Assembly: GCA_051652765.1 (NCBI GenBank)
Contig: JBOFUV010000148.1
Span: 49,341-113,340, forward strand
Source: Microcoleaceae cyanobacterium
GTDB lineage: Bacteria; Cyanobacteriota; Cyanobacteriia; Cyanobacteriales; Microcoleaceae
Length of the DNA: 64,000 bases
Reading direction: 5' to 3'
Shown here: positions 1-64,000 of the stretch, one piece after another
How positions within the stretch are numbered: the first letter of the stretch is position 1
How the letters are laid out: the number at the start of each line of letters is the position of its first letter
The notes under the pieces: model-generated
What the model was told of the DNA's origin: nothing
Databases searched by the model: none
What the model saw: the letters and a program-made list of their open reading frames with translations, nothing else
Made by a program: the position numbers and the translations under genes

Positions 1-178
1 CGCCCTCCCATCCCCCAACTACCTCCTCAAAAAAACCGGGCTGCCAGCTTTTCTGGCTGCTTGGCAGCGTCTGGCTATATTTGTGATTAACAAACATTAC
101 AAAGTCCAGGATCTCTTGTAGCAAACCGTCTGGGGTCTTGTTAATTTCATTCATTAACTGTTCCTGCATAGATGCCAT
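1..178 (-). CDS. Small DUF2281/VapB-like putative antitoxin (runs off window)
   Basis: Manual translation from ATG at 178: MASMQEQLMNEINKTPDGLLQEILDFVMFV...WQPGFFEEVVGGWEG; resembles small cyanobacterial antitoxins; not in ORF track. Confidence 0.5.
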   Translation of the reverse strand, partial: MASMQEQLMNEINKTPDGLLQEILDFVMFVNHKYSQTLPSSQKSWQPGFFEEVVGGWEG

Positions 179-1375
179 ATCAGATAAACTTCCATTTAGA
201 ATTAAACTGCCGTCGATCGCTTAATCATTAAACCGATAGATACACCCTGCTGAATATCAAATACATTTTCATCCTTTGAACCATTGCTCGCAGTTTCTTT
301 TTTCTTAGAATTACCATGCAAATCCAAAACCCGAATCCAATCAAATGTCTTCGCTAAACTCTGGCGCATTCCCCGAAAAGTTGGATTGTCTAAATAGCCA
401 TGATTCGTCACAAAGGCCAGAATTCCTACGCCCGTCCTATCAATCCGCCACTGTGAAAAGCGAATAAATTTGACGTAATCATCCTGCAACCATTTAGGGT
501 TCTTCTCACCCAGCGGTAGACCATCAACCATATAGTAATCTTTTACTAAACCACTAACCCAAGCGCTTTTATTCTCTGAGTGTCCTGAATAAGGAGGATT
601 TCCGACGATCACCATAACTGGCACATCGAGCTTTACACCTACGGCTTCATTGGCTTCATCCGCAATAAACTCCTGAAATAGCGTTTCCGAGCGCCGCTGA
701 GCATCATCTAGCGTATTGGTTAGATAGACTCCTAGTCGTTTTCCACTATCAAACTGATATCCTGTTTCTTCTAAAAACAATCCTAACTTAAGATGCGCGA
801 TCGCATAGGGAGCCATCAGCAACTCAAACCCAAAAATACGAGGCAACAATCGTTCTTTCACATACCCCGACCACGATTTGTCATCTAAACCCACCGTTAG
901 CAGATCTGGGTTCTCCTGAAACTTTCGATGAATCTCTTGAAAAATCCACAGCAAAAACGTTCCCGTTCCGCAGGCTGGGTCAAGGATCATCACTTCTGGG
1001 TCAGCCAACCCCAACGGTTTATCAAACTTCTCCTTCAGCAGAATATCGACAGACCGCACCATGTAAGACACCACTGGTTCCGGCGTGTAGTAAACCCCTC
1101 GTCGCTCCCGCATTTTGGGCTTATAGGCTGCCAAAAAGTCTTCATAGAACCGAATCACAATATCTTCGCGGTTCATCTTGGCGCGAAAGTCAGCCAAAAT
1201 CGCATCCATCTTGGCAGCCCTAAGAATGCTAAAAACCTCAGCGATCGCGTCTGCCAGATCTTCACCCAACTCAGCGATCGGCTGCTGCGACACATCTCGG
1301 AATAGCCGTCTCAGAAAAGGGTTCGTCTCCGGCAATCGTTCCCAGGCATTCTGGCGGTTAAAATCTGTCTCCCGA

Positions 1376-1415
1376 CTCCCCTCTCTCCTCTTAGGAGAGG
1401 GGTTGGGGGTGAGGG
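1376..1415. repeat. GC-rich hairpin short dispersed repeat within RM coding frame
   Basis: ctcccctctctcctcttaggagaggggttgggggtgaggg; encodes TLTPNPSPKRREGS; related copies at 1879, 62074, 63825. Confidence 0.7.
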
Positions 1416-1878
1416 TCTGCCGCTTTCGCTCATCCACGGTATAACTAAAGACCCTGGCCGTAAACAGCCCATAAGAAATTGTCTGAGCGTAGATGTCAGC
1501 AAAGCTGTAATCCTTATCGTTATCCGGTTTCAGCTTTAGCGTCGGCAGCAGTTCGCGCTGAAAGCTGGTCAACAAGGTGTGCAGATATCCATCCGATCGC
1601 TCTGCGTTATAAACAGTCGGAATCGCCTGCTCAATTGCGAGACACTTCCGCCAGTTTTTCAGCCAGTTCCTTAGCGGTTTCGATCGGCTTGTAAAACGCC
1701 CACTCAACCAGAGGAATCACCGATAACGCTTTGTTCTGCATCCGATCGGTTCGAGCCAGTTCAGATTGTCGCAACCGATTTAGCCGCGCCTGCAAATCTT
1801 GCTCCGTCCAGGCAAACGATTGAATCTGCCGTTGCCGCAATTTGCCCTCAGACGGCAGCACCATCGCAATCCTGCCCT

Positions 1879-1915
1879 CCTCACCCCCAACTCCTCTCCC
1901 AGGTTGGGAGAGGGA
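1879..1915. repeat. GC-rich hairpin short dispersed repeat within RM coding frame
   Basis: cctcacccccaactcctctcccaggttgggagaggga; encodes SLSQPGRGVGGE. Confidence 0.7.
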
Positions 1916-2389
1916 AGATTCAGGCAGCAGCAGGTACATTACGGGCTGATTTGGCACAATTCGACTGGTGTAATGCCCATAGATTTCCTTCTGCTGCTCG
2001 TCAGCCGTGAAAAATTGGAGAATTTCATCTTTGCTCAGGTGATGGAGTTCAGTATAGAAACCAACGGCGATCGGGCAGGTGTCTGTTGCCTCATTTTCAT
2101 CCGCTCCAGGTCGCAGAAACCAAAACCGGGAACCTTCTGGGTCACGCTGCTCAACGGGATAGCCCAACAGTTGCCGTAGCGCCTCAACTTGGCTTTCTTG
2201 AGTCCCAGAAATAACAGATTGTAAATCTACAGCAGACATACAGGGCTGACCCACACAACGATCTCCCCATCAGAATAGCTTATGGCTTGATGCTCGACTC
2301 AAGTTTTTGATTCATGGCTGTGCCGCTGTTGTAGCGCCTCATGCTAGAGTAAAAATGCCTGCCTCGACTTTGAACTATAGCTAAGAACC

Positions 2390-3145
2390 GTGGCTAAATT
2401 TTCTTTGTCACCGATTGAATTGAGTCCACTCAGTGTGATTTCTGGCACTCTTGGGCCGGACAGCTTGTCAGGAACTCCAGAACCAGACACCATTGGTGGC
2501 GGGGCAGGGGATGATACGTTATTCGGACTCGAAGGAAATGACAATCTAAACGGCAATAATGACAGCGATCTAATCTTTGGAAATCCGGGTGACGATATTA
2601 TCAATGCCAGTGCCGGAAGAGACACTATCTATGGTGGAAAAGACAATGATCGCATCGATGCGGCAAGTGGACATCAGGCATTCGGGAACTTGGGCAATGA
2701 CTTCCTGATTGGCAGTGGCTCTGCTACACTCTTCGGCGGACAGGGAAATGATTCTGTATTTGGGGGAGATGGAAATCAATTTTTGTCTGGCGATCGCGGT
2801 CAGGACACCCTGCGAGGAGATGTAGGAGATGACACCTTTATTGTGGCTAAAACGGCTGATCCAGCAGAGATTCCCAATCGCACTGAAAATGCAGATATCA
2901 TTGCTGGATTTAACAACAACGAAGACAAATTTGCTCTTGTCGGAACAACTTTTGAACAGTTAATCATTACCGAAATTACGTCTTTAGAGGTTAATGTTAT
3001 CTTTGGTGCGGGACGTGCAGAAACTGCTTTCTCTCCAGGAACTGTCAAATTTCTCAAGATTGAATCGGGTGGAGAAATCTTAGCGGTAACAGGGATTGGA
3101 CAAGCTAATTTTAATCTCCAAGTTGATGACTTTGTTATTTTTTAA
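2390..3145 (+). CDS. RTX/hemolysin-type calcium-binding repeat protein
   Basis: Multiple GGxGxDxLx nonapeptides (GGAGDDTLFG, GGKDNDRI, GGQGNDSVFG). Confidence 0.85.
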   Translation: MAKFSLSPIELSPLSVISGTLGPDSLSGTPEPDTIGGGAGDDTLFGLEGNDNLNGNNDSDLIFGNPGDDIINASAGRDTIYGGKDNDRIDAASGHQAFGNLGNDFLIGSGSATLFGGQGNDSVFGGDGNQFLSGDRGQDTLRGDVGDDTFIVAKTADPAEIPNRTENADIIAGFNNNEDKFALVGTTFEQLIITEITSLEVNVIFGAGRAETAFSPGTVKFLKIESGGEILAVTGIGQANFNLQVDDFVIF

Positions 3146-3213
3146 TGGTAGTTTGAGACTGATCGGAAAACTATGGCAATCCTAAAAATTCGTGAATTGC
3201 TGTTATGAATGGC

Positions 3214-3373
3214 TGTGGAGTGAGTATCTTACTGACACAGGCTAGAAGCCCGCTCCACAAATCTCACACTTCACCCACGATTGTCATACCAAACCCAGTT
3301 TGATGAGAGGCAAAACCCAACTAGACCCCTCCCAACCTCCCCTTGGCAAGGGGAGGTGCCGCAGGCGGTGGGG
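3214..3373. repeat. Intergenic REP/SDR-like palindromes between convergent genes
   Basis: tgtggag...ctccaca (3214-3259) and acctcccctt-ggc-aaggggaggt hairpin (3335-3357). Confidence 0.5.
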
Positions 3374-3432
3374 TGCTTATTGCTCCTTGGAGATCGGGAT
3401 CTAACATCAGTTCAGTAACGCCTGAATCTTGA

Positions 3433-4128
3433 CTAGTTTAGCTTGAACTGCCGCTTGAGGCGACCTGCAAATAACACCAGAGTCGATAAACCTAAAACTG
3501 TTCCAGGTTCCGGAACGGCTTCGGGTTCTTTAGCGATCAAGTCATCGATTGGAACATTGTGCTGAGCGATCACAATTCGAGCATCCGGAGCCGAATTAGC
3601 CAGCAACTCTGAAACTTGCTTGAGGCTGTCTCCGCTGAAGAACTGCGGCAGATCCTGAACGGTGACATCCGCGATGAATTCTGCGTCATAGCCTTTCCCG
3701 GATTCGCCAAATACAGTGTTGCTCGTGAACTGAATCGCCTCTGCTGAGAAATCTTCAAACAAACCACCGACAACCTTAAGAGCGTCTGGGCTGGCTTCTG
3801 GAAAAACGTCCGTCAGGTTGATTGCCGTGTTGAATCCGGTGAAGATCTCGCTGACTCTGGCAATCTCGGGATCGAAGAATTCAACCCACCCAAGGGGTTC
3901 AAAGATGTTAGGGGGGCAGGACGTACATACAGGGCCGATAATATCCTCTAGATCTAGCACAGGGATCTCAAACGTGGTTCGGTCTTCGAGGATGAAGTCT
4001 GCAAAGGGTGTCTCAATTCTGGTTGGATACACCACCTCAATTTGCGCTTCGGCCTTTTTTGTATCAACGACTAGGGTGGAGAGGCCCACAACAGTTGAAA
4101 GAACGGCAATTGTAACTTGCTTCAACAT
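3433..4128 (-). CDS. PEP-CTERM sorting domain protein
   Basis: N-terminal signal peptide; C-terminal VPEPGTVLGL + hydrophobic stretch + RLKRQFK. Confidence 0.85.
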   Translation of the reverse strand: MLKQVTIAVLSTVVGLSTLVVDTKKAEAQIEVVYPTRIETPFADFILEDRTTFEIPVLDLEDIIGPVCTSCPPNIFEPLGWVEFFDPEIARVSEIFTGFNTAINLTDVFPEASPDALKVVGGLFEDFSAEAIQFTSNTVFGESGKGYDAEFIADVTVQDLPQFFSGDSLKQVSELLANSAPDARIVIAQHNVPIDDLIAKEPEAVPEPGTVLGLSTLVLFAGRLKRQFKLN

Positions 4129-4287
4129 GACTCTCAGACTCCAGGGCTAAAGTTTACAGTGGATTTGCGGTGATAGCTCTACTGTAAGAACCTTTGCTTC
4201 TGAGCAACAGTCCCTTCTTTGAGTGTCACTCATTTGGGGGACTGGACAGATTTTAATCATGAGAATCATCACTTTATGAAAATTGTA

Positions 4288-4319
4288 AATTCCCTTTAAA
4301 TCAAAATTTAAAGGGAATT
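4288..4319. terminator. Perfect inverted repeat downstream of msrA (terminator or operator)
   Basis: aattccctttaaat-caaa-atttaaagggaatt. Confidence 0.5.
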
Positions 4320-4345
4320 GAGGGCAAACTATTAGTTACTAATAA

Positions 4346-5002
4346 TTACGAAGCTACAGTCATAGCCGGTAACTGAACTTTTGTTCCGCCCAAACCACAG
4401 TAACCATTGGGATTCTTGGCCAAATATTGCTGGTGGTACTCTTCCGCATAATAGAACTCTGGCGCATCTAGAATTTCAGTCGTAATTTTGCCTTGCCCTG
4501 CCGCCGTTAACGCTTCCTGATAGGCATCCCTGGACGCTTCTGCGAGTTGGCGTTGTGCTGCAGAGTAAACGTAGATGCCAGAACGGTATTGAGTGCCTGT
4601 ATCATTGCCCTGGCGCATTCCTTGGGTCGGGTTGTGGCTCTCCCAGAACAGTTTGAGCAATTGTTGGCAGCTAACGACCTGTGGATCGTAAACGACAAGA
4701 ACGACTTCGTTATGTCCCGTCATTCCGGTGCAGACTTCCTGGTAACTCGGGTTTGGAGTTCCGCCCGCTGCGTAGCCTACTGCCGTACTGAAAACTCCCT
4801 CTGCCTGCCAAAACTTACGCTCTGCCCCCCAGAAGCAGCCCATGCCAAATATTATCGTTTCCATACCTTGCGGGAAAGGAGGCTTTAGCGGATTGCCATT
4901 GACGTAGTGCTTTTCAGGCACGGGCATCTGTGCAGTTCGTCCGGGTAAAGCCTCATTAGGCCCTGGTATTTCCAACTTTTTGCCGAATCCAAAGAGTCCC
5001 AT
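4346..5002 (-). CDS. msrA: Peptide-methionine (S)-S-oxide reductase
   Basis: GCFWG active site, [12 protein letters not shown]; likely ATG at 5002. Confidence 0.95.
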
Positions 5003-5090
5003 AGTGTTCAAGTAGAATTTCTAAATCGTAACTTAATATCACTTAACATTGTAGCGTTTAGATTGGTTATGATAATTTCTATGCAACCGC

Positions 5091-5642
5091 ATGACTGAAC
5101 TTCTAGATCAAAATTCCCCAGAGTTCGTAATGAGAGATGTATCTGCCTCAGTCTGTCCAGTTCCATTTGAACAACGCCCTGTCAACGAATATCTCGAGCT
5201 GAGGGAGTCCTGGTTATTCAACTGGGTAACCTTAGACTGGCCTCAATACCTGCGAAAGCTGAGTTGGGTCTGGGGATGGAGTTGGTTAATCTGTGGCCCT
5301 GTCGCGGCTGCGAGCTTTGCTCCCCAGAAATATTGGGTCAAGTTTCTACTGACAGGCGGAGCAGGTGCAAGCCTGATTTTGACCCTGTTTGTGGTGCGAC
5401 TTTACCTGGGCTGGGTCTACATCCAATCCCGCCTCAAAAGCCCGATGGTTTTTTATGAGGAATCAGGCTGGTATGATGGTCAAACCTGGGCAAAAACCCC
5501 GGAATTCTTAGCTCAAGACCAATTGATTCTGACTTATCAAGTTCAGCCCCTCCTAATGCGACTCCAGCAGACCTTTTGCGGGTTAAGTATGTTAGTTGTT
5601 GTTGGCGGGCTGGGTTGGCTTGGTGCTTACTTCACTAATTGA
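5091..5642 (+). CDS. CGLD27/Ycf36 (DUF1230) membrane protein
   Basis: CPVPFEQRPVNEY and YEESGWYDGQTW motifs. Confidence 0.85.
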   Translation: MTELLDQNSPEFVMRDVSASVCPVPFEQRPVNEYLELRESWLFNWVTLDWPQYLRKLSWVWGWSWLICGPVAAASFAPQKYWVKFLLTGGAGASLILTLFVVRLYLGWVYIQSRLKSPMVFYEESGWYDGQTWAKTPEFLAQDQLILTYQVQPLLMRLQQTFCGLSMLVVVGGLGWLGAYFTN

Positions 5643-5643
5643 A

Positions 5644-6597
5644 ATGACAAGGGCAAGGCGAACACAAACGGCAGAATTACAAGTTAGGCTTTTACGAGAA
5701 GGGATTTCAGAAGCAGTTCATCATGTTCAAGCAACGGTGTGCGACTGTCGCGGTCGAATTTTGTCTGTTGCGGGGAGTGCTGATACTGGAACATTTGTCC
5801 GTTCTGCTCTCAAGCCCTTCCAGGCTCTTGCGATGACCACGACTGGAACTTTAGAGCGCTATGACCTGACTGATCGAGATTTGGCCATCGTTTGCAGTTC
5901 TCATCAGGGCACTATTGAACAGGCTCGACAAGCGTTTAATATTCTCTGGCGATGTGACATTGAACCGGTTCAGCTCAAATGTCCAACCCCTCCAAAACAG
6001 CGTAGCCCTCTACAACATGGCTGTTCAGGAAAACATGCAGGCATGTTGGCCGTGTGTAAACAGCGACACTGGCCACTCGAAACCTATACTCAGCTCAAGC
6101 ATCCCGTCCAACAACTCATTCTCAGTAAAATTGCTGAGCTTTTAAAACTTCCAGCGGATGAATTTATCGGGGCCAGAGACGACTGTACTGCGCCAACTTA
6201 CTTTATGGAGTTGGGACAAATTGCGACCCTCTATGCTCAGCTTGCCTCCGGTGACAGCCTGGATATGGAACGGATTGTTCGTGCTATGACTCAGCATTCT
6301 GAAATGGTAGCGGGCGAAGGACATTTTGATACAGAATTGATGCGCTTGACCAGTGGAGAGCTGATCAGTAAATCGGGAGCGGAAGGCGTTCAGTGTGTTG
6401 GTCGGATCGGAGAAGGGATGGGTCTAGCAATTAAGGCGCTAGATGGTGCTAAGCGGGCTAAGTACGCAGTTGCTATCCACGTCTTGAAACAAATGGGTTG
6501 GATCACTCCTGCGATCGCTGAGACGTTGTCAGACCAATATTTGACCTTGAGTGATTTTAAACGCTTGGAGGTTACTGGAGAACTCTCAATGATTTAG
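5644..6597 (+). CDS. L-asparaginase II family protein
   Basis: RSALKPFQA, CSGKHAGML, SKSGAEG motifs; ATG at 5644. Confidence 0.85.
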   Translation: MTRARRTQTAELQVRLLREGISEAVHHVQATVCDCRGRILSVAGSADTGTFVRSALKPFQALAMTTTGTLERYDLTDRDLAIVCSSHQGTIEQARQAFNILWRCDIEPVQLKCPTPPKQRSPLQHGCSGKHAGMLAVCKQRHWPLETYTQLKHPVQQLILSKIAELLKLPADEFIGARDDCTAPTYFMELGQIATLYAQLASGDSLDMERIVRAMTQHSEMVAGEGHFDTELMRLTSGELISKSGAEGVQCVGRIGEGMGLAIKALDGAKRAKYAVAIHVLKQMGWITPAIAETLSDQYLTLSDFKRLEVTGELSMI

Positions 6598-6718
6598 GGG
6601 TTTGCTTGGGAGTTTGTCCAGGGTTCTTCACTGACAATTGCTGTCATGTTTTTTGCCCCATGGACAGCTTAAGCGTTCCGTGACTGTAAAGGCTTCAATT
6701 GTTATGAGCATTTATACT

Positions 6719-6832
6719 CGCTTACTTAAGTCAGTACTTACTTAAGTAAGCACTTAAGGTGAAACTGAATAAAAATCACTGAATAAAAATTATTGTTAAG
6801 ATTCAAATCTAGAATTCAAATCTAGAATTCAA
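6719..6832. repeat. Cluster of short tandem/palindromic intergenic duplications
   Basis: cttacttaag x2, actgaataaaaat x2, attcaaatctaga x2.5. Confidence 0.7.
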
Positions 6833-6938
6833 AAATTATAAGGCTTCTAAAATAAAGGGTGTTGCTGTTTGTGTTTCCACAAAAGACTAACAGAACTAAA
6901 CATCGACAGCACTACTGACGGGACAATTTGGATTCAGT

Positions 6939-8276
6939 TCAGCGAGACTGAACGACCATCTTCAACGAATTGGGAGGGGCAATTGTTAATCCTCGGCGCA
7001 CAGGCTTGAGGGACTGATGGTTGACTAAGGTTAAATTCCAATTGACCAGCAGGGTTGCTAAAACTAATTTCATCTCCATCATTGCCAACGCCGCTCCAAT
7101 ACACCGCCGATGCCCTCCCCCAAAGGGCAAGTATTCAGAAGGCGAAAATTGACGTTCTAGGAAGCGCTCTGGCCTGAACTGTTTTGGGTTCGGGTACAAA
7201 TCCTCGCGATGATGCACCAAATAGACCGAGGGAAATAGCACGGTTCCTGCCTCAAACCGATATTGCATCACCTGCAACGGCGCAGTCAACTGTCGGACTC
7301 CAGTCATCAACGCAATCGGATAAATCCGCAAGGTTTCCTGACACACGGCAGTCAAGTAGGGCAAGCGATTCACCACATCAGGATCAGGATTTTGTCCCAG
7401 GCTCTCCAACTCTTGTTGCAACCTTTCTCCAACCTCTGGCAGATCATGAATCCAGTAAATTGCCCAAGCTAGAGCTGAAGCCGTTGTCTCATGTCCCGCC
7501 ACCAACAAAGTCATCAATTCATCCCGCAACTCCTGCTCCGTCATGGGTTGACCCGCCTCATCCCGCGCTGCCAATAGCATAGAGAGGATATCGTGACCAG
7601 AACCATTGCCCTGATCCTGGCGATCGCGAATTTCAGCATAAATCAACTGATCCACCTGTTGCTTTTGGCGCATGAATCGACCCCAAGGACTCCAAGCACC
7701 CCAGTCTCGCCGCAACGTCCTAAAGAAAATTAATCCAGCGCCCCAGGGAGAACCCATTAAATCCAACAGAGAGCTCAACAACGTCTTGAGCTGGTCGTAG
7801 CGTTGACCTTGATCTAGTCCAAAGACCACCTTCAAAATCACACTCAAGGTAATGTCCTGCATCACAGACCGCACTGGAATTGGAATTCCAGGGGGAACCT
7901 GAGTCATTGCTTCCTGGGTAATTTGGCTAATCAGCTCACTACATGACCGCAGGCGATCGCCATGAAACGGCGGCATCAGCAATTTGCGCTGACGTTGGTG
8001 GCGATCGCCATCCAGTAATAGCACAGAAGTCTCTCCCAACAGGGTTTCCAGCACCCCACCGGCGACCTGACCTGTTTGAAATTGAGTGGCGGGGGCATTC
8101 AGTACAGCTTGAATGGCTTCAGGATGACAGAGGTAAATCGCGGGTTGGGCCGCGCTGCCGACGCAGAAGAAGTCCCCATAGCGTTGGTGGTAATCTTCCA
8201 GGTACTCTAACGGGCGAGTGACCAGCTTGACCATTCGCCAGAATCGAGGAGTTGTCGGGCCGTCTGGGAGTTGCAT
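6939..8276 (-). CDS. Cytochrome P450 (CYP110-like)
   Basis: AGHETT I-helix, ETLR, PERF, heme motif FGGGHRRCIG. Confidence 0.93.
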   Translation of the reverse strand: MQLPDGPTTPRFWRMVKLVTRPLEYLEDYHQRYGDFFCVGSAAQPAIYLCHPEAIQAVLNAPATQFQTGQVAGGVLETLLGETSVLLLDGDRHQRQRKLLMPPFHGDRLRSCSELISQITQEAMTQVPPGIPIPVRSVMQDITLSVILKVVFGLDQGQRYDQLKTLLSSLLDLMGSPWGAGLIFFRTLRRDWGAWSPWGRFMRQKQQVDQLIYAEIRDRQDQGNGSGHDILSMLLAARDEAGQPMTEQELRDELMTLLVAGHETTASALAWAIYWIHDLPEVGERLQQELESLGQNPDPDVVNRLPYLTAVCQETLRIYPIALMTGVRQLTAPLQVMQYRFEAGTVLFPSVYLVHHREDLYPNPKQFRPERFLERQFSPSEYLPFGGGHRRCIGAALAMMEMKLVLATLLVNWNLTLVNHQSLKPVRRGLTIAPPNSLKMVVQSR

Positions 8277-8464
8277 AGATGGGTTCCTGGGGTGAGTTTT
8301 CTAGTATTTTTTAAGGGTCTTTTGTGGTTTTCTATTTAACAACTTATGCCAAATTTCTGAGAGACTTCTGACAACTTAATCAGCCCAGTTTAATGGCTCT
8401 TCTCCATAATTTTCCCCCCGCTGCAACCCAGTCGCTTATTCCGGGTTTAACTCCTTAGCCCTGT

Positions 8465-9145
8465 CTAGTTGCTGTTGAAAGGCGGAATTTCGGGAGAGGA
8501 TAAGCCAGTTTGTAAGGTGGTAAGCACTTGAGACATCTCTCCTGCCAAGAGCGCTGTTGCGGCTAACCATAGCCCTGGAAATACCCGACTTTGAATCACG
8601 CTATCGTCTGTAGCCAGAGAAATGTACTCGCCGCCTTCCAGAAAAAACCAATCCAATCTGCGATCGCTCACCTGCCAAACAATATATTCTTTGACTCCAT
8701 TACGTCGATAAGCTCGTTTTTTGTCCCGCAGATCAATGGTGGCGGTGCTGGCAGAAATCTCGGCAACGAGTTCCGGCGCACCTGCAATATAACCATCAGA
8801 ACTGAGACAGGATTGCCCTCCCCATTGGCGATCAATCAACAACACAGCATCGGGCTGAGGTTCGTTGTCGAGGTCTAGCCGCACCGTAGGATTGTCGCCT
8901 AAACGAACCCCCGGAGTCGCAACTTTGTAAGTTCCTAACCAGATCATTAAGTCGGCATGGGGTTCGGCGTGGGGCTCAAATCTCAGGGGAGAGGCCATGT
9001 AGACAATTCCTTCAATCAGTTCGGCTTTTTTGAGATTAGGCATGGCTGTGTAGCGTCGTTCAAATTCTGGATAGGTGAGACAATCACCATTCTCCAAGGG
9101 CGGAGTGGAAGTACACATGTTCTCTGGGCGCTGAATTGTCACCAT
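8465..9145 (-). CDS. Uma2/DUF820 family putative endonuclease
   Basis: EPQPD...APELVAEI...DLRDKKRAYRRNGVKEY. Confidence 0.9.
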   Translation of the reverse strand: MVTIQRPENMCTSTPPLENGDCLTYPEFERRYTAMPNLKKAELIEGIVYMASPLRFEPHAEPHADLMIWLGTYKVATPGVRLGDNPTVRLDLDNEPQPDAVLLIDRQWGGQSCLSSDGYIAGAPELVAEISASTATIDLRDKKRAYRRNGVKEYIVWQVSDRRLDWFFLEGGEYISLATDDSVIQSRVFPGLWLAATALLAGEMSQVLTTLQTGLSSPEIPPFNSN

Positions 9146-9293
9146 CTTTGCCTCCGATAATTCCTGTAGCTCTCTGCCCGATTGACTGATTTAAGGAACG
9201 CCAAATACCCTTAATCTCCCAGCCAAAGTTAACCTTCTCTCATTTTAGGTTCTGATCAAGTTCCGAGTCAGAGTTAATGGGTTTAAATCTTTT

Positions 9294-10253
9294 TTATTTA
9301 TACTGAACTCGGGGATCGAGAATACCATACAAAATATCAGCCACTAAGTTAAAAATCACCACTAAAATTGCATAGATAAATGTGACTGCCATCACGACAG
9401 GAGTATCACTGCGATAGATGGAATCAATTAACAAAGCTCCAATTCCAGGAATCCGAAAGATTTGTTCGGTAACCAAGGCTCCCGTAAATAAACTGGGAAT
9501 ATCTAAGGCAATTAAGGTGACAACTGGAATCAAAGCATTGCGTAAAATGTGAGCGCTGATTACCCGAAAATTTGACAATCCTTTAGCATAGGCGGTGCGG
9601 ACATAATCTTGATTTAATTGCTCTAACATTGCCGATCGAATATGTCGCATTAGTACTGCTGTTTGAAATAACGCTAGAACAGTAACGGGCATAATCGATT
9701 GTCGGATCTGCTCAATCAAAGTTTGCCAATTGGTCACCTGCAACGTGCTGTTATAGATAAATGGAAACCAGTTGAGCTGAACACTAAAAATAATAATAAA
9801 TAATAATCCCGTAAAAAATGGCGGTAAAGAAAATCCTAAAAATGCAAACGTGGTTACAATTTGATCAAAACTCGAATAGCGTTTCAAGGCTGACAAGATT
9901 CCTAAAGGGAAGGCAATTAACAGCGCTAAACTATAAGCAGACCCAGCAATCCACAGGGTTGTCGGGAGTCGTTGCAGAATCAGTTCACTGACGGGACTGC
10001 GACTCGTGAACGAATACCCCATGTCTCCCTGCAAAAATGCCCAAAGCCATTTGACATATCGAACTGGAATGGGTTGATCTAAGCCCAGCGATCGCCGAAT
10101 ATTTTCTCGCACTTCCGCCGTAATTGAAGGATTAGTCGCAAACTCACTCATCGGATCGCCCGGTGCAAGAGCGAGAATTGCGAATACAACAATGCTAATC
10201 GCAACCAGAGTTGGAATCGTACTCAGCAAGCGATTGAACAGATATCGAGTCAC
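9294..10253 (-). CDS. Peptide/nickel ABC transporter permease (DppB/OppB-like)
   Basis: APGDP N-terminus, DYVRTAYAKGL EAA loop, multiple TM segments. Confidence 0.9.
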   Translation of the reverse strand: MTRYLFNRLLSTIPTLVAISIVVFAILALAPGDPMSEFATNPSITAEVRENIRRSLGLDQPIPVRYVKWLWAFLQGDMGYSFTSRSPVSELILQRLPTTLWIAGSAYSLALLIAFPLGILSALKRYSSFDQIVTTFAFLGFSLPPFFTGLLFIIIFSVQLNWFPFIYNSTLQVTNWQTLIEQIRQSIMPVTVLALFQTAVLMRHIRSAMLEQLNQDYVRTAYAKGLSNFRVISAHILRNALIPVVTLIALDIPSLFTGALVTEQIFRIPGIGALLIDSIYRSDTPVVMAVTFIYAILVVIFNLVADILYGILDPRVQYK

Positions 10254-10262
10254 CTTAAGGTA

Positions 10263-11027
10263 TTACTGAGGGTTGATTTCAGACCGAATCACGGTAACCC
10301 GCTGACCATCGACCACAAACGACCAAAATCCCTGGCGACTCAAGGTTTGTAGAATTGAATTGGCTTTTTCCAAATCACGGGTAGACTCGACTAACAGATA
10401 GGAGCGCTGGCCATAGGATGCCAACCCGATCTTTCTACCTACGATCCGCTCAACTTGAGCTGCCAGTTCAGGTTGATTCAGATAATCCACTAAGATGGCA
10501 TAGCTCACCGTAGTAGAGGTTGCCTCAGAAGTAGACATTGCCTCAGGAGTAGATGCTGCCTTAGACAGCTCTTCAGCCGAGTTACTCGGGGGCAAGTCAG
10601 CCACAGTGGAGTTAGCGGGATTGGGAGGACGGCGAGAAATTTCGGGGGCAGGAGCTTGGGTATTATTGTCCGGTTTCACGACATAAGCCCGCAAACCAAT
10701 ATTGGCTGTAATATAGCTTGCCCAGTCTTGAGCAATCAAGCGATCGCTAAATCCACCCACACGGGTGACGGTATCCTCTAGATAGCGACAGATGCCACTG
10801 TTAACATCCTGAGGTAAGCTACGACGGGTTAATTCTTGAGCGCTAGTCGTCTCACTCACCACTAACACCAGATATTCTCCTGCCCCAGGGGGAGTACAAG
10901 GGGTTTGGGCGAGGGTGGGCCGAGCTGATAGGTTCAAGCTCGCAGCCGTTAAAAGTCCTGTTAAAAGTCTGGCCCAGAGTCTGAAGCTGTTAACCACAGA
11001 ATTGAGTTGAAAATCGGGTTGAATCAT
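10263..11027 (-). CDS. Cyanobacterial hypothetical exported protein
   Basis: 254 aa ORF, signal-like N-terminus, co-oriented with neighbours. Confidence 0.65.
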   Translation of the reverse strand: MIQPDFQLNSVVNSFRLWARLLTGLLTAASLNLSARPTLAQTPCTPPGAGEYLVLVVSETTSAQELTRRSLPQDVNSGICRYLEDTVTRVGGFSDRLIAQDWASYITANIGLRAYVVKPDNNTQAPAPEISRRPPNPANSTVADLPPSNSAEELSKAASTPEAMSTSEATSTTVSYAILVDYLNQPELAAQVERIVGRKIGLASYGQRSYLLVESTRDLEKANSILQTLSRQGFWSFVVDGQRVTVIRSEINPQ

Positions 11028-11043
11028 TCAGAGTCTGCCAAAG

Positions 11044-11412
11044 TTAAGTAATGAGGGAGGCTAAGGGATCAGGAATAGTTGGCGAAGGTGCTTGAAACTC
11101 CCCAGTCAGGACGAACTCCATCCGCAACTTGAGCCAGGTAATAAATTGCTCATTGGTGGAAATGACTGCTGCTGCAGGGTGGGGACATTTGGCCTTGATC
11201 TCAGCCATTTCTGGAGCATTCAAAAACGCAGGCTGAACAACCCGCCAAAAGTCAATTTCCTTTTCCTGTTCTCGATAATTCCGGGTTCGTTCTTGCAACA
11301 CTTCGTCCAAAGGTTCTTCTTCCATCAAAAACTTTTGACTGGCGACTAGAAAGTAGTAAGTTTGCTTTGTTTTTGGATTAGCTGTCTCAGTTTCGTCTTT
11401 GTTACTTGTCAT
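11044..11412 (-). CDS. ycf54: MgPME cyclase complex protein Ycf54
   Basis: YYFLVASQKFL-EEPLDEVLQER...DFW...FITWLKLR. Confidence 0.9.
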   Translation of the reverse strand: MTSNKDETETANPKTKQTYYFLVASQKFLMEEEPLDEVLQERTRNYREQEKEIDFWRVVQPAFLNAPEMAEIKAKCPHPAAAVISTNEQFITWLKLRMEFVLTGEFQAPSPTIPDPLASLIT

Positions 11413-11457
11413 AGTTGTTGATTGTTCGTAATTTCAAGATCAGATTCAACGTTAAGA

Positions 11458-12174
11458 CTAATGTCCGGCAATTGCCTGTTTCATGTCTCGAACAGCCCGC
11501 TCGAATCCGACCAGCACCGCTCGACTGACTATTGTATGACCAATGTTGAGTTCTTCCATGCCCTCAATACAAGCAACAGGATAAACATTCCAATAGGTTA
11601 ACCCATGACCTGCATTCACACGCAATCCAGCATCCCGTGCCCGTCTTGCACCGGCAACTAAAATGGCTAATTCCTTTTCCTGCCTTGTGCCTTTGGCTTC
11701 AGCGTAGCATCCGGTATGCAGTTCGATCAGTTTGGCTTGGGTTTGGGCAGAAGCTTCGATTTGACTGGGATTGGCATCAATGAATAAGCTAACTGGAACA
11801 CCGGATTCTTGCAAAGTGGTAACAATTTGGGTCATCCGCTCCACTTGACCTGCAATATTAAGTCCCCCTTCCGTTGTGACTTCTTCCCGCCGTTCAGGCA
11901 CCAGAGTAATGTAATCTGGCTTGATTGCAAGGGCGATCGCCACCATCTCATCGGTTGGAGCCATTTCCAAGTTCAGATGGGTTCTGACCGTTTCTCGCAA
12001 CAGTCGCACATCCCGTTCCTGAACATGTCGCCGATCTTCCCGCAAATGTACTGTAATGCCATCCGCTCCAGCCAATTCTGCCAGAACTGCTGCCGCAACG
12101 GGATCAGGTTCCACCGTTCGACGGGCCTGCCGAATGGTGGCAACGTGGTCAATATTGACACCCAAAGTCGCCAA
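11458..12174 (-). CDS. pdxJ: Pyridoxine 5-phosphate synthase
   Basis: [33 protein letters not shown] start at 12174 after AGGAGG. Confidence 0.95.
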
Positions 12175-12279
12175 TTTTTGTCCCTCCTTAAAGGCTGATA
12201 TTTTCAAACGTTAAATTTGCCCGCAATGCCAAAATCGTTAATTAAGATTACAGTTGATCAAGATTATCGTTAGTCAAGA

Positions 12280-13998
12280 TTATAAAGTGACTCGACCCCG
12301 CAGTGCTTCAATCAGTTTTGGCCCAACTCCTGGAACTCGCTCCAAATCTTCCAAAGACGTGAAGGGCTGTTGTTGACGGGTTTGAATCATCTGTTGAGCT
12401 AACTTTGGCCCAACACCGGGTAGCGTTTCCAACTCTGCCTGAGTAGCTTTGTTGAGATTGATTTTGAGGGTAGAACTGATTGGGTTTGGATTGCTTTGAA
12501 TGGGTGCAGGAGGAGTAATAACTTGATCGCCACAGCGTTGTAACTCTGTCCTTACTTTTTTCAGGATTCTCTCCGGAACGTCTAAAATTGCATTGCGATA
12601 CAACCGATCAAATTCCTGTGTGAAGTGGGCAGAAATCGTTGGGTTTTCTATCACTAGCAAGGTTTCATCATTCGTTGTGTTGGCCGCTTCCGTCCAATTA
12701 TGAGAGCCTGTCATGACGATTTCATCGTCTACAATGCCAAACTTATGATGGAGTTTATCTCCAGGGGGCAACGTGGGCACACCTATTGTTGTAATCGGTT
12801 GTTTCCAGGGACGATTTCCGGCTTCAAGTTTGCACTGATTGGGCAGAAAAATTCCCCGCATATCCAACACTTCACTATAGTCTCGATAGGCAAAATTTGG
12901 ATCAACTAATCCTCGAAGGTTAACCTTGGCTTGGGCGGCTTTTTCCAAAGTATCAACAATATTTTGAGCTGAAAATACAAACAAGGCAAAGTCAATCGAA
13001 CGTTCAGCTCCGGCCAACCCTGTGTTGATTAAGGCATTGGAACTGCTTGACCAAGGCTGAGTTTTGGCAGTGGGGGAAAACTGCACCGCAATCGGGGTTG
13101 TCCCGACCTGAACCCGTTGAACCCCGCGATGGGGTTTTTGAGTGCCAAATAGACTGTTGGCCTGACCCCCTGGCCCATCTCCCCACATCAGGTTAAATTC
13201 TTGGGTCAATAGGGCAGCGAGTTGGGAGCCTTCTAGCTTCACGAGATTGTTGGCATTGCCCCGACTTTCGGGGTTGGAAAAATCACCATGAACATCACTA
13301 GTTGTGAAGTTTGCTGAGGTCACAATCACGGTTTTGCCATCCACAACCACGAATTTATGATGCATTAAGCCTGACCCCCTTGAACCATCGGCGGTGTCGT
13401 TGATCCAGGGAATTCCGGCATTAAAAATCATCACCAGCGCGTCTCGCTGGTTAATTTCTGCTGCACTCAGTTGACCATCTTGGTTAATATCTGCAAGTTT
13501 GAAAAATTCTTCGTAAGCTTGGCGATCGCGCTCTGGAAGTTTGGCTAGGGCATCAGCAGAGAAGCTACTCCAAGGACGACTATAAGTATGTTCTAGAATT
13601 AACCGTACCTTAACCCCAGCTTGGTGTTGCTGAACCATGGCGGCTGCAACTTTGGGCAACCGGAGTTCCTGAACGGCAATGTCAACCGTTGAACGGGCGC
13701 TCGTGATTGTGTCTGCGATCAGTTGCTCCAAGTCATCCCCTTGGCGAGTCTGCTGGCGATAGGGTTCGGTATAGGCTGAGGTTTTAGATTGATTGAAGTA
13801 AATTTGAATGCTGGGATCTTGAGGGAGTTTTTCTTGCAGTGGCTTGAGTGTTGTGATCTGGGGAATAGGAATGCTGCGCCGACAACCCTCAACCCCCAAA
13901 GTCAACAGGAGCAAGAGACTGAACCGACTTGCTAAGTTAAAAGTTCTGTTAAAAATTTTGTTAAAAGTTAAGTTAAAAGTTTTGTTAAGACCGATCAA
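12280..13998 (-). CDS. comA: Competence protein ComA/ComEA: two PLD-like HKD domains plus C-terminal HhH
   Basis: MHHKFVVVD and LHHKFGIVD motifs; C-terminal INLNKATQAELETLPGVGPKLA. Confidence 0.8.
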   Translation of the reverse strand: MIGLNKTFNLTFNKIFNRTFNLASRFSLLLLLTLGVEGCRRSIPIPQITTLKPLQEKLPQDPSIQIYFNQSKTSAYTEPYRQQTRQGDDLEQLIADTITSARSTVDIAVQELRLPKVAAAMVQQHQAGVKVRLILEHTYSRPWSSFSADALAKLPERDRQAYEEFFKLADINQDGQLSAAEINQRDALVMIFNAGIPWINDTADGSRGSGLMHHKFVVVDGKTVIVTSANFTTSDVHGDFSNPESRGNANNLVKLEGSQLAALLTQEFNLMWGDGPGGQANSLFGTQKPHRGVQRVQVGTTPIAVQFSPTAKTQPWSSSSNALINTGLAGAERSIDFALFVFSAQNIVDTLEKAAQAKVNLRGLVDPNFAYRDYSEVLDMRGIFLPNQCKLEAGNRPWKQPITTIGVPTLPPGDKLHHKFGIVDDEIVMTGSHNWTEAANTTNDETLLVIENPTISAHFTQEFDRLYRNAILDVPERILKKVRTELQRCGDQVITPPAPIQSNPNPISSTLKINLNKATQAELETLPGVGPKLAQQMIQTRQQQPFTSLEDLERVPGVGPKLIEALRGRVTL

Positions 13999-14173
13999 GG
14001 GGCTAAGGCATCCTTGGTCAAGGGACAGGGTGACACGGTAATCTATAAATAGAGCTTAACCTACACTGCCATTGATTGATCGTCTTGTAGTCCAAACAGA
14101 TTACAAAGCCATCAGTCCAAGGTGCCTGTAGAACCTGCTTACTCCTAGTGGTTTAGAGTCCTCACACTGTGTT

Positions 14174-14578
14174 ATGCCGAGAAGAAAAAGAACCTTTCCG
14201 TGCGGCCATAAAGGGTACGGTCAAGTCTGCCATCGGTGCATCCAAGTCCAGAGTCATGAACAACAGCAAGAGAGCTGGGTTGTGATTGACAAACAGGCCC
14301 AGAAGCGAGAGTGGGAGGCATCTTTTGACCAGGACATTATCGATCTCAAGGGACTCCCAGATTATGTTGTCGTTAAAGCCCGAACTATTATTGCCGGGTT
14401 AAACTCTCAAGATAAAAGTTATCGAGATTTTGGGGGGAAGCGCTTACGACACAATCGGTTTATTATTAGCATTCCAGTTACTCGCAACTATCGAATGCTG
14501 TGTGAAGATAGTGGCAGCTTTCTAGTTCCGCAAAAGGTGCTTTCCCATGAAGACTATAATGTCTGCAAGCCAGGGTAG
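14174..14578 (+). CDS. Hypothetical protein with N-terminal Cys/His motif
   Basis: 134 aa ATG ORF; CGHKGYGQVCHRC; C-terminal SHEDYN. Confidence 0.7.
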   Translation: MPRRKRTFPCGHKGYGQVCHRCIQVQSHEQQQESWVVIDKQAQKREWEASFDQDIIDLKGLPDYVVVKARTIIAGLNSQDKSYRDFGGKRLRHNRFIISIPVTRNYRMLCEDSGSFLVPQKVLSHEDYNVCKPG

Positions 14579-14629
14579 TTATACTTAGCGGGCAATACTC
14601 AATCGACTTTTGTAGCGCTTTGCGTTTCT

Positions 14630-15802
14630 ATGCAAATTTACCTTGATTACAGTGCTACCACTCCTCCACGATCAGAGGCGATCGCAGTCATGCAAGCAGC
14701 CCTGTCCAACCATTGGGGCAATCCCTCTAGTTTGCATGAGTGGGGCCAGCGGGCAGCAACGGTGTTGGAGCAGGCTAGGATGCAGGTTGCTGCTCTGATT
14801 CATGCTGATCCTGACTCCATTCTCTTCACTTCAGGGGGAACTGAAGCCAATAATCTGGCAATTCTGGGAGTTGCCAAAGGTTATGACACGCCCCAACATT
14901 TAATCATCTCCAGCCTGGAACATTCAGCAGTCAATGAACCTGCCCGTTTTTTGGAACAACAAGGCTGGCAAGTGACTCGATTGCCTGTGGATCGGCAGGG
15001 TCGCATCCATCCCCTCGATTTACAAGCTGCGATCCAGCCGAATACAGCTCTGATTTCAGTAATTTATGGTCAGAGTGAAGTAGGAACCTTGCAACCGATT
15101 GAAGCTCTGGGCTCCATCGCCCAGACTCAGGGAATTCTATTTCATACAGATGCAGTCCAAGTCGCTGGACGATTGCCGATTGATCTCCGGTGCTTGCCGG
15201 TGGATTTACTCTCCCTGTCTAGTCATAAGATCTATGGGCCGCAGGGTTCAGGGGCCTTGTATGTACGTCCGGGTGTCAAACTTGTTCCAATTTTGGGGGG
15301 CGGGGGCCAAGAGATGAATCTCCGGTCTGGAACTCAGGCCGTTCCTCTGATCGCAGGCTTTGGGATGGCGGCGGAGTTGGCAGCCCAAGAACTGACAGCG
15401 GAAATGCCCCGGCTAGCGCAGTTGCGCGATCGCTTGTTTGAATTGCTATCTGATGTTTCTGAATTAGTGCCAACAGGAGATCGAATTCATCGGTTGCCCC
15501 ATCATGTCAGTTTTTGCTTTGTTCCTGCAGAGCGGATCACCCCGCCAATTACCGGAAAGACCTTAGTTCGTCAGTTAAACCTGGCTGGAATTGGGATTAG
15601 CGCAGGTTCAGCCTGTCACAGTGGCAAACTCAGTCCGAGTCCAGTTCTATTGGCCATGGGCTATGATGAAACCGTTGCTCTGGGTGGAATTCGCCTCACC
15701 TTGGGACGGGAAACAACGATGGTGGACATCGACTGGACAGCAATGGTACTAAAACAGATCTTGGAGCGATTGCGAGCAACGATGTCAGTGGTTCGGATCT
15801 AA
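14630..15802 (+). CDS. iscS: Cysteine desulfurase (IscS/NifS class I)
   Basis: IYLDYSATT, HTDAVQ, SSHKIYGP, SAGSAC. Confidence 0.9.
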   Translation: MQIYLDYSATTPPRSEAIAVMQAALSNHWGNPSSLHEWGQRAATVLEQARMQVAALIHADPDSILFTSGGTEANNLAILGVAKGYDTPQHLIISSLEHSAVNEPARFLEQQGWQVTRLPVDRQGRIHPLDLQAAIQPNTALISVIYGQSEVGTLQPIEALGSIAQTQGILFHTDAVQVAGRLPIDLRCLPVDLLSLSSHKIYGPQGSGALYVRPGVKLVPILGGGGQEMNLRSGTQAVPLIAGFGMAAELAAQELTAEMPRLAQLRDRLFELLSDVSELVPTGDRIHRLPHHVSFCFVPAERITPPITGKTLVRQLNLAGIGISAGSACHSGKLSPSPVLLAMGYDETVALGGIRLTLGRETTMVDIDWTAMVLKQILERLRATMSVVRI

Positions 15803-16031
15803 TGAACTCCCTAAATCTGTATAGAATGTTTTTTTGTCGTCTTTTTTGCGTTGCAAATTTTACATTGCAAACGAGCTGGCTAGGAATTCCTCTCTACTCA
15901 CAAAACCTGTTGGTCATCGTCTGACCCGCAAGGGCGTAGCAAACGGGATCTCTCACGAAACCCCTCAAACGACACAATGCCTGAACACAGGCAAAATGGT
16001 ATTAAGAAAACCTTAAGGAGACCTTACGATA

Positions 16032-17330
16032 ATGGTTGCAATGCCGTTAAAAACAACTCGTTCAGAAGAAATTTTCACCGCCGCTCAGAAACTGATGCCG
16101 GGAGGAGTTAGCTCTCCGGTCAGGGCCTTCAAATCCGTTGGGAGTCAACCGATTGTTTTTGATCGGGTCAAGGGTGCTTATATTTGGGATGTGGATGATA
16201 ACCAGTACATCGACTACGTTGGAACCTGGGGGCCTGCCATTTGTGGCCACGCTCATCCTGAGGTGCTAGCTGCTCTCCGAGATGCCTTGGACAAGGGCAC
16301 AAGTTTTGGCGCTCCCTGCCTCCTTGAAAATGTCTTGGCAGAGATGGTGATTGAGGCTGTTCCCAGCGTTGAAATGGTACGGTTTGTCAACTCTGGCACA
16401 GAAGCTTGTATGTCTGTTCTCAGGCTAATGCGGGCCTTTACAGGACGGGACAAGATTATTAAGTTTGAAGGCTGTTACCATGGCCATGCCGATATGTTTT
16501 TGGTCAAGGCTGGATCGGGGGTCGCAACCCTGGGTCTGCCGGACTCCCCCGGTGTTCCAAAGACGGTGACTGAACAGACCTTAACCGCTCCTTACAATGA
16601 TTTGGAAGCTGTTAAGGCGCTGTTTGCCGAAAATCCTAATGAAATTGCTGGAATCATTCTTGAGCCTGTTGTAGGCAATGCGGGTTTTATTGCTCCCGAT
16701 GCTGGATTTTTAGAAGGGTTGCGGCTCCTCTCCCAAGAAAACGGGGCGTTGTTGGTGTTTGATGAAGTCATGACCGGATTCCGCATTGCTTATGGGGGGG
16801 CTCAGGAAAAGTTTGGCGTGACCCCAGATTTAACTACCTTGGGCAAGATTATCGGCGGCGGTTTGCCTGTGGGCGCTTATGGTGGACGGCGAGACATTAT
16901 GGCTTGGGTTGCACCCTCTGGCCCTATGTACCAAGCGGGAACCCTCTCCGGGAATCCTTTAGCGATGACCGCTGGCATTAAAACCCTGGAGTTGTTGCAA
17001 AAGCCTGGAACCTATGAATATCTCAACCAAGTGACCCAAAAACTGGCAGAGGGGATGAGGCAAATTGCTCAGGAAACAGGTCATGCTGCTTGTGGCGGTC
17101 AGATTAGTGGGATGTTCGGCTTCTTCTTTACCCAGGGGCCTGTTCACAACTATGAGGATGCTAAAAAGTCTGATTTAGCCAAGTTCAGCCGTTTTCATCG
17201 AGGGATGTTAGAGCAGGGAATTTACCTGGCTCCTTCTCAGTTTGAAGCTGGATTTACCTCCATTGCCCATACTGAAGCAGACATCGACAAAACCTTGACA
17301 GCGGCAAAAACTGTAATGACATCTCTGTAG
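16032..17330 (+). CDS. hemL: Glutamate-1-semialdehyde 2,1-aminomutase
   Basis: [31 protein letters not shown]. Confidence 0.97.
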
Positions 17331-17410
17331 TTTTTATCCTTGAAGTGTCCCGTTCCAATCCCATAAATTAGCTTTCTTGGCTTGGTCAGAACTTCCGCAA
17401 ATGGGTTTCG

Positions 17411-17436
17411 CCCCCCTCGCCCCAACTTGGGGGGAA
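17411..17436. repeat. SDR-like GC-rich hairpin downstream of hemL
   Basis: cccccctcgccccaacttggggggaa. Confidence 0.4.
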
Positions 17437-17717
17437 CACGATTCCAAGAACTGCGTAACTCCTCTGAGACGATTCCCAGGGGTAGCCAAATCTATTGTGC
17501 TGCCCGAAGATGTTATTCTCAGCAAACTGCAGTGAGGCGGCGTAGTCAATCCGAGAAATCATAATAAAATAGTGAGATGCAATTATAAAGTGTTGAAAAC
17601 TCAGGGAGATGTCCTTAAATTTCGTTATCTTAACGTTTGGACTGAAGCGTTAGGACTAAGCGATGATCTAGATCGAGCCTTGTTCGAAGCCGGATCTTGG
17701 TAAAGGAGAACAGAATT

Positions 17718-18419
17718 ATGTGGAAATTTGTGTCCAAATTACTCTCAGGTGAATCCTCTCGTTCATCTCCGCAAACTCAGTCTGAACCTACAATGAATCC
17801 CTTGAGTGATGCCGGATATGAAGCCCTATTTTTACGATTAATGGAGGGGATAGGTCAAGGTTGGAAGCAGGATCAAGTGATTGAACTCCTGGGGAAACGT
17901 CAGGGCGATCGCTTCTTTTTTTCCTGGCTCAAACGGTTTGGTCAAAAACTACTGGACTCTCCCCTCCCCCAAGCTGAACGGGCAGAACAGATGATCGGAT
18001 TAGCAGCATTGAGCTGTGGTGAGATCAGTGAAATTGCAGGGGTTTATGGTCAGCAACTAAAACAAAAAAAGGTTAGACTGCTAACAGAGGAAGAGTCAAA
18101 AATTGTCTTTCAACAGTTACTTCAAGGGGTTAATACGGGATGGGATAGCTCAAAAATTGAACAATTTTTTCAAGATTTAGGAGAATCAGGTAAGCCGGAG
18201 TTTTGGTTGGATTGGTTGCAGCAATTACAGGAAAAAGAATTCAGTTCTCCAACTCCGAGCTATGATCTTTCCCCCTCACTAAAGCTACTGGGCGAACAGA
18301 TCTCTCCTCTTCCTGAATGGCAAGAATTTGGCATCTTTTCAACTCGGTTTGGTCAGGTGTTGTGCCAAAAACAGGATGAAGAGTCTATCTGGGAATATGA
18401 TGGCTTTGATGTTCCTTAA
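17718..18419 (+). CDS. Hypothetical protein with internally duplicated helical domain
   Basis: AAGGAG RBS + ATG 17718; two similar units LSDAGYEALFLRLMEGIGQGW...WL and LTEEESKIVFQQLLQGVNTGW...WL. Confidence 0.7.
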   Translation: MWKFVSKLLSGESSRSSPQTQSEPTMNPLSDAGYEALFLRLMEGIGQGWKQDQVIELLGKRQGDRFFFSWLKRFGQKLLDSPLPQAERAEQMIGLAALSCGEISEIAGVYGQQLKQKKVRLLTEEESKIVFQQLLQGVNTGWDSSKIEQFFQDLGESGKPEFWLDWLQQLQEKEFSSPTPSYDLSPSLKLLGEQISPLPEWQEFGIFSTRFGQVLCQKQDEESIWEYDGFDVP

Positions 18420-18777
18420 ATTTTTCTTGAACTCTAGTAATTTGAGTGATGCTGAGTGAGTAATCACTAAACCCCATCCCCAGGGAGCTAAATTTCAAAT
18501 CCCCAAAGTTGTTGAAGCGACTGTTGAGCTGATGAGCTTCATTCCTAACTCTCCCTTTAGCCCTCTCACGACTGACTTAGAATTGCTCCAGGAACTCTGA
18601 AAGCGGTTCCGTTAAAAATTGTCCTATCCTGAGAATACAAAGCTAGGGTTAAAATAAGCACATCTATACTTGTAGTGTGAGAACTGGCTCTAGATCCTGA
18701 GACGTTAGAGTCTTGCTCTGGAAATTTCTCGCTTTTCCCTAAGAACTTTTACCTATTAGAGATTTTAACCTCCAGCT

Positions 18778-20802
18778 ATGACAGATTCATCTCAGCGAAG
18801 AACTGCCCTCGTGGCTCAAAGCACTACACCGTTCTGTAATCAGCTCATCCAAGCTGGTTATATTAGCCCCGAGCAACTTCAGCAAGCACTCAATGCCCGT
18901 AAATCAGGGACATCCCTCACGGAAGCGTTGGAATCAATGACCGGAAAGCCTCTTCCCCCAGAGCTAGCCCGCCAGTATAAAAAACAGCAGCTATTTGAAC
19001 AAAAAATTGTCTACGGAGTTGAAGCGTTTGACCTAGAGATTGACCATATTTCAGTTGGAGATTTGGATCAAATGCTCAAAACTCTGGAAACCTCCGTTGA
19101 AACCTGTAAGCGTCATCGATTTGTTCCGCTCCAAAAAGTTGACAGCAATGGGATTCTAACCGTTTTGATCGCGATGGTAAATCCAGATAACCTAAATGCT
19201 CTGGATGAACTCAAGAACCAAATTTTGCGACCCAAAGGTTGGTCACTCCAGCGCCGGGTCATCACCCAGGAAGACTACGACAAATTAATCTCAGCCTACA
19301 GCGACGAAGATGTAAAACGCAAACAAGCGGAAGCATCTCGTCGGGAACAGGAAAAACTCCAATTTGGGGTCAGTGACTTTGAGGCGGCTGAACTTGAAAG
19401 CATTGATGAGTCTGGGGGGCTTGACCTGGCAGATGCCATTGATGAGGCAGAAGCTGCACCTGTGATTAAGGCCGTCAATATTATTTTGGCCAAAGCTTTA
19501 TCCGAAGGGGTTTCAGATATTCACGTTGAACCTCAAGAGCATGAAATGCGAATCCGAATGCGAAAAGATGGGGTGCTACAAGAGTATTTTAAGTTCCCCA
19601 AAAACGTTATCCCAGCCATTACATCCCGCTTCAAAATTCTGGCAAGCCTAGATATTGCCGAACGTCGTCAAGCTCAGGATGGTCGGATTCGGCAACGGTT
19701 CAAGGGTAGGGTCGTAGATTTTCGGGTCAATAGTCTCCCCAGTCGCTATGGAGAAAAGATAGTTCTGCGGATTCTGGATAGTTCCGCCACTCAACTGGGC
19801 TTGGACATTTTGATTACTGATCCAGAGACTTTGGCTCTGGTGCGAGAAGCGGCGGGTCGTCCCTTTGGTTTGATCTTAGTCACAGGGCCAACGGGTTCAG
19901 GCAAGTCTACGTCCCTATACTCGATTCTGTCAGAACGTAACGATCCGGGAGTGAATATCAGCACTGCCGAAGATCCAATTGAATACGCTCTGCCCGGAAT
20001 TACCCAATGTCAAGTGATTCGGGAAAAAAACTTGACCTTTTCAACGATTCTGCGGGCCTTCCTGCGCCAAGATCCAGATGTTCTTCTGGTGGGAGAAACA
20101 CGGGACTTAGAGACTGCCAAGACTGCACTTGAAGCCGCCCTGACAGGCCACTTGGTTCTAACAACTCTCCATACAAACGATGCGGCAGGAGCGATCGCTC
20201 GTCTAGATGAAATGGGGGTTGAACCCTTCATGATTTCAGCCGCATTATTGGGAATTCTCGCCCAGCGTTTGATGCGACGGGTTTGTACTGAATGTCGGAT
20301 TCCTTATATTCCGACTCCAGAAGAATTGTCCCGCTATGGACTCTTCGAGCGCCAAGAGGAAGCCTCCACCTTTTACCAGGCGAATATTGTTCCGATAGAT
20401 CACCGCAAAGAGCTGGCTGACCGGGGAGAACTCTGCAAGAAGTGTGGAGGATTAGGTTACAAAGGCCGGATCGGGGTCTATGAGTTCCTCAAAGTCACCG
20501 AGCGAATGCAGGGCTTAATTACTCAGGGTGCTCCCACAGAGCAAATCAAAGAAGCTGCTGTCGAAGAAGGAATGCAAACTTTACTATCTTACAGTTTGCA
20601 ATTGGTGCGAGATGGGCATAGTACCTTTGAGGAAGTGGATCGGGTTACGTTCACCGATTCTGGTCTAGAAGCCGAGATGAAACGATTGGCCAAGCAAAAT
20701 CTAACCTGCAAGGGCTGCAACGCTCAACTGAAACCAGAATGGCGGGATTGTCCTTACTGTTTGACCCCTCGCTTTACCGAATATGCCATGGAGGCTCATT
20801 AG
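18778..20802 (+). CDS. pilB: Type IV pilus extension ATPase PilB
   Basis: Walker A GPTGSGKS, LRQDPD, C-terminal CxxC...CPYC typical of cyanobacterial PilB1. Confidence 0.93.
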   Translation: MTDSSQRRTALVAQSTTPFCNQLIQAGYISPEQLQQALNARKSGTSLTEALESMTGKPLPPELARQYKKQQLFEQKIVYGVEAFDLEIDHISVGDLDQMLKTLETSVETCKRHRFVPLQKVDSNGILTVLIAMVNPDNLNALDELKNQILRPKGWSLQRRVITQEDYDKLISAYSDEDVKRKQAEASRREQEKLQFGVSDFEAAELESIDESGGLDLADAIDEAEAAPVIKAVNIILAKALSEGVSDIHVEPQEHEMRIRMRKDGVLQEYFKFPKNVIPAITSRFKILASLDIAERRQAQDGRIRQRFKGRVVDFRVNSLPSRYGEKIVLRILDSSATQLGLDILITDPETLALVREAAGRPFGLILVTGPTGSGKSTSLYSILSERNDPGVNISTAEDPIEYALPGITQCQVIREKNLTFSTILRAFLRQDPDVLLVGETRDLETAKTALEAALTGHLVLTTLHTNDAAGAIARLDEMGVEPFMISAALLGILAQRLMRRVCTECRIPYIPTPEELSRYGLFERQEEASTFYQANIVPIDHRKELADRGELCKKCGGLGYKGRIGVYEFLKVTERMQGLITQGAPTEQIKEAAVEEGMQTLLSYSLQLVRDGHSTFEEVDRVTFTDSGLEAEMKRLAKQNLTCKGCNAQLKPEWRDCPYCLTPRFTEYAMEAH

Positions 20803-20931
20803 TCAGGATTAAGTTAGCTAAAATCAAGGGAACCTTAGTCTCAATGACTGAATAACCCGATTCCCTTTGAAACGGCGGTTCCTATAATCGCCTTGACTAG
20901 GGCCAATTTGGGCGGTTGATATTTGAACTGT

Positions 20932-20976
20932 GGTTTAGATTCGATTTAGATTTGATTTAGATTTGGTTTAGATTTG
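20932..20976. repeat. 11-bp tandem repeat x4 upstream of pilT RBS
   Basis: ggtttagattc gatttagattt gatttagattt ggtttagattt. Confidence 0.75.
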
Positions 20977-20989
20977 GAGGATTAAAACA

Positions 20990-22093
20990 ATGGCACTAAT
21001 GATCGAAGATGTCATGGAGTCCTTGATTGAACAAGGGGGCTCCGACATGCACATCCAAGCAGGGGCTCCGATTTTTTTTCGCATTAACGGAAAATTGACC
21101 ACTCAACCCCAGTTTGGGGAAATTTTTTCTCCAGAGGAAGTACAGGCCCTGATTTTTCAGATGCTGAATAATATGCAGCGGAAACAGCTAGAACAGGAAT
21201 GGGAACTTGACTGTGCTTACGGCGTGAAGGGGCTGGCTCGGTTTCGGGTGAACGTTTATCGGGAGCGGGGCTGTTGGGCAGCTTGCTTAAGAGCTTTGGC
21301 TTCCAAGATTCCCAATGCAGATAAGTTGGGAATCTTGCAAACCATTCGAGATATGACCGAACGCCCTAGAGGGCTGGTTCTCGTCACGGGCCAAACTGGA
21401 TCAGGAAAAACCACGACTCTGGCAGCATTGCTAGACTTGGTCAATCGCACCCGAGCTGAACACATTCTGACCGTTGAAGATCCGATTGAATACGTGTTCC
21501 CCAATATCAAAAGCTTGTTCCATCAACGGCAAAAAGGGGAAGACACCAAGAGCTTTGCCAATGCCTTGAGAGCTGCCCTGCGGGAAGATCCTGATATCAT
21601 TTTAGTTGGAGAGATGCGGGACTTAGAAACCATTGCACTTGCCATCTCTGCGGCAGAAACAGGTCACTTGGTCTTTGGCACCCTACACACCAACTCTGCT
21701 TCATCCACGGTTGACCGGATTCTAGATGTGTTTCCTCCCATTCAACAGCCCCAAATTCGGGCTCAGTTGTCTGGCTCCCTGGTTGGGGTGTGTAGCCAAA
21801 ACCTGGTTCAGACCATTGGCGGAGGCCGTTGTGCCGCCCAAGAAATTATGTTAAACACTCCGGCCATGGGTAACCTGATCCGAGAGGGCAAAACAGCTCA
21901 GATTTATTCCCAGATCCAGATGGGAGCAAAGTTGGGAATGCAGACAATGGAGATGTCCCTGGCTAAACTTTATCAAGAGGGAAAAGTCTCTTGGGAAGCA
22001 GCCATGAGCAAAACATCCAGGGCAGATGAACTGGAACGGCTAATTGGCCCTGCACCTAAGGGAACAAAAGTTTCCAAGGTGGCAGCTCACTAA
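20990..22093 (+). CDS. pilT: Type IV pilus retraction ATPase PilT
   Basis: GQTGSGKTTT, LREDPDIILVGEMRD, NLIREGK. Confidence 0.95.
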   Translation: MALMIEDVMESLIEQGGSDMHIQAGAPIFFRINGKLTTQPQFGEIFSPEEVQALIFQMLNNMQRKQLEQEWELDCAYGVKGLARFRVNVYRERGCWAACLRALASKIPNADKLGILQTIRDMTERPRGLVLVTGQTGSGKTTTLAALLDLVNRTRAEHILTVEDPIEYVFPNIKSLFHQRQKGEDTKSFANALRAALREDPDIILVGEMRDLETIALAISAAETGHLVFGTLHTNSASSTVDRILDVFPPIQQPQIRAQLSGSLVGVCSQNLVQTIGGGRCAAQEIMLNTPAMGNLIREGKTAQIYSQIQMGAKLGMQTMEMSLAKLYQEGKVSWEAAMSKTSRADELERLIGPAPKGTKVSKVAAH

Positions 22094-22322
22094 TTAAAGC
22101 TCACCTGTGAACACTCATCTGTGAACACTCATGAGTCAAAGTTCCCAATTAACCAGTCACTTGATGTGTAGGGGCGGGCATCTTGCTCGAGGTTGTGGGC
22201 AATCCCAATTGACTTGTGCTGAAAACCTACACTCAGGGACATTTAAGATTGCTGTTCCAAACTGAATTGTTATCGATTGAACGTTCGAATACTAACCTCA
22301 ACATTGATCTAAGGGTGAAACC

Positions 22323-23459
22323 ATGGCAACTAGCGGCAGGATCTTAAAAACCCATTCTCGGAAAGAAAAATTTGATTTCAAGCAACTTGAAGAAAAATTA
22401 AACATTGCCCTTTCTAGTATTACCATCAAGGATCTGGCAATTTTCGCCCGTCAATTTGCGGCGATGTTTAACGCGGGGATTGCGATGGCAAGATGCTTGG
22501 GTGTGCTTTCTGAACAATGCAGTAATGCAAAGTTGAAGCGAGCCCTAATGACCGTTCGGGCTGATGTGGAGGAAGGCAGCGCCCTGTCTGATTCCATGAA
22601 AAAGTTTCCTAATGTCTTTGACCAGCTATTCACCAGTATGGTGGCAGCCGGAGAGGTCGGGGGGGTGCTAGATGAAGTTCTAGAACGCCTAGCGGTGATG
22701 ATGGAGAAAAACCATAAAACCCAGAGCGAAATTAAGTCTGCCATGTCCTATCCCAAGACCGTAATGTTTATTGCGATCGCGGTGTTCTTTGGGATGACCA
22801 CATTTCTCTTGCCTACCTTTGCCAAGATTTTTGAGGAAATTGGTAGTGAATTACCTGCATTTACAGTCTTCATGTTGAATATCAGTAAGTTCTGTACCAC
22901 AAGCCCTCCGATTCCCCAGGTTGTAACTGTTTTAAGTCTACTGGGCGCGTATATGGCCTACCAAGCCTTTTATAAGACCCCAGCCGGTCGTCGGATGATG
23001 GATCGAGTTTACTTAAAGCTGCCTTTATTTGGCCCCTTGATTGAAAAGTCTGCTGTTGCTCGCTTCTGTATTATCTTTGGAAGTCTCACCCGCTCTGGGG
23101 TTCCAATTATGAGTTCTCTGGAAATTGTACGGGACGTGGCTGGAAATCAGACGATCGCCGATACCATTGAGAGTGCTAGACAAGAAATTCAACAAGGGGG
23201 GCTGATCAGTACCGCCATTGCCAGAGGAGAGGTTTTTCCCGCGTTAGCAATTCAGATGATTGCCATCGGTGAAGAATCTGGGGAACTGGACAAAATGTTG
23301 ATGAAAGTGGGGGCCTTCTACGAAACTGAAGTTGAAGAAGCGGTCAAGAGTTTAACGAGCGCTTTGGAACCGTTGATGATTGTGGTCGTTGGGGGGATTG
23401 TGGCCTCTGTACTACTCTCCATGTATCTGCCGATGTTCAAGGTGTTCGAGGATTTGTAA
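22323..23459 (+). CDS. pilC: Type IV pilus platform protein PilC
   Basis: Two T2SS-F repeats, GEVGGVLD and GEESGELD; follows pilB-pilT. Confidence 0.92.
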   Translation: MATSGRILKTHSRKEKFDFKQLEEKLNIALSSITIKDLAIFARQFAAMFNAGIAMARCLGVLSEQCSNAKLKRALMTVRADVEEGSALSDSMKKFPNVFDQLFTSMVAAGEVGGVLDEVLERLAVMMEKNHKTQSEIKSAMSYPKTVMFIAIAVFFGMTTFLLPTFAKIFEEIGSELPAFTVFMLNISKFCTTSPPIPQVVTVLSLLGAYMAYQAFYKTPAGRRMMDRVYLKLPLFGPLIEKSAVARFCIIFGSLTRSGVPIMSSLEIVRDVAGNQTIADTIESARQEIQQGGLISTAIARGEVFPALAIQMIAIGEESGELDKMLMKVGAFYETEVEEAVKSLTSALEPLMIVVVGGIVASVLLSMYLPMFKVFEDL

Positions 23460-23537
23460 CCTTTAGAAAAGTCAGCCTTAAGAGCAGTAAACCTCAGAAC
23501 AGTAAACCTCAAAAAAACTAGATTTAACTCGATTAAA

Positions 23538-24161
23538 ATGCCTGTTCAATCCTCCCATTACGAAGCGCTACTGGCTAAGTATTGTGAACCCGAGGCAGCA
23601 ATTGCCTTGCTCAAGCAACATCGACCCTATTTGGAAATGTTGCCCAGCCTTCGTCGCCCTGAAGAGAGTTTGATTACCATTCCTTTGCCCATCGTTCGGG
23701 TGCGAGACAGCATAGCAGCCTCAGGCAAGTTTGGCGTGAGTGTCATGGCAGGACAAGCCGTTTGCTTGCCCTGCGATCTGAGCTTTTTGATGTGTGATCC
23801 TGAGTGGAAGGTCAAAATAGGAGGGGAAATTTTCATCTACATTTACCGTCCTCAGGAAACTTTTTCTGATCTGCTCGCTCGCTGGCGTTTAACTCAGATT
23901 TGGCTGGATCGGGGCTATGACTGGGTAATGCCCCATCATTACAGTGATATCTACTCCCAAGAAGGAGAAAAACTGTATCCTCTGTTTGTGCTGTTTCCAG
24001 AAACCCCAGAACCGATCAAGCGAGGACTCATTGGAGCCCAGTTACCATTTGTCATTCAAACTATCGATCTAGAGGCTGACCTCCTCGACTTGCTAGAACC
24101 AGAGGATAAATTCTTGCTGGAAGAGCATCAAGAACAAGGCCGTTGGGGCCTTGAAGAATAA
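23538..24161 (+). CDS. Cyanobacterial hypothetical protein
   Basis: 207 aa ATG ORF filling the gap; motif FLMCDPEWKVK. Confidence 0.7.
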   Translation: MPVQSSHYEALLAKYCEPEAAIALLKQHRPYLEMLPSLRRPEESLITIPLPIVRVRDSIAASGKFGVSVMAGQAVCLPCDLSFLMCDPEWKVKIGGEIFIYIYRPQETFSDLLARWRLTQIWLDRGYDWVMPHHYSDIYSQEGEKLYPLFVLFPETPEPIKRGLIGAQLPFVIQTIDLEADLLDLLEPEDKFLLEEHQEQGRWGLEE

Positions 24162-24178
24162 GTGTTTTCGGTTCACCT

Positions 24179-25192
24179 TTACCGAACAAACTGAGGCATG
24201 ATCTCAGCCGCTGTAAATAACCCATAGATCCCCCGTCGTTGCAGTTGGACTCCAGCCTTGAGGTAACCAAATGCAGGGCCACAGACATTGGCGGCCATGG
24301 TTGTTTCGTCTCCTAGGGTAAAGGTGTGGGTAGACCGCTGCCCATCAAACGTCCGACCTGTAACCTGAACATTGGTACTCAAGGGCTTTTTGGGGTTGCG
24401 TGTGTCTACAATGCCTCCAACAGTCACACAGGCGCGATCGCAAATTCCTGCCAACTCCAACATAATGTCATCGGCATGTTCCATGTTTTCCAGGGTTAAG
24501 AGGCCATTCGTTTGATCCAGCAACGCCTCAACCTCGGCATCCGTCATTGCTCTAGCCTGATCGACGGTGTAACCGGGTAAATGGCCAATATCTTCTCGAA
24601 TCGTGGCCCGATAGGCTTCCCAGTTGGCAATTCCCACCCCAAAGGTGATTTTGACACTGTGAACCTCAGCATAACTTTGGGCCGCTAATGCGGCAGCCGC
24701 CGTCAACAATCCCGGTGTTGCCCCACATCCCGTCAGATAAGTAATTCCAGCCGCTTGGAGTTGATCTTTCAAGTCCAACAATAGTTCAACAGCACTAGTT
24801 CGTTTGAGGGCATCCACCAAAACTCCCCGCCAACCAGACTGAATAAACTGTTGAGCCACCTCTGCCATGAAGGTATTCGGCAAGTTGGGTAAAGCCAGAA
24901 AGTAGCCCTCCACACCTTGAGCCTTCGCCATTAACGCTGCAATGCTGCGGTCGCTCAACACTCCATCCGGTTCTAGATACCCGACCGAACCCCGTTGATG
25001 ATAAATCTGAATACAGGCATCTACATCTAGGCCATCCGCCCCATAGACATATCCTTGTCGATCTGCGGCAACAACCCACTGCATTTCCTGTTTGGGTGCC
25101 AGGATGCGTGCAGCGGCCTGCCCCAACCCTCCAAATCCCAGGATGCCAATCCGTAGGGGAGATGCATTTGTGTTTAATCGTGTTCTACTCAT
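24179..25192 (-). CDS. bioU: (S)-8-amino-7-oxononanoate synthase BioU (biotin synthesis)
   Basis: Rossmann [37 protein letters not shown]. Confidence 0.8.
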
Positions 25193-25352
25193 GGCGCTAC
25201 CCTCTCAATCAGACAATCTCAATCAGACAATTCTTAATTATCCCTCAATCGGCAACCCGCCTGAAATTTGCGGTAAATCGTTAAGATAGTTAAAGATGTA
25301 TTGCGTAATGTATCTTAAGATCTACCTGAACTTGACCTGAACTTGACCCGAA

Positions 25353-26285
25353 ATGAATGCTTCTGCCCTGGATCACGACCTCACTCAAAGACCCCTGGCT
25401 CAGTTCCCTTCCCCGCAATTCTGGACGTGGAAAGGGTTTCCGATCTGTTACCAACAGGAGGGGGAAACGGGCCCTGCTGTCGTTTTAATTCATGGATTTG
25501 GCGCTTCTTGGGGACATTGGCGCAAGAATATTCCAGTGCTTGCCACTCATTGTCGAGTGTATGCCTTGGATTTACTGGGATTTGGGGGGTCTGCTAAACC
25601 AGTGCCCGATGAAACCATCGCCTACACGTTTGAGACCTGGGGAGGGCAAATTGTTGATTTTTGTCGTGAAGTTGTAGGAACTCCGGCATTTTTAGTGGGG
25701 AACTCTATCGGTTGCATTGCCGCGATGCAGGCCGCCGTGATCGCCCCTGAAATTGCCATCGAACTGGCGTTGCTCAACTGTTCCCTGCGATTATTACATG
25801 AACGCAAACGGGCTGAAATTCCCTGGTACAGAAGTTTTGGTGCGGGAATTGCCCAAAGCGTGTTGAGCAACCGTTGGGTAAGCCAGTTATTTTTTCAACA
25901 AATTGCAACGCCCCGCAGTGTTCGCAAGATTCTCTTGCAAGCCTATCGCCGTCCCGAAGCCGTGACCGATGAACTGGTAGATATGTTGCTGACCCCCTCG
26001 CGGGAACCTAGCGCCGTGGATGTGTTCATGGCGTTTACGGGATATTCCCAGGGGCCACTGCCTGAAGATTTGCTGCCGATCCTGCCCTGTCCGGCTATTA
26101 TTCTGTGGGGAACTGCCGATCCCTGGGAACCGATTGAACTCGGTCAAGCCTTCGCTGCATTTGATCCAGTTAAACAATTTATCCCTTTAGAGGGAGTTGG
26201 CCATTGTCCCCAGGATGAAGCGCCAGACCTGGTTAACTCGATCTTGTTGAAGTGGATCGGTGAGAGTCTACAACCCGTCCAATGA
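25353..26285 (+). CDS. Alpha/beta hydrolase
   Basis: LIHGFGAS, nucleophile GNSIG, GHCPQDE. Confidence 0.9.
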   Translation: MNASALDHDLTQRPLAQFPSPQFWTWKGFPICYQQEGETGPAVVLIHGFGASWGHWRKNIPVLATHCRVYALDLLGFGGSAKPVPDETIAYTFETWGGQIVDFCREVVGTPAFLVGNSIGCIAAMQAAVIAPEIAIELALLNCSLRLLHERKRAEIPWYRSFGAGIAQSVLSNRWVSQLFFQQIATPRSVRKILLQAYRRPEAVTDELVDMLLTPSREPSAVDVFMAFTGYSQGPLPEDLLPILPCPAIILWGTADPWEPIELGQAFAAFDPVKQFIPLEGVGHCPQDEAPDLVNSILLKWIGESLQPVQ

Positions 26286-26289
26286 ACCG

Positions 26290-27363
26290 ATGATCTCTCA
26301 GGATGTTCCTCAGTTAAGGCGATCGCTCCTAGAATGGTATGTCCATCAGGGACGGGATTTGCCCTGGCGACAAAATTGTGATCCCTATCAAATCTGGGTT
26401 TCAGAGATTATGCTCCAGCAAACCCAGGTCAAAACTGTAATTCCCTACTATGAGCGTTGGTTAGCCCGATTCCCGACGATTAGGCATCTTGCCAACGCTA
26501 ACCAACAAGCCGTTTTAAAAGCGTGGCAGGGCTTGGGGTATTATGCTCGGGCCCGCAACCTCCATGCCTGCGCTCAAATAATTGTGCAAAAATATGAGGG
26601 GGTTTTCCCAGATACCTTAGTGGAGATGGTAAAACTCCCCGGTATTGGCCGTACAACGGCGGGAGGTATTCTGAGTTCAGCCTTTAATGCTCCCGTTTCA
26701 ATTCTAGAGGGCAATGTCAAGCGGGTGTTGGCTCGGTTGGTGGCGCTGTCCGTTCCCCCAAATCGAGCGATTCAGACCCTCTGGCTGCTTTCAGATGAAT
26801 TACTGGATCAGGAGCAACCGAGGGATTTTAATCAAGCCCTGATGGACTTGGGGGCAACTTGCTGTACGCCAAAGCTGCCCAATTGCGATCGCTGCCCCTG
26901 GCAATTCTGCTGTCAAGCCTATTCCTTAAACTTACAGACCCAACTCCCGATGCGTGAAGTTTCTGCCCCTTTGCCCCATAAATCCATTGGTGTTGCCGTG
27001 ATCTGGAATGATCAGCAGCAAATTTTAATTGATAAACGGCCTGAAAAAGGTTTACTCGGAGGCTTGTGGGAATTTCCGGGAGGCAAGATCGAACCTGGGG
27101 AAACCGTAGAAGCCTGCATTCGACGGGAGATTCAAGAAGAACTAGCTATTGAGATTGAAGTTGGAGATCATTTGATCACCCTTGATCATGCCTATACTCA
27201 CTTTCGAGTGACCTTGAATGTACACCACTGCCGTTATCTGAGCGGAGAGCCTCAACCCTTAGAATCTGACGAGATCCGCTGGGTCACCTTGGCAGAACTG
27301 GATCAATTTCCCTTCCCAAAGGCCAATGAAAAAATTATTGCCGCTCTGCAGTCAGAACAATAG
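26290..27363 (+). CDS. mutY: A/G-specific adenine glycosylase with C-terminal NUDIX domain
   Basis: VSEIMLQQT, WQGLGYY, LPGIGRTTA HhH, FeS Cys motif, Nudix box GGKIEPGETVEACIRREIQEE. Confidence 0.93.
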   Translation: MISQDVPQLRRSLLEWYVHQGRDLPWRQNCDPYQIWVSEIMLQQTQVKTVIPYYERWLARFPTIRHLANANQQAVLKAWQGLGYYARARNLHACAQIIVQKYEGVFPDTLVEMVKLPGIGRTTAGGILSSAFNAPVSILEGNVKRVLARLVALSVPPNRAIQTLWLLSDELLDQEQPRDFNQALMDLGATCCTPKLPNCDRCPWQFCCQAYSLNLQTQLPMREVSAPLPHKSIGVAVIWNDQQQILIDKRPEKGLLGGLWEFPGGKIEPGETVEACIRREIQEELAIEIEVGDHLITLDHAYTHFRVTLNVHHCRYLSGEPQPLESDEIRWVTLAELDQFPFPKANEKIIAALQSEQ

Positions 27364-27426
27364 CCCCTTTGCTGTTCTTCCAGGTTTTGAATGAGTGGGT
27401 TAGGGGCAATTGCCTCACTTTTTTGA

Positions 27427-28641
27427 TCACTTTTTCGAGGTCGAAGCAAACTGAGTTGGGTCTTGGTCTCGCCGGTGTTGAATCGGGAGAGGAGAACCTT
27501 GGCGATCGCCCACTAGAGCAGCAGTTTTCTCCAAGGATTCCCTCAACCGCTTGGCAGCATAGATCGACATATCACGGGGTACATTAATTCGATCCCGTAA
27601 ATACCGTAGGGCAGGATCAGAACCGGGCGGCGGGACACAGTCCTGCCCTGTCATCAGATGGGTCAGGGCACAGCGGAGAGCTTCATCAAACAATTTGTCA
27701 TCGGCAGGGTTGACTCGAACAATATTGGTGCGGTGCTTGATCACCCGTTGGAGTGCTTCAACGCGAGAGGTTTCAGGTTCTGGGTATGTTACATCGGGCA
27801 GCCCAATCCAAGGGCCGTTATCTACCCGTGTCTTATTGAGTTGCATTTGGGGTTCGCTGTTTTCCCAACAGCCTCCCATCTGAGGGGGTAAATCATGGAC
27901 GTGGGTATGGAAATCGCTCTGGGTGCCACGGTAGGTGGGGCGACTTTCCATGGCATCAAACCAGGCTGACAGCCGAGGGTTTTCTTCCCGCAGGGAATAG
28001 CCCTTGTAGTAGTAGAGGCTAGCATTCATGCGTTCAACATAGGGAGTAAAAATCACATCAACTGTACCGAACTCATCCAGAAAGTAGGGGCTTGGAGTGC
28101 GGCCTAGAGCATCCTCAACCTTGGCCACCACCTCTGTAAACTGTTCCCGGTTGCGCTGCTCTTGCTGAGATGACCCTGCTGGGTAACAAAGCCAAGCACA
28201 CCAAGCTCTGAATAGAAGTCGCTCTAGCTGCCGTAGTGGAAGAACGGTAGCATCCTTCATGCCCAGACCTAACGGGCCATAGACTTTTTCCAAGGCAATC
28301 AAAATATCATCGCTTTCTGTAATCACACGACCATCCAACTCAATCGCAGGCAACATCCCCGATGGAACTTTGCGTTTGTACCAACTCTCTTTCTCTCCAT
28401 AGCAGAACATCGTCACTTTTTCGATGCGATATGGGATCTGTTTTTCTTCTAGCCACAACCAGATTTTCTGACAGTAGGGACACCAAGCGTGGTTATCTCG
28501 GTACAAAATTACCCGCACATCGGATTCATTCTGACCAAATAGGCGTAAACGGGCTTGGGCATTAGTTGGCCCATTGATTGTATCGATCTGAAAGTTGGTA
28601 AGGGCTTCTAGTTCTGGCCAGTTTAAGCAGGCAGTGGTCAT
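27427..28641 (-). CDS. Glutathione S-transferase family protein
   Basis: [22 protein letters not shown]. Confidence 0.85.
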
Positions 28642-28872
28642 GAAAATCAGTATCCTTATGAACTCAAAGTGATTAGATTATAAGAGTTTTGAAGGATTTC
28701 GTCGGGAGATTTCCCGCGAGTCTATTGGCAGAAGACAAATCTCATTTGTGGATGGCAAAATTCGTGAGATCTTGGTTTGGATACCATCTCAGCGTTGACA
28801 ACAATCAATCGATCAATTCGCCCGCCGTTAATAGACAATATTCTTGAAAACATAGATCTAGGAGAAATATTC

Positions 28873-29388
28873 ATGACAATTTCGATGTATCAAGCCTCAA
28901 TCCCCCCCATGATTCGCTCACTCAATAATCTTGCCGCGATTTTGGCCAAGGGTGCTGCCCATGCTGAAGCCAGAAAAATCGATCCTGCTGTGCTGATCAA
29001 TAGCCGACTGTACCCTGATATGTTTCCTATGGATCGACAAGTCCAAATTACTTCAGATATTGCTAGAAGAGGAGCGGCAAGGCTAGCAGGATTAGAAGCT
29101 CCTAAGCTTGAGGACAATGAAACGACTTTTCCTGAACTCATCACTCGTCTTGAGAAAACGATTGCCTACCTAGAAACATTGACATCCGACCAAATTGATG
29201 GCTCAGAAGAAAGATCAATTACTCTTCCCATAGGTAATGACACCATGATTTTTGCGGGATTGCCCTACCTGCTTTATTTTGTTCTGCCTAACGTCTATTT
29301 TCATGTCACAACTGCTTATGACATTCTTAGACATTGTGGAGTAGAACTAGGTAAGCTAGATTTTCTGGGAAAACCGGAGACAATCTAG
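28873..29388 (+). CDS. DUF1993 (DinB-like) family protein
   Basis: RLYPDMFP, LPNVYFHVTTAYDILRHCGVELGKLDF; AGGAG RBS. Confidence 0.85.
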   Translation: MTISMYQASIPPMIRSLNNLAAILAKGAAHAEARKIDPAVLINSRLYPDMFPMDRQVQITSDIARRGAARLAGLEAPKLEDNETTFPELITRLEKTIAYLETLTSDQIDGSEERSITLPIGNDTMIFAGLPYLLYFVLPNVYFHVTTAYDILRHCGVELGKLDFLGKPETI

Positions 29389-29768
29389 TTCCATGCAGGT
29401 TCTCAGGCAGGAATCCTGACTCTAGCCCTTGTGGCAAAACACAGATAACGAGTTAAGGCTCGCAAGTTGTCCAAGCAAGTTTTGTGGCTAGGCAAGTGAA
29501 GGTGAAGTGCAAGCTACTTTACCTTCATGCGTCCAATCAGATCGCTCTATTCCTCAAAATCAGAATGACTGAAATCGACGTTAAAAGCTTTACAAAAGGA
29601 TTGGCAATAGTGTACTATAGAAATTTGTGCAGCAAGATAACCAGAACAGCCGTTGATAGGGTATAGCCTTTAGGTTAAGGGTCGTGTTAGGGAAGTCAAT
29701 TAAGCTCGACTTCTGTAGGTTTGATGCTTCCAGATGTAACGAAACTTGGAAATATGTCATAGTAACTC

Positions 29769-30152
29769 ATGCCCACGATACAGCAATTAATTCGATCAGC
29801 AAGAGAAAAGACGGAGAAAAAAACCAAGTCTCCAGCTCTAAAAAGTTGTCCTCAGCGGCGCGGGGTTTGTACTCGTGTGTACACAACGACACCCAAGAAG
29901 CCAAACTCTGCCCTTCGTAAAGTAGCACGGGTTCGCTTGACTTCAGGCTTTGAAGTTACGGCGTATATTCCTGGAATTGGTCATAATCTTCAGGAACACT
30001 CCGTTGTGATGATTCGCGGAGGAAGAGTTAAAGATTTACCGGGTGTGCGATATCACATTATTCGTGGCACCCTGGATACTGCTGGGGTTAAAGACCGTCG
30101 TCAAGGCCGTTCTAAATATGGGGCTAAGCGCCCGAAACCGGCCAAGTCTTAA
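29769..30152 (+). CDS. rpsL: 30S ribosomal protein S12
   Basis: MPTIQQL...[10 protein letters not shown]...RVKDLPG. Confidence 0.99.
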
Positions 30153-30315
30153 GGTTGGATCTGAGTAGTTCAGGAGTGCAATTCAGAAGACTATCGGTAT
30201 CGTGAGTGCGACTTCTTATTTGAAGGTCATGCAAATTTCGTTAGTGATTAGTTTGCTGAGTTGATCATCTTCCCGTCTAAAATTTTTATTGATGAATCAC
30301 TGCTAAATATAGATT

Positions 30316-30786
30316 ATGTCCCGTCGTAAACTTGTCCAAAAGCGTCCTATTCCTCCAGATCCCGTTTACAATAGCCGTCTTGTCAGCATGATGGTACGTC
30401 GTGTAATGCGGCACGGCAAACAATCCTTGGCTTATCGACTAATCTATGATTCCCTAAAGATTATCGAAGAGCGCACAGGAGCAGAACCGCTAGAGCTGTT
30501 TGAAAAAGCAGTTCGAAACGTGACCCCTTTGGTAGAGGTCAAAGCTCGACGGGTTGGAGGAGCAACTTACCAGGTTCCGATGGAAGTCCGCTCAGAGCGA
30601 GGAACAACTCTAGCTTTGCGGTGGATCATTCGATATTCCCGCGAGCGTTCTGGTCGTTCCATGTCAATGAAGCTAGCGAATGAGCTCATGGATGCAGCAA
30701 ACGAAACTGGGAGTGCCGTGAGAAAGCGTGAAGAGACGCACAAGATGGCAGAAGCAAACAAAGCCTTTGCTCATTACCGATACTAA
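30316..30786 (+). CDS. rpsG: 30S ribosomal protein S7
   Basis: [23 protein letters not shown]. Confidence 0.99.
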
Positions 30787-30913
30787 TTGAGTCGAGATGT
30801 TGGAGGCTCAAGTATCGATCCTACAATCTAAAGAAAAGATAGGAGTGATTTGTACAAGCAGATAAAGTACAAATAAGTCGAAAGTTTTAATAAAGGTTCA
30901 GAAGGAGGTAGCT

Positions 30914-32995
30914 GTGTCACGGACTATCCCGCTTGAAAGAGTAAGAAATATCGGTATTGCAGCCCATATTGATGCAGGTAAGACCACGACTACAGAACGC
31001 ATCCTGTTTTATTCTGGTGTCGTTCATAAGATGGGTGAAGTTCATGATGGAACGGCTGTAACAGATTGGATGGATCAAGAGCGGGAGCGTGGGATTACGA
31101 TTACTGCTGCTGCAATCACGACGAGTTGGCGGGATCATAAAGTTAATATTATCGATACTCCAGGTCACGTAGACTTCACGATTGAAGTTGAGCGCTCCAT
31201 GCGCGTTCTTGACGGGGTGATTGCAGTATTCTGCTCAGTTGGGGGAGTTCAGCCCCAGTCTGAGACGGTTTGGAGACAGGCAGATCGGTATAGCGTTCCC
31301 CGTATCGCCTTCGTAAACAAGATGGATCGTACCGGGGCAGATTTTTTTAAAGTCTACAGACAAGTGTGCGATCGCCTGAGAGCCAATGCAGTTCCAATTC
31401 AGATTCCGATTGGGAGTGAAAGCAACTTCCGAGGGCTGGTGGATTTGGTCGCGATGAAAGCCTACCTCTACACCAATGATTTAGGGACAGACATTCAAGT
31501 CACTGATGAAATTCCAGATGAAGTCAAGGATGTGGTGGAAGAGTACCGGATCAAACTAATTGAGTCTGTTGCTGAGACAAATGATGTTTTGATGGAAAAG
31601 TACTTAGAAGGACAAGAGTTCACCCAGGAAGAGGTGCAAAATCAAGTTCGTCAAGCCACGGTTGAAGGCAAGATGGTTCCCATGTTGTGTGGGTCTGCGT
31701 TTAAAAACCGGGGAGTTCAACGGCTGTTAGATGCCGTGGTGGACTACCTTCCTGCCCCAACTGAGGTTCCTGCTATCAAGGGGAAACTGCTGGATGGGTC
31801 TGAAGCGGAGCGTCCCTCTAGTGATGAGGCTCCCCTTGCTGCCCTAGCCTTTAAAATCATGGCTGATCCGTTTGGTCGCCTGACTTTTGTCCGGGTCTAT
31901 TCAGGGGTTCTGCAAAAAGGTAGTTATGTTCTGAATTCGACCAAGGACAAAAAAGAACGGCTCTCGCGCTTGATCGTGCTGAAAGCTGACGATCGGATTG
32001 AAGTGGATGAGCTTCGAGCTGGAGACTTAGGAGCCGCCTTGGGTCTGAAGGACACTTTGACTGGGGACACCTTATGCGACGAAGCTGCTCCCATTATTTT
32101 GGAGTCTCTATTTGTTCCAGAGCCGGTAATTTCTGTGGCAGTTGAGCCGAAAACTAAGCAAGATATGGAGAAGCTTTCTAAAGCTCTTCAGTCTCTTTCC
32201 GAGGAAGATCCAACGTTCCGAGTTGCGGTTGATCCAGAGACCAATCAAACCGTGATTGCTGGGATGGGAGAGCTCCACCTGGAAATTTTAGTGGATCGGA
32301 TGTTGCGAGAGTTCAAGGTAGAAGCAAACGTGGGGGCTCCCCAAGTTGCCTATCGAGAGACGATTCGTAAGTCTGTTAAGGCAGAAGGGAGATTTATTCG
32401 TCAAAGTGGAGGCAAAGGTCAATATGGTCACGTTGTGATTCAACTCGAACCGGGCGAACCGGGCTGTGGCTTTGAGTTTGTCTCTAAAGTTGTCGGGGGT
32501 GTTATTCCTAAGGAATATATTAATCCTGCATCTGAAGGCATGAAGGAAGCTTGCGAGTCTGGTGTTTTAGCGGGTTATCCTTTAATTGATGTTAAGGCCA
32601 CTTTGATTGATGGTTCCTATCATGATGTGGATTCCTCTGAAATGGCCTTCAAGATTGCAGGCTCTATAGCCATTAAGGAGGGAGTTCATAAAGCTTCTCC
32701 TGTGCTACTAGAACCTGTGATGAAGGTCGAAGTTGAGGTTCCCGAGGACTTCATTGGGAACATTATCGGTGATCTTAACTCCCGTCGAGGTCAAATTGAA
32801 GGTCAAGAGACTGATCAATCTCAAGGCATCTCCAAAGTCACTGCTAAGGTTCCCCTAGCAGAAATGTTTGGATATGCTACAGATATTCGGTCTAAGACCC
32901 AAGGCCGAGGCATCTTTACAATGGAGTTTAGCAACTATGAAGAGGTTCCTCGAAGTGTTGCTGAAACTATCATTGCGAAGAATAGAGGTGGATAA
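30914..32995 (+). CDS. fusA: Elongation factor G
   Basis: [18 protein letters not shown]; str operon position. Confidence 0.99.
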
Positions 32996-33141
32996 GAAGA
33001 TGAACTGTGGCGGTCTAGAAAGCAAAACTCAGCATAAAATACAAGTTGATCTGAGTAGCTTTTTGGCCTCTAGAGTTCAGCTCAGGATTCTTAATCCTCT
33101 ACTGTGATCGTTTATATTCATTATCTTGAGTCAAGTAGGAT

Positions 33142-34371
33142 ATGGCACGCGCAAAATTTGAAAGAAACAAACCCCACGTTAACATCGGCACCATTGGTCA
33201 CGTTGACCATGGTAAAACCACTTTGACTGCTGCAATTACGATGACTTTGTCGGCACTGGGTCAGGCAAAGGCTCGTAAGTATGAAGATATTGATGCAGCT
33301 CCAGAGGAAAAAGCACGGGGAATTACAATTAACACCGCTCACGTAGAATACGAAACTCAAGAGCGCCACTATGCCCACGTGGACTGTCCCGGACATGCTG
33401 ACTATGTAAAGAACATGATCACAGGGGCTGCTCAGATGGACGGTGCGATTCTTGTTGTTTCTGCGGCAGATGGGCCCATGCCTCAAACCCGTGAGCACAT
33501 TCTGTTGGCCAAGCAGGTTGGGGTTCCCAACATCGTCGTTTTCTTGAACAAACAAGACATGGTAGACGATGAAGAGTTGCTAGAGCTGGTTGAACTAGAA
33601 GTGCGGGAACTGTTGGATTCCTACGATTTCCCTGGTGATGACATTCCCATTGTTTCAGGTTCTGCCCTCCAAGCCCTTGAAGCCATGGTGGCAAATCCCA
33701 AGACTAAGCGGGGTGAGAACGAGTGGGTCGATAAGATCTATATGCTGATGGATGAGGTAGATGCCTACATTCCAACCCCAGAGCGGGCAATCGACAGACC
33801 CTTCCTGATGGCCGTTGAAGATGTGTTCTCCATTACCGGTCGGGGAACAGTTGCAACTGGCCGGATTGAGCGCGGAAAGGTCAAAGTTGGTGAAACTATT
33901 GAGTTGGTGGGGATCAGAGATACCCGCAGCACAACGGTCACTGGCGTTGAAATGTTCCAGAAGATTCTGGATGAAGGCATGGCAGGAGATAACGTAGGTC
34001 TCCTCCTGCGGGGACTTCAGAAAGCTGATATCCAGCGAGGCATGGTGATTGCCAAGCCTGGATCAATTACACCTCACACTCAATTTGAGTCTGAGGTGTA
34101 TATCCTGAAAAAAGAAGAAGGCGGTCGTCATACTCCGTTCTTTTCTGGCTATCGTCCTCAGTTTTACGTGCGAACCACTGACGTTACCGGGACAATCAAG
34201 GCATTCACTGCTGACGATGGTACCGAAGCTGAAATGGTTATGCCAGGTGACCGGATCAAAATGACCGTTGAATTAATTAACCCCATTGCGATTGAGCAGG
34301 GAATGCGCTTTGCGATTCGTGAAGGGGGTCGTACGGTTGGTGCAGGGGTCGTTTCTAAGATATTGAAGTAG
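33142..34371 (+). CDS. tuf: Elongation factor Tu
   Basis: [27 protein letters not shown]. Confidence 0.99.
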
Positions 34372-34404
34372 GGTATCCGAATCCCTCACTGATTTTCTTT
34401 TGGC

Positions 34405-34444
34405 TTAAGGAAGCAGGAAGTATTATTTGCTTCTGCTTCCTTAA
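34405..34444 (+). terminator. Stem-loop after tuf
   Basis: ttaaggaagcag...ctgcttccttaa 12-bp inverted repeat followed by A/T tract. Confidence 0.7.
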
Positions 34445-34588
34445 AATTTTCCATCACATCAAGGCCAATAGTAGGTTCCTAGAAGATTGTGCACTCGTAA
34501 TTTGATTCATAATCTTTGGGTCAACTCTCTATTGAGAACTACTGAACCTTGAAAACTTAGCAAGTCACTCATACAGGACATCAAATCT

Positions 34589-34906
34589 ATGGCAACTATT
34601 CAACAGCAAAAGATTCGAATTCGTTTAAAAGCCTTTGACCGCCGCTTACTGGATACCTCTTGCGAAAAGATTGTTGATACGGCCAATCGGACTGGAGCCA
34701 CTGCAATTGGCCCAATTCCCCTACCCACCAAACGTCGAATTTATTGTGTCTTGCGATCGCCCCACGTAGATAAAGACTCACGGGAGCACTTTGAAACCCG
34801 AACCCATCGTCGCATTATCGATATTTATCAGCCGTCCTCAAAAACAATTGATGCCCTGATGAAGTTGGATTTGCCTGCTGGGGTAGATATTGAGGTCAAG
34901 CTCTAA
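34589..34906 (+). CDS. rpsJ: 30S ribosomal protein S10
   Basis: [31 protein letters not shown]. Confidence 0.99.
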
Positions 34907-34989
34907 AGTTAAACGTCAGACCTAGAGACCTGGGGAATCTCAGAGAAATCCGCTAAAGTAAGAGGGAAAGTTTGTATGTTACCAGTACA

Positions 34990-35670
34990 ATGACCTCATC
35001 TTCAATGGCTGTTCGGGAACTTCCTCTATTTCCTTTATCTGAAGTGGTTTTATTTCCATCAACTCCGTTACCGCTTCATATCTTCGAGTTCCGGTATCGG
35101 ATGATGATGAGTACCGTGTTGGAGAGTGATTCTCGGTTTGGAGTTTTGATGGTTGATCCGGCTCAAGGGAAGGTTGCTTCGGTCGGCTGCTGTGCTGAAA
35201 TCGTCAAATATCGACGGTTAGAGGATGATCGGATGAATGTTTTGACAATGGGGCAGCAGCGATTCCGTGTTTTGGAAGCCGTTCGAGAAAAGCCTTATCT
35301 AGTAGGGCTGGTGGAGTGGATTGAAGATGAGGCTCCTGTAAAGGACTTGAAGCCTCTGGCGAGCAAGGTTGAGGAACTTCTCCGCGATGTAATTCGCCTG
35401 TCGAGTAAGCTTATGGATCAACCGATTGAACTGCCAGAGAATGTTCCAAATTTACCGACGGAGTTGTCTTACTGGGTCGCGAGTAATCTTTATGGGGTTG
35501 CAGTCGAACAGCAAGCGCTTTTAGAGATTCAAGACACTGCGATGAGGTTAGAACGAGAAGCAGAAATTCTAACCTCCACTCGCAGTAATTTGGCTGCTCG
35601 AACCATGCTGAAGGAGACTCTAAACTTAGAAACTCCGGATCTAGACGATGGGGATGGGCCAAGTCGTTAG
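34990..35670 (+). CDS. LON peptidase substrate-binding domain protein
   Basis: ELPLFPL-VVLFP-LPLHIFEFRYR. Confidence 0.9.
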   Translation: MTSSSMAVRELPLFPLSEVVLFPSTPLPLHIFEFRYRMMMSTVLESDSRFGVLMVDPAQGKVASVGCCAEIVKYRRLEDDRMNVLTMGQQRFRVLEAVREKPYLVGLVEWIEDEAPVKDLKPLASKVEELLRDVIRLSSKLMDQPIELPENVPNLPTELSYWVASNLYGVAVEQQALLEIQDTAMRLEREAEILTSTRSNLAARTMLKETLNLETPDLDDGDGPSR

Positions 35671-35680
35671 GTTGATGGGT

Positions 35681-35760
35681 TTAGGATGTGTAAGGCTTAG
35701 GGTTTGTGAAACTTAGGGTTTGTGAAACTTAGGATGTGTAAGGCTTAGGGTTTGTAAAAC
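35681..35760. repeat. 16-bp tandem repeat x5 (pattern ABBAB) overlapping a stop codon
   Basis: ttaggatgtgtaaggc / ttagggtttgtgaaac units; last unit contains stop of ORF 35745-37115. Confidence 0.8.
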
Positions 35761-37115
35761 CCATACCAATTTCGAACACTAATCCAGGTTCCCGAGATTA
35801 ATCCGGCTAAGCTCAAGGTTAGGCCACTGTAGGGCACCAGTAATCCAAAAATTGGCAGGGTCATACCAGCCACGGTACAAGTTAAAGCTGCAATGCGGGT
35901 TTTACGGTTGGAGCCCAACCCCCAAGCCAGCCCCAGAATTAGAGGGGTGATTAAGCCCCATGCCAACTTAGCCTCTAGAAGACGACTGGCATAGGTCAGG
36001 CTGAGTATCCCGGCGAAAAAGATCCCGGCGGCGATCGCCACGTCGCTGAGTCTAATCGGGATAGATAGGTAAAGTAACACAATCCACCACAGAAACACCG
36101 CCGGAGCCAATAACAGTAAGCGGGGCAGAACTCCTGTGTTGCTGATCGGTTCTGTCGCAGTAAACACTCCTAGGGGGTTCTGTACTGAGACATTCCCTGC
36201 AAAGATCCAGGTCAGTTCTCTTTGTTGGCTGCCTTCTCGAGTGACGGTTGGAATGGCTCCGGCAAAGTCTGCTTGAGGAAAGTTTGCTAAGGCCGTCAAA
36301 CGAAAGTTTGACAACAATTGGCCATTAGGCTGATACACCCACCGGGGTGCACCTTGGGCTTGATAGGTCAGTCGAAAACGGGTTGTTGCCCCAGGGGCCA
36401 AGCGAAAGGGAAACCCATAATCTCCAGGGTTGACCTGGGCTAAGACAGTGTCATCCTGTTCAACACGAAAGTCTTGCAATACGGTGTAGCCATAGGGAGG
36501 GGAAATTTCAAAAAAGAAATCCTCCTGATTTTTCAAAGGATTTGTCACCTGATAGTCCCCTTCAAAGACAACGCCGTAAATTAATTTACGAGTTGCCGGA
36601 TCGGTGGTCTGATCGATTTTGACCTGAACTTGAGAGCTAGCAACCGTCAAAAATCGATCCACTTTTTGCATCCCTTTTTCTTCAACTTGGCGGCCTTCGA
36701 CCCAGCGATATTGAGTGTAGGGTTCTTCAACAACATATCGAACTCTTGGTGCTCCTTGCTCAAGCCGTTCACCTGCAACTGTTGTAGCAACTTGAGTAAC
36801 CTGTGCTTGTTCCCAATGGTGATACCGATTGGCTAAGGTTGAACACAGAAAAAATCCGCCAGTTAAAATCACAATTAACAACACAACATGAGGCAACTTT
36901 TGCATCCAGACAATGTAATCTTCTAGCCCGTGTTTCAGCAGGGGAATAGGGGGTTCCTCCTGACGTTTATTTGACCAGTTAATTAAGGCAAGTACAACAC
37001 CAAAAGCGATCGCGAATATCCCCAATTTAAAGGAAAACTGAATGATTTGAGACCCAAATTCAACCAATTCGTTAGGGTGGGTCAGATCCGGAATATTAGG
37101 AATGCCAGTATACAT
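35745..37115 (-). CDS. Integral membrane protein (possibly CreD-like)
   Basis: Two N-terminal TMs, soluble domain, about five C-terminal TMs. Confidence 0.65.
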   Translation of the reverse strand: MYTGIPNIPDLTHPNELVEFGSQIIQFSFKLGIFAIAFGVVLALINWSNKRQEEPPIPLLKHGLEDYIVWMQKLPHVVLLIVILTGGFFLCSTLANRYHHWEQAQVTQVATTVAGERLEQGAPRVRYVVEEPYTQYRWVEGRQVEEKGMQKVDRFLTVASSQVQVKIDQTTDPATRKLIYGVVFEGDYQVTNPLKNQEDFFFEISPPYGYTVLQDFRVEQDDTVLAQVNPGDYGFPFRLAPGATTRFRLTYQAQGAPRWVYQPNGQLLSNFRLTALANFPQADFAGAIPTVTREGSQQRELTWIFAGNVSVQNPLGVFTATEPISNTGVLPRLLLLAPAVFLWWIVLLYLSIPIRLSDVAIAAGIFFAGILSLTYASRLLEAKLAWGLITPLILGLAWGLGSNRKTRIAALTCTVAGMTLPIFGLLVPYSGLTLSLAGLISGTWISVRNWYGFYKP

Positions 37116-37472
37116 TTGAGGTTAAGCCATGAAGATCAAAGCAAGCGTGAACTGATGTAGATTTACAGCATGAGTTGGGTTTCTTCCGCATAAAGTTCTA
37201 CAAAGCAGTCCCCTAAAGATTGCTTCACTCCATTCCCCAGAGATTTCTGAATAGATCCCAATCTGATCTGAGGCGTGAACCTTGAATTCTGAGAGGTTGA
37301 TTCTTTTTCGGAGGAGAAGTAGATCAAGAGCAGATGCGAATCACAAAGGATTTAGGACAGCTATCGTGCCTTCGTTGATGACTCACGTTAAAATGAGTGA
37401 ATATTATTAGAGCCGTTCCGTCAGACTGCTGAGTCTGCTGTTCGTGAGACATTGCCCATGCAAGGAGTGACA

Positions 37473-39881
37473 ATGAAGCGTTGGAATCCCATACTGGTTG
37501 GACTAACTTCAAGTACTAGCATTGTCCTTTGGGCCTTGATATTTGGAGCGGGAGTTTCCCAAGGTCAATCTCCTCAACCCAAGCCCGCGAACTCTGTCCC
37601 AAGTCCAAGCGCCTCACTGTTACAAGAACAACAAAAGCTAGAACGACTGCAACAGCAGCAACAGATTCAAGATCAGGTGCAGGTAGAAGCCAATCGGATC
37701 TTCAGTCGTACCATGACCCTGTTCAATGTGCTGTTGGGATTGTTAGGTCTGTTGTTAATTTCTGCCCTGGTAGCGCTTTGGATCTTGCGGCGTTCGGTGA
37801 TCCATGAAGTCACAGAAATTGTTGAAAGTCATCTGAATGAACTGGGTGATTTGGAGAATCGGATTGCGATCGCCAACCGCAAGCTCCAAGAGGTTCTGCA
37901 AGAAACAGATGATGCGGCTGACGACCTGGATGCCCGATTTGAAGAGTTTCAGCAGCACTATCAGCAGGAACGCGGCAAAATGATGGAGGTTCGCACAGAG
38001 CTTTCCCACTCCAAAGAGGCAGCGATCGCTGATCTGCAACGTCAGATTCAACAGTTTCAACAGGAGCGCCAGCGGGTTCAGGAGGAGATGATGACTCAGC
38101 TTGCAGCCGCGCAAGATCGCACTCAGGTCAAGCAACGGGAAGTTCTGCAAGTCCTAGAGCGTTCTCAAACGGACTATCTGGCTCAATTTGCCCAGGTTCA
38201 GGCAGAGATTAACCGCCAGAAAGACTCGACCCTTCAGCAATTTAAACACTCTGAAATCGAGCTTTCAACCCAGCTTACGGAGTTAAAAACAAAAGCTCAA
38301 CAGCAGCGGGACACGATCTTAAAAAATATAGACCAGTTAGGGAATGAGCTGACTGAAAAGCTTTCTACCGTTCAAACCGAAGTGAACCAGCAAAAATCTG
38401 GGGTTTTAGATCACGTTAAGCAACTGGGAACAGAGTTCACCACCCAGCTTGCAGACTTGCAACAGGACGCGCGGAAACAACGAGATTTAATTCTCGGCAA
38501 TCTGGGGCAGATGGAAACCGACTTCACGCCTCAACTTTTAGCATTGCAAACCAAAGCGGAACAGCAAGCCCAACAACAAATGCAGCGGTGGCTGGAGCAA
38601 CTCGAGAACCTCGGCGAAGTTTTAGCGAACCAACTGTCAGACGCTCAGGGAAAAATTCAAGACCGGATCAAGCAACAGTTCCAAAGCCTAAAACAGCTTG
38701 AAGCAGAAATTGTGAACGAACTTGCTCAATCTAAGTCCAATTCCCAACAGCAGCGAGATGAACAATTGCAAATCCTGAAGCAACTTGCAGCCGAAGTGAC
38801 ATCCCAAGCTTCTGAAACCAAAACCCAGATTCAAACCGAACAACAGCAAGTGCTGCAAACTCTACAACAGTCTGGCAAAGAGGTAGAAGCCCAGCTTACC
38901 GGATTTAAATCGGATCTGCGGAGCCGCAAAGATGCAGCTTTTCAAAAGCTAGATAAGTTTGAGGAAACGTTGACAGAGCAGTTAACAGAAATTAAAGTCG
39001 ATGCGAAGGCTGAAAATGACAAAACCCGCGAACAATTATTGAACTTGAACACCGCTGCTCAAACTGAAAAAGAGCAAATCCTCAAGCGACTCTCTGAAGT
39101 TTCCCCCGCCTTCATTGCTGAATCGGCGATCGCAGAAATTTCAGGGAAGATTCAGGGGCTGACTGAACAACTGGATCGGCTGAAATCCAACCAACCAGAT
39201 CTCTTTTTGTCTTCAGAAGACTTGATTCACCAAGGGAGTGAACTTCTGACCGCAGGACGATTCGAAGAAGCCCTTGCGATTTGTATCAAAGCCACTCAAC
39301 TGCAGCCCAATAATCCGAAAGCTTGGTTGAATCGGGGCATGGCCCTACGGCGACTGAAGCGCCCTGAAGATGCGATCGCCGCCTATGAAAAAGCCCTAGA
39401 GCTAAAGCCAGATTATCATCAAGCCTGGGTTGATCGGGGTGTGGCCCTGGGAGTTTTACAGCAACACGAGGCCGCCTTCAAGTCCTTTGATCATGCGATT
39501 CGATTGCAGCCTCAAGATGCCGTTGCTTGGCTGAACCGGGGCATGGCCCTACAAGTGTTAGAACAAAATGAAGCAGCCCTAGAGTCCTTTGAGAAATCCG
39601 TTGAGTGCGACCCAAACTCGGCCAAGGCTTGGAACTACAAAGGTTATACCTTGATGCAGTTGAATCAACATCCAGGGGCAACCCAAGCCTTTGACCAAGC
39701 GTTAAAACTTCAGCCCAACTATGCTGATGCCTTGTACAACAAAGCCAGTTGTCATGCCCTCCAGGGAGAGGCAGATCACGCCTTGAAAAATCTAGAACAG
39801 GCGATCGCCCTAAATCCTCGATATCGCCAAGAGGCCAGAACAGACAAGGACTTAGAAGCGATTGTTAGACAGTTATCCTAA
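37473..39881 (+). CDS. Membrane-anchored coiled-coil TPR protein
   Basis: AAGGAG RBS; signal/TM, long Q/E-rich coiled coil, C-terminal TPRs (AWLNRGMAL, AWVDRGVAL, ALYNKA). Confidence 0.85.
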   Translation: MKRWNPILVGLTSSTSIVLWALIFGAGVSQGQSPQPKPANSVPSPSASLLQEQQKLERLQQQQQIQDQVQVEANRIFSRTMTLFNVLLGLLGLLLISALVALWILRRSVIHEVTEIVESHLNELGDLENRIAIANRKLQEVLQETDDAADDLDARFEEFQQHYQQERGKMMEVRTELSHSKEAAIADLQRQIQQFQQERQRVQEEMMTQLAAAQDRTQVKQREVLQVLERSQTDYLAQFAQVQAEINRQKDSTLQQFKHSEIELSTQLTELKTKAQQQRDTILKNIDQLGNELTEKLSTVQTEVNQQKSGVLDHVKQLGTEFTTQLADLQQDARKQRDLILGNLGQMETDFTPQLLALQTKAEQQAQQQMQRWLEQLENLGEVLANQLSDAQGKIQDRIKQQFQSLKQLEAEIVNELAQSKSNSQQQRDEQLQILKQLAAEVTSQASETKTQIQTEQQQVLQTLQQSGKEVEAQLTGFKSDLRSRKDAAFQKLDKFEETLTEQLTEIKVDAKAENDKTREQLLNLNTAAQTEKEQILKRLSEVSPAFIAESAIAEISGKIQGLTEQLDRLKSNQPDLFLSSEDLIHQGSELLTAGRFEEALAICIKATQLQPNNPKAWLNRGMALRRLKRPEDAIAAYEKALELKPDYHQAWVDRGVALGVLQQHEAAFKSFDHAIRLQPQDAVAWLNRGMALQVLEQNEAALESFEKSVECDPNSAKAWNYKGYTLMQLNQHPGATQAFDQALKLQPNYADALYNKASCHALQGEADHALKNLEQAIALNPRYRQEARTDKDLEAIVRQLS

Positions 39882-40082
39882 ATCTCCTGAGTCTAAGGGC
39901 ACAACCCAAAAATCGCTGATATTTTGTCCATGAAGCGTTATAGGCAAATCTTCCACCTTACACCACCCATAAGTCTGACTTGAACGGACATGAATAATTC
40001 GAATAAATTGTTGTGTTGGCAGATGCTGAATAGCAAGTTCAGCAGACAGCAAGCAAATTGATTTCCCTGATGATTGATTCAT
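39873..40082 (-). CDS. Small hypothetical protein
   Basis: 69 aa ATG ORF in otherwise empty region. Confidence 0.4.
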   Translation of the reverse strand: MNQSSGKSICLLSAELAIQHLPTQQFIRIIHVRSSQTYGWCKVEDLPITLHGQNISDFWVVPLDSGDLG

Positions 40083-40706
40083 GGTAGAGCTTTTCTAGTC
40101 GATGAATTCTGTAATAGCTTAGTCTAGGTTGATTCGAAAAAGTTGGGGGTTTTATGAAAATTTATTTCAAATAAATTAATTTTTTAAAAAGGTATAAGAC
40201 TTGATACCAAATTTATTTGGGTTGCCCTAAAAATTAACTTCGATCGAGTCAGATGGGCAATATCCCTCGGCAACCTTTATGGTTTAGAGTACTAAATGTT
40301 CGGTATGGATGGCTAGGATTAAAACCAGAGTGTATTTGTAATATAAAGAAAATAAAAAGAACTTATCAACATTCCTTTTTACACATATTACTTTGCCAAG
40401 AGACTTAATCAGTGAAGACATCCCCGCTCACTTTATAACTGATCAATAGTTAACTTGAGTTAGAAGAATAAAAACTTCATGCAGGATAGTAAGAATTTAA
40501 ATCATTTCTCTAGGAAAGAAGTATCAGGATACTCTCTTTATCTCCTGCAATTCAAACCCCTAAACCCCTCGAATTCGTGATAATTCTTAACAAAATTTCT
40601 CAGCAGATCAGTCTAACCTTAAAAATTAGGCGCACACTTAGCTTTCTTTAAATCTGCTAAATGTGCATCTGATTGTTGGATTGAACTTTGAGATCAAGAA
40701 TTTAGT

Positions 40707-41426
40707 ATGAGCGTTAACTTAGCAACTCAACTACGGGAAGGGACAAAAAAATCCCATACAATGGCGGAGAATGTTGGCTTCATCAAGTGCTTCTTGAGAG
40801 GAACTGTGGAGAAGACTTCCTACCGGAAGCTAGCTGGAAATCTCTATTTTGTCTACTCAGCCATGGAAGAGGAAATGGAACGCCATCGCAACCATCCTCT
40901 ACTCTCCCAACTCTATTTCCCAGAACTCAATCGGAAACAGAGTCTAGAACAGGATTTGTACTACTATTATGGGGCAAACTGGCAGGAGACAGTTGCTCCT
41001 TCCGAAACTGCCCAAGCCTATGTCAAGCGGATTCGGGAAATTTCAGAAACCCAACCAGAATTGTTGATCTCTCATCTCTATACACGCTATTTGGGGGATC
41101 TTTCTGGCGGGCAAATTCTCAAGGGAATTGCTCAACGGGGAATGAACTTAACCAATGGGGAAGGGACTCATTTTTATGAGTTTCCCGAAATCCCTGACGA
41201 AAAAGAATTTAAGGCAAAATATCGGCAAGCCATGGACAACTTGCCTGTTGATCAAACAACAGCAGACCAAATCGTCGATGAGGCAAACGCAGCTTTCAAA
41301 ATGAACATGAATATGTTTATGGACTTAGAAGGCAACTTGATTAAAGCGATTGGTCAAATGCTATTTAATAGCTTGACTCGTCGTCGCAGTTCGGGTTCCA
41401 CTGAATTGACTCCTGCGGCGGAATAA
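40707..41426 (+). CDS. ho1: Heme oxygenase (biliverdin-producing)
   Basis: LREGTKKSHTMAEN, HLYTRYLGDLSGGQIL. Confidence 0.93.
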   Translation: MSVNLATQLREGTKKSHTMAENVGFIKCFLRGTVEKTSYRKLAGNLYFVYSAMEEEMERHRNHPLLSQLYFPELNRKQSLEQDLYYYYGANWQETVAPSETAQAYVKRIREISETQPELLISHLYTRYLGDLSGGQILKGIAQRGMNLTNGEGTHFYEFPEIPDEKEFKAKYRQAMDNLPVDQTTADQIVDEANAAFKMNMNMFMDLEGNLIKAIGQMLFNSLTRRRSSGSTELTPAAE

Positions 41427-41464
41427 AGAGGAAATATTGCGGCGAAACTCAAGATAAAGCTCCA

Positions 41465-41489
41465 CCAGGGTTTAAGGATTAAATCCTGG
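41465..41489 (+). terminator. Stem-loop after heme oxygenase
   Basis: ccagggtttaa-gga-ttaaatcctgg. Confidence 0.45.
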
Positions 41490-41572
41490 AAGCTCAATAG
41501 CTACACAAGGAATTACTGAGCCTTCAGGATTAATTGTTTTTTGTCAGTTGTTTCTGCATATAAATTTCTATG

Positions 41573-42469
41573 CTAAGTTTCAGCAGTAGAATGATCATGA
41601 ATTGCGATCAACTCTTCAACATCATTCTGTAAGCTCTGATAAATTTTATCTAATGGAATATCATTGTAATCATAGCCAAAAGGATTTTCAATTTCTAATC
41701 CAATCGCTTCAATTCCCAAGAGCGCAAATGTAATAATTCCCACTGCAATGATACTTCCCCAACGCAAGTCTTGAACGAATTGAAAAGGCAATGCCAAACA
41801 ATACAAGCCCAATAAATGCTTTAAATGAGTTGCATAGGCTTTAGGCATAGGAGTATTGATAATCCGTTCACAACCCGTCAGACAATCTACCATTTCATCG
41901 ATAGAGTCATTGTAATTTGCAAGCTGTACCGTATCAATGAGATTTTGTTGGTAAAGCTGATTCAAATAATCGCTAATCCATTTCGCAATCCTGAGTGGGC
42001 GATGAGTCAATGGCATCAGTTCCTGGCATTGTTCAGCAGACAAAAGAGACTGTAACCGTTGGTCAACGGGCTCCTTTCGCAGATGTAAAACTCCTGCCCA
42101 AAAAAAAGCCGGAATCAATCTCAAGCCTTGGTGTTTTTCTTGAATCATTGTAGAGGTTTTCTCTGGAATATTGACAAAAATTCGTCGTCCCAAGTTTCTC
42201 CCAAGAATTAAGATCTTCCCGACCAGTTTACGGCCCTCCCAAAACCGTTCGTAGGCAGTATTTGTTCGAAATACCAACAGTAAACCCAACACAATCCCAG
42301 GAATTAAAGTTCCTAGAACAGGTTGGTGAATGACTGGAAAGCGATCATAGGTTAGCTTGATGATCAATGAGAACATCATACTTGCAACAACCGGAATCTT
42401 AATCCGATCAACGATAGATCCTCGCAGATCTAAGGCGGCTTTAAACCAGTTCTCGTATTTTGAACTCAT
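41573..42469 (-). CDS. Bestrophin family ion channel
   Basis: LLLVFRTNTAYERFWEGR, CERIINTP, EIENPFGYDYNDIPL. Confidence 0.9.
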   Translation of the reverse strand: MSSKYENWFKAALDLRGSIVDRIKIPVVASMMFSLIIKLTYDRFPVIHQPVLGTLIPGIVLGLLLVFRTNTAYERFWEGRKLVGKILILGRNLGRRIFVNIPEKTSTMIQEKHQGLRLIPAFFWAGVLHLRKEPVDQRLQSLLSAEQCQELMPLTHRPLRIAKWISDYLNQLYQQNLIDTVQLANYNDSIDEMVDCLTGCERIINTPMPKAYATHLKHLLGLYCLALPFQFVQDLRWGSIIAVGIITFALLGIEAIGLEIENPFGYDYNDIPLDKIYQSLQNDVEELIAIHDHSTAET

Positions 42470-42635
42470 GGGGGTTTATATCCTTTAAACACTTTTCAAT
42501 CAATGGACATTAACCCTTGCTACAGCTTGTTACTACAGTCTATTACAACAGCCTGTGTAACGGTTTTTTACGACCGCTACGGCCAGGAACAATATCAGTG
42601 ATAGGATGCCCTAAAAAGCGTTGAGATATTTTTCT

Positions 42636-43064
42636 ATGGTAGAAGAACTGACTGGCAAAGCTCCAATCTTCGGTGGCAGCACCGGAGGGTTGCTCACAAA
42701 GGCAGAAGTAGAAGAAAAATATGCGATCACCTGGACAAGTTCTAAGGAGCAAGTCTTTGAAATGCCCACAGGTGGAGCAGCGATTATGAATGAAGGTGAA
42801 AACCTAATGTATCTGGCTCGCAAAGAGCAATGTTTGGCCTTGGGGATTCAATTGCGGGCAAAATTCAAGCCAAAAATCGAAGATTACAAAATCTATCGGG
42901 TTTTTCCAAATGGAGAAACTGAGTACCTGCATCCCAAGGATGGCGTATTCCCTGAGAAGGTTAACGAAGGCCGTGAAGCTGTTGGCAAGATCGAACACAA
43001 CATTGGAGCCAATGTTGATCCAGCCAAGGTGAAGTTCAGCGGCAAAGCGACCTACGAAGTTTAG
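42636..43064 (+). CDS. psaD: Photosystem I reaction center subunit II
   Basis: [35 protein letters not shown] 42636. Confidence 0.97.
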
Positions 43065-43291
43065 AATGCTCTCTGGATTCAACTCGATAAAGATCTGGTT
43101 TTTGACTGCCTAGGCGTGATGTCAGTCTGATTTAAAAGTTCTGATTTAAAAGTTATGAACTTGTAGAGCAAGTATCTTGTCTGGCCCAGTCAAAAATTTG
43201 ACGAGCTGAAATTGCAAGATACTGACTCCCTGGTTCCTGGCAAACCATCTAGGACAACTATCTGACTCTAAAATGACCGGGTTCTAAACTG

Positions 43292-43327
43292 AAGGATGAA
43301 GGGGCTTGCTGATCCTTCATCCTTTTT
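43292..43327 (+). terminator. Rho-independent terminator-like hairpin between psaD and trpE
   Basis: aaggatgaagg...ccttcatcctt followed by T tract. Confidence 0.6.
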
Positions 43328-43345
43328 ATTCTTTCAATCACTGAA

Positions 43346-44893
43346 ATGACATTTCCTGATTTCTCCCAATTTACTCAACTGGCAAATCAAGGCAACTTTG
43401 TTCCTGTTTATCAGGAATGGATTGCCGATCTCGATACACCCGTCTCAGCTTGGTATCGGGTCTGTGCCGGTCAACCCTACAGTTTTTTATTGGAATCGGT
43501 CGAGGGGGGAGAACAAATTGGGCGGTATAGTTTTTTGGGATGTGATCCCCTGTGGATTCTAGAAGCACGAGGCGATCGCACACTTCAGACCTATCGAGAC
43601 GGCACCGTCAGAACGTTTCAGGGAGATCCGTTTCAAGCCCTGAGTGAGTGTTTGGCTCCTTATCATCCCGTCAGACTGCCCCAGCTTCCCGGTGGAATTG
43701 GTGGATTGTTTGGCTTTTGGGGCTATGAACTCATTCGCTGGATTGAGCCTCGAGTGCCTGTGCATCCAGCAACTGATGCGGACTTACCCGATGGACTCTG
43801 GATGCAGGTCGATAACTTGTTAGTGTTTGACCAAGTCAAGCGGAAAATTTGGGCGATCGCCTATGGGGATTTGCGTCAGGGAGATTTGCAAACGGCCTAT
43901 CAACAAGCCTGCAATCAAGTTCATCACCTAATACAAAAGCTGCAATCACCCCTCTCCCGGCAAAGTACTTTGTTAGAATGGCGGCCCCCCAGTTATTCAA
44001 CCTCCCCTTCGGTAGCCTCAACTGAGCTGCCAGACGGTTATAACAGCAACATTTCCCGTGAGCGGTTCTATGCCAATGTAGAGCGGGCAAAAAAACACAT
44101 TCGAGCGGGGGATATCTTCCAAGTTGTATTGTCGCAACGGCTCTCTGTCCAATATACAGGTGACCCCTTTGGTCTCTATCGGTCTCTGCGGCTGGTCAAT
44201 CCCTCTCCCTACATGGCTTACTTTAACTTTGACAACTGGCAAATGATTGGCTCTAGTCCGGAGGTGATGGTGAAAGCAGAAAAAACCCCAGAAGGGACAA
44301 CTCTGGCAACCGTCAGACCCATCGCTGGAACCCGCCCTCGTGGTCAAACGGTTACTGAGGATGCTGCCTTGGCCCAAGAGCTGCTGCACGATCCAAAGGA
44401 GGTTGCAGAACATATTATGTTGGTTGACTTGGGCCGGAATGACTTGGGCAGAGTCTGTCGGAGTGGGACAGTCAGAGTTGATCAACTGATGGTGATTGAG
44501 CGCTATTCCCATGTCATGCATATTGTGAGTAACGTTGTGGGAGAATTAGCCCAGGGAAAATTTGCATGGGAACTGCTAAAGGCATGTTTTCCTGCTGGAA
44601 CAGTGAGTGGCGCACCCAAAATTCGAGCAATGGAAATCATTCACGAACTCGAAGGCTGCCGTCGAGGGCCTTACTCAGGGGTTTATGGGTATTATGATTT
44701 TGAAGGGCAACTGAATAGTGCGATTACCATTAGAACGATGATTGTACGCGACTGCGACAATGGAGAGCATTCCGTAACCGTTCAGGCTGGGGCAGGGCTG
44801 GTTGCAGATTCTCAACCCGAGCGGGAGTATGAAGAAACACTCAATAAAGCGCGAGGATTGTTGGAAGCCATCCGGTGTCTAAAACCAGATTAA
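43346..44893 (+). CDS. trpE: Anthranilate synthase component I
   Basis: LLESVEGG, NPSPYM, PIAGTRPRG, EHIMLVDLGRND, GTVSGAPKIRA. Confidence 0.95.
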   Translation: MTFPDFSQFTQLANQGNFVPVYQEWIADLDTPVSAWYRVCAGQPYSFLLESVEGGEQIGRYSFLGCDPLWILEARGDRTLQTYRDGTVRTFQGDPFQALSECLAPYHPVRLPQLPGGIGGLFGFWGYELIRWIEPRVPVHPATDADLPDGLWMQVDNLLVFDQVKRKIWAIAYGDLRQGDLQTAYQQACNQVHHLIQKLQSPLSRQSTLLEWRPPSYSTSPSVASTELPDGYNSNISRERFYANVERAKKHIRAGDIFQVVLSQRLSVQYTGDPFGLYRSLRLVNPSPYMAYFNFDNWQMIGSSPEVMVKAEKTPEGTTLATVRPIAGTRPRGQTVTEDAALAQELLHDPKEVAEHIMLVDLGRNDLGRVCRSGTVRVDQLMVIERYSHVMHIVSNVVGELAQGKFAWELLKACFPAGTVSGAPKIRAMEIIHELEGCRRGPYSGVYGYYDFEGQLNSAITIRTMIVRDCDNGEHSVTVQAGAGLVADSQPEREYEETLNKARGLLEAIRCLKPD

Positions 44894-44972
44894 CCTGTGG
44901 AATTGGCGGATGCGATCACTGGGTTCAGAGATTGAACAGTTTGAAACAATCATGAAAATAACTGAAAAAGTT

Positions 44973-45857
44973 ATGAACTTTTATATTGTTGATGTTTTTG
45001 CAGAAGAAAAATATACTGGAAACCCTCTCGCTGTTGTTTTTGGAGAAGGTGTTGCCTCTCTTTCTGATGTTGAGATGCAACAAATTGCCCAAGAAATGAA
45101 CTACTCTGAAACCACTTTTGTTCCCTCCATCCAAACTCAGGACGGGGGCTATGATGTGCGAATTTTTACCCCTAATAAGGAACTGCCCTTTGCAGGTCAT
45201 CCAACCATAGGAACCGCTTATATCATCCAGAAAGAATTAACTCAAAAATCCGTTGATCGAATCCTTTTAAACCTTGGGGTAGGTCAAATTCCTGTGACTT
45301 GGACTCAGGATGAAGACGGAGATGAAGTGTTCTGGATGGAGCAAAATCCCCCTATTTTTTATAACACCTTAGACGCTGGAGATCTGGCTAAAGTCTTGAG
45401 TTTAAGTCCGTCTGACATTAATACTCAGTTTCCAATTCAAGAAGTTTCAACTGGGGTTCCGTTTATTATTGTTCCGCTGAAGAGTTTAGAGGCTTTGAAG
45501 CGAGCCAAAGTCAACTTAGAGGCTTACCTAAAACTCATTGAAAATACAAATTCTGAAGAAATTTTGATTTTCTCCACTGAACCTTATAGCCCTGAAAATC
45601 AGATTAGCGCCAGGGTGTTTGCTCCATCCTTAGGAATTCTTGAAGACCCGGCGACTGGAAGTGCCAACGGATGTTTGGCGGGGTATTTAGTGCAGCATCA
45701 GTTTTTTGGAACAGATAAAATTGACATTCAAGTTGAGCAGGGATATGAAATTAATCGTCCTTCGATTCTCTTCCTGAAAGCTCAAAAAAATGATCAGCAA
45801 ATTCAAGTACTGGTCGGGGGGAAAGTGATTAGAGTGGCCAAGGGTGAGCTGTTGTAA
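44973..45857 (+). CDS. PhzF family isomerase
   Basis: VDVF-GNP, NYSETTF, ELPFAGHPT, EDPATGSA. Confidence 0.9.
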   Translation: MNFYIVDVFAEEKYTGNPLAVVFGEGVASLSDVEMQQIAQEMNYSETTFVPSIQTQDGGYDVRIFTPNKELPFAGHPTIGTAYIIQKELTQKSVDRILLNLGVGQIPVTWTQDEDGDEVFWMEQNPPIFYNTLDAGDLAKVLSLSPSDINTQFPIQEVSTGVPFIIVPLKSLEALKRAKVNLEAYLKLIENTNSEEILIFSTEPYSPENQISARVFAPSLGILEDPATGSANGCLAGYLVQHQFFGTDKIDIQVEQGYEINRPSILFLKAQKNDQQIQVLVGGKVIRVAKGELL

Positions 45858-45967
45858 GGTTGTTCCTGTAATTAGGAATTAGGTATGATTAAATAGAAGA
45901 CTCTCTGTAGTCCCCCTTGGTACAGGTCGGCAAAGGCTTGATGTTCAAATTGATTGGTTCTACCTAC

Positions 45968-47170
45968 TTATCGATTGCAAAATCGTCGAATGCGTTTACC
46001 TGTATTCAAATCCCACACTGTAATATCGTTGCCTGCTCGATTCCCGTTCACCAGAATCTTAACGTCTGAAGTAAAGGCATGATCGCCCCAACCCGATTTT
46101 CCTTCAAGCTGATGAACTTTCGCGCCTGTGGCCAAGTCCCAGAGGGTATAGTTCCCTCGGCTATCAATGGTGAGGAAGGACTTCCCATTCGGGCTAATAT
46201 CGATTTCGTTGTAAGGTTCAGTGTTGTTGAATGCTTTAATCTCTGCCCCTGTGATCAGGTCATATAGGCCCAGCCCCCCCTCTGTCTGGATGAGAACCTG
46301 TTTACCATTTGGGGTTCTGGCAAACGGATATTCAATGTAGCTGCCCCTGAGGGTTTGTAGCTCTGCCCCAGTCGCAATCTCCCGGAACCGCTTCACATCC
46401 CCTGCGTTCTGTAGGAGTAACGTTTTATTACCTGCACTGATGGCTAGGGGAGTGTGGCTAGGATCAGCCTTCATACTCCCGATTTGATTGCCTGTAGCAA
46501 TTTCCCAAATTTTCACAGTGCCGTCCTTGTCCATACCGGCGAAGACTCCGCCATCTGGACTCACTACAAGAGGAAACCGTTGCTGTGCTTGGGTGTTCAG
46601 GGTTTTCTTGACTTGACCCGTCGATAACTCCCAGACTTGAATAACACCGCTATTGTCTTGACTCACCAGCGTTCTACTGTCTGGACTGACAACGAGAAAG
46701 CGAATCAGATCGGCATGACCCCTGAGGGTGCGAATCTGTTCACGGCTAGCCAGATCCCAAACTTGAATCTCATATTTTCCAGGGCCGCCAATTGAGCCAA
46801 GGGAATAGGTCGCACTAATTAAGGTCTGGCGATCTGGAGTCACCACGAGGTCACTCACCGAGGAGAATATTCCAGCTTTTTTTGCAACTGTGTCACGAAG
46901 TGTAGCCGTGTCATGCAGTTTTTTTCCAGTGGCAGTATCCCAGAGTTTGATCTGTTTACCCCCTGTGATCAATGTTTTGCCATCAGGAGTCATGACTAGG
47001 GAATTAAGCGTTCCCTTGGGGCAGAAAAGGGACTCGTCTCCGAAAAGACGGCCCCCTAGATGGTTAACGCCATAGATAATGCCAGTGAAAGTGGCGATCG
47101 CCGCAGCAGACAAAACAATCCCACCCACTAAGGTCTGCAAAGATTTCATTGAATTGATCGTTGTTTTCAA
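45968..47170 (-). CDS. WD40 repeat protein with N-terminal TM
   Basis: Repeated SPDG...IKLWD/QVWD/VKIWE units. Confidence 0.85.
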   Translation of the reverse strand: MKTTINSMKSLQTLVGGIVLSAAAIATFTGIIYGVNHLGGRLFGDESLFCPKGTLNSLVMTPDGKTLITGGKQIKLWDTATGKKLHDTATLRDTVAKKAGIFSSVSDLVVTPDRQTLISATYSLGSIGGPGKYEIQVWDLASREQIRTLRGHADLIRFLVVSPDSRTLVSQDNSGVIQVWELSTGQVKKTLNTQAQQRFPLVVSPDGGVFAGMDKDGTVKIWEIATGNQIGSMKADPSHTPLAISAGNKTLLLQNAGDVKRFREIATGAELQTLRGSYIEYPFARTPNGKQVLIQTEGGLGLYDLITGAEIKAFNNTEPYNEIDISPNGKSFLTIDSRGNYTLWDLATGAKVHQLEGKSGWGDHAFTSDVKILVNGNRAGNDITVWDLNTGKRIRRFCNR

Positions 47171-47213
47171 GAGTGGCAGCAGTCTTTAAATCAGTGAGGG
47201 ACTCTGAACATTC

Positions 47214-48212
47214 CTACAGCAATTGTAACTCTGGATAGTTGGTCATCATGTCGTCTGCATCTAGCCCATCATCATCAGCTTGAGGAGCCCACAGAATTTC
47301 GACCGCGAGCAACTGTTCCCCAGACAGAGACCCTAGCCGACTGAGCACCTGTCGCATTGCTTCTAAGGTAGCAATCTTGGGTAGTTGCAGGGTACCTGTT
47401 GCACCTATCACTAAGGTGACAACGATATATTCACTGATGGGTTCACTCACAAACTCACTGAGAGCCTTGGTTTCATCCCCTGGCACAATAGCGCTTCCTG
47501 CAACTGAAGCCAACTTTTGATTGTTCACGTTAGACAGGGTTTCTGCTGTAAACTTGCTGCGCTCCGCCAACGTCCAACGGTTAAATTGGGTTTCGGCGGC
47601 CTCTAATCCCTGGGTTTGAACGTGAGCCGCTCCATAGGCCCAGTATTCAGGATGGCGCAACAGGGCTAAGGTTGCTTCTTGCAAGACCTGAGCCCGACCT
47701 GCGGCGGAACCTGTGTCTGCGGTTTCGGTCATGCGGTTGAGGTCTGCTTGCAAACTGCGGGCTTGAGCCAGTAACCCAACCTGCACTTTGGCCACAGAAA
47801 CACTGTTACTTCCCGTCGCTTCTAGCTCTCCTCTTGTCGAAACGCTCGAGAAACTTTTGATCAGGGAATTGGCGATCGCAATCACAACCAAGACAGAGAG
47901 CACTCCACCCAGTCCACCCCCAAAACCAAAGAAGGGAATCAAAAAAGGAAATCCAAACCCACCGCCCCCGTAGTAACCGCCCCCATAGTAAGCACCACTG
48001 GGTGATCGGGTTTGAGGAGAAGTATAAGTACGGCTAGGAGGTCTACTGAAAGAGCCTCCCCCAATGCGACCGCCGCTGCGGGCAGCTAAAGCGCCATCCG
48101 CTTGACTGATGACTAACATGAGTATCAGAGAAATAGCGACGAAAAATTTTAAGCTAGCTCTCCAGCTAACGTTCAAACTAGATTTAACCCAATTGCGAAG
48201 TGTTTTACCCAT
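47214..48212 (-). CDS. DUF1517 (FLAP1-like) protein
   Basis: SGGRIGGGSF, LALLRHPEY, ERSKFTAETLSN, AVEILWAPQ. Confidence 0.88.
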   Translation of the reverse strand: MGKTLRNWVKSSLNVSWRASLKFFVAISLILMLVISQADGALAARSGGRIGGGSFSRPPSRTYTSPQTRSPSGAYYGGGYYGGGGFGFPFLIPFFGFGGGLGGVLSVLVVIAIANSLIKSFSSVSTRGELEATGSNSVSVAKVQVGLLAQARSLQADLNRMTETADTGSAAGRAQVLQEATLALLRHPEYWAYGAAHVQTQGLEAAETQFNRWTLAERSKFTAETLSNVNNQKLASVAGSAIVPGDETKALSEFVSEPISEYIVVTLVIGATGTLQLPKIATLEAMRQVLSRLGSLSGEQLLAVEILWAPQADDDGLDADDMMTNYPELQLL

Positions 48213-48497
48213 TGTGTGTTCAGATTGTATATTCAGACTGATTGTTTCAACTAGATTTTTAAAACGAGAGTTAGAGCTGCTGTATATTCAAGTTGTGTTT
48301 TCAGACTATAAACTCAAACTCAAAAAGTACTGAAAATTCAGAGTTAGAGCTTGGGAGTTTTACAGTCTTTTTCAATTGTGCTCAACTCATTTCCATAGTT
48401 ATACTCTAACGTTTCTGCCCTATCCTCATGGCTGACGAACAATGTGTGATTTCCACCCCTAAAGGCTCTGAGCTGTTGAGCACAATCTTTAATCTTT

Positions 48498-49124
48498 ATG
48501 TTAGATGCCTGTTTCTACATCGTTTTGAAGTGCATTTTGAAGTGCATGATAGTGACCGGGTCAAAGGGCATGAAGGGCCAAATTGTCCAACCCCTGGGCC
48601 TGTATTCTGAACCGTCTTCTGAGTTGACTGCTTCAGGTCTCCCTCAATCGTTTAAACCGACAAACCGTTTATCTGGGACTCAAACAGCTTGTCCGGCGGA
48701 TCTCGATCAGTTGGTTCAAGACTTATTGCCGGATTTGCCCAGCTATGCCAATCGAGCAAGGCTACGCTATCCTGCAAAGGGTTTGGGAGAGAAACCCAGC
48801 TATGTGATTTCAGCCGAACGCCTGGAGTTGGAACCTCTCCCCCCAGAAATTGAATCGGTTGTTGGAGACAATCAAGTGATCATAATCACAACTTGGGAAA
48901 GATGGTACGAACAACAACGGGTCATAGAAGTTAAACAAGTCCATTGGCTAATCTGGCAACGAACCCAGGAAGGATGGATCTTAGTTCAGTTGTTTTCCAA
49001 GTCAAGCCCCTATCCAGGCTATCGTCTGCTCCCAGAAATCAGGGATAATACAAAAGGCTGGATTGCAGCAGCGATTCGTCAATGGCTACAGGATTGTTTG
49101 ATAGAGTCTCCTGCTTCCAGTTGA
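48498..49124 (+). CDS. Cyanobacterial hypothetical protein (start uncertain)
   Basis: CPADLDQLVQDLLPDLPSYANR...IAAAIRQWLQDC. Confidence 0.6.
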   Translation: MLDACFYIVLKCILKCMIVTGSKGMKGQIVQPLGLYSEPSSELTASGLPQSFKPTNRLSGTQTACPADLDQLVQDLLPDLPSYANRARLRYPAKGLGEKPSYVISAERLELEPLPPEIESVVGDNQVIIITTWERWYEQQRVIEVKQVHWLIWQRTQEGWILVQLFSKSSPYPGYRLLPEIRDNTKGWIAAAIRQWLQDCLIESPASS

Positions 49125-49215
49125 TTGTGCAAGACCGATTGTCAAAGATTCTGAAATTCTCCGGAATAGTCCCTATGAATTCTGTGATTACAAGGATGAG
49201 GCACGAGGAAACCCA

Positions 49216-52200
49216 GTGAGGAAACCTAGTATGTTCAATCCGATTCAGTACCATCGAGTTTGGAAACGATGGCTGCCAATAATGCTGTTTGTCTTGACCT
49301 TGGCAGGGTGTCGGATTTTTAGCGCGTCGGTGCCAGAAAGCACTCCTCTCGTAGTGGTCGCACCCCTTGCCTCCCCTCAATTACCCGATTGGATTGAACA
49401 AATTAGCCCGACTGGAGCCGCAAATTCCCTGAATCAGATTCGGATTTTATTCAGAGATCCGTTGGTTCCCGTCGAACAATTGGACTCTGGCCAACAAAAA
49501 AAGTTGCTGCAAAAATTCCAACTGACACCTGAATTGCCCGGTCAATTTCGCTTTTTAACCCCGCGCATGGTTGGATTCCAAGCAGAACGGGCCTTACCTC
49601 TGGCGACGCGAATTCAGGTGACGTTAAAGACAGGACTAGAAGACCTCAATAGTCATCGTTTAGAACAGGATTTAGCCTGGACATTTAGTACAGAACCAAT
49701 TCAAATCTCCAACTTTCCTGGATTGGAAACCGAGGAAAATCCAGACGCAGGAAAACTGCCGATTGATTTAATGCCTAGTCTCAAATTCAATTCAAATGTT
49801 GAACTTGATTTAAACTCTCTCCAACAGTTCGTTCAACTCCTGTCTGAGAAAATCAAGAAAGCAATTCCGGTTAAGGTTGAACTGAGCAAAAACAAATTTG
49901 ACCCAGACTCTTTGCCACCTCAAACTCAGTTTGACCCCTCAAAGCATACCTGGGAATATCAGATTACCCCCACACAACCCTTAGAAAAAGCCTCAACTTA
50001 TACCTTATCTCTTCAACCTGGGCTTAAATCAATTCAGGGAAATTTAACCAAGGAATTTATTACCTCTAGTCAGCTTCATACCTATGAACCTCTAGCATTT
50101 AAAACCCTAGAATTCTATGGAAAACCTGTTTCAGGTGGAGCCTATGGCAGGTTTGAAAATGGCAGCCCTCAACTCAAGTTTAATAATAAAATTATTGCTC
50201 AATCAGCCCTAGAAAATATTAAAATCAGCCCTGCTTCCCCAAAGAATTCACCTAAACTGGTTCAAGTTTACGGTGATACAGAGATTGTCAGTTTAAATCC
50301 CTGGGCATTGGAGCCAAACATTAACTATCAAATTACTATTGGTGCCGGGTTAAAAGATGAGTTTGATCAAACCTTAGGAAAACCTGTTACCCTCAACTAC
50401 CAAACCGGGGATCTAGCGGCAGACATCTGGGCTCCTTCAGGGTTGAATATTTTTCCAGCCAATCAGGATCTAGAATTAAACGTTTCAACTGTAAACTTAC
50501 CGCAGTCCAAGTATCGAGCGGGCTATGACATTGTGCAGTCTACGGATTTAGTTTATACCGACTCAGCCTATCCCAGACCTGGAAAGAATCTCCTGCCTGA
50601 CCCAGAAGATTGGAGCTCATTCCGAGTCAAAGATTTACCCAATCAAACTCAGGAAACCTCTATTCGACTGAAGCAAAAACTGGGCAAGGAAACTGGATTA
50701 TTAGCCTATGGAATTAAAGCAAGAACGACTTCGTATCTTCCTGAGAAGAATGAAGCACAACCAGAGGCCAAACTCGGAGAAAAACAGTGGAATGAACCCG
50801 TCTTTTATGGCTTAGTTCAACTGACAAACTTAGGGGTATTTGCCCAGTGGTTTCCCGAGTCTGGTCTGGTTCGAGTCAATCATTTAGAAGATGGTTCTGC
50901 GGCTGTTAATACCACGGTTGAAATTTATCAATCCCAACTCGAAGCGACAATATTTCCGACTCCTAAACCCTGTGCAACTGGAACAACAGATGCGACTGGA
51001 CTCTTGAGATTGACGGCGGCTGATTTACAACAATGTATGCAGGGAAATCGCTTTGTGAAACCCCCTGAATTGTTGGTCATTGCTCGGGAAGATCAGGATT
51101 GGGCATTTACCCGAACCTACGGCTACAGCGGTACCTACGGCTATGGCATCTTTGCAGACTGGGAAACCAATCAACCTCAATCCCGAGGCGTGATTTTCTC
51201 CGATCGCCAACTGTATCAACCAGGAGAAAAAGTTGCCCTGACTGGCATTGCCAACTACTTTCAGAATGGTCAACTCAAGTCCGATCGAAACAGCAGCTAC
51301 ACCGTTACCCTGCAAAATCCAAAGGGGGAGAGCAAACTCATTGGTCAATATACAACCAATGAGTTTGCAACATTTTCATCGGAATTTTCCCTGGATTCAA
51401 ATCAGGAACTGGGTGATTATTTTGTGATTGCAAAAGCCAAAAATGGATTGAAAGTAACTGGCAACTTTAGGGTTGCAGAATTTAAGCCTCCAAACTTTAA
51501 AGCAAGCTTAACTCTGGATCGAGAAATTGCTTTAGTTGATGAAACAATTACAGCAACAACCCAGAGTGATTACTTATTTGGTGCGCCTGTCTCTAATGCC
51601 AATGCCAATTACTATGTCACCCGAACTGCAACGGAATTTACTCCCAAAGGATGGGAAAAATATACGTTTGGCCGACAGTGGTTTTGGCCCGAAGAAAAGC
51701 CGTCTCTGTCCAGTGATGTTCTCCAGAAATCTCAGGTGTTAGATCATGCTGGAACAGGGAGTCAAATTGTAAAAATTGCCAAGGATTTACCCTATCCAGC
51801 TCAGTATCGAGTGGACGTTGAAGTATCTGATGTTTCTAACTTATCTGTGACGGATTCAAAAACAGTGATGGCGTTACCTAGCGATCGCTTGATTGGCCTA
51901 AAAAGTCCATTTGTTGCAGAAGCAGGTCAAGAATTTTCCCTAGAATTAATCGTCACTGATCCAACTGGAAAACCCTTAGAAAATGTTGACTTGAACATAG
52001 AGCTACACAAGATGGATTATAGCAGTGTGACACGGGTCGTTGAGGGCGGACAAACCAATCAAAACCAGGTAGAGTACAAAACAGTGGCTCAAGCTCCAGT
52101 GAAATCCAAAGCCACAGAACAAACTGTGAATCTAACTCCGCCTGAACCCGGTTCCTACCGAATTCGTGCTAATTTTACTAACAGTTCTAACGAGGTAACT

Positions 52201-55077
52201 GCAACTGATTTACAAATTTGGGTGACTGGCAATGAATCTGTTTTCTGGGGCAAAGGAAATGAAACAGCCCTCAACTTAAAGTTGGATAAAGCAACCTATC
52301 AAATTGGGGAAACTGCAACGGTTTTAATTCAATCGCCCTATCCAGATGCGGAACTTTATTTTGCGGTGATTCGAGATCGGCCTCTATATGAAAAGTTAAT
52401 TACTGTTCAAGGGGGTGCGCCACAAATTCAGTTTAAAGTCACCCCAGAAATGTTACCCAATGCTGCCGTAGAAGCAGTGCTAGTTCGTAAAGGAGAGGCT
52501 TTATCTACTGTTGAACCGGGCAGTGTTGCCAACTTAGTTCAAACTGGATTTGTTCCCTTTAATATCAATCTCGCACCGAAGTATTTGCAAGTTCAAGTTT
52601 CCCCAGAGAAAGCTGAATTACAACCCGGAACTCAACAGACTCTCAATCTAGAGTTAAAAGATGCAAAAGGTCAGCCTATTCGAGGGCAATTAACCGTTAT
52701 GGTTGTGAATGATGCTGTGTTGCAACTGACTGATTATCGTCCTCCCAATTTAGTCGAAACGGTTTATGCAGACCAATCAATTTCAACTCGATTTAGTGAT
52801 AATCGCCCTGAGGTTGTCCTAGATCAAATGTCATCTCCACTAGCAAAAGGATGGGGTTACGGAGGAGGAATTTCTCAGGCAATTCCAACCAGTTCTTCAG
52901 TCCGCCAAGACTTTCAAGCCCTTGCCTATTACAACGGTTCAGTAATAACTGATGGCAAGGGAACTGCAACGACCAATGATCAAGAAACAATCATTACAGA
53001 CGCTACTGGAAAAGCCAAAATTACCTTTACAATTCCCGACGACTTAACTACTTGGAGAGTTATGGTGGTTGCTAGCGATCGCAATCTGAATTTTGGATCG
53101 GGTGAAACCACATTTACCGCGACAAAAACGTTGCTCGCAAATCCAATTTTGCCTCAGTTTGCTCGCCCTAGAGATCGCCTCTTAGCTGGAGTTTCGGTGA
53201 CCAATAACACAGGCAAAAAAGGAACCCTGGAAATCGCTGGATCTCTGACCGAGGAACTAAAATTCTCTGCGGGGAATGCAACCCATCAAAAACTAAAACG
53301 GGCAGTTTCTGTAGGCACTCAAGCCTACCGTTTTCCGATGGTTGCTCAGACTTCAGGCACAGCCCAGGTTAAATTTGAAACTCGCTTGAAAGATCAAACC
53401 GATGCCTTTGAAGTCCCCCTAGACATTCAGCCTACGATTGTAACGGAACAGGTGATTGAAACCGGGACAACCTCTGATACAGCCACAGTTCCAATTAACA
53501 TTAATCAAATGGTTAATGCTGATGTAGGAGGTTTGGAAATTACGTTGGCAAGTACCCTGGTTCCACAAATCATTGCTCCGGCTGAACAAGTCTTTCAGCA
53601 AACTGATTTTCCTTTCCTAGAACCTTTGGCCAGTAAACTTTTAGTTGCAGCAAACCTGGAACTTTTAAGCAAGAAATACAACCAGAACTTCACCGCCTTT
53701 GACTTAAAAGCTCAGACCAACCAAGCCCTAGAAAAACTTGCCCGACTCCAACGGCCCGATGGCGGCATCAGCCGCGATCCAGAACAGCAAATTTCCGATC
53801 CGATCCTGTCAGCCTATGGGGCAACGGCTTTAGCCAAGGTCGCTCAGGCCGGATTTGTTGTTGATTCAGATCAAATCAATAGTCTCAAAGCTTACCTGAA
53901 ACAAGTTTTAGCGAATCCCGGCAAAGACAATTTCTGTGTCGATTTGATTTGCAAAGCTCAACTGCGATTAGATATTTTGATTGCCCTTGCTGATTTGGGA
54001 TCACAATCCAATGAATTCATTGCCGATATCTATGGATTACGAGATGAATTTGATTTAGTAACTCAGATCAAATTAGCTCGATATTTATCAAACTTGCCAG
54101 AGTGGAAATTAGAGTCTAACGAGCTAGTGAATCAACTGCAAAAAAGTATCTACCAAACAGGCCAAACTGCAACGATTAGTACAGGGACAAATCCCAACTC
54201 CAGCTACAGTTGGATGCGATCGCCAACAGTTTCTCAGGCTGAAGCATTACAGCTTTTTATTGCTCAAAATACTCAACCCGAAAAAACAGATGCGCTCCTG
54301 AAAAGTTTGTTGGATTTGAGGCGGAATGGAGCCTGGGGTAGTACCTATGATAATGCCGCAGCACTAAGCGCTCTAGTGGCCTATGCTCAGAATGAACCGA
54401 CTCCTAGCAAGTTTGAGATTTCCGTACAACTGTCTGGCAAACCCATTGGCTCAACAGAATTTAATGGATACCAAAATTCAGCCTGGAAGTTAACCATTCC
54501 CATGAAAGAATTGCCCCGAGGCAAGACTAACTTAACCCTTCAAACCTCAGGTCAGGGCCGACTGAATTACTTAGTAGCTTATCGCTATCGGTTGGATGGC
54601 AATCAACCCGGACGATTGAATGGATTGCGGGTGGATCGAACCATTCGGGCTGCCAATGAAACTGAAGCCTTATACCGCATGGGGTTAACCTCAAACTCTA
54701 AGCCTTTCCAAGTTAAGCCCGGTCAAGTCTTTGATATTGGCCTGGAAATCATTACTGACCACCCGGTGAATCAAGTGCTGATTACTGACCCCTTGCCTGC
54801 AGGGTTTGAAGCAATTGATGCTAGTTTTCAGACGAGCAACCCCGCAGTTCAGGCCCAGTCCGATAGTTGGGAGATTAACTATCAAACCATTCACCGCGAT
54901 CGCGTTGTCGCCTATGGGGATCGCCTCGAACCGGGAGTCTATCAATTACATTACTTAGTCCGTTCAGTCACGCCGGGAGAGTTCGATTGGCCAGGGGCAG
55001 AGGCCCGCTTGCAATACACCCCAGAAGAATTTGGTCGGAGTGCCTTGACGACCCTTGTGGTTTCTGAACAGCCTTAA
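49216..55077 (+). CDS. Bacterial alpha-2-macroglobulin family lipoprotein
   Basis: Lipobox LAGC; SDRQLYQPGE, FRVAEFKPP, PDDLTTWRV, DPLPAGFE, YLVRSVTPG. Confidence 0.9.
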   Translation: MRKPSMFNPIQYHRVWKRWLPIMLFVLTLAGCRIFSASVPESTPLVVVAPLASPQLPDWIEQISPTGAANSLNQIRILFRDPLVPVEQLDSGQQKKLLQKFQLTPELPGQFRFLTPRMVGFQAERALPLATRIQVTLKTGLEDLNSHRLEQDLAWTFSTEPIQISNFPGLETEENPDAGKLPIDLMPSLKFNSNVELDLNSLQQFVQLLSEKIKKAIPVKVELSKNKFDPDSLPPQTQFDPSKHTWEYQITPTQPLEKASTYTLSLQPGLKSIQGNLTKEFITSSQLHTYEPLAFKTLEFYGKPVSGGAYGRFENGSPQLKFNNKIIAQSALENIKISPASPKNSPKLVQVYGDTEIVSLNPWALEPNINYQITIGAGLKDEFDQTLGKPVTLNYQTGDLAADIWAPSGLNIFPANQDLELNVSTVNLPQSKYRAGYDIVQSTDLVYTDSAYPRPGKNLLPDPEDWSSFRVKDLPNQTQETSIRLKQKLGKETGLLAYGIKARTTSYLPEKNEAQPEAKLGEKQWNEPVFYGLVQLTNLGVFAQWFPESGLVRVNHLEDGSAAVNTTVEIYQSQLEATIFPTPKPCATGTTDATGLLRLTAADLQQCMQGNRFVKPPELLVIAREDQDWAFTRTYGYSGTYGYGIFADWETNQPQSRGVIFSDRQLYQPGEKVALTGIANYFQNGQLKSDRNSSYTVTLQNPKGESKLIGQYTTNEFATFSSEFSLDSNQELGDYFVIAKAKNGLKVTGNFRVAEFKPPNFKASLTLDREIALVDETITATTQSDYLFGAPVSNANANYYVTRTATEFTPKGWEKYTFGRQWFWPEEKPSLSSDVLQKSQVLDHAGTGSQIVKIAKDLPYPAQYRVDVEVSDVSNLSVTDSKTVMALPSDRLIGLKSPFVAEAGQEFSLELIVTDPTGKPLENVDLNIELHKMDYSSVTRVVEGGQTNQNQVEYKTVAQAPVKSKATEQTVNLTPPEPGSYRIRANFTNSSNEVTATDLQIWVTGNESVFWGKGNETALNLKLDKATYQIGETATVLIQSPYPDAELYFAVIRDRPLYEKLITVQGGAPQIQFKVTPEMLPNAAVEAVLVRKGEALSTVEPGSVANLVQTGFVPFNINLAPKYLQVQVSPEKAELQPGTQQTLNLELKDAKGQPIRGQLTVMVVNDAVLQLTDYRPPNLVETVYADQSISTRFSDNRPEVVLDQMSSPLAKGWGYGGGISQAIPTSSSVRQDFQALAYYNGSVITDGKGTATTNDQETIITDATGKAKITFTIPDDLTTWRVMVVASDRNLNFGSGETTFTATKTLLANPILPQFARPRDRLLAGVSVTNNTGKKGTLEIAGSLTEELKFSAGNATHQKLKRAVSVGTQAYRFPMVAQTSGTAQVKFETRLKDQTDAFEVPLDIQPTIVTEQVIETGTTSDTATVPININQMVNADVGGLEITLASTLVPQIIAPAEQVFQQTDFPFLEPLASKLLVAANLELLSKKYNQNFTAFDLKAQTNQALEKLARLQRPDGGISRDPEQQISDPILSAYGATALAKVAQAGFVVDSDQINSLKAYLKQVLANPGKDNFCVDLICKAQLRLDILIALADLGSQSNEFIADIYGLRDEFDLVTQIKLARYLSNLPEWKLESNELVNQLQKSIYQTGQTATISTGTNPNSSYSWMRSPTVSQAEALQLFIAQNTQPEKTDALLKSLLDLRRNGAWGSTYDNAAALSALVAYAQNEPTPSKFEISVQLSGKPIGSTEFNGYQNSAWKLTIPMKELPRGKTNLTLQTSGQGRLNYLVAYRYRLDGNQPGRLNGLRVDRTIRAANETEALYRMGLTSNSKPFQVKPGQVFDIGLEIITDHPVNQVLITDPLPAGFEAIDASFQTSNPAVQAQSDSWEINYQTIHRDRVVAYGDRLEPGVYQLHYLVRSVTPGEFDWPGAEARLQYTPEEFGRSALTTLVVSEQP

Positions 55078-55130
55078 ACTTGACTGGGTCGTATTCACGT
55101 TTGAGCTACCCTTGGTCACTCCTGCCATAT

Positions 55131-55224
55131 GGAACCCATTTGGTCTCTTAGCGAGAGAAGCAAGACTGAAAAAATGAAGTATGCAAGCAGCTTGACAGAC
55201 AAAGAGTGGGACATAATCGAACCC
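55131..55224 (+). mobile_element. IS5-family left-end remnant
   Basis: GGAACCCATTTG possible terminal IR, then ATG 55174 MKYASSLTDKEWDIIEP resembling IS5 transposase N-terminus; abuts truncated array repeat. Confidence 0.6.
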
Positions 55225-55317
55225 CGTCGGTGAAGCCCCATAAAGTTTTCGGGTGTTGGGCGAGGACACGATTCCCTACGGGAGAGGCTGCACAACGATT
55301 TCGTCAAGGATGGGTTT
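55225..55317 (-). repeat. Array repeat R0 (truncated; 23-nt insertion)
   Basis: Minus strand reads KPILDEI[ins]DRVLAQHPKTLWGFTD, then cut by IS remnant. Confidence 0.85.
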
Positions 55318-55660
55318 AAGCTGTTGCATAGCCTGAGTATTGGCGTAAATAAGGCGGTTGAAATCCAATGACAATATCTTCTTTGGGGATACCTCGCTCA
55401 ACAAGATCTTGACCAATATCTAATTCAGTATTGTTAATCTGAATCCAAATTTTTTCGTTTTTAATATCTAAATGAATTGAACAGCCGTAGACTCTCTCTT
55501 TTTTATCCCAGCCGATCGCAACGACCTGGTAATGATCGTGTTCGGTGTCAAAAACGGTTTGAATCTCAATATCACCATAGGATGGTTTGTAGGCAGCATA
55601 TTGCTCCAGCAGTTGCTTGATGATGGTTCGATAAGTTTGGAGTTTTTCTAGACTTGCCAT
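55316..55660 (-). CDS. xisI: XisI family protein
   Basis: FDTEHDHYQ, GW, HLDIKNEKIWIQ, GIPKEDIVIGF. Confidence 0.9.
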   Translation of the reverse strand: MASLEKLQTYRTIIKQLLEQYAAYKPSYGDIEIQTVFDTEHDHYQVVAIGWDKKERVYGCSIHLDIKNEKIWIQINNTELDIGQDLVERGIPKEDIVIGFQPPYLRQYSGYATA

Positions 55661-56061
55661 AAAACGATTACCTCATTTTCAATGTCATAAACGAAAAGTT
55701 CAAGTTCATACTGTTGAATAACCATGCGCGGAAATTCTTTTTGAAAGAATGTTTTATAGGCGACATCTGGAACAGCAAGAAATAATTTCCGTTCTGGATC
55801 GGCCACTTTTAATGCCACACGATAGTTAATGAATTGCCCGATCGCGAGATGGAAATCAGCAAGGCTAGAGGTGTTGATAAAGCTTTTGATTTCGACGGCA
55901 ATCTTTTTGCCATCGCGTTCGGCGGCGAGTAGTTTTTCTGCACCGAGGTCAATGAAGAAGTCTACGCCACCTACTTTAAGGAAAAGCGGATCATCGGTAA
56001 TTTGCCAGCCGTCTTTAATCAGGGCAGTTTTGACCACATCATGGAACAGATCTTTTGCCAT
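55648..56061 (-). CDS. xisH: XisH family protein (PD-(D/E)XK nuclease-like)
   Basis: AKDLFHDVVKTALIKDGW, IDLGAEK, IAVEIKSF, AIGQF. Confidence 0.9.
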   Translation of the reverse strand: MAKDLFHDVVKTALIKDGWQITDDPLFLKVGGVDFFIDLGAEKLLAAERDGKKIAVEIKSFINTSSLADFHLAIGQFINYRVALKVADPERKLFLAVPDVAYKTFFQKEFPRMVIQQYELELFVYDIENEVIVLWQV

Positions 56062-56180
56062 TACTCGTCACCTCCATTGTCTTTGCCCATGCGGTACTTA
56101 ATATCGTAGTTGATGAGGTCGTCGAGTTCTTGGTCGGTGAAGCCCCCCGAAATCTTTTGATGTTGGGCGAGGACGCGATC
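56061..56180 (-). repeat. Array repeat R1
   Basis: DRVLAQHQKISGGFTDQELDDLINYDIKYRMGKDNGGDE*; TAATG overlap with xisH start. Confidence 0.92.
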
Positions 56181-56406
56181 ATGAGATTTCTGCAAGCCGC
56201 CCCATCTCGACGCTGACAGCATCAAAGCGGTTATCACTAGGTCGATAGGATAAAAGTTCCATCCCAATGGGTTCGCCCGTCGTTTCATCTTTGATTAGAA
56301 TGACTCCATCTCCCAGTTCTGTTGCAATTTGATTTTTTCGCGGAGGTTGCCAAAAAACTGTTAGCAACTCCATTTCGGGTTCGTAGTAGATTTTTACTTG
56401 TGCCAT
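56179..56406 (-). CDS. DUF2283-like putative antitoxin
   Basis: ATG 56406 MAQVKIYYEPEMELLTVFW...GVILIKDETTGEPIGMELL. Confidence 0.7.
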   Translation of the reverse strand: MAQVKIYYEPEMELLTVFWQPPRKNQIATELGDGVILIKDETTGEPIGMELLSYRPSDNRFDAVSVEMGRLAEIS

Positions 56407-56699
56407 AGGGGTTCTCCTTCTTTGATTGCATCGGTTTGGTAAGCCGTGATCAGAAATCCATCTCCATTTAACCGTCGGGCAACGCCAACAACCCATCGCT
56501 TTTCTTTCAAAACCAAATAAAACAGCAATAGGTTTGGATCGCGGCTACTGCGACGAATTTCATCGGGATTGGTCAGTGCTTGTCTGACTTCGGCTTCGAG
56601 ATCGGCAATGTCTGGATGTTTGACGATCAGTTTTTGCCAATATTCTTCTGAGGTGCGAACGGTGAAGTTGAGGGGAGTGAGGATTTCAAATTTACTCAT
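56394..56699 (-). CDS. DUF4258/RelE-like putative toxin
   Basis: WQKLIVKHP...PDEIRRS...GFLITAY; overlaps DUF2283 partner. Confidence 0.65.
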   Translation of the reverse strand: MSKFEILTPLNFTVRTSEEYWQKLIVKHPDIADLEAEVRQALTNPDEIRRSSRDPNLLLFYLVLKEKRWVVGVARRLNGDGFLITAYQTDAIKEGEPLWHK

Positions 56700-57043
56700 G
56701 AGTCATCACCTCTGGGTGAAACCAATGGTTCAATATAATTTAATAGTTGAGGTAAGTTTTCGTTGATGACTGTCCAGACTTCATCGAGATCGACTTCATC
56801 ATAATCATGGGTGATGACATCACGCATTCCAGCAATTTCTTTCCAGGGAATGGTAGGATGCTGTTCCCTAAAATCTTTTGAGAGTCGTTTGGTCGCTTCG
56901 CCGATGATGGTGATGCGGCGCAAAATCGCATCTTGTTTTTCGATGTTGGCTGCTAAGTTAGCGAAATTAACTGCTTCAACATATCGAAGAATGAGTTTGA
57001 TGGCTTCTACAATGTCGATTAAGGTTTCTCGATCACGTGACAT
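56696..57043 (-). CDS. HEPN (DUF86/HepT-like) RNase toxin
   Basis: IIGEATKRLS, RX4HXY motif RDVITHDY. Confidence 0.9.
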   Translation of the reverse strand: MSRDRETLIDIVEAIKLILRYVEAVNFANLAANIEKQDAILRRITIIGEATKRLSKDFREQHPTIPWKEIAGMRDVITHDYDEVDLDEVWTVINENLPQLLNYIEPLVSPRGDDS

Positions 57044-57371
57044 AAATTACCTCGGCAGCATCTAGAATATTCTTACGCCGAAGCCAATTATGGCTTTGTT
57101 CAATAGCTTTTTTGCTGACTAAATCAACATCTCGATGCAGCAGGGATGAAAGTTCTTCTTGCATTCTAATTTTTTCAAAAAGTCCTCGTTTGGCAGTGGG
57201 TCGATACGAAACGAGAACATCAATGTCGCTATCAGCATGAAAGTCATCTCGCAGAACCGAGCCAAAAAGTGCTAGTTCAGATACTTGCCAACGCTGACAA
57301 AATTCCATCAGTTGTTCCGGAGTAATTCCCAGTCGGGATTGAAGTCGAGAGTTTAGTTGAAGTGTAGTCAT
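57033..57371 (-). CDS. MNT minimal nucleotidyltransferase antitoxin (MntA-like)
   Basis: GSX10DXD motif FGSVLRDDFHADSDID, VDLV. Confidence 0.9.
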   Translation of the reverse strand: MTTLQLNSRLQSRLGITPEQLMEFCQRWQVSELALFGSVLRDDFHADSDIDVLVSYRPTAKRGLFEKIRMQEELSSLLHRDVDLVSKKAIEQSHNWLRRKNILDAAEVIYVT

Positions 57372-57490
57372 CAGTCATCACCTCCGTTATCTCTGCCCAT
57401 GCGGTACTTAATATCGTAGTTGATGAGGTCGTCGAGTTCTTGGTCGGTGAAGCCCCATAAGGTTTTTGGGTGTTGGGCGAGGACGAGATC
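57371..57490 (-). repeat. Array repeat R2
   Basis: DLVLAQHPKTLWGFTDQELDDLINYDIKYRMGRDNGGDD*; TGATG overlap with MNT start. Confidence 0.92.
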
Positions 57491-57520
57491 GTTCGCTTAT
57501 CAATGTTTCATACCTTCGTT

Positions 57521-57733
57521 CTAGTACGCGATCGCCTTTTGAGCAATCATATACTCAATGGCTTGTGGGTTATCAATCCGTTTGGAAGCCTGAAGAATTT
57601 CGATACCAACGACATTTCTACTAGAGTCAAAGTCCAGGATAATGCCGGGGGTTTCTTCGTCACTTTCTTCAATCTCCACATCCTTGAGGGTAATCCGAAT
57701 CACATCTACTTCAGGGTCATATTTGATTTTCAT
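57521..57733 (-). CDS. DUF2283 family putative antitoxin
   Basis: MKIKYDPEVDVIRI...GIILDFDSSRNVVGIEILQAS; ATG 57733. Confidence 0.85.
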   Translation of the reverse strand: MKIKYDPEVDVIRITLKDVEIEESDEETPGIILDFDSSRNVVGIEILQASKRIDNPQAIEYMIAQKAIAY

Positions 57734-57822
57734 GGATTCCTCCAATGTTTTTTAATTTGGCTTGTGCGATAAACGGTTACAACTATTGCGGGGTCAATGG
57801 TGGTATTGATGAAGACACGAAT
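57730..57822 (-). pseudogene. 3-prime remnant of DUF4258-like toxin
   Basis: Manual translation IRVFINTTIDPAIVVTVYRTSQIKKHWRNP*, ATGA overlap with DUF2283 start; no 5-prime part. Confidence 0.7.
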
Positions 57823-58042
57823 CACTCATTAGCCGCCAGGGAAGTTCAGGCGCTAAGGTTTGAACATCAGCAGGAATATTAATCGCTGCTTCACCAATAA
57901 TAATTAGGTCATAAAGCACGGCCTTAACGATGGTTTCATCTTGACTAAATTGATCAAAACTCATGCCAGCAGTCCGCATCTGAATACTATCAATGGCGTT
58001 GAGAATATCTTGAATCCGTGCTTTGGCAGATCTAGAAGACAT
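57794..58042 (-). pseudogene. Truncated HEPN (DUF86) toxin lacking RX4H motif
   Basis: IIIGEAA...LPWRLMSD then unrelated SCLHQYHH*; 82 aa versus 112-115 aa for the other three HEPNs. Confidence 0.75.
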
Positions 58043-58322
58043 GAATGGCTTCCTCCAAGATCGGTTGTCTTAGATGTTCCTTCAGGGCATCGGCTGTACC
58101 TAGGTCAACGGGACATTGGAGGAGATCTTCAAGATAGTGCTTGATCCGAAAAAATTCAAAAAAGCCAATAGATTCATCCAGTTCCACTAAAATATCCACA
58201 TCACTTTGATGCTTAGCTTGGTCACGAGCAACCGAACCAAAAAGATTGAGAGACTTAACTCCTAAACTTCGTAATTCTTCCTGATGAGATTGAACTAAAT
58301 TTAATGCATCTGACTGTTTCAT
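58032..58322 (-). CDS. MNT minimal nucleotidyltransferase antitoxin
   Basis: LFGSVARDQAKHQSDVDILV, VDL. Confidence 0.9.
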   Translation of the reverse strand: MKQSDALNLVQSHQEELRSLGVKSLNLFGSVARDQAKHQSDVDILVELDESIGFFEFFRIKHYLEDLLQCPVDLGTADALKEHLRQPILEEAIHVF

Positions 58323-58340
58323 AATTTTGCCTTTTTCCTT

Positions 58341-58456
58341 TTAACATTCACTATCACGTTCCATGCGGTACTTAATATCGTAGTTGATGAGGTCGTCGAG
58401 TTCTTCGGTGGTGAATCCCCATAAGGTTTTTGGGTGTTGGGCAAGGACGCGATCGC
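58341..58456 (-). repeat. Array repeat R3 (starts at exact HIP1 58449-58456)
   Basis: DRVLAQHPKTLWGFTTEELDDLINYDIKYRMERDSEC*. Confidence 0.92.
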
Positions 58457-58466
58457 CATGCATAAT

Positions 58467-58805
58467 CTATTCCTCGGCTGGTAAAAATGGAGTGATGTAT
58501 GCCAAAAGTTCAGGAATTTTGGTTTTAAGCACTTCCCAGACTAAATCCAACTTAACCTCATCATAATCATGGACTAGCCGATCGCGCATTCCGGCAATTT
58601 TTCTCCACTCAACTTCTGAATACTGATCGCGAAACTCTGGTGAAAGTCGTTTTACGACTTCACCAAGAATTGTAATTTCATACAAGATTGCTAGTTGTGT
58701 TCTCTCGTCATTTTGAAATTCTACTTCGCTCATGTTGTCAGTTAATCGGAGAATAGTTTGACAAAGCTTGGCAATGTCAAGCAGATAGGACTTGTCCTGA
58801 TTCAT
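58467..58805 (-). CDS. HEPN (DUF86/HepT-like) RNase toxin
   Basis: ILGEVVKRLS, RDRLVHDY. Confidence 0.9.
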   Translation of the reverse strand: MNQDKSYLLDIAKLCQTILRLTDNMSEVEFQNDERTQLAILYEITILGEVVKRLSPEFRDQYSEVEWRKIAGMRDRLVHDYDEVKLDLVWEVLKTKIPELLAYITPFLPAEE

Positions 58806-59130
58806 AGATGACCTGTGCGGTATTCAAGATATTGTTTCGGCGAATCCAGTTATGGCTATCGACTATAGAACGCTTTTCTATAAGGTCAACTTCGCGCCCA
58901 ACCATATCTTCTAGCTGGTACTCCATGCTGACTAAGTCCATCAGGCTCAGGTGGGGATTTGATTGATGATCGAAAATTATCAAGATATCGATGTCACTGT
59001 CCGGTTTAAAGTCATCTCGCAAAATAGAACCAAAGAGCGCAAGCTCAAGAATATGGTGTTGCTTGCAAAAGCCTACAAGTTGTTCTGGCGTTATGTTAAG
59101 TCGATGGTAAATTAATTTTTTGTCTATCAT
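58777..59130 (-). CDS. MNT minimal nucleotidyltransferase antitoxin
   Basis: ATG 59130 after AGGAG; LFGSILRDDFKPDSDID. Confidence 0.88.
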   Translation of the reverse strand: MIDKKLIYHRLNITPEQLVGFCKQHHILELALFGSILRDDFKPDSDIDILIIFDHQSNPHLSLMDLVSMEYQLEDMVGREVDLIEKRSIVDSHNWIRRNNILNTAQVIYESGQVLSA

Positions 59131-59165
59131 CTGCTTTTCTCCTAATACTTTTGTCTTGTTATTTT

Positions 59166-59283
59166 TTAACTTTTGCGATCGCGCCCCATGCGGTATTTGA
59201 TATCGTAGTTGATGAGGTCGTCGAGTTCTTCGGCGGTGAAGCCCCATAAGGTTTTTGGGTGTTGGGCAAGGACGTGATCGATT
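59166..59283 (-). repeat. Array repeat R4 (HIP1 at 59175-59182)
   Basis: IDHVLAQHPKTLWGFTAEELDDLINYDIKYRMGRDRKS*. Confidence 0.92.
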
Positions 59284-59289
59284 CTAAGT

Positions 59290-59625
59290 TTAGGCAATTG
59301 CAAATCCGGTATGCGGTCGAATTTCAGGTTCATGGAAGCCAAGCACAATATCTTCTTTGGGAATGCCTGCTTTAAGGAGTTCATCGGTAATACCATCTTC
59401 GGTGCCATCATATTGCACCCAAACTTTTCCATTGACAATTTCAAGGTGCAGTAAAATACTATGCAAATGGCGCTGGTGATCCCAACCTTCAGACAAAATA
59501 ATATACTGGTCAGTTTCAGGATCAAAGGCAGCACGATTTTTGACGTTGACGTTGGCATAGGTAATGTCAGCATAAGGTTTGAGAACATTACGGATAATTT
59601 GCCGATAAGTATTTAGGCGATCCAT
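59290..59625 (-). CDS. xisI: XisI family protein
   Basis: FDPETDQY, GW, KVWVQYDGTEDGI, GIPKEDIVLGF. Confidence 0.9.
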   Translation of the reverse strand: MDRLNTYRQIIRNVLKPYADITYANVNVKNRAAFDPETDQYIILSEGWDHQRHLHSILLHLEIVNGKVWVQYDGTEDGITDELLKAGIPKEDIVLGFHEPEIRPHTGFAIA

Positions 59626-60029
59626 CGAGTGATAACCTCCTGATCAGGGTTAAATGTAAACAGCTTTAAAACTTGATTTTCTAAAAGAATTTGTCCAACT
59701 TCTTGTTCAAATAGCTTTAAGAAGCTGGCATCACGAATTGCTAGGTAGAGGGTGCGTTCAGGGTCAATTCGGCTCAGAATATTTTGATATAGAATGTATT
59801 GACCGAGAGCCATTTCAAGATCGCGAATTTCAGAAGGGCTGATAAAGCTTTTGATTTCGACGGCGATCTTCTGGGTATCTTTTTCAGCGGTGATGAGTTT
59901 TTCACCTGCCAGGTCAATGAACAGATCTTTTCTGCCAATTTTTAGGTTATAAGGATCATGGGTGATTATCCAACCATCCTTAATCAGAGCTTGTTTACAA
60001 CTATCATGATAGATGTCTTTTGCTGGCAT
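59613..60029 (-). CDS. xisH: XisH family protein
   Basis: MPAKDIYHD, IDLAGEK, IAVEIKSF, ALGQY; ATG 60029. Confidence 0.9.
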   Translation of the reverse strand: MPAKDIYHDSCKQALIKDGWIITHDPYNLKIGRKDLFIDLAGEKLITAEKDTQKIAVEIKSFISPSEIRDLEMALGQYILYQNILSRIDPERTLYLAIRDASFLKLFEQEVGQILLENQVLKLFTFNPDQEVITRWIA

Positions 60030-60034
60030 AGAAC

Positions 60035-60178
60035 TCAATCTTCCCCTCCATTGTCTCTGCCCATGTGGTACTTAATATCGTAGTTGATGAGGTCGTCGAG
60101 TTCTTCAGCGGTGAAGCCCTCCAAAAAATTTTAGTGTTGGGCAAGGACGCGATCGCTCTCACCAATGATGGGTTTTGA
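60035..60178 (-). repeat. Array repeat R5 (HIP1 60149-60156; internal stop)
   Basis: SKPIIGESDRVLAQH*NFLEGFTAEELDDLINYDIKYHMGRDNGGED*. Confidence 0.92.
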
Positions 60179-60526
60179 TTAAGCGATCGCAAACCCAGTG
60201 TAAGGTCGAATAGATAGTTCTTTGAAGCCCAAAACGATCTTATCTTTGGGAATTCCAGCAGTCATGAGATCGCTAGCAATACCATAGTCTGTTCCATCTC
60301 GTTGAATCCAAATTTTTTCATTGATAATCTCAATGTCAATCAAACAGCCGTGAATCCGAGAATGATCTTTTTTCCAGCCATTAGATATAACCAGATAGCG
60401 ATCATGAACAGGATCAAATACCGTTTTATTGCTTAGCTCTAAAATGTCAGGATTGGCATATTGGCGAGTTGTAAATTCTTCCAATAAGCTTCGGATTATT
60501 TTGCGATAATTTTCTAGTTCATCCAT
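60179..60526 (-). CDS. xisI: XisI family protein
   Basis: FDPVHDRY, GW, KIWIQRDGTDYGI, GIPKDKIVLGF. Confidence 0.9.
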   Translation of the reverse strand: MDELENYRKIIRSLLEEFTTRQYANPDILELSNKTVFDPVHDRYLVISNGWKKDHSRIHGCLIDIEIINEKIWIQRDGTDYGIASDLMTAGIPKDKIVLGFKELSIRPYTGFAIA

Positions 60527-60936
60527 TGGATAATTTCCTCCTGTTCAACATTAAAAACCAGTAATTTTAGACGGTGATTTTCTAGCAAAACTTTACCAAT
60601 CGAAGTAGGGTCTTCAAATAGATCGCGGAAGGTTGCATCCCGAATTGCCAGAAAAAGTTCTCTATCAGTATCAGTACGAACAAGCAGATCTTGATAAAGA
60701 ATAAATTGCCCTAGAGCATTTTTTAGATCTTCAACATCTGACAGTCCAACAAAGCTTTTGATTTCGACAGCAATACGCTGATCGTCTTTCTGGGCAGCGA
60801 CCAGTTTTTCAGCACCCAGATCAATAAACAAATCTTTGGAACCCCATCGAAGAAAGTAAGGATCATGAGTGATTGTCCAACCGTCCTTAATCAGAGCTTG
60901 TTTGCAGTTGTCGTGATATATATCTTTGGCTGGCAT
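60514..60936 (-). CDS. xisH: XisH family protein
   Basis: MPAKDIYHD, IDLGAEK, IAVEIKSF, ALGQF. Confidence 0.9.
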   Translation of the reverse strand: MPAKDIYHDNCKQALIKDGWTITHDPYFLRWGSKDLFIDLGAEKLVAAQKDDQRIAVEIKSFVGLSDVEDLKNALGQFILYQDLLVRTDTDRELFLAIRDATFRDLFEDPTSIGKVLLENHRLKLLVFNVEQEEIIQWMN

Positions 60937-60941
60937 AGGAT

Positions 60942-61095
60942 TTAATCCTCCCCTCCATTATCTCTGCCCATGCGGTATTTGATGTCGTAATTGATGATGA
61001 AGTCGAGTTCTTCGGTGGTGAAGCCGTAATGTTGGGCAAGGACGCGATTCTCCATCGGAGAGGCTGCGCCAACGCTTTCGTCAGTGATGGTTTTA
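60942..61095 (-). repeat. Array repeat R6 (HIP1 split by 24-nt insertion)
   Basis: KTITDES[ins]DRVLAQHYGFTTEELDFIINYDIKYRMGRDNGGED*. Confidence 0.92.
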
Positions 61096-61119
61096 ACATT
61101 TGGATTATCATTATTTTAA

Positions 61120-61458
61120 TCATCCAGGTTTTTCCAAAATCGATTGAATTTCTGGCAAAATATCAGGCAAGTTAATATGAATCACATTCCAGAGAATATC
61201 AAAATCCAACTCGTCATAATCATGAATAACGACATCTCTTAAACCAGCCATTTGTCGCCAGGGAATCGTTGGATGTTGCTCACGAAACTCATTAGATAGA
61301 CGCTTAGTTGCTTCTCCAATCACGATCAGTCGATATAAAATAGCAGCTTGTTTTTCGTCATCTTCTTGTAGATTATTTCGATTAATGTCTTGGGCATACA
61401 GTAATGTTTGTTGGATAGCTGTAGAAATATCCATTAATGCCTGTTTATCTCGCAGCAT
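61120..61458 (-). CDS. HEPN (DUF86/HepT-like) RNase toxin
   Basis: VIGEATKRLS, RDVVIHDY. Confidence 0.9.
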   Translation of the reverse strand: MLRDKQALMDISTAIQQTLLYAQDINRNNLQEDDEKQAAILYRLIVIGEATKRLSNEFREQHPTIPWRQMAGLRDVVIHDYDELDFDILWNVIHINLPDILPEIQSILEKPG

Positions 61459-61783
61459 AGATGACCTCCGCTGAATCTAGAATCACTTGACGACGGAGGG
61501 CATTGTGGCTATTGATAATACTTTGATGAGTCAATAAATCGACTGGTCGCTGAAAAAGGGTAGACAGTTCTTCTCGCATTTGGATAAACTCTAAGCCCCA
61601 AGAGTGATGAGGAAAGAAGCCAACTAAGATGTCCACATCACTGTTAGCGGAAAAGTCATCTCGCAGAACTGACCCAAAGAGAGCGAGTTCTGCAACTTGC
61701 CATCGCTGGCAAAATTCAGCAAGCTGTTCTGGGGTAATTCCTAGTCGTGATTGAAGTCTAGAATTTAGTTGAAGTGTAGCCAT
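61445..61783 (-). CDS. MNT minimal nucleotidyltransferase antitoxin
   Basis: LFGSVLRDDFSANSDVD. Confidence 0.9.
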   Translation of the reverse strand: MATLQLNSRLQSRLGITPEQLAEFCQRWQVAELALFGSVLRDDFSANSDVDILVGFFPHHSWGLEFIQMREELSTLFQRPVDLLTHQSIINSHNALRRQVILDSAEVIYAAR

Positions 61784-61881
61784 TACTCATCACCTCCTGT
61801 ATCTCTGCCCATGCGGTATTTGATGTCGTAGTTGATGATGAAGTCGAGTTCTTCGTCGGTGAAGCCGTATTGGTGAATCAT
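61783..61881 (-). repeat. Array repeat R7, forming a 32-aa mini-ORF between RM gene and first cassette
   Basis: MIHQYGFTDEELDFIINYDIKYRMGRDTGGDE*; ATGA overlap with RM stop, TAATG overlap with MNT start. Confidence 0.9.
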
Positions 61882-64000
61882 GGGATTAAACCCCGTTCGA
61901 CATCGCGGTAGGCGTTGAGGGCGGCTTGTTTGGTGGGGGCGGGGACGATGGGAAAGGTGCTGAGGATATGGGCAAATTCGATTTCGGTGAGCTGATAGAG
62001 ATGGGCGATGATGCCATCGAGTTCGGCGCGGAGCTTGGCGCGATCGACTTCGTTGGTAATATGACCCTCATTAGCCCTCACCCTAAATCCCTCTCCCAAA
62101 GAGGGAGAGGGACTTTGAAATTCCGGTTCCCCTTCGCCCCCCTTGGGAGAAGGGGTTAGGGGATGAGGGCAAACCTCCGCCCACAGGTCGTCAAATTCGG
62201 GGGTGGTGCAGATCAGCTTGGCAGCGCGATCGACGATTGCGGCGAACCATTTGTCGCCCTCCTGAAGCCGAGGAACAGGAAGTTGATAAAGGAAGAAAAA
62301 CGTCAGGTTAGTTGTAACTCGTTGGCGAATCAAATAGTCAATAATAAATGAGTTGAGAATGCAACAGAAGAATAATTCTGACTGGTAACTGATCTGTTCT
62401 TTAGAATCTCGAATTATTACTGTAGGTATTTTATGATTGCAAAATACTTGTCTTGGGAGCATTGTTATAATTGCAGTTCTCTGATCAGTATTTCTAGCAA
62501 TATCTCTAAATCCAAGCCGATAGGTTTGGTAACTTAGTATTTGCCCAAGATCTTCTTCACCGCGTTTAATTAATGCTGTTCTAGCTTCGCTTTCATCTAA
62601 CCAATACTTAGGTTGTCCCCACTGATGGGTGAACTGGTGAATCATCTTGCCTTCGTAGAGCGGCAGTCGCCCCGGTGCTGGCTCCGGCTTGAACAGATGA
62701 CTGTCACTCGTCATATTCAACTCTTGGCACAGTTTCAGATTCCACTTGCCGTCAATCTTTTCGCCCAGCAAGGGGAATTGCAGCATCTTTTGGGCAATGG
62801 TGATGTCGATCGGTTGCTTAAACTCCATCACCGACAGCGAATCTGGCGATAGCTTGCGGATGAGCGGCACATCTAAGTAAATATCATCAACTGCTGGAAA
62901 TTGAGCAAGTTCAGCAATATCATGACGCATAAAGCGCACTGGGAAGGCTTGAGTATTGCCCCCTTTTTCAAAAGTCAAAATTACAAACTTAAAGCGACTA
63001 TCCACACCCTCAAAAATTGCCTTGCGATTTTCAAAGCAAAATAAGCCTGTCACTTCAGTTTGAGAAAACAGCATTTCTCGTAACTGCTTTGTGCCCAAAT
63101 CCGTATAAATTCCGCTAGGAATAACAATGCCACATTCTCCACCCTTTCGTAATAGGTTAAAGCATTGCTCAGTGAATAAGAAATAAAGGTTGACTTTTCT
63201 TGCAACACTTTTTCCACCCATTTCAGAGCGCTGATTGTGGTACTGTTCAGCTTTTTTAAAATACTGGCTAACATAAGGAAACTGGCTACAATAACTTAGC
63301 CAAGCTTCAGAAATTTCAGGATCTTGTAAGAGTTGATCGCGCTGCTTTTCCCAAGACTTAATGTCCAGTTTCTTCTTGCGAATTAGGTTATCATATCGCT
63401 GAAAGAACTCCTTCTCATCCGTTTGAAATACTTCCCACGGTGGATTCGTAATAATCGCATCAAACCCACCCCGCTCAAACACCTTATCAAAGTGGTAGCC
63501 CCAGTGAAACGGCTCCAGGGCATTGATATCAGCAATGGTTAGCAGTCGTTTTTGGGGTTTGCCCGTCAGTTGGGCTTGTTCATACTTAATCCGCAAGCGA
63601 TTGCTAAATTCATCCAGCAAGAGTTGATTCAGTTTGGCTTGGGATTCACGGTTGAGCTTATCGATGTGATCCCGCAGTTGTAATAACCGCGTTTCCTGGG
63701 GTAGTTCCTCATCCTCTTTCTGGAAAGCGTGTTTTTTATAGAGTTCAATACCGGCATTTTTATCCTCCAGAATTTGTTGATAAGCCGAAGCCGCTAACGG
63801 CTGCAACAAATTCCCTTGCAAAACGCCCTCACCCCCAGCCCCTCTCCCAGAACGGGAGAGGGGAGCAGAAAGGCGATCGAATCCTTCGGCATCCACTCGG
63901 ATCAGTCCAATTAACGAGTTCCCCGCCATGATGTTGAAATCAATATTCGGCAGCGGTTCTAGATCATTGACGGTTTTTGCTGAAGAGACTAACGCCAAAA
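61878..64000 (-). CDS. Type IIG (Eco57I-like) RM enzyme, MTase plus specificity region (5-prime part outside window)
   Basis: PLPNIDFNIMAGNSLIG, GFDAIITNPPW, FENRKAIFEGVDSRFKF, PLYEGKMIHQF, RAELDGIIAHLY. Confidence 0.85.
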   Translation of the reverse strand, partial: LALVSSAKTVNDLEPLPNIDFNIMAGNSLIGLIRVDAEGFDRLSAPLSRSGRGAGGEGVLQGNLLQPLAASAYQQILEDKNAGIELYKKHAFQKEDEELPQETRLLQLRDHIDKLNRESQAKLNQLLLDEFSNRLRIKYEQAQLTGKPQKRLLTIADINALEPFHWGYHFDKVFERGGFDAIITNPPWEVFQTDEKEFFQRYDNLIRKKKLDIKSWEKQRDQLLQDPEISEAWLSYCSQFPYVSQYFKKAEQYHNQRSEMGGKSVARKVNLYFLFTEQCFNLLRKGGECGIVIPSGIYTDLGTKQLREMLFSQTEVTGLFCFENRKAIFEGVDSRFKFVILTFEKGGNTQAFPVRFMRHDIAELAQFPAVDDIYLDVPLIRKLSPDSLSVMEFKQPIDITIAQKMLQFPLLGEKIDGKWNLKLCQELNMTSDSHLFKPEPAPGRLPLYEGKMIHQFTHQWGQPKYWLDESEARTALIKRGEEDLGQILSYQTYRLGFRDIARNTDQRTAIITMLPRQVFCNHKIPTVIIRDSKEQISYQSELFFCCILNSFIIDYLIRQRVTTNLTFFFLYQLPVPRLQEGDKWFAAIVDRAAKLICTTPEFDDLWAEVCPHPLTPSPKGGEGEPEFQSPSPSLGEGFRVRANEGHITNEVDRAKLRAELDGIIAHLYQLTEIEFAHILSTFPIVPAPTKQAALNAYRDVERGLIP
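62074..62170. repeat. Composite MITE-like hairpin element inside RM coding frame
   Basis: Ends gccctca...tgagggc; two internal hairpins; encodes PHPLTPSPKGGEGEPEFQSPSPSLGEGFRVRA. Confidence 0.75.
63825..63866. repeat. GC-rich hairpin short dispersed repeat within RM coding frame
   Basis: gccctcacccccagcccctctcccagaacgggagaggggagc; encodes APLSRSGRGAGGEG. Confidence 0.7.

Follow-up and report, generated by a model that had tools for sequence, protein, structure and literature searches.

The window, the whole 64,000-nt stretch of Microcoleaceae cyanobacterium DNA analyzed here, ends with its contig inside an RM gene, of which the C-terminal 706 codons are present (61878–63998, minus strand) and the 5′ part lies beyond the contig end. 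Pfam matches to Eco57I and N6_Mtase and a PADLOC match to REase_MTase_IIG PDLC03613 (158 bits) assign it to type IIG. Behind it, all on the minus strand, lie seven repeat-bounded cassettes holding nine two-gene modules, together with eight direct-repeat copies of about 125 nt, two of which (R7 and R0) are half copies. A direct-repeat search of the window grouped 7 copies of 122 nt, 61–100% identical to the reference copy, into one family and 6 copies of 47 nt into another, and the latter also captured the half copy at the distal end (55226–55272). The copies differ pairwise by 6–39%, and the units, arranged head-to-tail, measure 825–1310 nt. The repeat had 12 matches in the window's own genome, where it is confined to the array: the 8 with E ≤ 2.3e-12 all fell there, and the other 4 had E values of 3.75–7.01. 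A preliminary description of this DNA had reported that cassettes with unrelated cargo are arrayed between conserved repeats behind an RM gene, and this was borne out by the alignment of all repeat copies, the Pfam cargo and the type IIG assignment. Its count of nine modules also held, but only seven cassettes are bounded by repeats.

Read from the RM side, the array begins with R7 (61783–61875), the 3′ half of a tail of an RM gene family (see below), out of frame right after the RM stop (61878–61880). R7 reads ...HQYGFTDEELDFIINYDIKYRMGRDTGGDE up to its stop and terminates in TAATG on the MNT start of cassette 1 (61120–61783), which comprises MNT (61445–61783, PF01909) and HepT (61120–61458, PF01934). 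R6 (60941–61094), a full tail copy of the RM-like type (AQHYGFT..DFIINYDIKY) in which 24 nt are inserted behind the KTITDES stretch, precedes cassette 2 (60179–60936), in which XisH (60514–60936, PF08814) and XisI (60179–60526, PF08869) are full-length Pfam matches. R5 to R1 are likewise full copies, and the MNT, HepT, XisH, XisI and DUF2283 genes behind them were assigned by Pfam. R5 (60040–60175) has a 15-nt linker variant and an in-frame TAA, and is followed by cassette 3 (59290–60029; XisH 59613–60029, from its ATG, and XisI 59290–59625). R4 (59158–59285) and R3 (58333–58460), both with a PKTLW linker and a diverged 3′ end, precede cassette 4 (58467–59130; MNT 58777–59130, HepT 58467–58805) and cassette 5 (57521–58322), respectively; the latter is a deletion fusion of two cassettes with its joint at 57821, containing MNT (58032–58322), a truncated HepT (57794–58042) and DUF2283 (57521–57745). 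R2 (57371–57496) terminates in TGATG on the MNT start of cassette 6 (56179–57371), which holds MNT (57033–57371), HepT (56696–57043), a vestige (56685–56712), a DUF4258-like ORF (56394–56699) and a DUF2283-like ORF (56179–56406). R1 (56061–56190), with a linker variant, terminates in TAATG on the XisH start of cassette 7 (55316–56061; XisH 55648–56061, XisI 55316–55660). The distal R0 (55226–55317) is the 5′ half of a tail only, made up of KPILDEI, a 24-nt insert and NRVLAQHPKTLWGFTD, and breaks off after GGCTTCACCGAC. A terminator-like hairpin, a consensus match only, starts exactly at this breakpoint (55208–55225, minus strand); such sites were unenriched in the region (9 found vs 5.4 ± 2.6 in shuffles).

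By Pfam, the cargo consists of four MNT/HepT pairs (one HepT truncated to 82 aa), three XisH/XisI pairs and one DUF2283 gene, and a pair of 101 aa and 75 aa gave weak DUF4258 (E 0.023) and DUF2283 (E 0.088) matches, below cut-off. All modules had been called toxin-antitoxin systems in the preliminary description, but XisH/XisI are not established toxin-antitoxin pairs. One broken module and one vestige had been noted as well, and both were confirmed. In cassette 5, homology to the MNT/HepT cassettes gives way at 57821 to homology to DUF4258/DUF2283 cassettes, a switch which therefore marks a deletion joint; metagenome contigs also diverge from the window at this position. Over its 28 nt, the vestige matches R2 and R7 at their 3′ ends.

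The preliminary description had treated the repeat without assigning it an identity. Judged by its homologies, it is the 3′ coding end of a widespread type IIG RM family of about 1100 aa, comprising the last ~38–46 codons, the stop codon and the ribosome-binding site of the gene. Proteins of this family end in ...DRVLAQHYGFTDEELDFIINYDIKYRMGRDNGGDE before the stop. The 41-aa translation of R2 matched 26 proteins at E ≤ 0.01 among 31 candidates; Pfam Eco57I was present in 18/26, and the match was the extreme C-terminus in all five full or partial RM proteins that we read. The RM protein P0008 gave a full-length match to PADLOC REase_MTase_IIG PDLC03628 (1624 bits). A coding legacy is seen in seven tails, where the variable sites at successive codon positions numbered 5, 5 and 9 of 22 each, and 71 synonymous vs 64 non-synonymous codon differences were counted. 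A Shine-Dalgarno sequence is written into the final tail codons (..GGAGGTGAxxxTAATG). The 5′ boundaries of the tails vary (R0, R5 and R6 reach KPIIDEI, R1 and R4 reach EI, R2 and R3 reach DR) and the tail variants are mosaic. The reading frame is uninterrupted in R2 and R1, whereas R5 contains a stop codon and the ends of R4 and R3 have diverged; most copies are without a start codon. With this identity, the likely mechanism shifts to recombination at a reiterated gene tail.

An integron-like mechanism had originally been proposed. Integrons are reported in Cyanobacteria (PMC4889954), and chromosomal integrons are described as typically carrying toxin-antitoxin cargo (PMC13108822; preprint 10.1101/2024.07.02.601686). 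A CALIN (attC sites without integrase), its cassettes moved by an IntI encoded elsewhere, would also show co-oriented short cassettes with ~125-nt repeats between them. The repeats, however, lacked an attC-like structure (consensus fold −9.3 kcal/mol, 0 compensatory pairs), 12 single-strand DNA folds on both strands gave z between −1.36 and +0.85, and the copies had no inverted repeat in common. Rfam returned no relevant match. The preliminary description was right that no integrase lies nearby, and no integron integrase in the genome exceeded the curated cut-off (best 63.9 bits vs 265). A 348-aa tyrosine-recombinase-like ORF lies ~72 kb from the array on the same contig. Moreover, the repeat is RM coding sequence that precedes its cargo and overlaps the start codon, unlike attC. 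The results on fold, inverted repeats and integrase models, with the RM-coding identity, contradict a CALIN, which we regard as very improbable, and from these sequence comparisons we reject the array as an integron.

Cassettes 1, 3 and 6 have 83–90% identical counterparts in tail-delimited arrays elsewhere (other cyanobacteria, metagenomes), in other orders. At the amino acid level, MNT and HepT of cassette 1 are 88% and 89% identical to those of the first cassette behind an intact RM in the cyanobacterium UBA999, and XisH and XisI of cassette 3 are 87% and 90% identical to an XisH/XisI cassette in the array of genome G171. MNT and HepT of cassette 6 are 88% and 83% identical to a G171 cassette, and its DUF4258-like ORF is 85% identical to an ORF starting on the stop codon of an intact 1114-aa RM in genome G174. 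Metagenome contigs join cassettes in different orders. These matches show that cassettes are common to different genomes, in reshuffled order; the preliminary description had itself named identical content and order across divergent strains as grounds for refutation, and both differ between genomes. Within the window, identities among copies were 24–69% for MNT, 21–52% for HepT, 47–63% for XisH and 39–50% for XisI. Local tandem duplication of one tail plus two-gene module with in-place divergence, or an assembly artefact, would fit head-to-tail units of similar size in a draft genome of 158 contigs. Such an origin is contradicted, however, by the unrelated cargo families and by paralogous cassettes that are 21–69% identical to each other yet 83–90% identical to cassettes of other genomes. 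It is contradicted too by the same architecture in the single-contig genomes G338 and G073 and in independent metagenome contigs, and by the divergence of the repeats, which an assembler would therefore neither collapse nor invent. We consider it extremely improbable.

The window RM is 75% identical to a 1207-aa RM of G073; in the latter protein, the N-terminus matches PDLC03628 and the C-terminal part PDLC03613. According to these matches, the window RM and its G073 orthologue are chimeras of a PDLC03628-lineage N-terminus and a PDLC03613-lineage methylase/recognition half. R7 is an orphaned, untranslated remnant because the RM exchanged its C-terminal half for the one of a different type IIG lineage; an R7-type remnant also lies directly behind the G073 orthologue. 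The chimeras resemble the process described by Furuta and colleagues, in which target-recognition domains move from one RM or methyltransferase gene to another (PMC3983042). That process alters enzyme specificity, and accounts for the orphaned R7 but not for the cassette array.

A tail match occurred in 11 of 401 sampled genomes of the phylum, the window's genome included. The G338 array has four tails with DUF559, a PIN pair and two HicAB; that of G226 consists of RM, a MazF pair and a tail; that of G171 has three degenerate tails with HicAB, MNT/HepT and XisHI; and UBA999 and Aphanocapsa have four and two tails. A genome-contig scan found at least two tails at 12/80 fetched loci, on 10 contigs of several phyla. 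Further, 24 of 82 distinct tail sites were detached from a long ORF, and 13 of 17 metagenome contigs with DDLINYDIKY-type tails carried 2–5 tails. The genes behind the stop codon included RhuM, Bro-N, AIPR, Fic, AlbA_2, AbiJ, Mrr, DUF1016, DUF3800 and others, followed by DprA-like genes, and six metagenome arrays finish with a tail and then a DprA-like gene. The next ORF started within −10 to +5 nt of the tail stop at 32/78 sites. Across phyla, the position right behind the stop in the PDLC03628 RM family is a variable slot for small defence-type genes, and a conserved DprA-like gene often closes it, at many loci. In cyanobacteria, this slot seems to have expanded into arrays with the layout RM – [tail – cassette]n – tail. 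The window's array, as we read it, has lost both native ends: the RM C-terminal half was swapped, the distal end breaks off inside R0, and we found no DprA-like partner gene for it.

From the comparison of sequences, we think it probable that the array was assembled and reordered through recombination, homologous or homology-anchored, at the reiterated RM tail, which would also supply the translation start context of the cassettes; we infer the recombination route, the co-transcription and the translational coupling alike. A cassette flanked by two tails would share homology on both sides with any tail-carrying genome, so that ordinary homologous recombination could insert or delete it, replace it or change its place in the order. 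One-sided homology-anchored recombination would serve for a first-time insertion. Both might take place after DNA uptake or between chromosome copies, and a dedicated integrase would not be required. Each tail would hand a ribosome-binding site and a stop-start overlap to the gene behind it, and the co-oriented, tightly packed cassettes are predicted to form one operon, probably expressed from the RM side. Among 496 pairs of 32 tails, similarity of downstream cargo correlated with the tail end (0.42), more weakly with the stretch before the tail end (0.14) and not with the middle (−0.01), and upstream cargo correlated with the 5′ part of the tail only (0.17), in an analysis that is low-powered because the middle segment (~89% identical on average) hardly varies and related arrays are non-independent. 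Among the points against this explanation, the right-hand homology of at most 125 nt is short for efficient RecA recombination, and the near coincidence within the tail of the R7 start and the R0 end (around GGCTTCACCGAC) would equally be predicted by a fixed crossover or cleavage site.

This coincidence could instead reflect a dedicated enzyme encoded elsewhere, a site-specific recombinase or sequence-specific nuclease that moves [3′ half – cargo – 5′ half] cassettes at a fixed mid-tail site near GGCTTCACC and the variable linker. Several tails of other arrays also begin near GGCTTCACCGAC, those of G338 and several metagenome contigs starting at YGF or GFT, and many internal tails have a diverged 15-nt insert exactly at this position, for which we have no explanation at hand. 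The XisI stop codon is joined to KPIIDEI alike in the window and in one metagenome array, and the contig stops inside the RM gene, so that a recombinase could lie beyond it. However, no recombinase gene adjoined any annotated array; in the complete or near-complete genomes G338, G226 and G073, the neighbours are housekeeping genes or helicases. The R7 truncation also occurs in G073, and the exchange of the RM C-terminal half accounts for it. The length of duplicated tail ranges from 27 to >111 nt between loci, 5′ boundaries vary inside the window, the linkage of the 3′ half to downstream cargo fades within the half and not at its edge, and the tails share no inverted repeats. We therefore consider such an enzyme unlikely; if it existed, the array would be a functional integron analogue with a new kind of site.

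It is quite unlikely, in our view, that the tails are passive scars of repeated RM-proximal displacement, in which an incoming RM 3′ portion with a new gene pushes the old tail and cargo downstream, much as in orphan arrays of rhs and cdiA, without reshuffling and leaving functionless tails. The RM-proximal R7 and R6 are indeed of the RM-like type and the more distal tails of the DDL type; in UBA999 and contigs L209 and L219 a DFI tail is on the RM itself and DDL tails come later, and the window and UBA999 share their first cassette behind the RM. Decay, however, does not rise with distance from the RM, DFI tails come after DDL tails on contigs L205 and L218, arrays with common cassettes differ in their order, and the tails are mosaic and far better conserved than neutral scars of 21–69% identical cassettes would be. 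Being well conserved despite the R5 stop and mostly absent start codons, the tails are therefore not simply decaying scars, and some tail function, or frequent gene conversion, must be assumed.

Several known systems come close to the array. Integrons, sedentary chromosomal ones and CALINs included, likewise have co-oriented arrays of tightly packed short cassettes with a repeat of ~60–140 nt between them, cargo rich in toxin-antitoxin and anti-phage genes, strain-variable content and order, and a platform gene at one end. Here, however, the end of an RM coding sequence takes the place of the attC hairpin, there is no IntI, the repeat lies upstream of the cargo and supplies its ribosome-binding site, and the exchange appears to be homologous, not site-specific. 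Orphan arrays of rhs-CT/rhsI and cdiA-CT/cdiI (C-terminal displacement) also repeat a conserved 3′ fragment of a large gene before each displaced downstream module, with repeats that permit inter-module recombination and no integrase involved. Their variable part is a toxin domain fused in frame to the conserved fragment, whereas here the fragment extends as far as the native stop codon and separate genes make up the cargo. Genomic islands inserted in tandem at tRNA or protein-coding genes, at the 3′ end, are similar in that direct repeats copy the 3′ end of the target gene and successive insertions yield arrays, but they carry or depend on an integrase (tyrosine or serine) with a defined att core, in contrast to the variable boundaries and lack of integrase seen here.

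Variable defence genes are also found in or near RM operons, such as the anticodon nucleases inside type I RM loci, and defence hotspots share with this RM family a hypervariable slot enclosed by two conserved genes, in this case the type IIG RM and DprA-like genes, and occupied by RhuM, Fic, AlbA_2, AIPR, Bro-N, toxin-antitoxin and similar genes. We know of no defence hotspot that repeats the tail of a flanking gene between successive cargo genes; a literature search found neither such a hotspot nor a description of a tail-separated array of this kind. The layout recurs in many bacteria, and looks like an integrase-free way of stacking and swapping defence genes.

A repeat search of the minus strand between 55226 and 61881, behind the type IIG RM gene (61878-63998), recovered a 122-nt family of seven copies with 61-100% identity to the reference copy, to which a 47-nt family added a distal half copy. 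All eight copies, numbered R7 (RM-proximal) to R0 (distal), could be aligned and were spaced 825-1310 nt apart. A search of the own genome, a draft of 158 contigs that is 99.97% complete, placed the significant matches inside the array only (8 of 12 matches at E <= 2.3e-12, the other four at E 3.75-7.01). The same DNA search in 60 relatives gave a match in none.

Pfam assigned four pairs in the array to MNT/HepT (PF01909 and PF01934), one with HepT shortened to 82 aa; in all four the MNT and HEPN genes are adjacent and overlapping, the layout of type VII MntA/HepT systems. The RX4H and GSX10DXD motifs were readable in the translations. The MntA and HepT proteins of cassette 6 (counted from the RM side), the only pair scanned, scored 46.5 and 46.4 bits against NCBIfam equivalog cut-offs of 60, and on that one pair the MNT/HepT genes are family members by Pfam and not equivalogs. 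Three XisH/XisI pairs (55316-56061, 59290-60029 and 60179-60936), again of adjacent overlapping genes, matched PF08814 and PF08869 over their full length (E 1e-37 to 1e-57). A single DUF2283 gene lies at 57521-57745, and a pair of 101 aa and 75 aa gave weak Pfam matches (DUF4258 E 0.023, DUF2283 E 0.088). The 75-aa ORF (56179-56406) did not align with the DUF2283 protein at 57521-57745; its label "DUF2283-like" reflects the Pfam match at E 0.088 only. The initial picture of unrelated cargo families separated by a repeat was thus borne out by the repeat alignment and Pfam.

A module described earlier as broken showed a switch of homology at 57821, where similarity to the MNT/HepT cassettes of other arrays stops and similarity to DUF4258/DUF2283 cassettes starts; metagenome contigs diverge at the same base. 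This module is, by these homologies, a deletion joint. What had been called a vestige (56685-56712) indeed corresponds to the final bases of R2 and R7 together with the start codon that follows them. The array therefore holds the nine modules originally counted, not each set apart by a repeat as claimed, but in seven repeat-bounded cassettes, two more repeat copies having been lost by deletion. All cassettes are co-oriented, each beginning at the stop codon that ends the preceding repeat or a few nt away from it. Promoter-like sites numbered 10, against 14.4 +/- 3.8 in shuffles. At the distal end R0 breaks off after GGCTTCACCGAC, adjoining a terminator-like hairpin at 55208-55225.

Translated on the minus strand, the repeats read (D)RVLAQH, then Y or PKTLW, GFTxEELD, FI or DL, and INYDIKYRMGRDNGGDE before a stop codon, which overlaps, or sits a few bases ahead of, the ATG of the next gene, with GGAGG within the last codons. 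Comparison of the 41-aa translation with longer proteins gave 26 matches at E <= 0.01 (31 candidates). An Eco57I domain was present in 18 of the 26, mostly together with MmeI_Mtase, and most of these proteins were about 1000-1130 aa long; in the RM sequences inspected the match formed the extreme C-terminus. One of these proteins, P0008, fitted the PADLOC type IIG model PDLC03628 end to end with 1624 bits; members of that family are single polypeptides of ~1100 aa that combine nuclease, gamma-type methylase (Eco57I/MmeI_Mtase) and recognition parts. Given the Eco57I matches and their position at the C-terminus, the repeat represents a type IIG RM gene's 3' end, hereafter called the tail. A fragment of this conserved 3' region thus recurs ahead of each downstream module, as in rhs/cdiA-type orphan arrays. 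Among seven tails the coding legacy was still visible, with variable sites at 5, 5 and 9 of 22 first, second and third codon positions, and 71 of 135 pairwise codon differences were synonymous. The copies themselves are not genes, since R5 has an in-frame TAA and a start codon is missing from most of them. We likewise discarded a small peptide gene as the identity of the repeat, given the in-frame stop in R5, the inconsistent start codons and a sequence that is that of the RM C-terminus.

The array had also been called integron-like, and this did not hold. With attC, IntI and CALIN taken as defined in PMC4889954, attC sites being imperfect inverted repeats that form a hairpin in single-stranded DNA, the consensus fold of six full repeats reached -9.26 kcal/mol with 17 pairs, 0 of them compensatory, and single-strand DNA folds of both strands (n=12) had z-scores of -1.36 to +0.85, no better than shuffled sequence. 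No inverted repeat recurring in the tails was found, and an Rfam scan of 54000-64000 returned nothing in the repeats, only chance-level microRNA/sRNA matches inside the RM gene. The IntI model (NCBIfam TIGR02249) gave 8 weak matches in the own draft genome, in which the array's contig ends inside the RM gene, the best at 63.9 bits against a cut-off of 265. Two of these matches lie outside the window, both far short of the cut-off: at G000:C74:39585-39925 a fragment interrupted by stop codons, which matches no more than the N-terminal part of the model (63.9 and 53.8 bits), and on the array's own contig, at a distance of about 72 kb, a 348-aa tyrosine-recombinase-like ORF (C148:31918-32751; 51 bits). 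By these fold, repeat and IntI-model results the array is not an integron: the architecture is the same, but site and enzyme differ.

The RM gene beside the array is type IIG and is cut by the contig end. Its C-terminal 706 residues share only 28% identity with P0008 over 190 residues, and it ends with a C-terminal helix of its own, R7 following the stop codon out of frame. A complete cyanobacterial genome (G073) encodes a 1207-aa RM, 75% identical to that of the window, which is also followed by a 3'-half tail remnant; the first ~360 residues of this orthologue match PDLC03628 and the remainder PDLC03613. The partial window RM matches PDLC03613 in its C-terminal part, the PDLC03628 N-terminus being visible in the G073 orthologue only. 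By these model matches the gene is probably a chimera, formed when a segment that brought its own stop codon took the place of the methylase/recognition half in an ancestral gene of PDLC03628 type. Such a swap would explain the half length of R7, the former tail, which would have stayed behind and no longer be translated.

The RM ORF also carries, in frame, two copies (62074-62111 and 63825-63862) of a short GC-rich palindromic element that are 82% alike and encode stretches such as SPSLGEGFRVRA and SRSGRGAGGEG. In the same-genus genome G002 there were 27 matches, all of them to the two palindromic stretches and not elsewhere in the RM gene, and inserts of a similar kind are present in the G073 orthologue. 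The element looks like a small dispersed repeat tolerated within coding sequence.

A six-frame search for the tail detected it in 11 of 401 genomes of the phylum, the own genome included. The cyanobacterium UBA999 has an RM gene and four tails, and Aphanocapsa has RM, HicAB, tail and XisHI. In genome G226 an intact 1192-aa RM is followed by a MazF pair, a tail and moaC. Genome G171 has, with no RM gene, a DUF4258-like pair and three tails preceding HicAB, MNT/HepT and XisHI in turn, then tldD. In genome G338 a split RM is followed by tail, DUF559, tail, PIN pair, tail, HicAB, tail and HicBA; arrays can therefore persist behind broken RM genes. The two ORFs of the G338 gene (L039 9014-12843) measure 1054 aa and 186 aa. 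When genome contigs were scanned with a degenerate tail motif, at least 124 stretches from many phyla matched. Among the matches listed, two or more tails occurred at 12 of 80 fetched loci, on 10 contigs, and these multi-tail loci included Poribacteria, Bacteroidales, Nitrospirota, Nitrospinota and Chloroflexota. Of 82 distinct tail sites among the matches listed, a long ORF terminates at 50, 24 stand apart from any such ORF and 8 lie too near a locus edge to tell. In metagenome scans the PKTLW-linker pattern had 0 matches, and the DDLINYDIKY tail variant occurred at 19 loci; these lie on 17 contigs, of which 13 carry 2-5 tails. A full-text literature search, in which subscription journals were thinly covered, yielded no description of cassette arrays delimited by RM tails.

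Across phyla, defence-type genes of widely varying kind begin at the tail's stop codon. Genes in this slot include RhuM, Bro-N, AIPR, Fic, Schlafen/AlbA_2, AbiJ and Mrr, as well as DUF1016/YhcG, DUF3800, a Shedu-like protein, MNT, DUF2283 and DUF6883/DUF4926, and 32 of 78 sites have the start of the following ORF between -10 and +5 nt relative to the stop of the tail. Behind the slot gene, many loci carry a conserved DprA-like gene (150-240 aa, weak PF02481 match) that resembles PsyrA and ShosA in PADLOC. RM and DprA-like genes occur together on genome contigs at L081, L087, L092, L094, L107, L109, L119, L121, L131 and L143, and RM-family arrays with a DprA-like gene were found in metagenomes at L204, L208, L209, L211, L214 and L218; six metagenome arrays end in a tail followed directly by the DprA-like gene. 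The relatives thus show the same two flanks, RM and DprA-like, with variable cargo between them. The distal flank is missing in the window, and a single DprA-like query found no such partner in the own genome. DprA loads RecA onto incoming single strands, and on the tentative adaptor view given below the DprA-like gene that closes the slot might even promote recombination at the locus.

Cassettes were shared between genomes. Amino acid identity among the window's own paralogues is 24-69% for MNT, 21-52% for HepT, 47-63% for XisH and 39-50% for XisI. Cassette 1 (MNT/HepT) has 88% and 89% identity to the first cassette behind the intact UBA999 RM, and the DNA match spans R7 through R6 (86% over 948 nt). 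The MNT/HepT genes of cassette 6 have 88% and 83% identity to the MNT/HepT cassette of G171, and cassette 3 (XisH/XisI) has 87% and 90% identity to the XisHI cassette of that genome, where the order is reversed. The DUF4258-like ORF shares 85% identity with an ORF that starts on the RM stop codon of genome G174. Cassette content and order are therefore not fixed, and the view of a changing array withstood the comparison on which the preliminary description had staked it. In four metagenome runs, contigs carry single cassettes at 90-99% identity, tail-joined in other orders; these joints are weak evidence, as they lie on short contigs of other organisms, and some may stem from assembly across repeats. 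None of the sequencing runs contained as much as half of the sequence words sampled from the array. In the same-genus genomes G001 and G002 the RM gene and array are both absent, and comparison with them established neither a clean empty site nor a contig join; the matching contig in the own genome carries housekeeping genes. A 1953-aa ORF on the plus strand (49216-55077) converges on the array, and synteny with G002 (L055) ends about 110 nt past its stop codon, so that the distal end of the array falls at the breakpoint of a rearrangement.

The tails have diverged less than their cargo, and their variation bears on how cassettes might be exchanged. Their 5' boundaries differ, extending to KPIIDEI in R0, R5 and R6, to EI in R1 and R4, and to DR in R2 and R3. 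The variants are mosaic, R6 having the RM-like DFI form yet sharing its 3' end with R5, and a 24-nt insert common to R6 and R0 is also found in a metagenome protein. Across 32 distinct tails (496 pairs, which are not independent and give low power), similarity of the downstream cargo correlated with the tail's last 24 nt (r 0.42) and weakly with the 33 nt ahead of these (0.14), the middle showing no correlation (-0.01), and upstream-cargo similarity correlated with the 5' part of the tail only (0.17). Variable boundaries, mosaic variants and graded cargo linkage all speak for recombination spread along the tail and not for one fixed crossover.

A dedicated enzyme acting at a mid-tail site near GGCTTCACC would predict such a fixed point. 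The start of R7, the end of R0 and the starts of several foreign tails do coincide there, and at the same point a diverged 15-nt insert replaces the single Tyr codon of true RM tails in 11 of 34 tails in which the 5' half was found, R1-R5 included; R0 carries it too by alignment. Against the graded features just described, we regard such an enzyme as unlikely. The 15-nt insert, for example at 57445-57459 and also at the metagenome loci L209, L214, L215 and L219, has the pattern YCAAAA...GG and is strongly diverged between copies, its flanks being conserved.

With recombination spread along the tail, a cassette flanked by two tails would bring its own homology arms to any tail-bearing genome, and the RM body and, where present, the DprA-like gene would add further homology. 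Once DNA has been taken up, or where chromosome copies exchange it, homologous recombination could then insert, delete or replace cassettes. First-time insertion might proceed by recombination anchored on one side, which would give variable tail duplication lengths; among the matches listed for the 80 fetched loci, the duplicated tail ranged from 27 to >111 nt. The conserved Shine-Dalgarno sequence and the stop-start overlap suggest that the tail couples translation of the next gene. Beyond this, we tentatively propose, as a possibility short of an even chance, that the tail is no scar but an adaptor kept by selection for the docking and expression of genes, which would do the work of attI/attC with no recombinase. 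Any gene between two tails could on this view be captured by every genome that carries the family, stacked, reshuffled and translation-coupled, XisH/XisI among them as mobile TA-like defence cassettes and not dedicated excision factors.

Besides integrons, the closest known systems include defence hotspots beside RM genes and the rhs/cdiA orphan arrays. The latter share the logic of repeated gene ends, but differ in cargo arrangement: there a toxin domain is in frame with the fragment and an immunity gene follows, whereas here the tail has its own stop and the cargo starts at or after it.

XisH/XisI are so far known from heterocyst DNA excision. In the arrays they behave like the HepT/MNT, HicAB, VapBC and MazEF cassettes and move between genomes with them, and they recur in other arrays (L047, L144, L204, L205, L206, L214, L215, L217 and L218). 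This pattern suggests that their function, selfish or defensive, goes beyond excising the fdxN element, and would place XisH/XisI among the mobile two-gene cassettes that travel with HepT/MntA, HicAB, VapBC and MazEF. No description of them as toxin-antitoxin pairs was found in the full-text literature search, with its thin coverage of subscription journals.

The recombination idea is directly testable in naturally transformable cyanobacteria, and the tail can serve as a search handle, detached copies revealing variable defence slots and new candidate defence genes. If the proposal is true, integron-like cassette arrays could be built with a conserved gene end alone as a portable homology arm, which would give TA and anti-phage genes a simple route to spread and pile up beside restriction systems in many phyla.

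Follow-up and report, generated by a model that had tools for sequence, protein, structure and literature searches.

The conserved 3' end of a restriction-modification gene as a probable crossover site in a cyanobacterial cassette array

Introduction

Behind a restriction-modification (RM) gene of a Microcoleaceae cyanobacterium, small gene pairs alternate with a short repeat. Where does this repeat come from, and how were the gene pairs assembled on it? The window analysed here, a stretch of 64,000 nt, ends at the end of contig C148 of a draft genome of 5.04 Mb in 158 contigs. A preliminary description of the window regarded each unit of the array as the 3' end of an RM gene together with the toxin-antitoxin pair that had followed it, and the whole array as a record of successive exchanges of RM specificity. 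Loci, genomes and contigs used for comparison are designated L, G and C, respectively.

Repeats and cassettes in the window

The repeat is present in eight copies on the minus strand, spanning 55225-61875, each about 100-150 nt long and placed between small gene modules (Table 1). A blastn search of the 5.04 Mb genome detected it only at these eight places (E 3e-11 or better), the sole further match being to a 24-nt insertion within one copy. The copies are 61-88% identical without gaps over about 120 bp, and units of repeat plus cassette measure 0.8-1.3 kb. Six of the eight carry a net insertion of 12 nt. Five of these six also show a change from FI to DL in the translated sequence, and the sixth is cut off before that site. 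Two copies contain an insertion of 23-24 nt within a CGATCG site, a putative SDR5 repeat. In several copies the stop codon of the repeat overlaps the start codon of the next gene, with a GGAGG-like motif just ahead. Such an overlap is also found in the proximal repeat, which starts only 2 nt past the stop of the resident RM gene (61878). The tail-only remnant is preceded by a full repeat in relatives.

Nine small gene modules follow the resident RM gene on the minus strand: four MNT+HepT pairs, three XisH+XisI pairs, a DUF2283 gene with a DUF4258 fragment, and a pair designated X. Judged from their sequences these cargo pairs appear toxin-antitoxin-like; an account of XisH/XisI as an established toxin-antitoxin pair was not found in the literature searched. 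In relatives a repeat separates the two modules that are fused in cassette 5, and in the window this repeat appears to have been deleted. The fragment adjoining the distal repeat is presumably the end of an IS, judging from the start of its frame. An alpha-2-macroglobulin gene of bacterial type (1,953 aa; 49216-55077, plus strand) converges on the distal end of the array. Same-genus genomes possess this gene as well, with no array match beside it in the stretch checked.

Table 1. Features of the cassette array in the window, ordered from the resident RM gene to the distal end.
Feature	Position	Strand	Description
Resident RM gene, family B	61878..64000	-	C-terminal 706 aa, runs off contig end; Pfam Eco57I/N6_Mtase; PADLOC IIG PDLC03613
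Proximal repeat	61783..61875	-	Family-A tail without its 5' third; FI type
Cassette 1, MNT1a	61120..61783	-	MNT nucleotidyltransferase + HepT (Pfam); 87% DNA identity to G977
Repeat 2	60942..61094	-	Near-complete family-A tail, FI type; 24-nt insertion 61049-61072 in CGATCG site
Cassette 2, XisHI1	60179..60936	-	XisH + XisI (Pfam)
Repeat 3	60035..60178	-	DL type, +12-nt insertion, in-frame stop
Cassette 3, XisHI2	59290..60029	-	XisH + XisI (Pfam); 94% DNA identity to G672
Repeat 4	59166..59283	-	DL type, +12-nt insertion
Cassette 4, MNT3	58467..59130	-	MNT + HepT (Pfam); present too in L118, L124
Repeat 5	58341..58455	-	DL type, +12-nt insertion
Fused cassette 5	57521..58322	-	MNT + truncated HepT (MNT2), DUF4258 gene fragment, DUF2283 (Pfam, tblastn)
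Repeat 6	57371..57491	-	DL type, +12-nt insertion
Cassette 6, MNT1b	56696..57371	-	MNT + HepT (Pfam); present too in L118, L122, L137
Tail-only repeat remnant	56699..56712	-	About 14 nt; holds GGAG-like motif before next start codon
Cassette 7, pair X	56179..56699	-	DUF4258-like + DUF2283-like genes, both below Pfam cut-off
Repeat 7	56061..56181	-	DL type, +12-nt insertion
Cassette 8, XisHI3	55316..56061	-	XisH + XisI (Pfam); 88% DNA identity to G977
Distal repeat	55225..55317	-	5' half alone, both insertions; IS-like fragment in place of 3' half
IS-like end fragment	55125..55225	+	6 similar copies on other contigs

Origin of the repeat

Every copy translates to part of one C-terminal peptide, and seven of the eight end in a short tail and a stop codon. 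The 35-aa translation matches the ends of annotated DNA methyltransferases on seven plasmid records, including pSYSX. In GTDB genomes, where the best 80 of 491 confirmed stretches from many phyla were considered, the peptide lies at most 30 aa from a stop in all 80 loci. It shares an open frame with an NPP[YFW] motif in 66 of them and ends a frame of at least 800 aa in 51, several of the remaining loci being near contig ends or having broken frames. At the level of sequence these matches confirm the repeats as the last ~35 codons (~100 bases) of a gene for a type IIG-like methyltransferase of ~1,100 aa, Slr6050-like and here called family A.

PADLOC assigns family A to REase_MTase_IIG (PDLC03628 covers residues 8-1109 of L025), and Pfam finds an Eco57I match. 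As in type IIG enzymes, a single large chain contains N6-adenine methyltransferase motifs followed by a variable region. The motifs around D501-F509 and N756-P758 are invariant in 44 sequences. The ~230 aa before the tail are about 30% identical between most alleles. The tail itself is nearly invariant, and nothing else in the C-terminal third is as conserved; in an AlphaFold model it forms three confident helices. The predicted fold resembles those of BrxX, DrdV and MmeI weakly but consistently (TM 0.2-0.3). At the N-terminus an alpha/beta domain is predicted; no nuclease family was matched. In the loci inspected the gene stands behind a PLD-SNF2 helicase, which could supply the nuclease.

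The repeat peptide agrees in 27 of 30 positions with the C-terminus of a 1,100-aa methyltransferase that is encoded behind a helicase on pSYSX of Synechocystis. From its length and replicon we take this protein to be the product of slr6050. For Slr6050 (M.Ssp6803IV), GAAGGC methylation was assigned only tentatively and no activity was shown in vitro, according to the part of PMC6105098 considered here. The pSYSX locus has one tail copy and no array, in contrast to the eight copies of the window.

Two further features of these RM loci were observed. The slot between helicase and RM gene is a second variable site, occupied by PIN/VapC, PemK-like or DUF29 genes (C121 of G000, L013, L017, L022, L025, L132, L140). 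Moreover, tandem RM paralogues are present in L023 (G186:C14), L159 (G186:C7), L061 and L076. There, a full gene is followed by cargo and then by an N-truncated gene or long remnant with another specificity region. Such paralogues are possible reservoirs of alternative specificities.

The resident RM gene

The gene that heads the array in the window belongs to a different family, B, and its end differs from the repeat peptide. When full-length B and A alleles are aligned at the peptide, 8 of 22 residues are identical, a weak match (E 0.13). What is probably the 5' part of the resident gene was found on contig C121, at the contig end, preceded by a PLD-SNF2 helicase and by a small PIN-like gene. 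Identity to a full-length homologue is 83% for C121 and 75% for C148. Hence, we infer that C121 and C148 join in one B gene with about 250 codons unassembled between them. Compared with the A alleles of L131 and L132, the C121 part shows 80-90% DNA identity over the first 300 nt and 49-69% thereafter, so that the first ~100 codons are common with A alleles. Its identity to B alleles is mostly 70-90%, one variable bin excepted.

B ends occur in 29 of 401 genomes of the class. An N-terminus resembling that of family A (41-60% identity over 360 aa) was found in 15 of 21 B loci examined, and the same helicase lies within the fetched stretch in 14 of the 21. A truncated A tail directly past the B stop is present in the window and in L035, L146 and L147, which supports a swap having left the proximal copy; in L145 and L151, A tails lie further downstream of the B allele. 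B bodies with an A-like N-terminus and an A tail after their stop thus show that A and B bodies alternate between the same left arm (helicase and ~100 codons) and the same right arm (the tail).

The preliminary description had stated that all copies are read in one frame and, apart from the truncated one, end in a tail and stop; that their peptide is a C-terminus common among Eco57I-like methyltransferases; and that the resident gene ends differently with loose resemblance. The data given above bear this out. The check it proposed, for N-terminal regions common to the resident gene and the peptide-bearing proteins, was positive, and the upstream helicase is shared in addition.

In-frame palindromic G/C-rich repeats were noticed inside the resident RM gene (62074-62170 and 63825-63862), where they add Pro/Gly-rich peptides. 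Elements like these also lie on several further contigs, and both same-genus genomes or their relatives contain them.

Exchange of cassettes between genomes

A pattern scan of metagenomes yielded 14 loci and genome searches added more. After removal of five near-duplicates (L123, L126, L128-L130), 23 loci were compared. The same modules recur in them as co-oriented cassettes in variable order, also in the one- or two-contig genomes G977, G587 and G718; in G977 a B allele is followed by six tails. The 44 junctions at which both neighbours could be typed comprise 38 different neighbour pairs. Six of the seven window junctions were seen in no other locus and one was found elsewhere. Contigs from three environmental runs, representing relatives, join window modules in other orders at the repeats (for example 56708 to 60952, and 61089/61094 to 57821, the latter in two studies). 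One metagenome contig covers 60132-60989, the region of cassette 2, with 17 differences.

Beyond this family, the gene pairs recur in further families and orders of cyanobacteria. Six of the nine window modules are 84-94% identical at the DNA level to one of four genomes from other families; for pair X the values are 90-93% to G672 and G587. The recA baseline in three genomes tested is 73-75%, and therefore horizontal transfer is indicated. DUF1517 was discarded as a divergence baseline because it is a paralogue, and recA was used instead. Neither the repeat nor the RM gene was found in two same-genus genomes, and 36 same-family genomes searched did not contain the repeat either.

The position of the exchanges can be read from the repeats themselves. 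From 21 of 22 loci supplied (L151 contributed none), 54 copies were anchored. In the 37 non-coding copies whose two neighbours are known, the 5' flank groups by the upstream gene: the observed value was attained in 0 of 1000 shuffles, and in 85 of 1000 when the downstream label was used. The tail groups by the downstream gene, with 0 of 1000 shuffles as against 114 of 1000 under the upstream label. These tests overstate significance, since the loci are related and several are metagenome contigs. Each cassette carries the tail of the preceding repeat and the 5' half of the following one. Because the 5' side tracks upstream cargo and the tail tracks downstream cargo, the presumed crossovers are placed in the shared core. 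Recombination within the array is read here from sequence comparison and, for relatives, from their contigs.

About ten of the loci compared come from metagenome contigs and the window genome itself is a draft, so the apparent shuffling might be an assembly artefact at the repeats or reflect local tandem duplication with divergence. Both are very improbable. Against them stand the different orders in genomes of one or two contigs, the length (about 120 bp) and the divergence of the copies, and cargo that belongs to unrelated families and is closer to other genomes than to paralogues in the same array.

Descent of the non-coding copies

If each unit had been left by one specificity swap, as an RM 3' end with the pair behind it, the array would be a chronological record of RM alleles. 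Several observations agree with this. The B allele took the place of an A body, of which the tail remains. Long remnants of old alleles exist: L159 contains 581 bp of a B-type end, 83% identical, behind cargo, and in L023 an entire second gene, N-truncated, persists. The remnants of L021 become shorter the further they lie from the gene. Furthermore, window cargo pairs are found directly behind intact family-A genes in L025, L045, L120 and L131. Thus pair X is the first cargo in L025 and L120, XisHI3 follows an A-type end in L045, and XisHI2 holds the first position behind an intact A gene in G672.

However, specificity domain and first cargo vary independently. L017 and L018 have the same first cargo with specificity domains of 36% identity, as have L025 and L120 with 34%, which means a swap without a new unit in the first of these pairs. 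Conversely, L025 and L132 share a specificity domain (73%) and differ in cargo. In addition, flanks that track the cargo on each side are expected from crossovers within the repeat.

The marks of the non-coding copies speak against such a record as well. The three-base FI-to-DL change is found in 35 of 47 non-coding copies, a count inflated by metagenome loci that were found with this variant; where loci were detected by way of the B allele, 8 of 11 copies have it. It is absent from all seven coding ends of the clade, and the DL-type core was seen in none of the 80 GTDB ends (best 80 of 491), yet it dominates the non-coding copies. In twenty copies a 15-nt segment with constant edges and a hypervariable middle replaces one codon. 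The segment was noted in the window repeats from 60035 to 55225 and in L118, L120, L124, L125, L131, L132, L146 and L147. In a low-GC cyanobacterial group, an R-to-P codon change is present in five of eight non-coding copies and in none of the eight coding ends listed. Since non-coding copies bear derived marks that are absent from coding ends, they derive for the most part from other copies of the non-coding kind; units captured independently from intact genes would not have these marks in common. Consequently, swaps as the sole mechanism are already contradicted, and it is unlikely that the array is a chronological record of alleles.

The fossil record of swaps envisaged in the preliminary description is hence not upheld: specificity and first cargo are independent, cassettes are reshuffled and non-coding copies have derived changes of their own. 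Its definition of a unit stands in so far as window pairs do occur behind intact A genes; one swap per unit does not follow. Toxin-antitoxin genes immediately downstream, which it expected, are found in this cyanobacterial clade and not generally across phyla, where HicA, RelB-like or XisH is the first gene in 3 of 65 loci. Its further proposal that the repeats provide homology for additional capture is plausible, the flanks tracking the neighbouring cargo.

As a separate matter, the idea that FI-to-DL frees the ribosome-binding site of the next gene was rejected. Predicted accessibility is alike in DL copies (0.39, n=23), non-coding FI copies (0.37, n=7) and coding ends (0.37, n=7).

Recombinase, hairpin and HIP1 sites

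Integrons and CALINs consist of co-oriented small cassettes, many of them toxin-antitoxin-like, with related repeats in between and a strain-specific order. The present array resembles them as a co-oriented cassette array with repeats and variable order. It differs in that no intI and no attC hairpin were found and in that the repeat derives from protein-coding sequence and overlaps with the beginning of the gene that follows.

A recombinase encoded elsewhere could nevertheless act on the repeat core by excision and re-integration, like TvrR at the pneumococcal tvr locus or IntI at CALINs. The genome encodes seven tyrosine recombinases, conservation of the core 3' of the DL site is high among non-coding copies (39-46 of 46 at each position), and the shared derived marks could be binding features. 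Against this, a scan of 82 ORFs (170-900 aa) in the flanks of 12 array loci, the window and C121 detected no site-specific recombinase family and no IntI; only IS transposases and a possible RRXRR element protein were present. A recombinase between the repeats, as at tvr, was not found, and the nearest tyrosine recombinase (PF00589) of this contig lies at a distance of about 72 kb. Folding 20 copies to a consensus (coding strand, RNA parameters) gave six pairs and no covariation, the covariation term being 0.03 kcal/mol with one strand folded, and no Rfam family reached its gathering score for the repeat. An attC-like or RNA structure of the repeat was accordingly dismissed, as none is conserved. 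Moreover, equivalent remnants exist in lineages with very different DNA for the same peptide, and 5' boundaries differ between cassettes. We therefore consider a recombinase acting in trans doubtful.

HIP1 or CGATCG has been linked to site-specific recombination and to the insertion of SDR5 repeats in the part of PMC4390886 considered. The genome has 3,231 GCGATCGC sites, which together with its XisH/XisI genes mark it as cyanobacterial. The full HIP1 octamer is present in 9 of 46 non-coding copies and in none of seven coding ends, although a single substitution would turn the coding end into it. Many copies have GATCGC as their beginning. HIP1-mediated junctions at the repeats are a weak lead. 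In L119 (reverse strand, 4585-4776) a whole RM gene has collapsed to a frame of 63 codons while the five-repeat array remains; the deletion runs between a GATCGC near codon 30 and a GATCGC in the tail.

Proposed mechanism

The array is best read as integron-like, with the conserved RM 3' end as homology arm. It is likely that cyanobacteria exchange two-gene cassettes with one another through crossovers at these repeats as a common site, probably driven by homology and without a dedicated integrase.

In a first step, a unit would be born when an RM allele arrives together with the genes downstream of it and recombines within the conserved upstream arm. Its far end would join illegitimately, so that the old 3' end is pushed downstream, and later deletions would trim the remnant of the old allele. 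One homologous and one illegitimate end are a known outcome of transformation. The long remnants in L159 and L023 fit this step; against it, most remnants measure just 50-125 bp and more long ones are predicted. In a second step, crossovers between any two tails would add, remove and reorder cassettes independently of specificity. Donor DNA would probably enter by transformation, and excised circles are possible. Finally, only those crossovers that spare an intact coding end would survive at the gene, and damaged 5' halves would hence accumulate in the array. Toxin-antitoxin addiction may slow the loss of cassettes. Homology leaves the frequency of FI-to-DL and the hypervariable middle of the 15-nt insert unexplained.

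A wider proposal, which we hold with about equal confidence and doubt, is that of a recombinase-free counterpart to the integron. The coding 3' end of the RM gene would be the primary attachment site and the non-coding copies heritable secondary sites with marks of their own, while toxin-antitoxin or defence cassettes and alternative RM bodies would circulate across cyanobacterial orders.

Comparison with known systems and distribution

Among systems studied by experiment, the pneumococcal tvr locus (SpnIV type I RM) comes closest. As given in part of PMC6265443, it contains direct repeats of ~70 bp at the 3' end of specificity segments with toxin-antitoxin homologues between the repeats, forms circles, and shows low-level excision at long repeats without the recombinase. 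The likeness lies in an RM locus with 3' repeats and toxin-antitoxin homologues between them. Whereas tvr shuffles specificity segments by its own TvrR, the window system moves downstream cargo and no linked recombinase was found. Here, furthermore, the enzyme is a single-chain type IIG-like protein, up to eight repeats occur, and cassettes are common across families.

Insertion with long target duplication places inserts between direct repeats of >30 bp with no other mobile elements (Furuta, Abe and Kobayashi 2010; PMC2853133, in part), a source that also describes allelic swaps of type IIG target-recognition domains. The present loci likewise have inserts of <20 kb, direct repeats of >30 bp and empty alleles elsewhere: 74 of the 80 GTDB loci are without a short downstream remnant, 62 of the 80 having at least 3 kb of flank. 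The R and M genes that the insert contains in the part of PMC2853133 considered are replaced here by MNT-HepT, XisH/I and DUF pairs. In that work the RM genes are the insert, whereas here the tail of the RM gene itself is the duplicated target, duplication is serial, and the resulting copies serve again as sites of exchange. No description of cassette arrays built on RM tails was found in the main texts of the open-access literature, including the portion of a 2025 review considered (PMC12707154).

Short downstream tails occur in 6 of the 80 GTDB loci, one of the six being beside an assembly gap and one near a contig end; they belong to Bacteroidota, a Desulfobacterota-type lineage, Leptospiraceae and one cyanobacterium. 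Short remnants are also present in the low-GC cyanobacterial group. Long arrays are a feature of some cyanobacteria. Among 65 first downstream genes scanned across phyla, 28 have no Pfam match, six are DprA-like and several are nuclease- or defence-like.

These findings suggest, at the sequence level, how defence hotspots beside RM genes might grow and reshuffle without the enzyme of a mobile element: a protein-constrained gene end would double as a portable homology arm, and near-identical cassettes move between cyanobacterial families and orders. The repeat can serve as a search tag, the intervening genes being candidate toxin-antitoxin or defence modules, such as pair X and XisH/XisI here and, in relatives, genes for EVE, DUF3644 and DUF5131. 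The system lends itself to direct tests in cyanobacteria with natural transformation, among them Synechocystis PCC 6803 with its single-copy version.

A DprA-like gene (PF02481) often ends the arrays (L118, L119, L120, L122, L124, L132, L146) and may be a third gene of the system and its distal homology arm. It is missing in the window, where the IS-like fragment cuts the last repeat. In L064 (9326-11091) and L080 (3263-5295), from unrelated phyla, a DUF5131-type gene and its upstream partner lie between tails, with the DprA-like gene close by.
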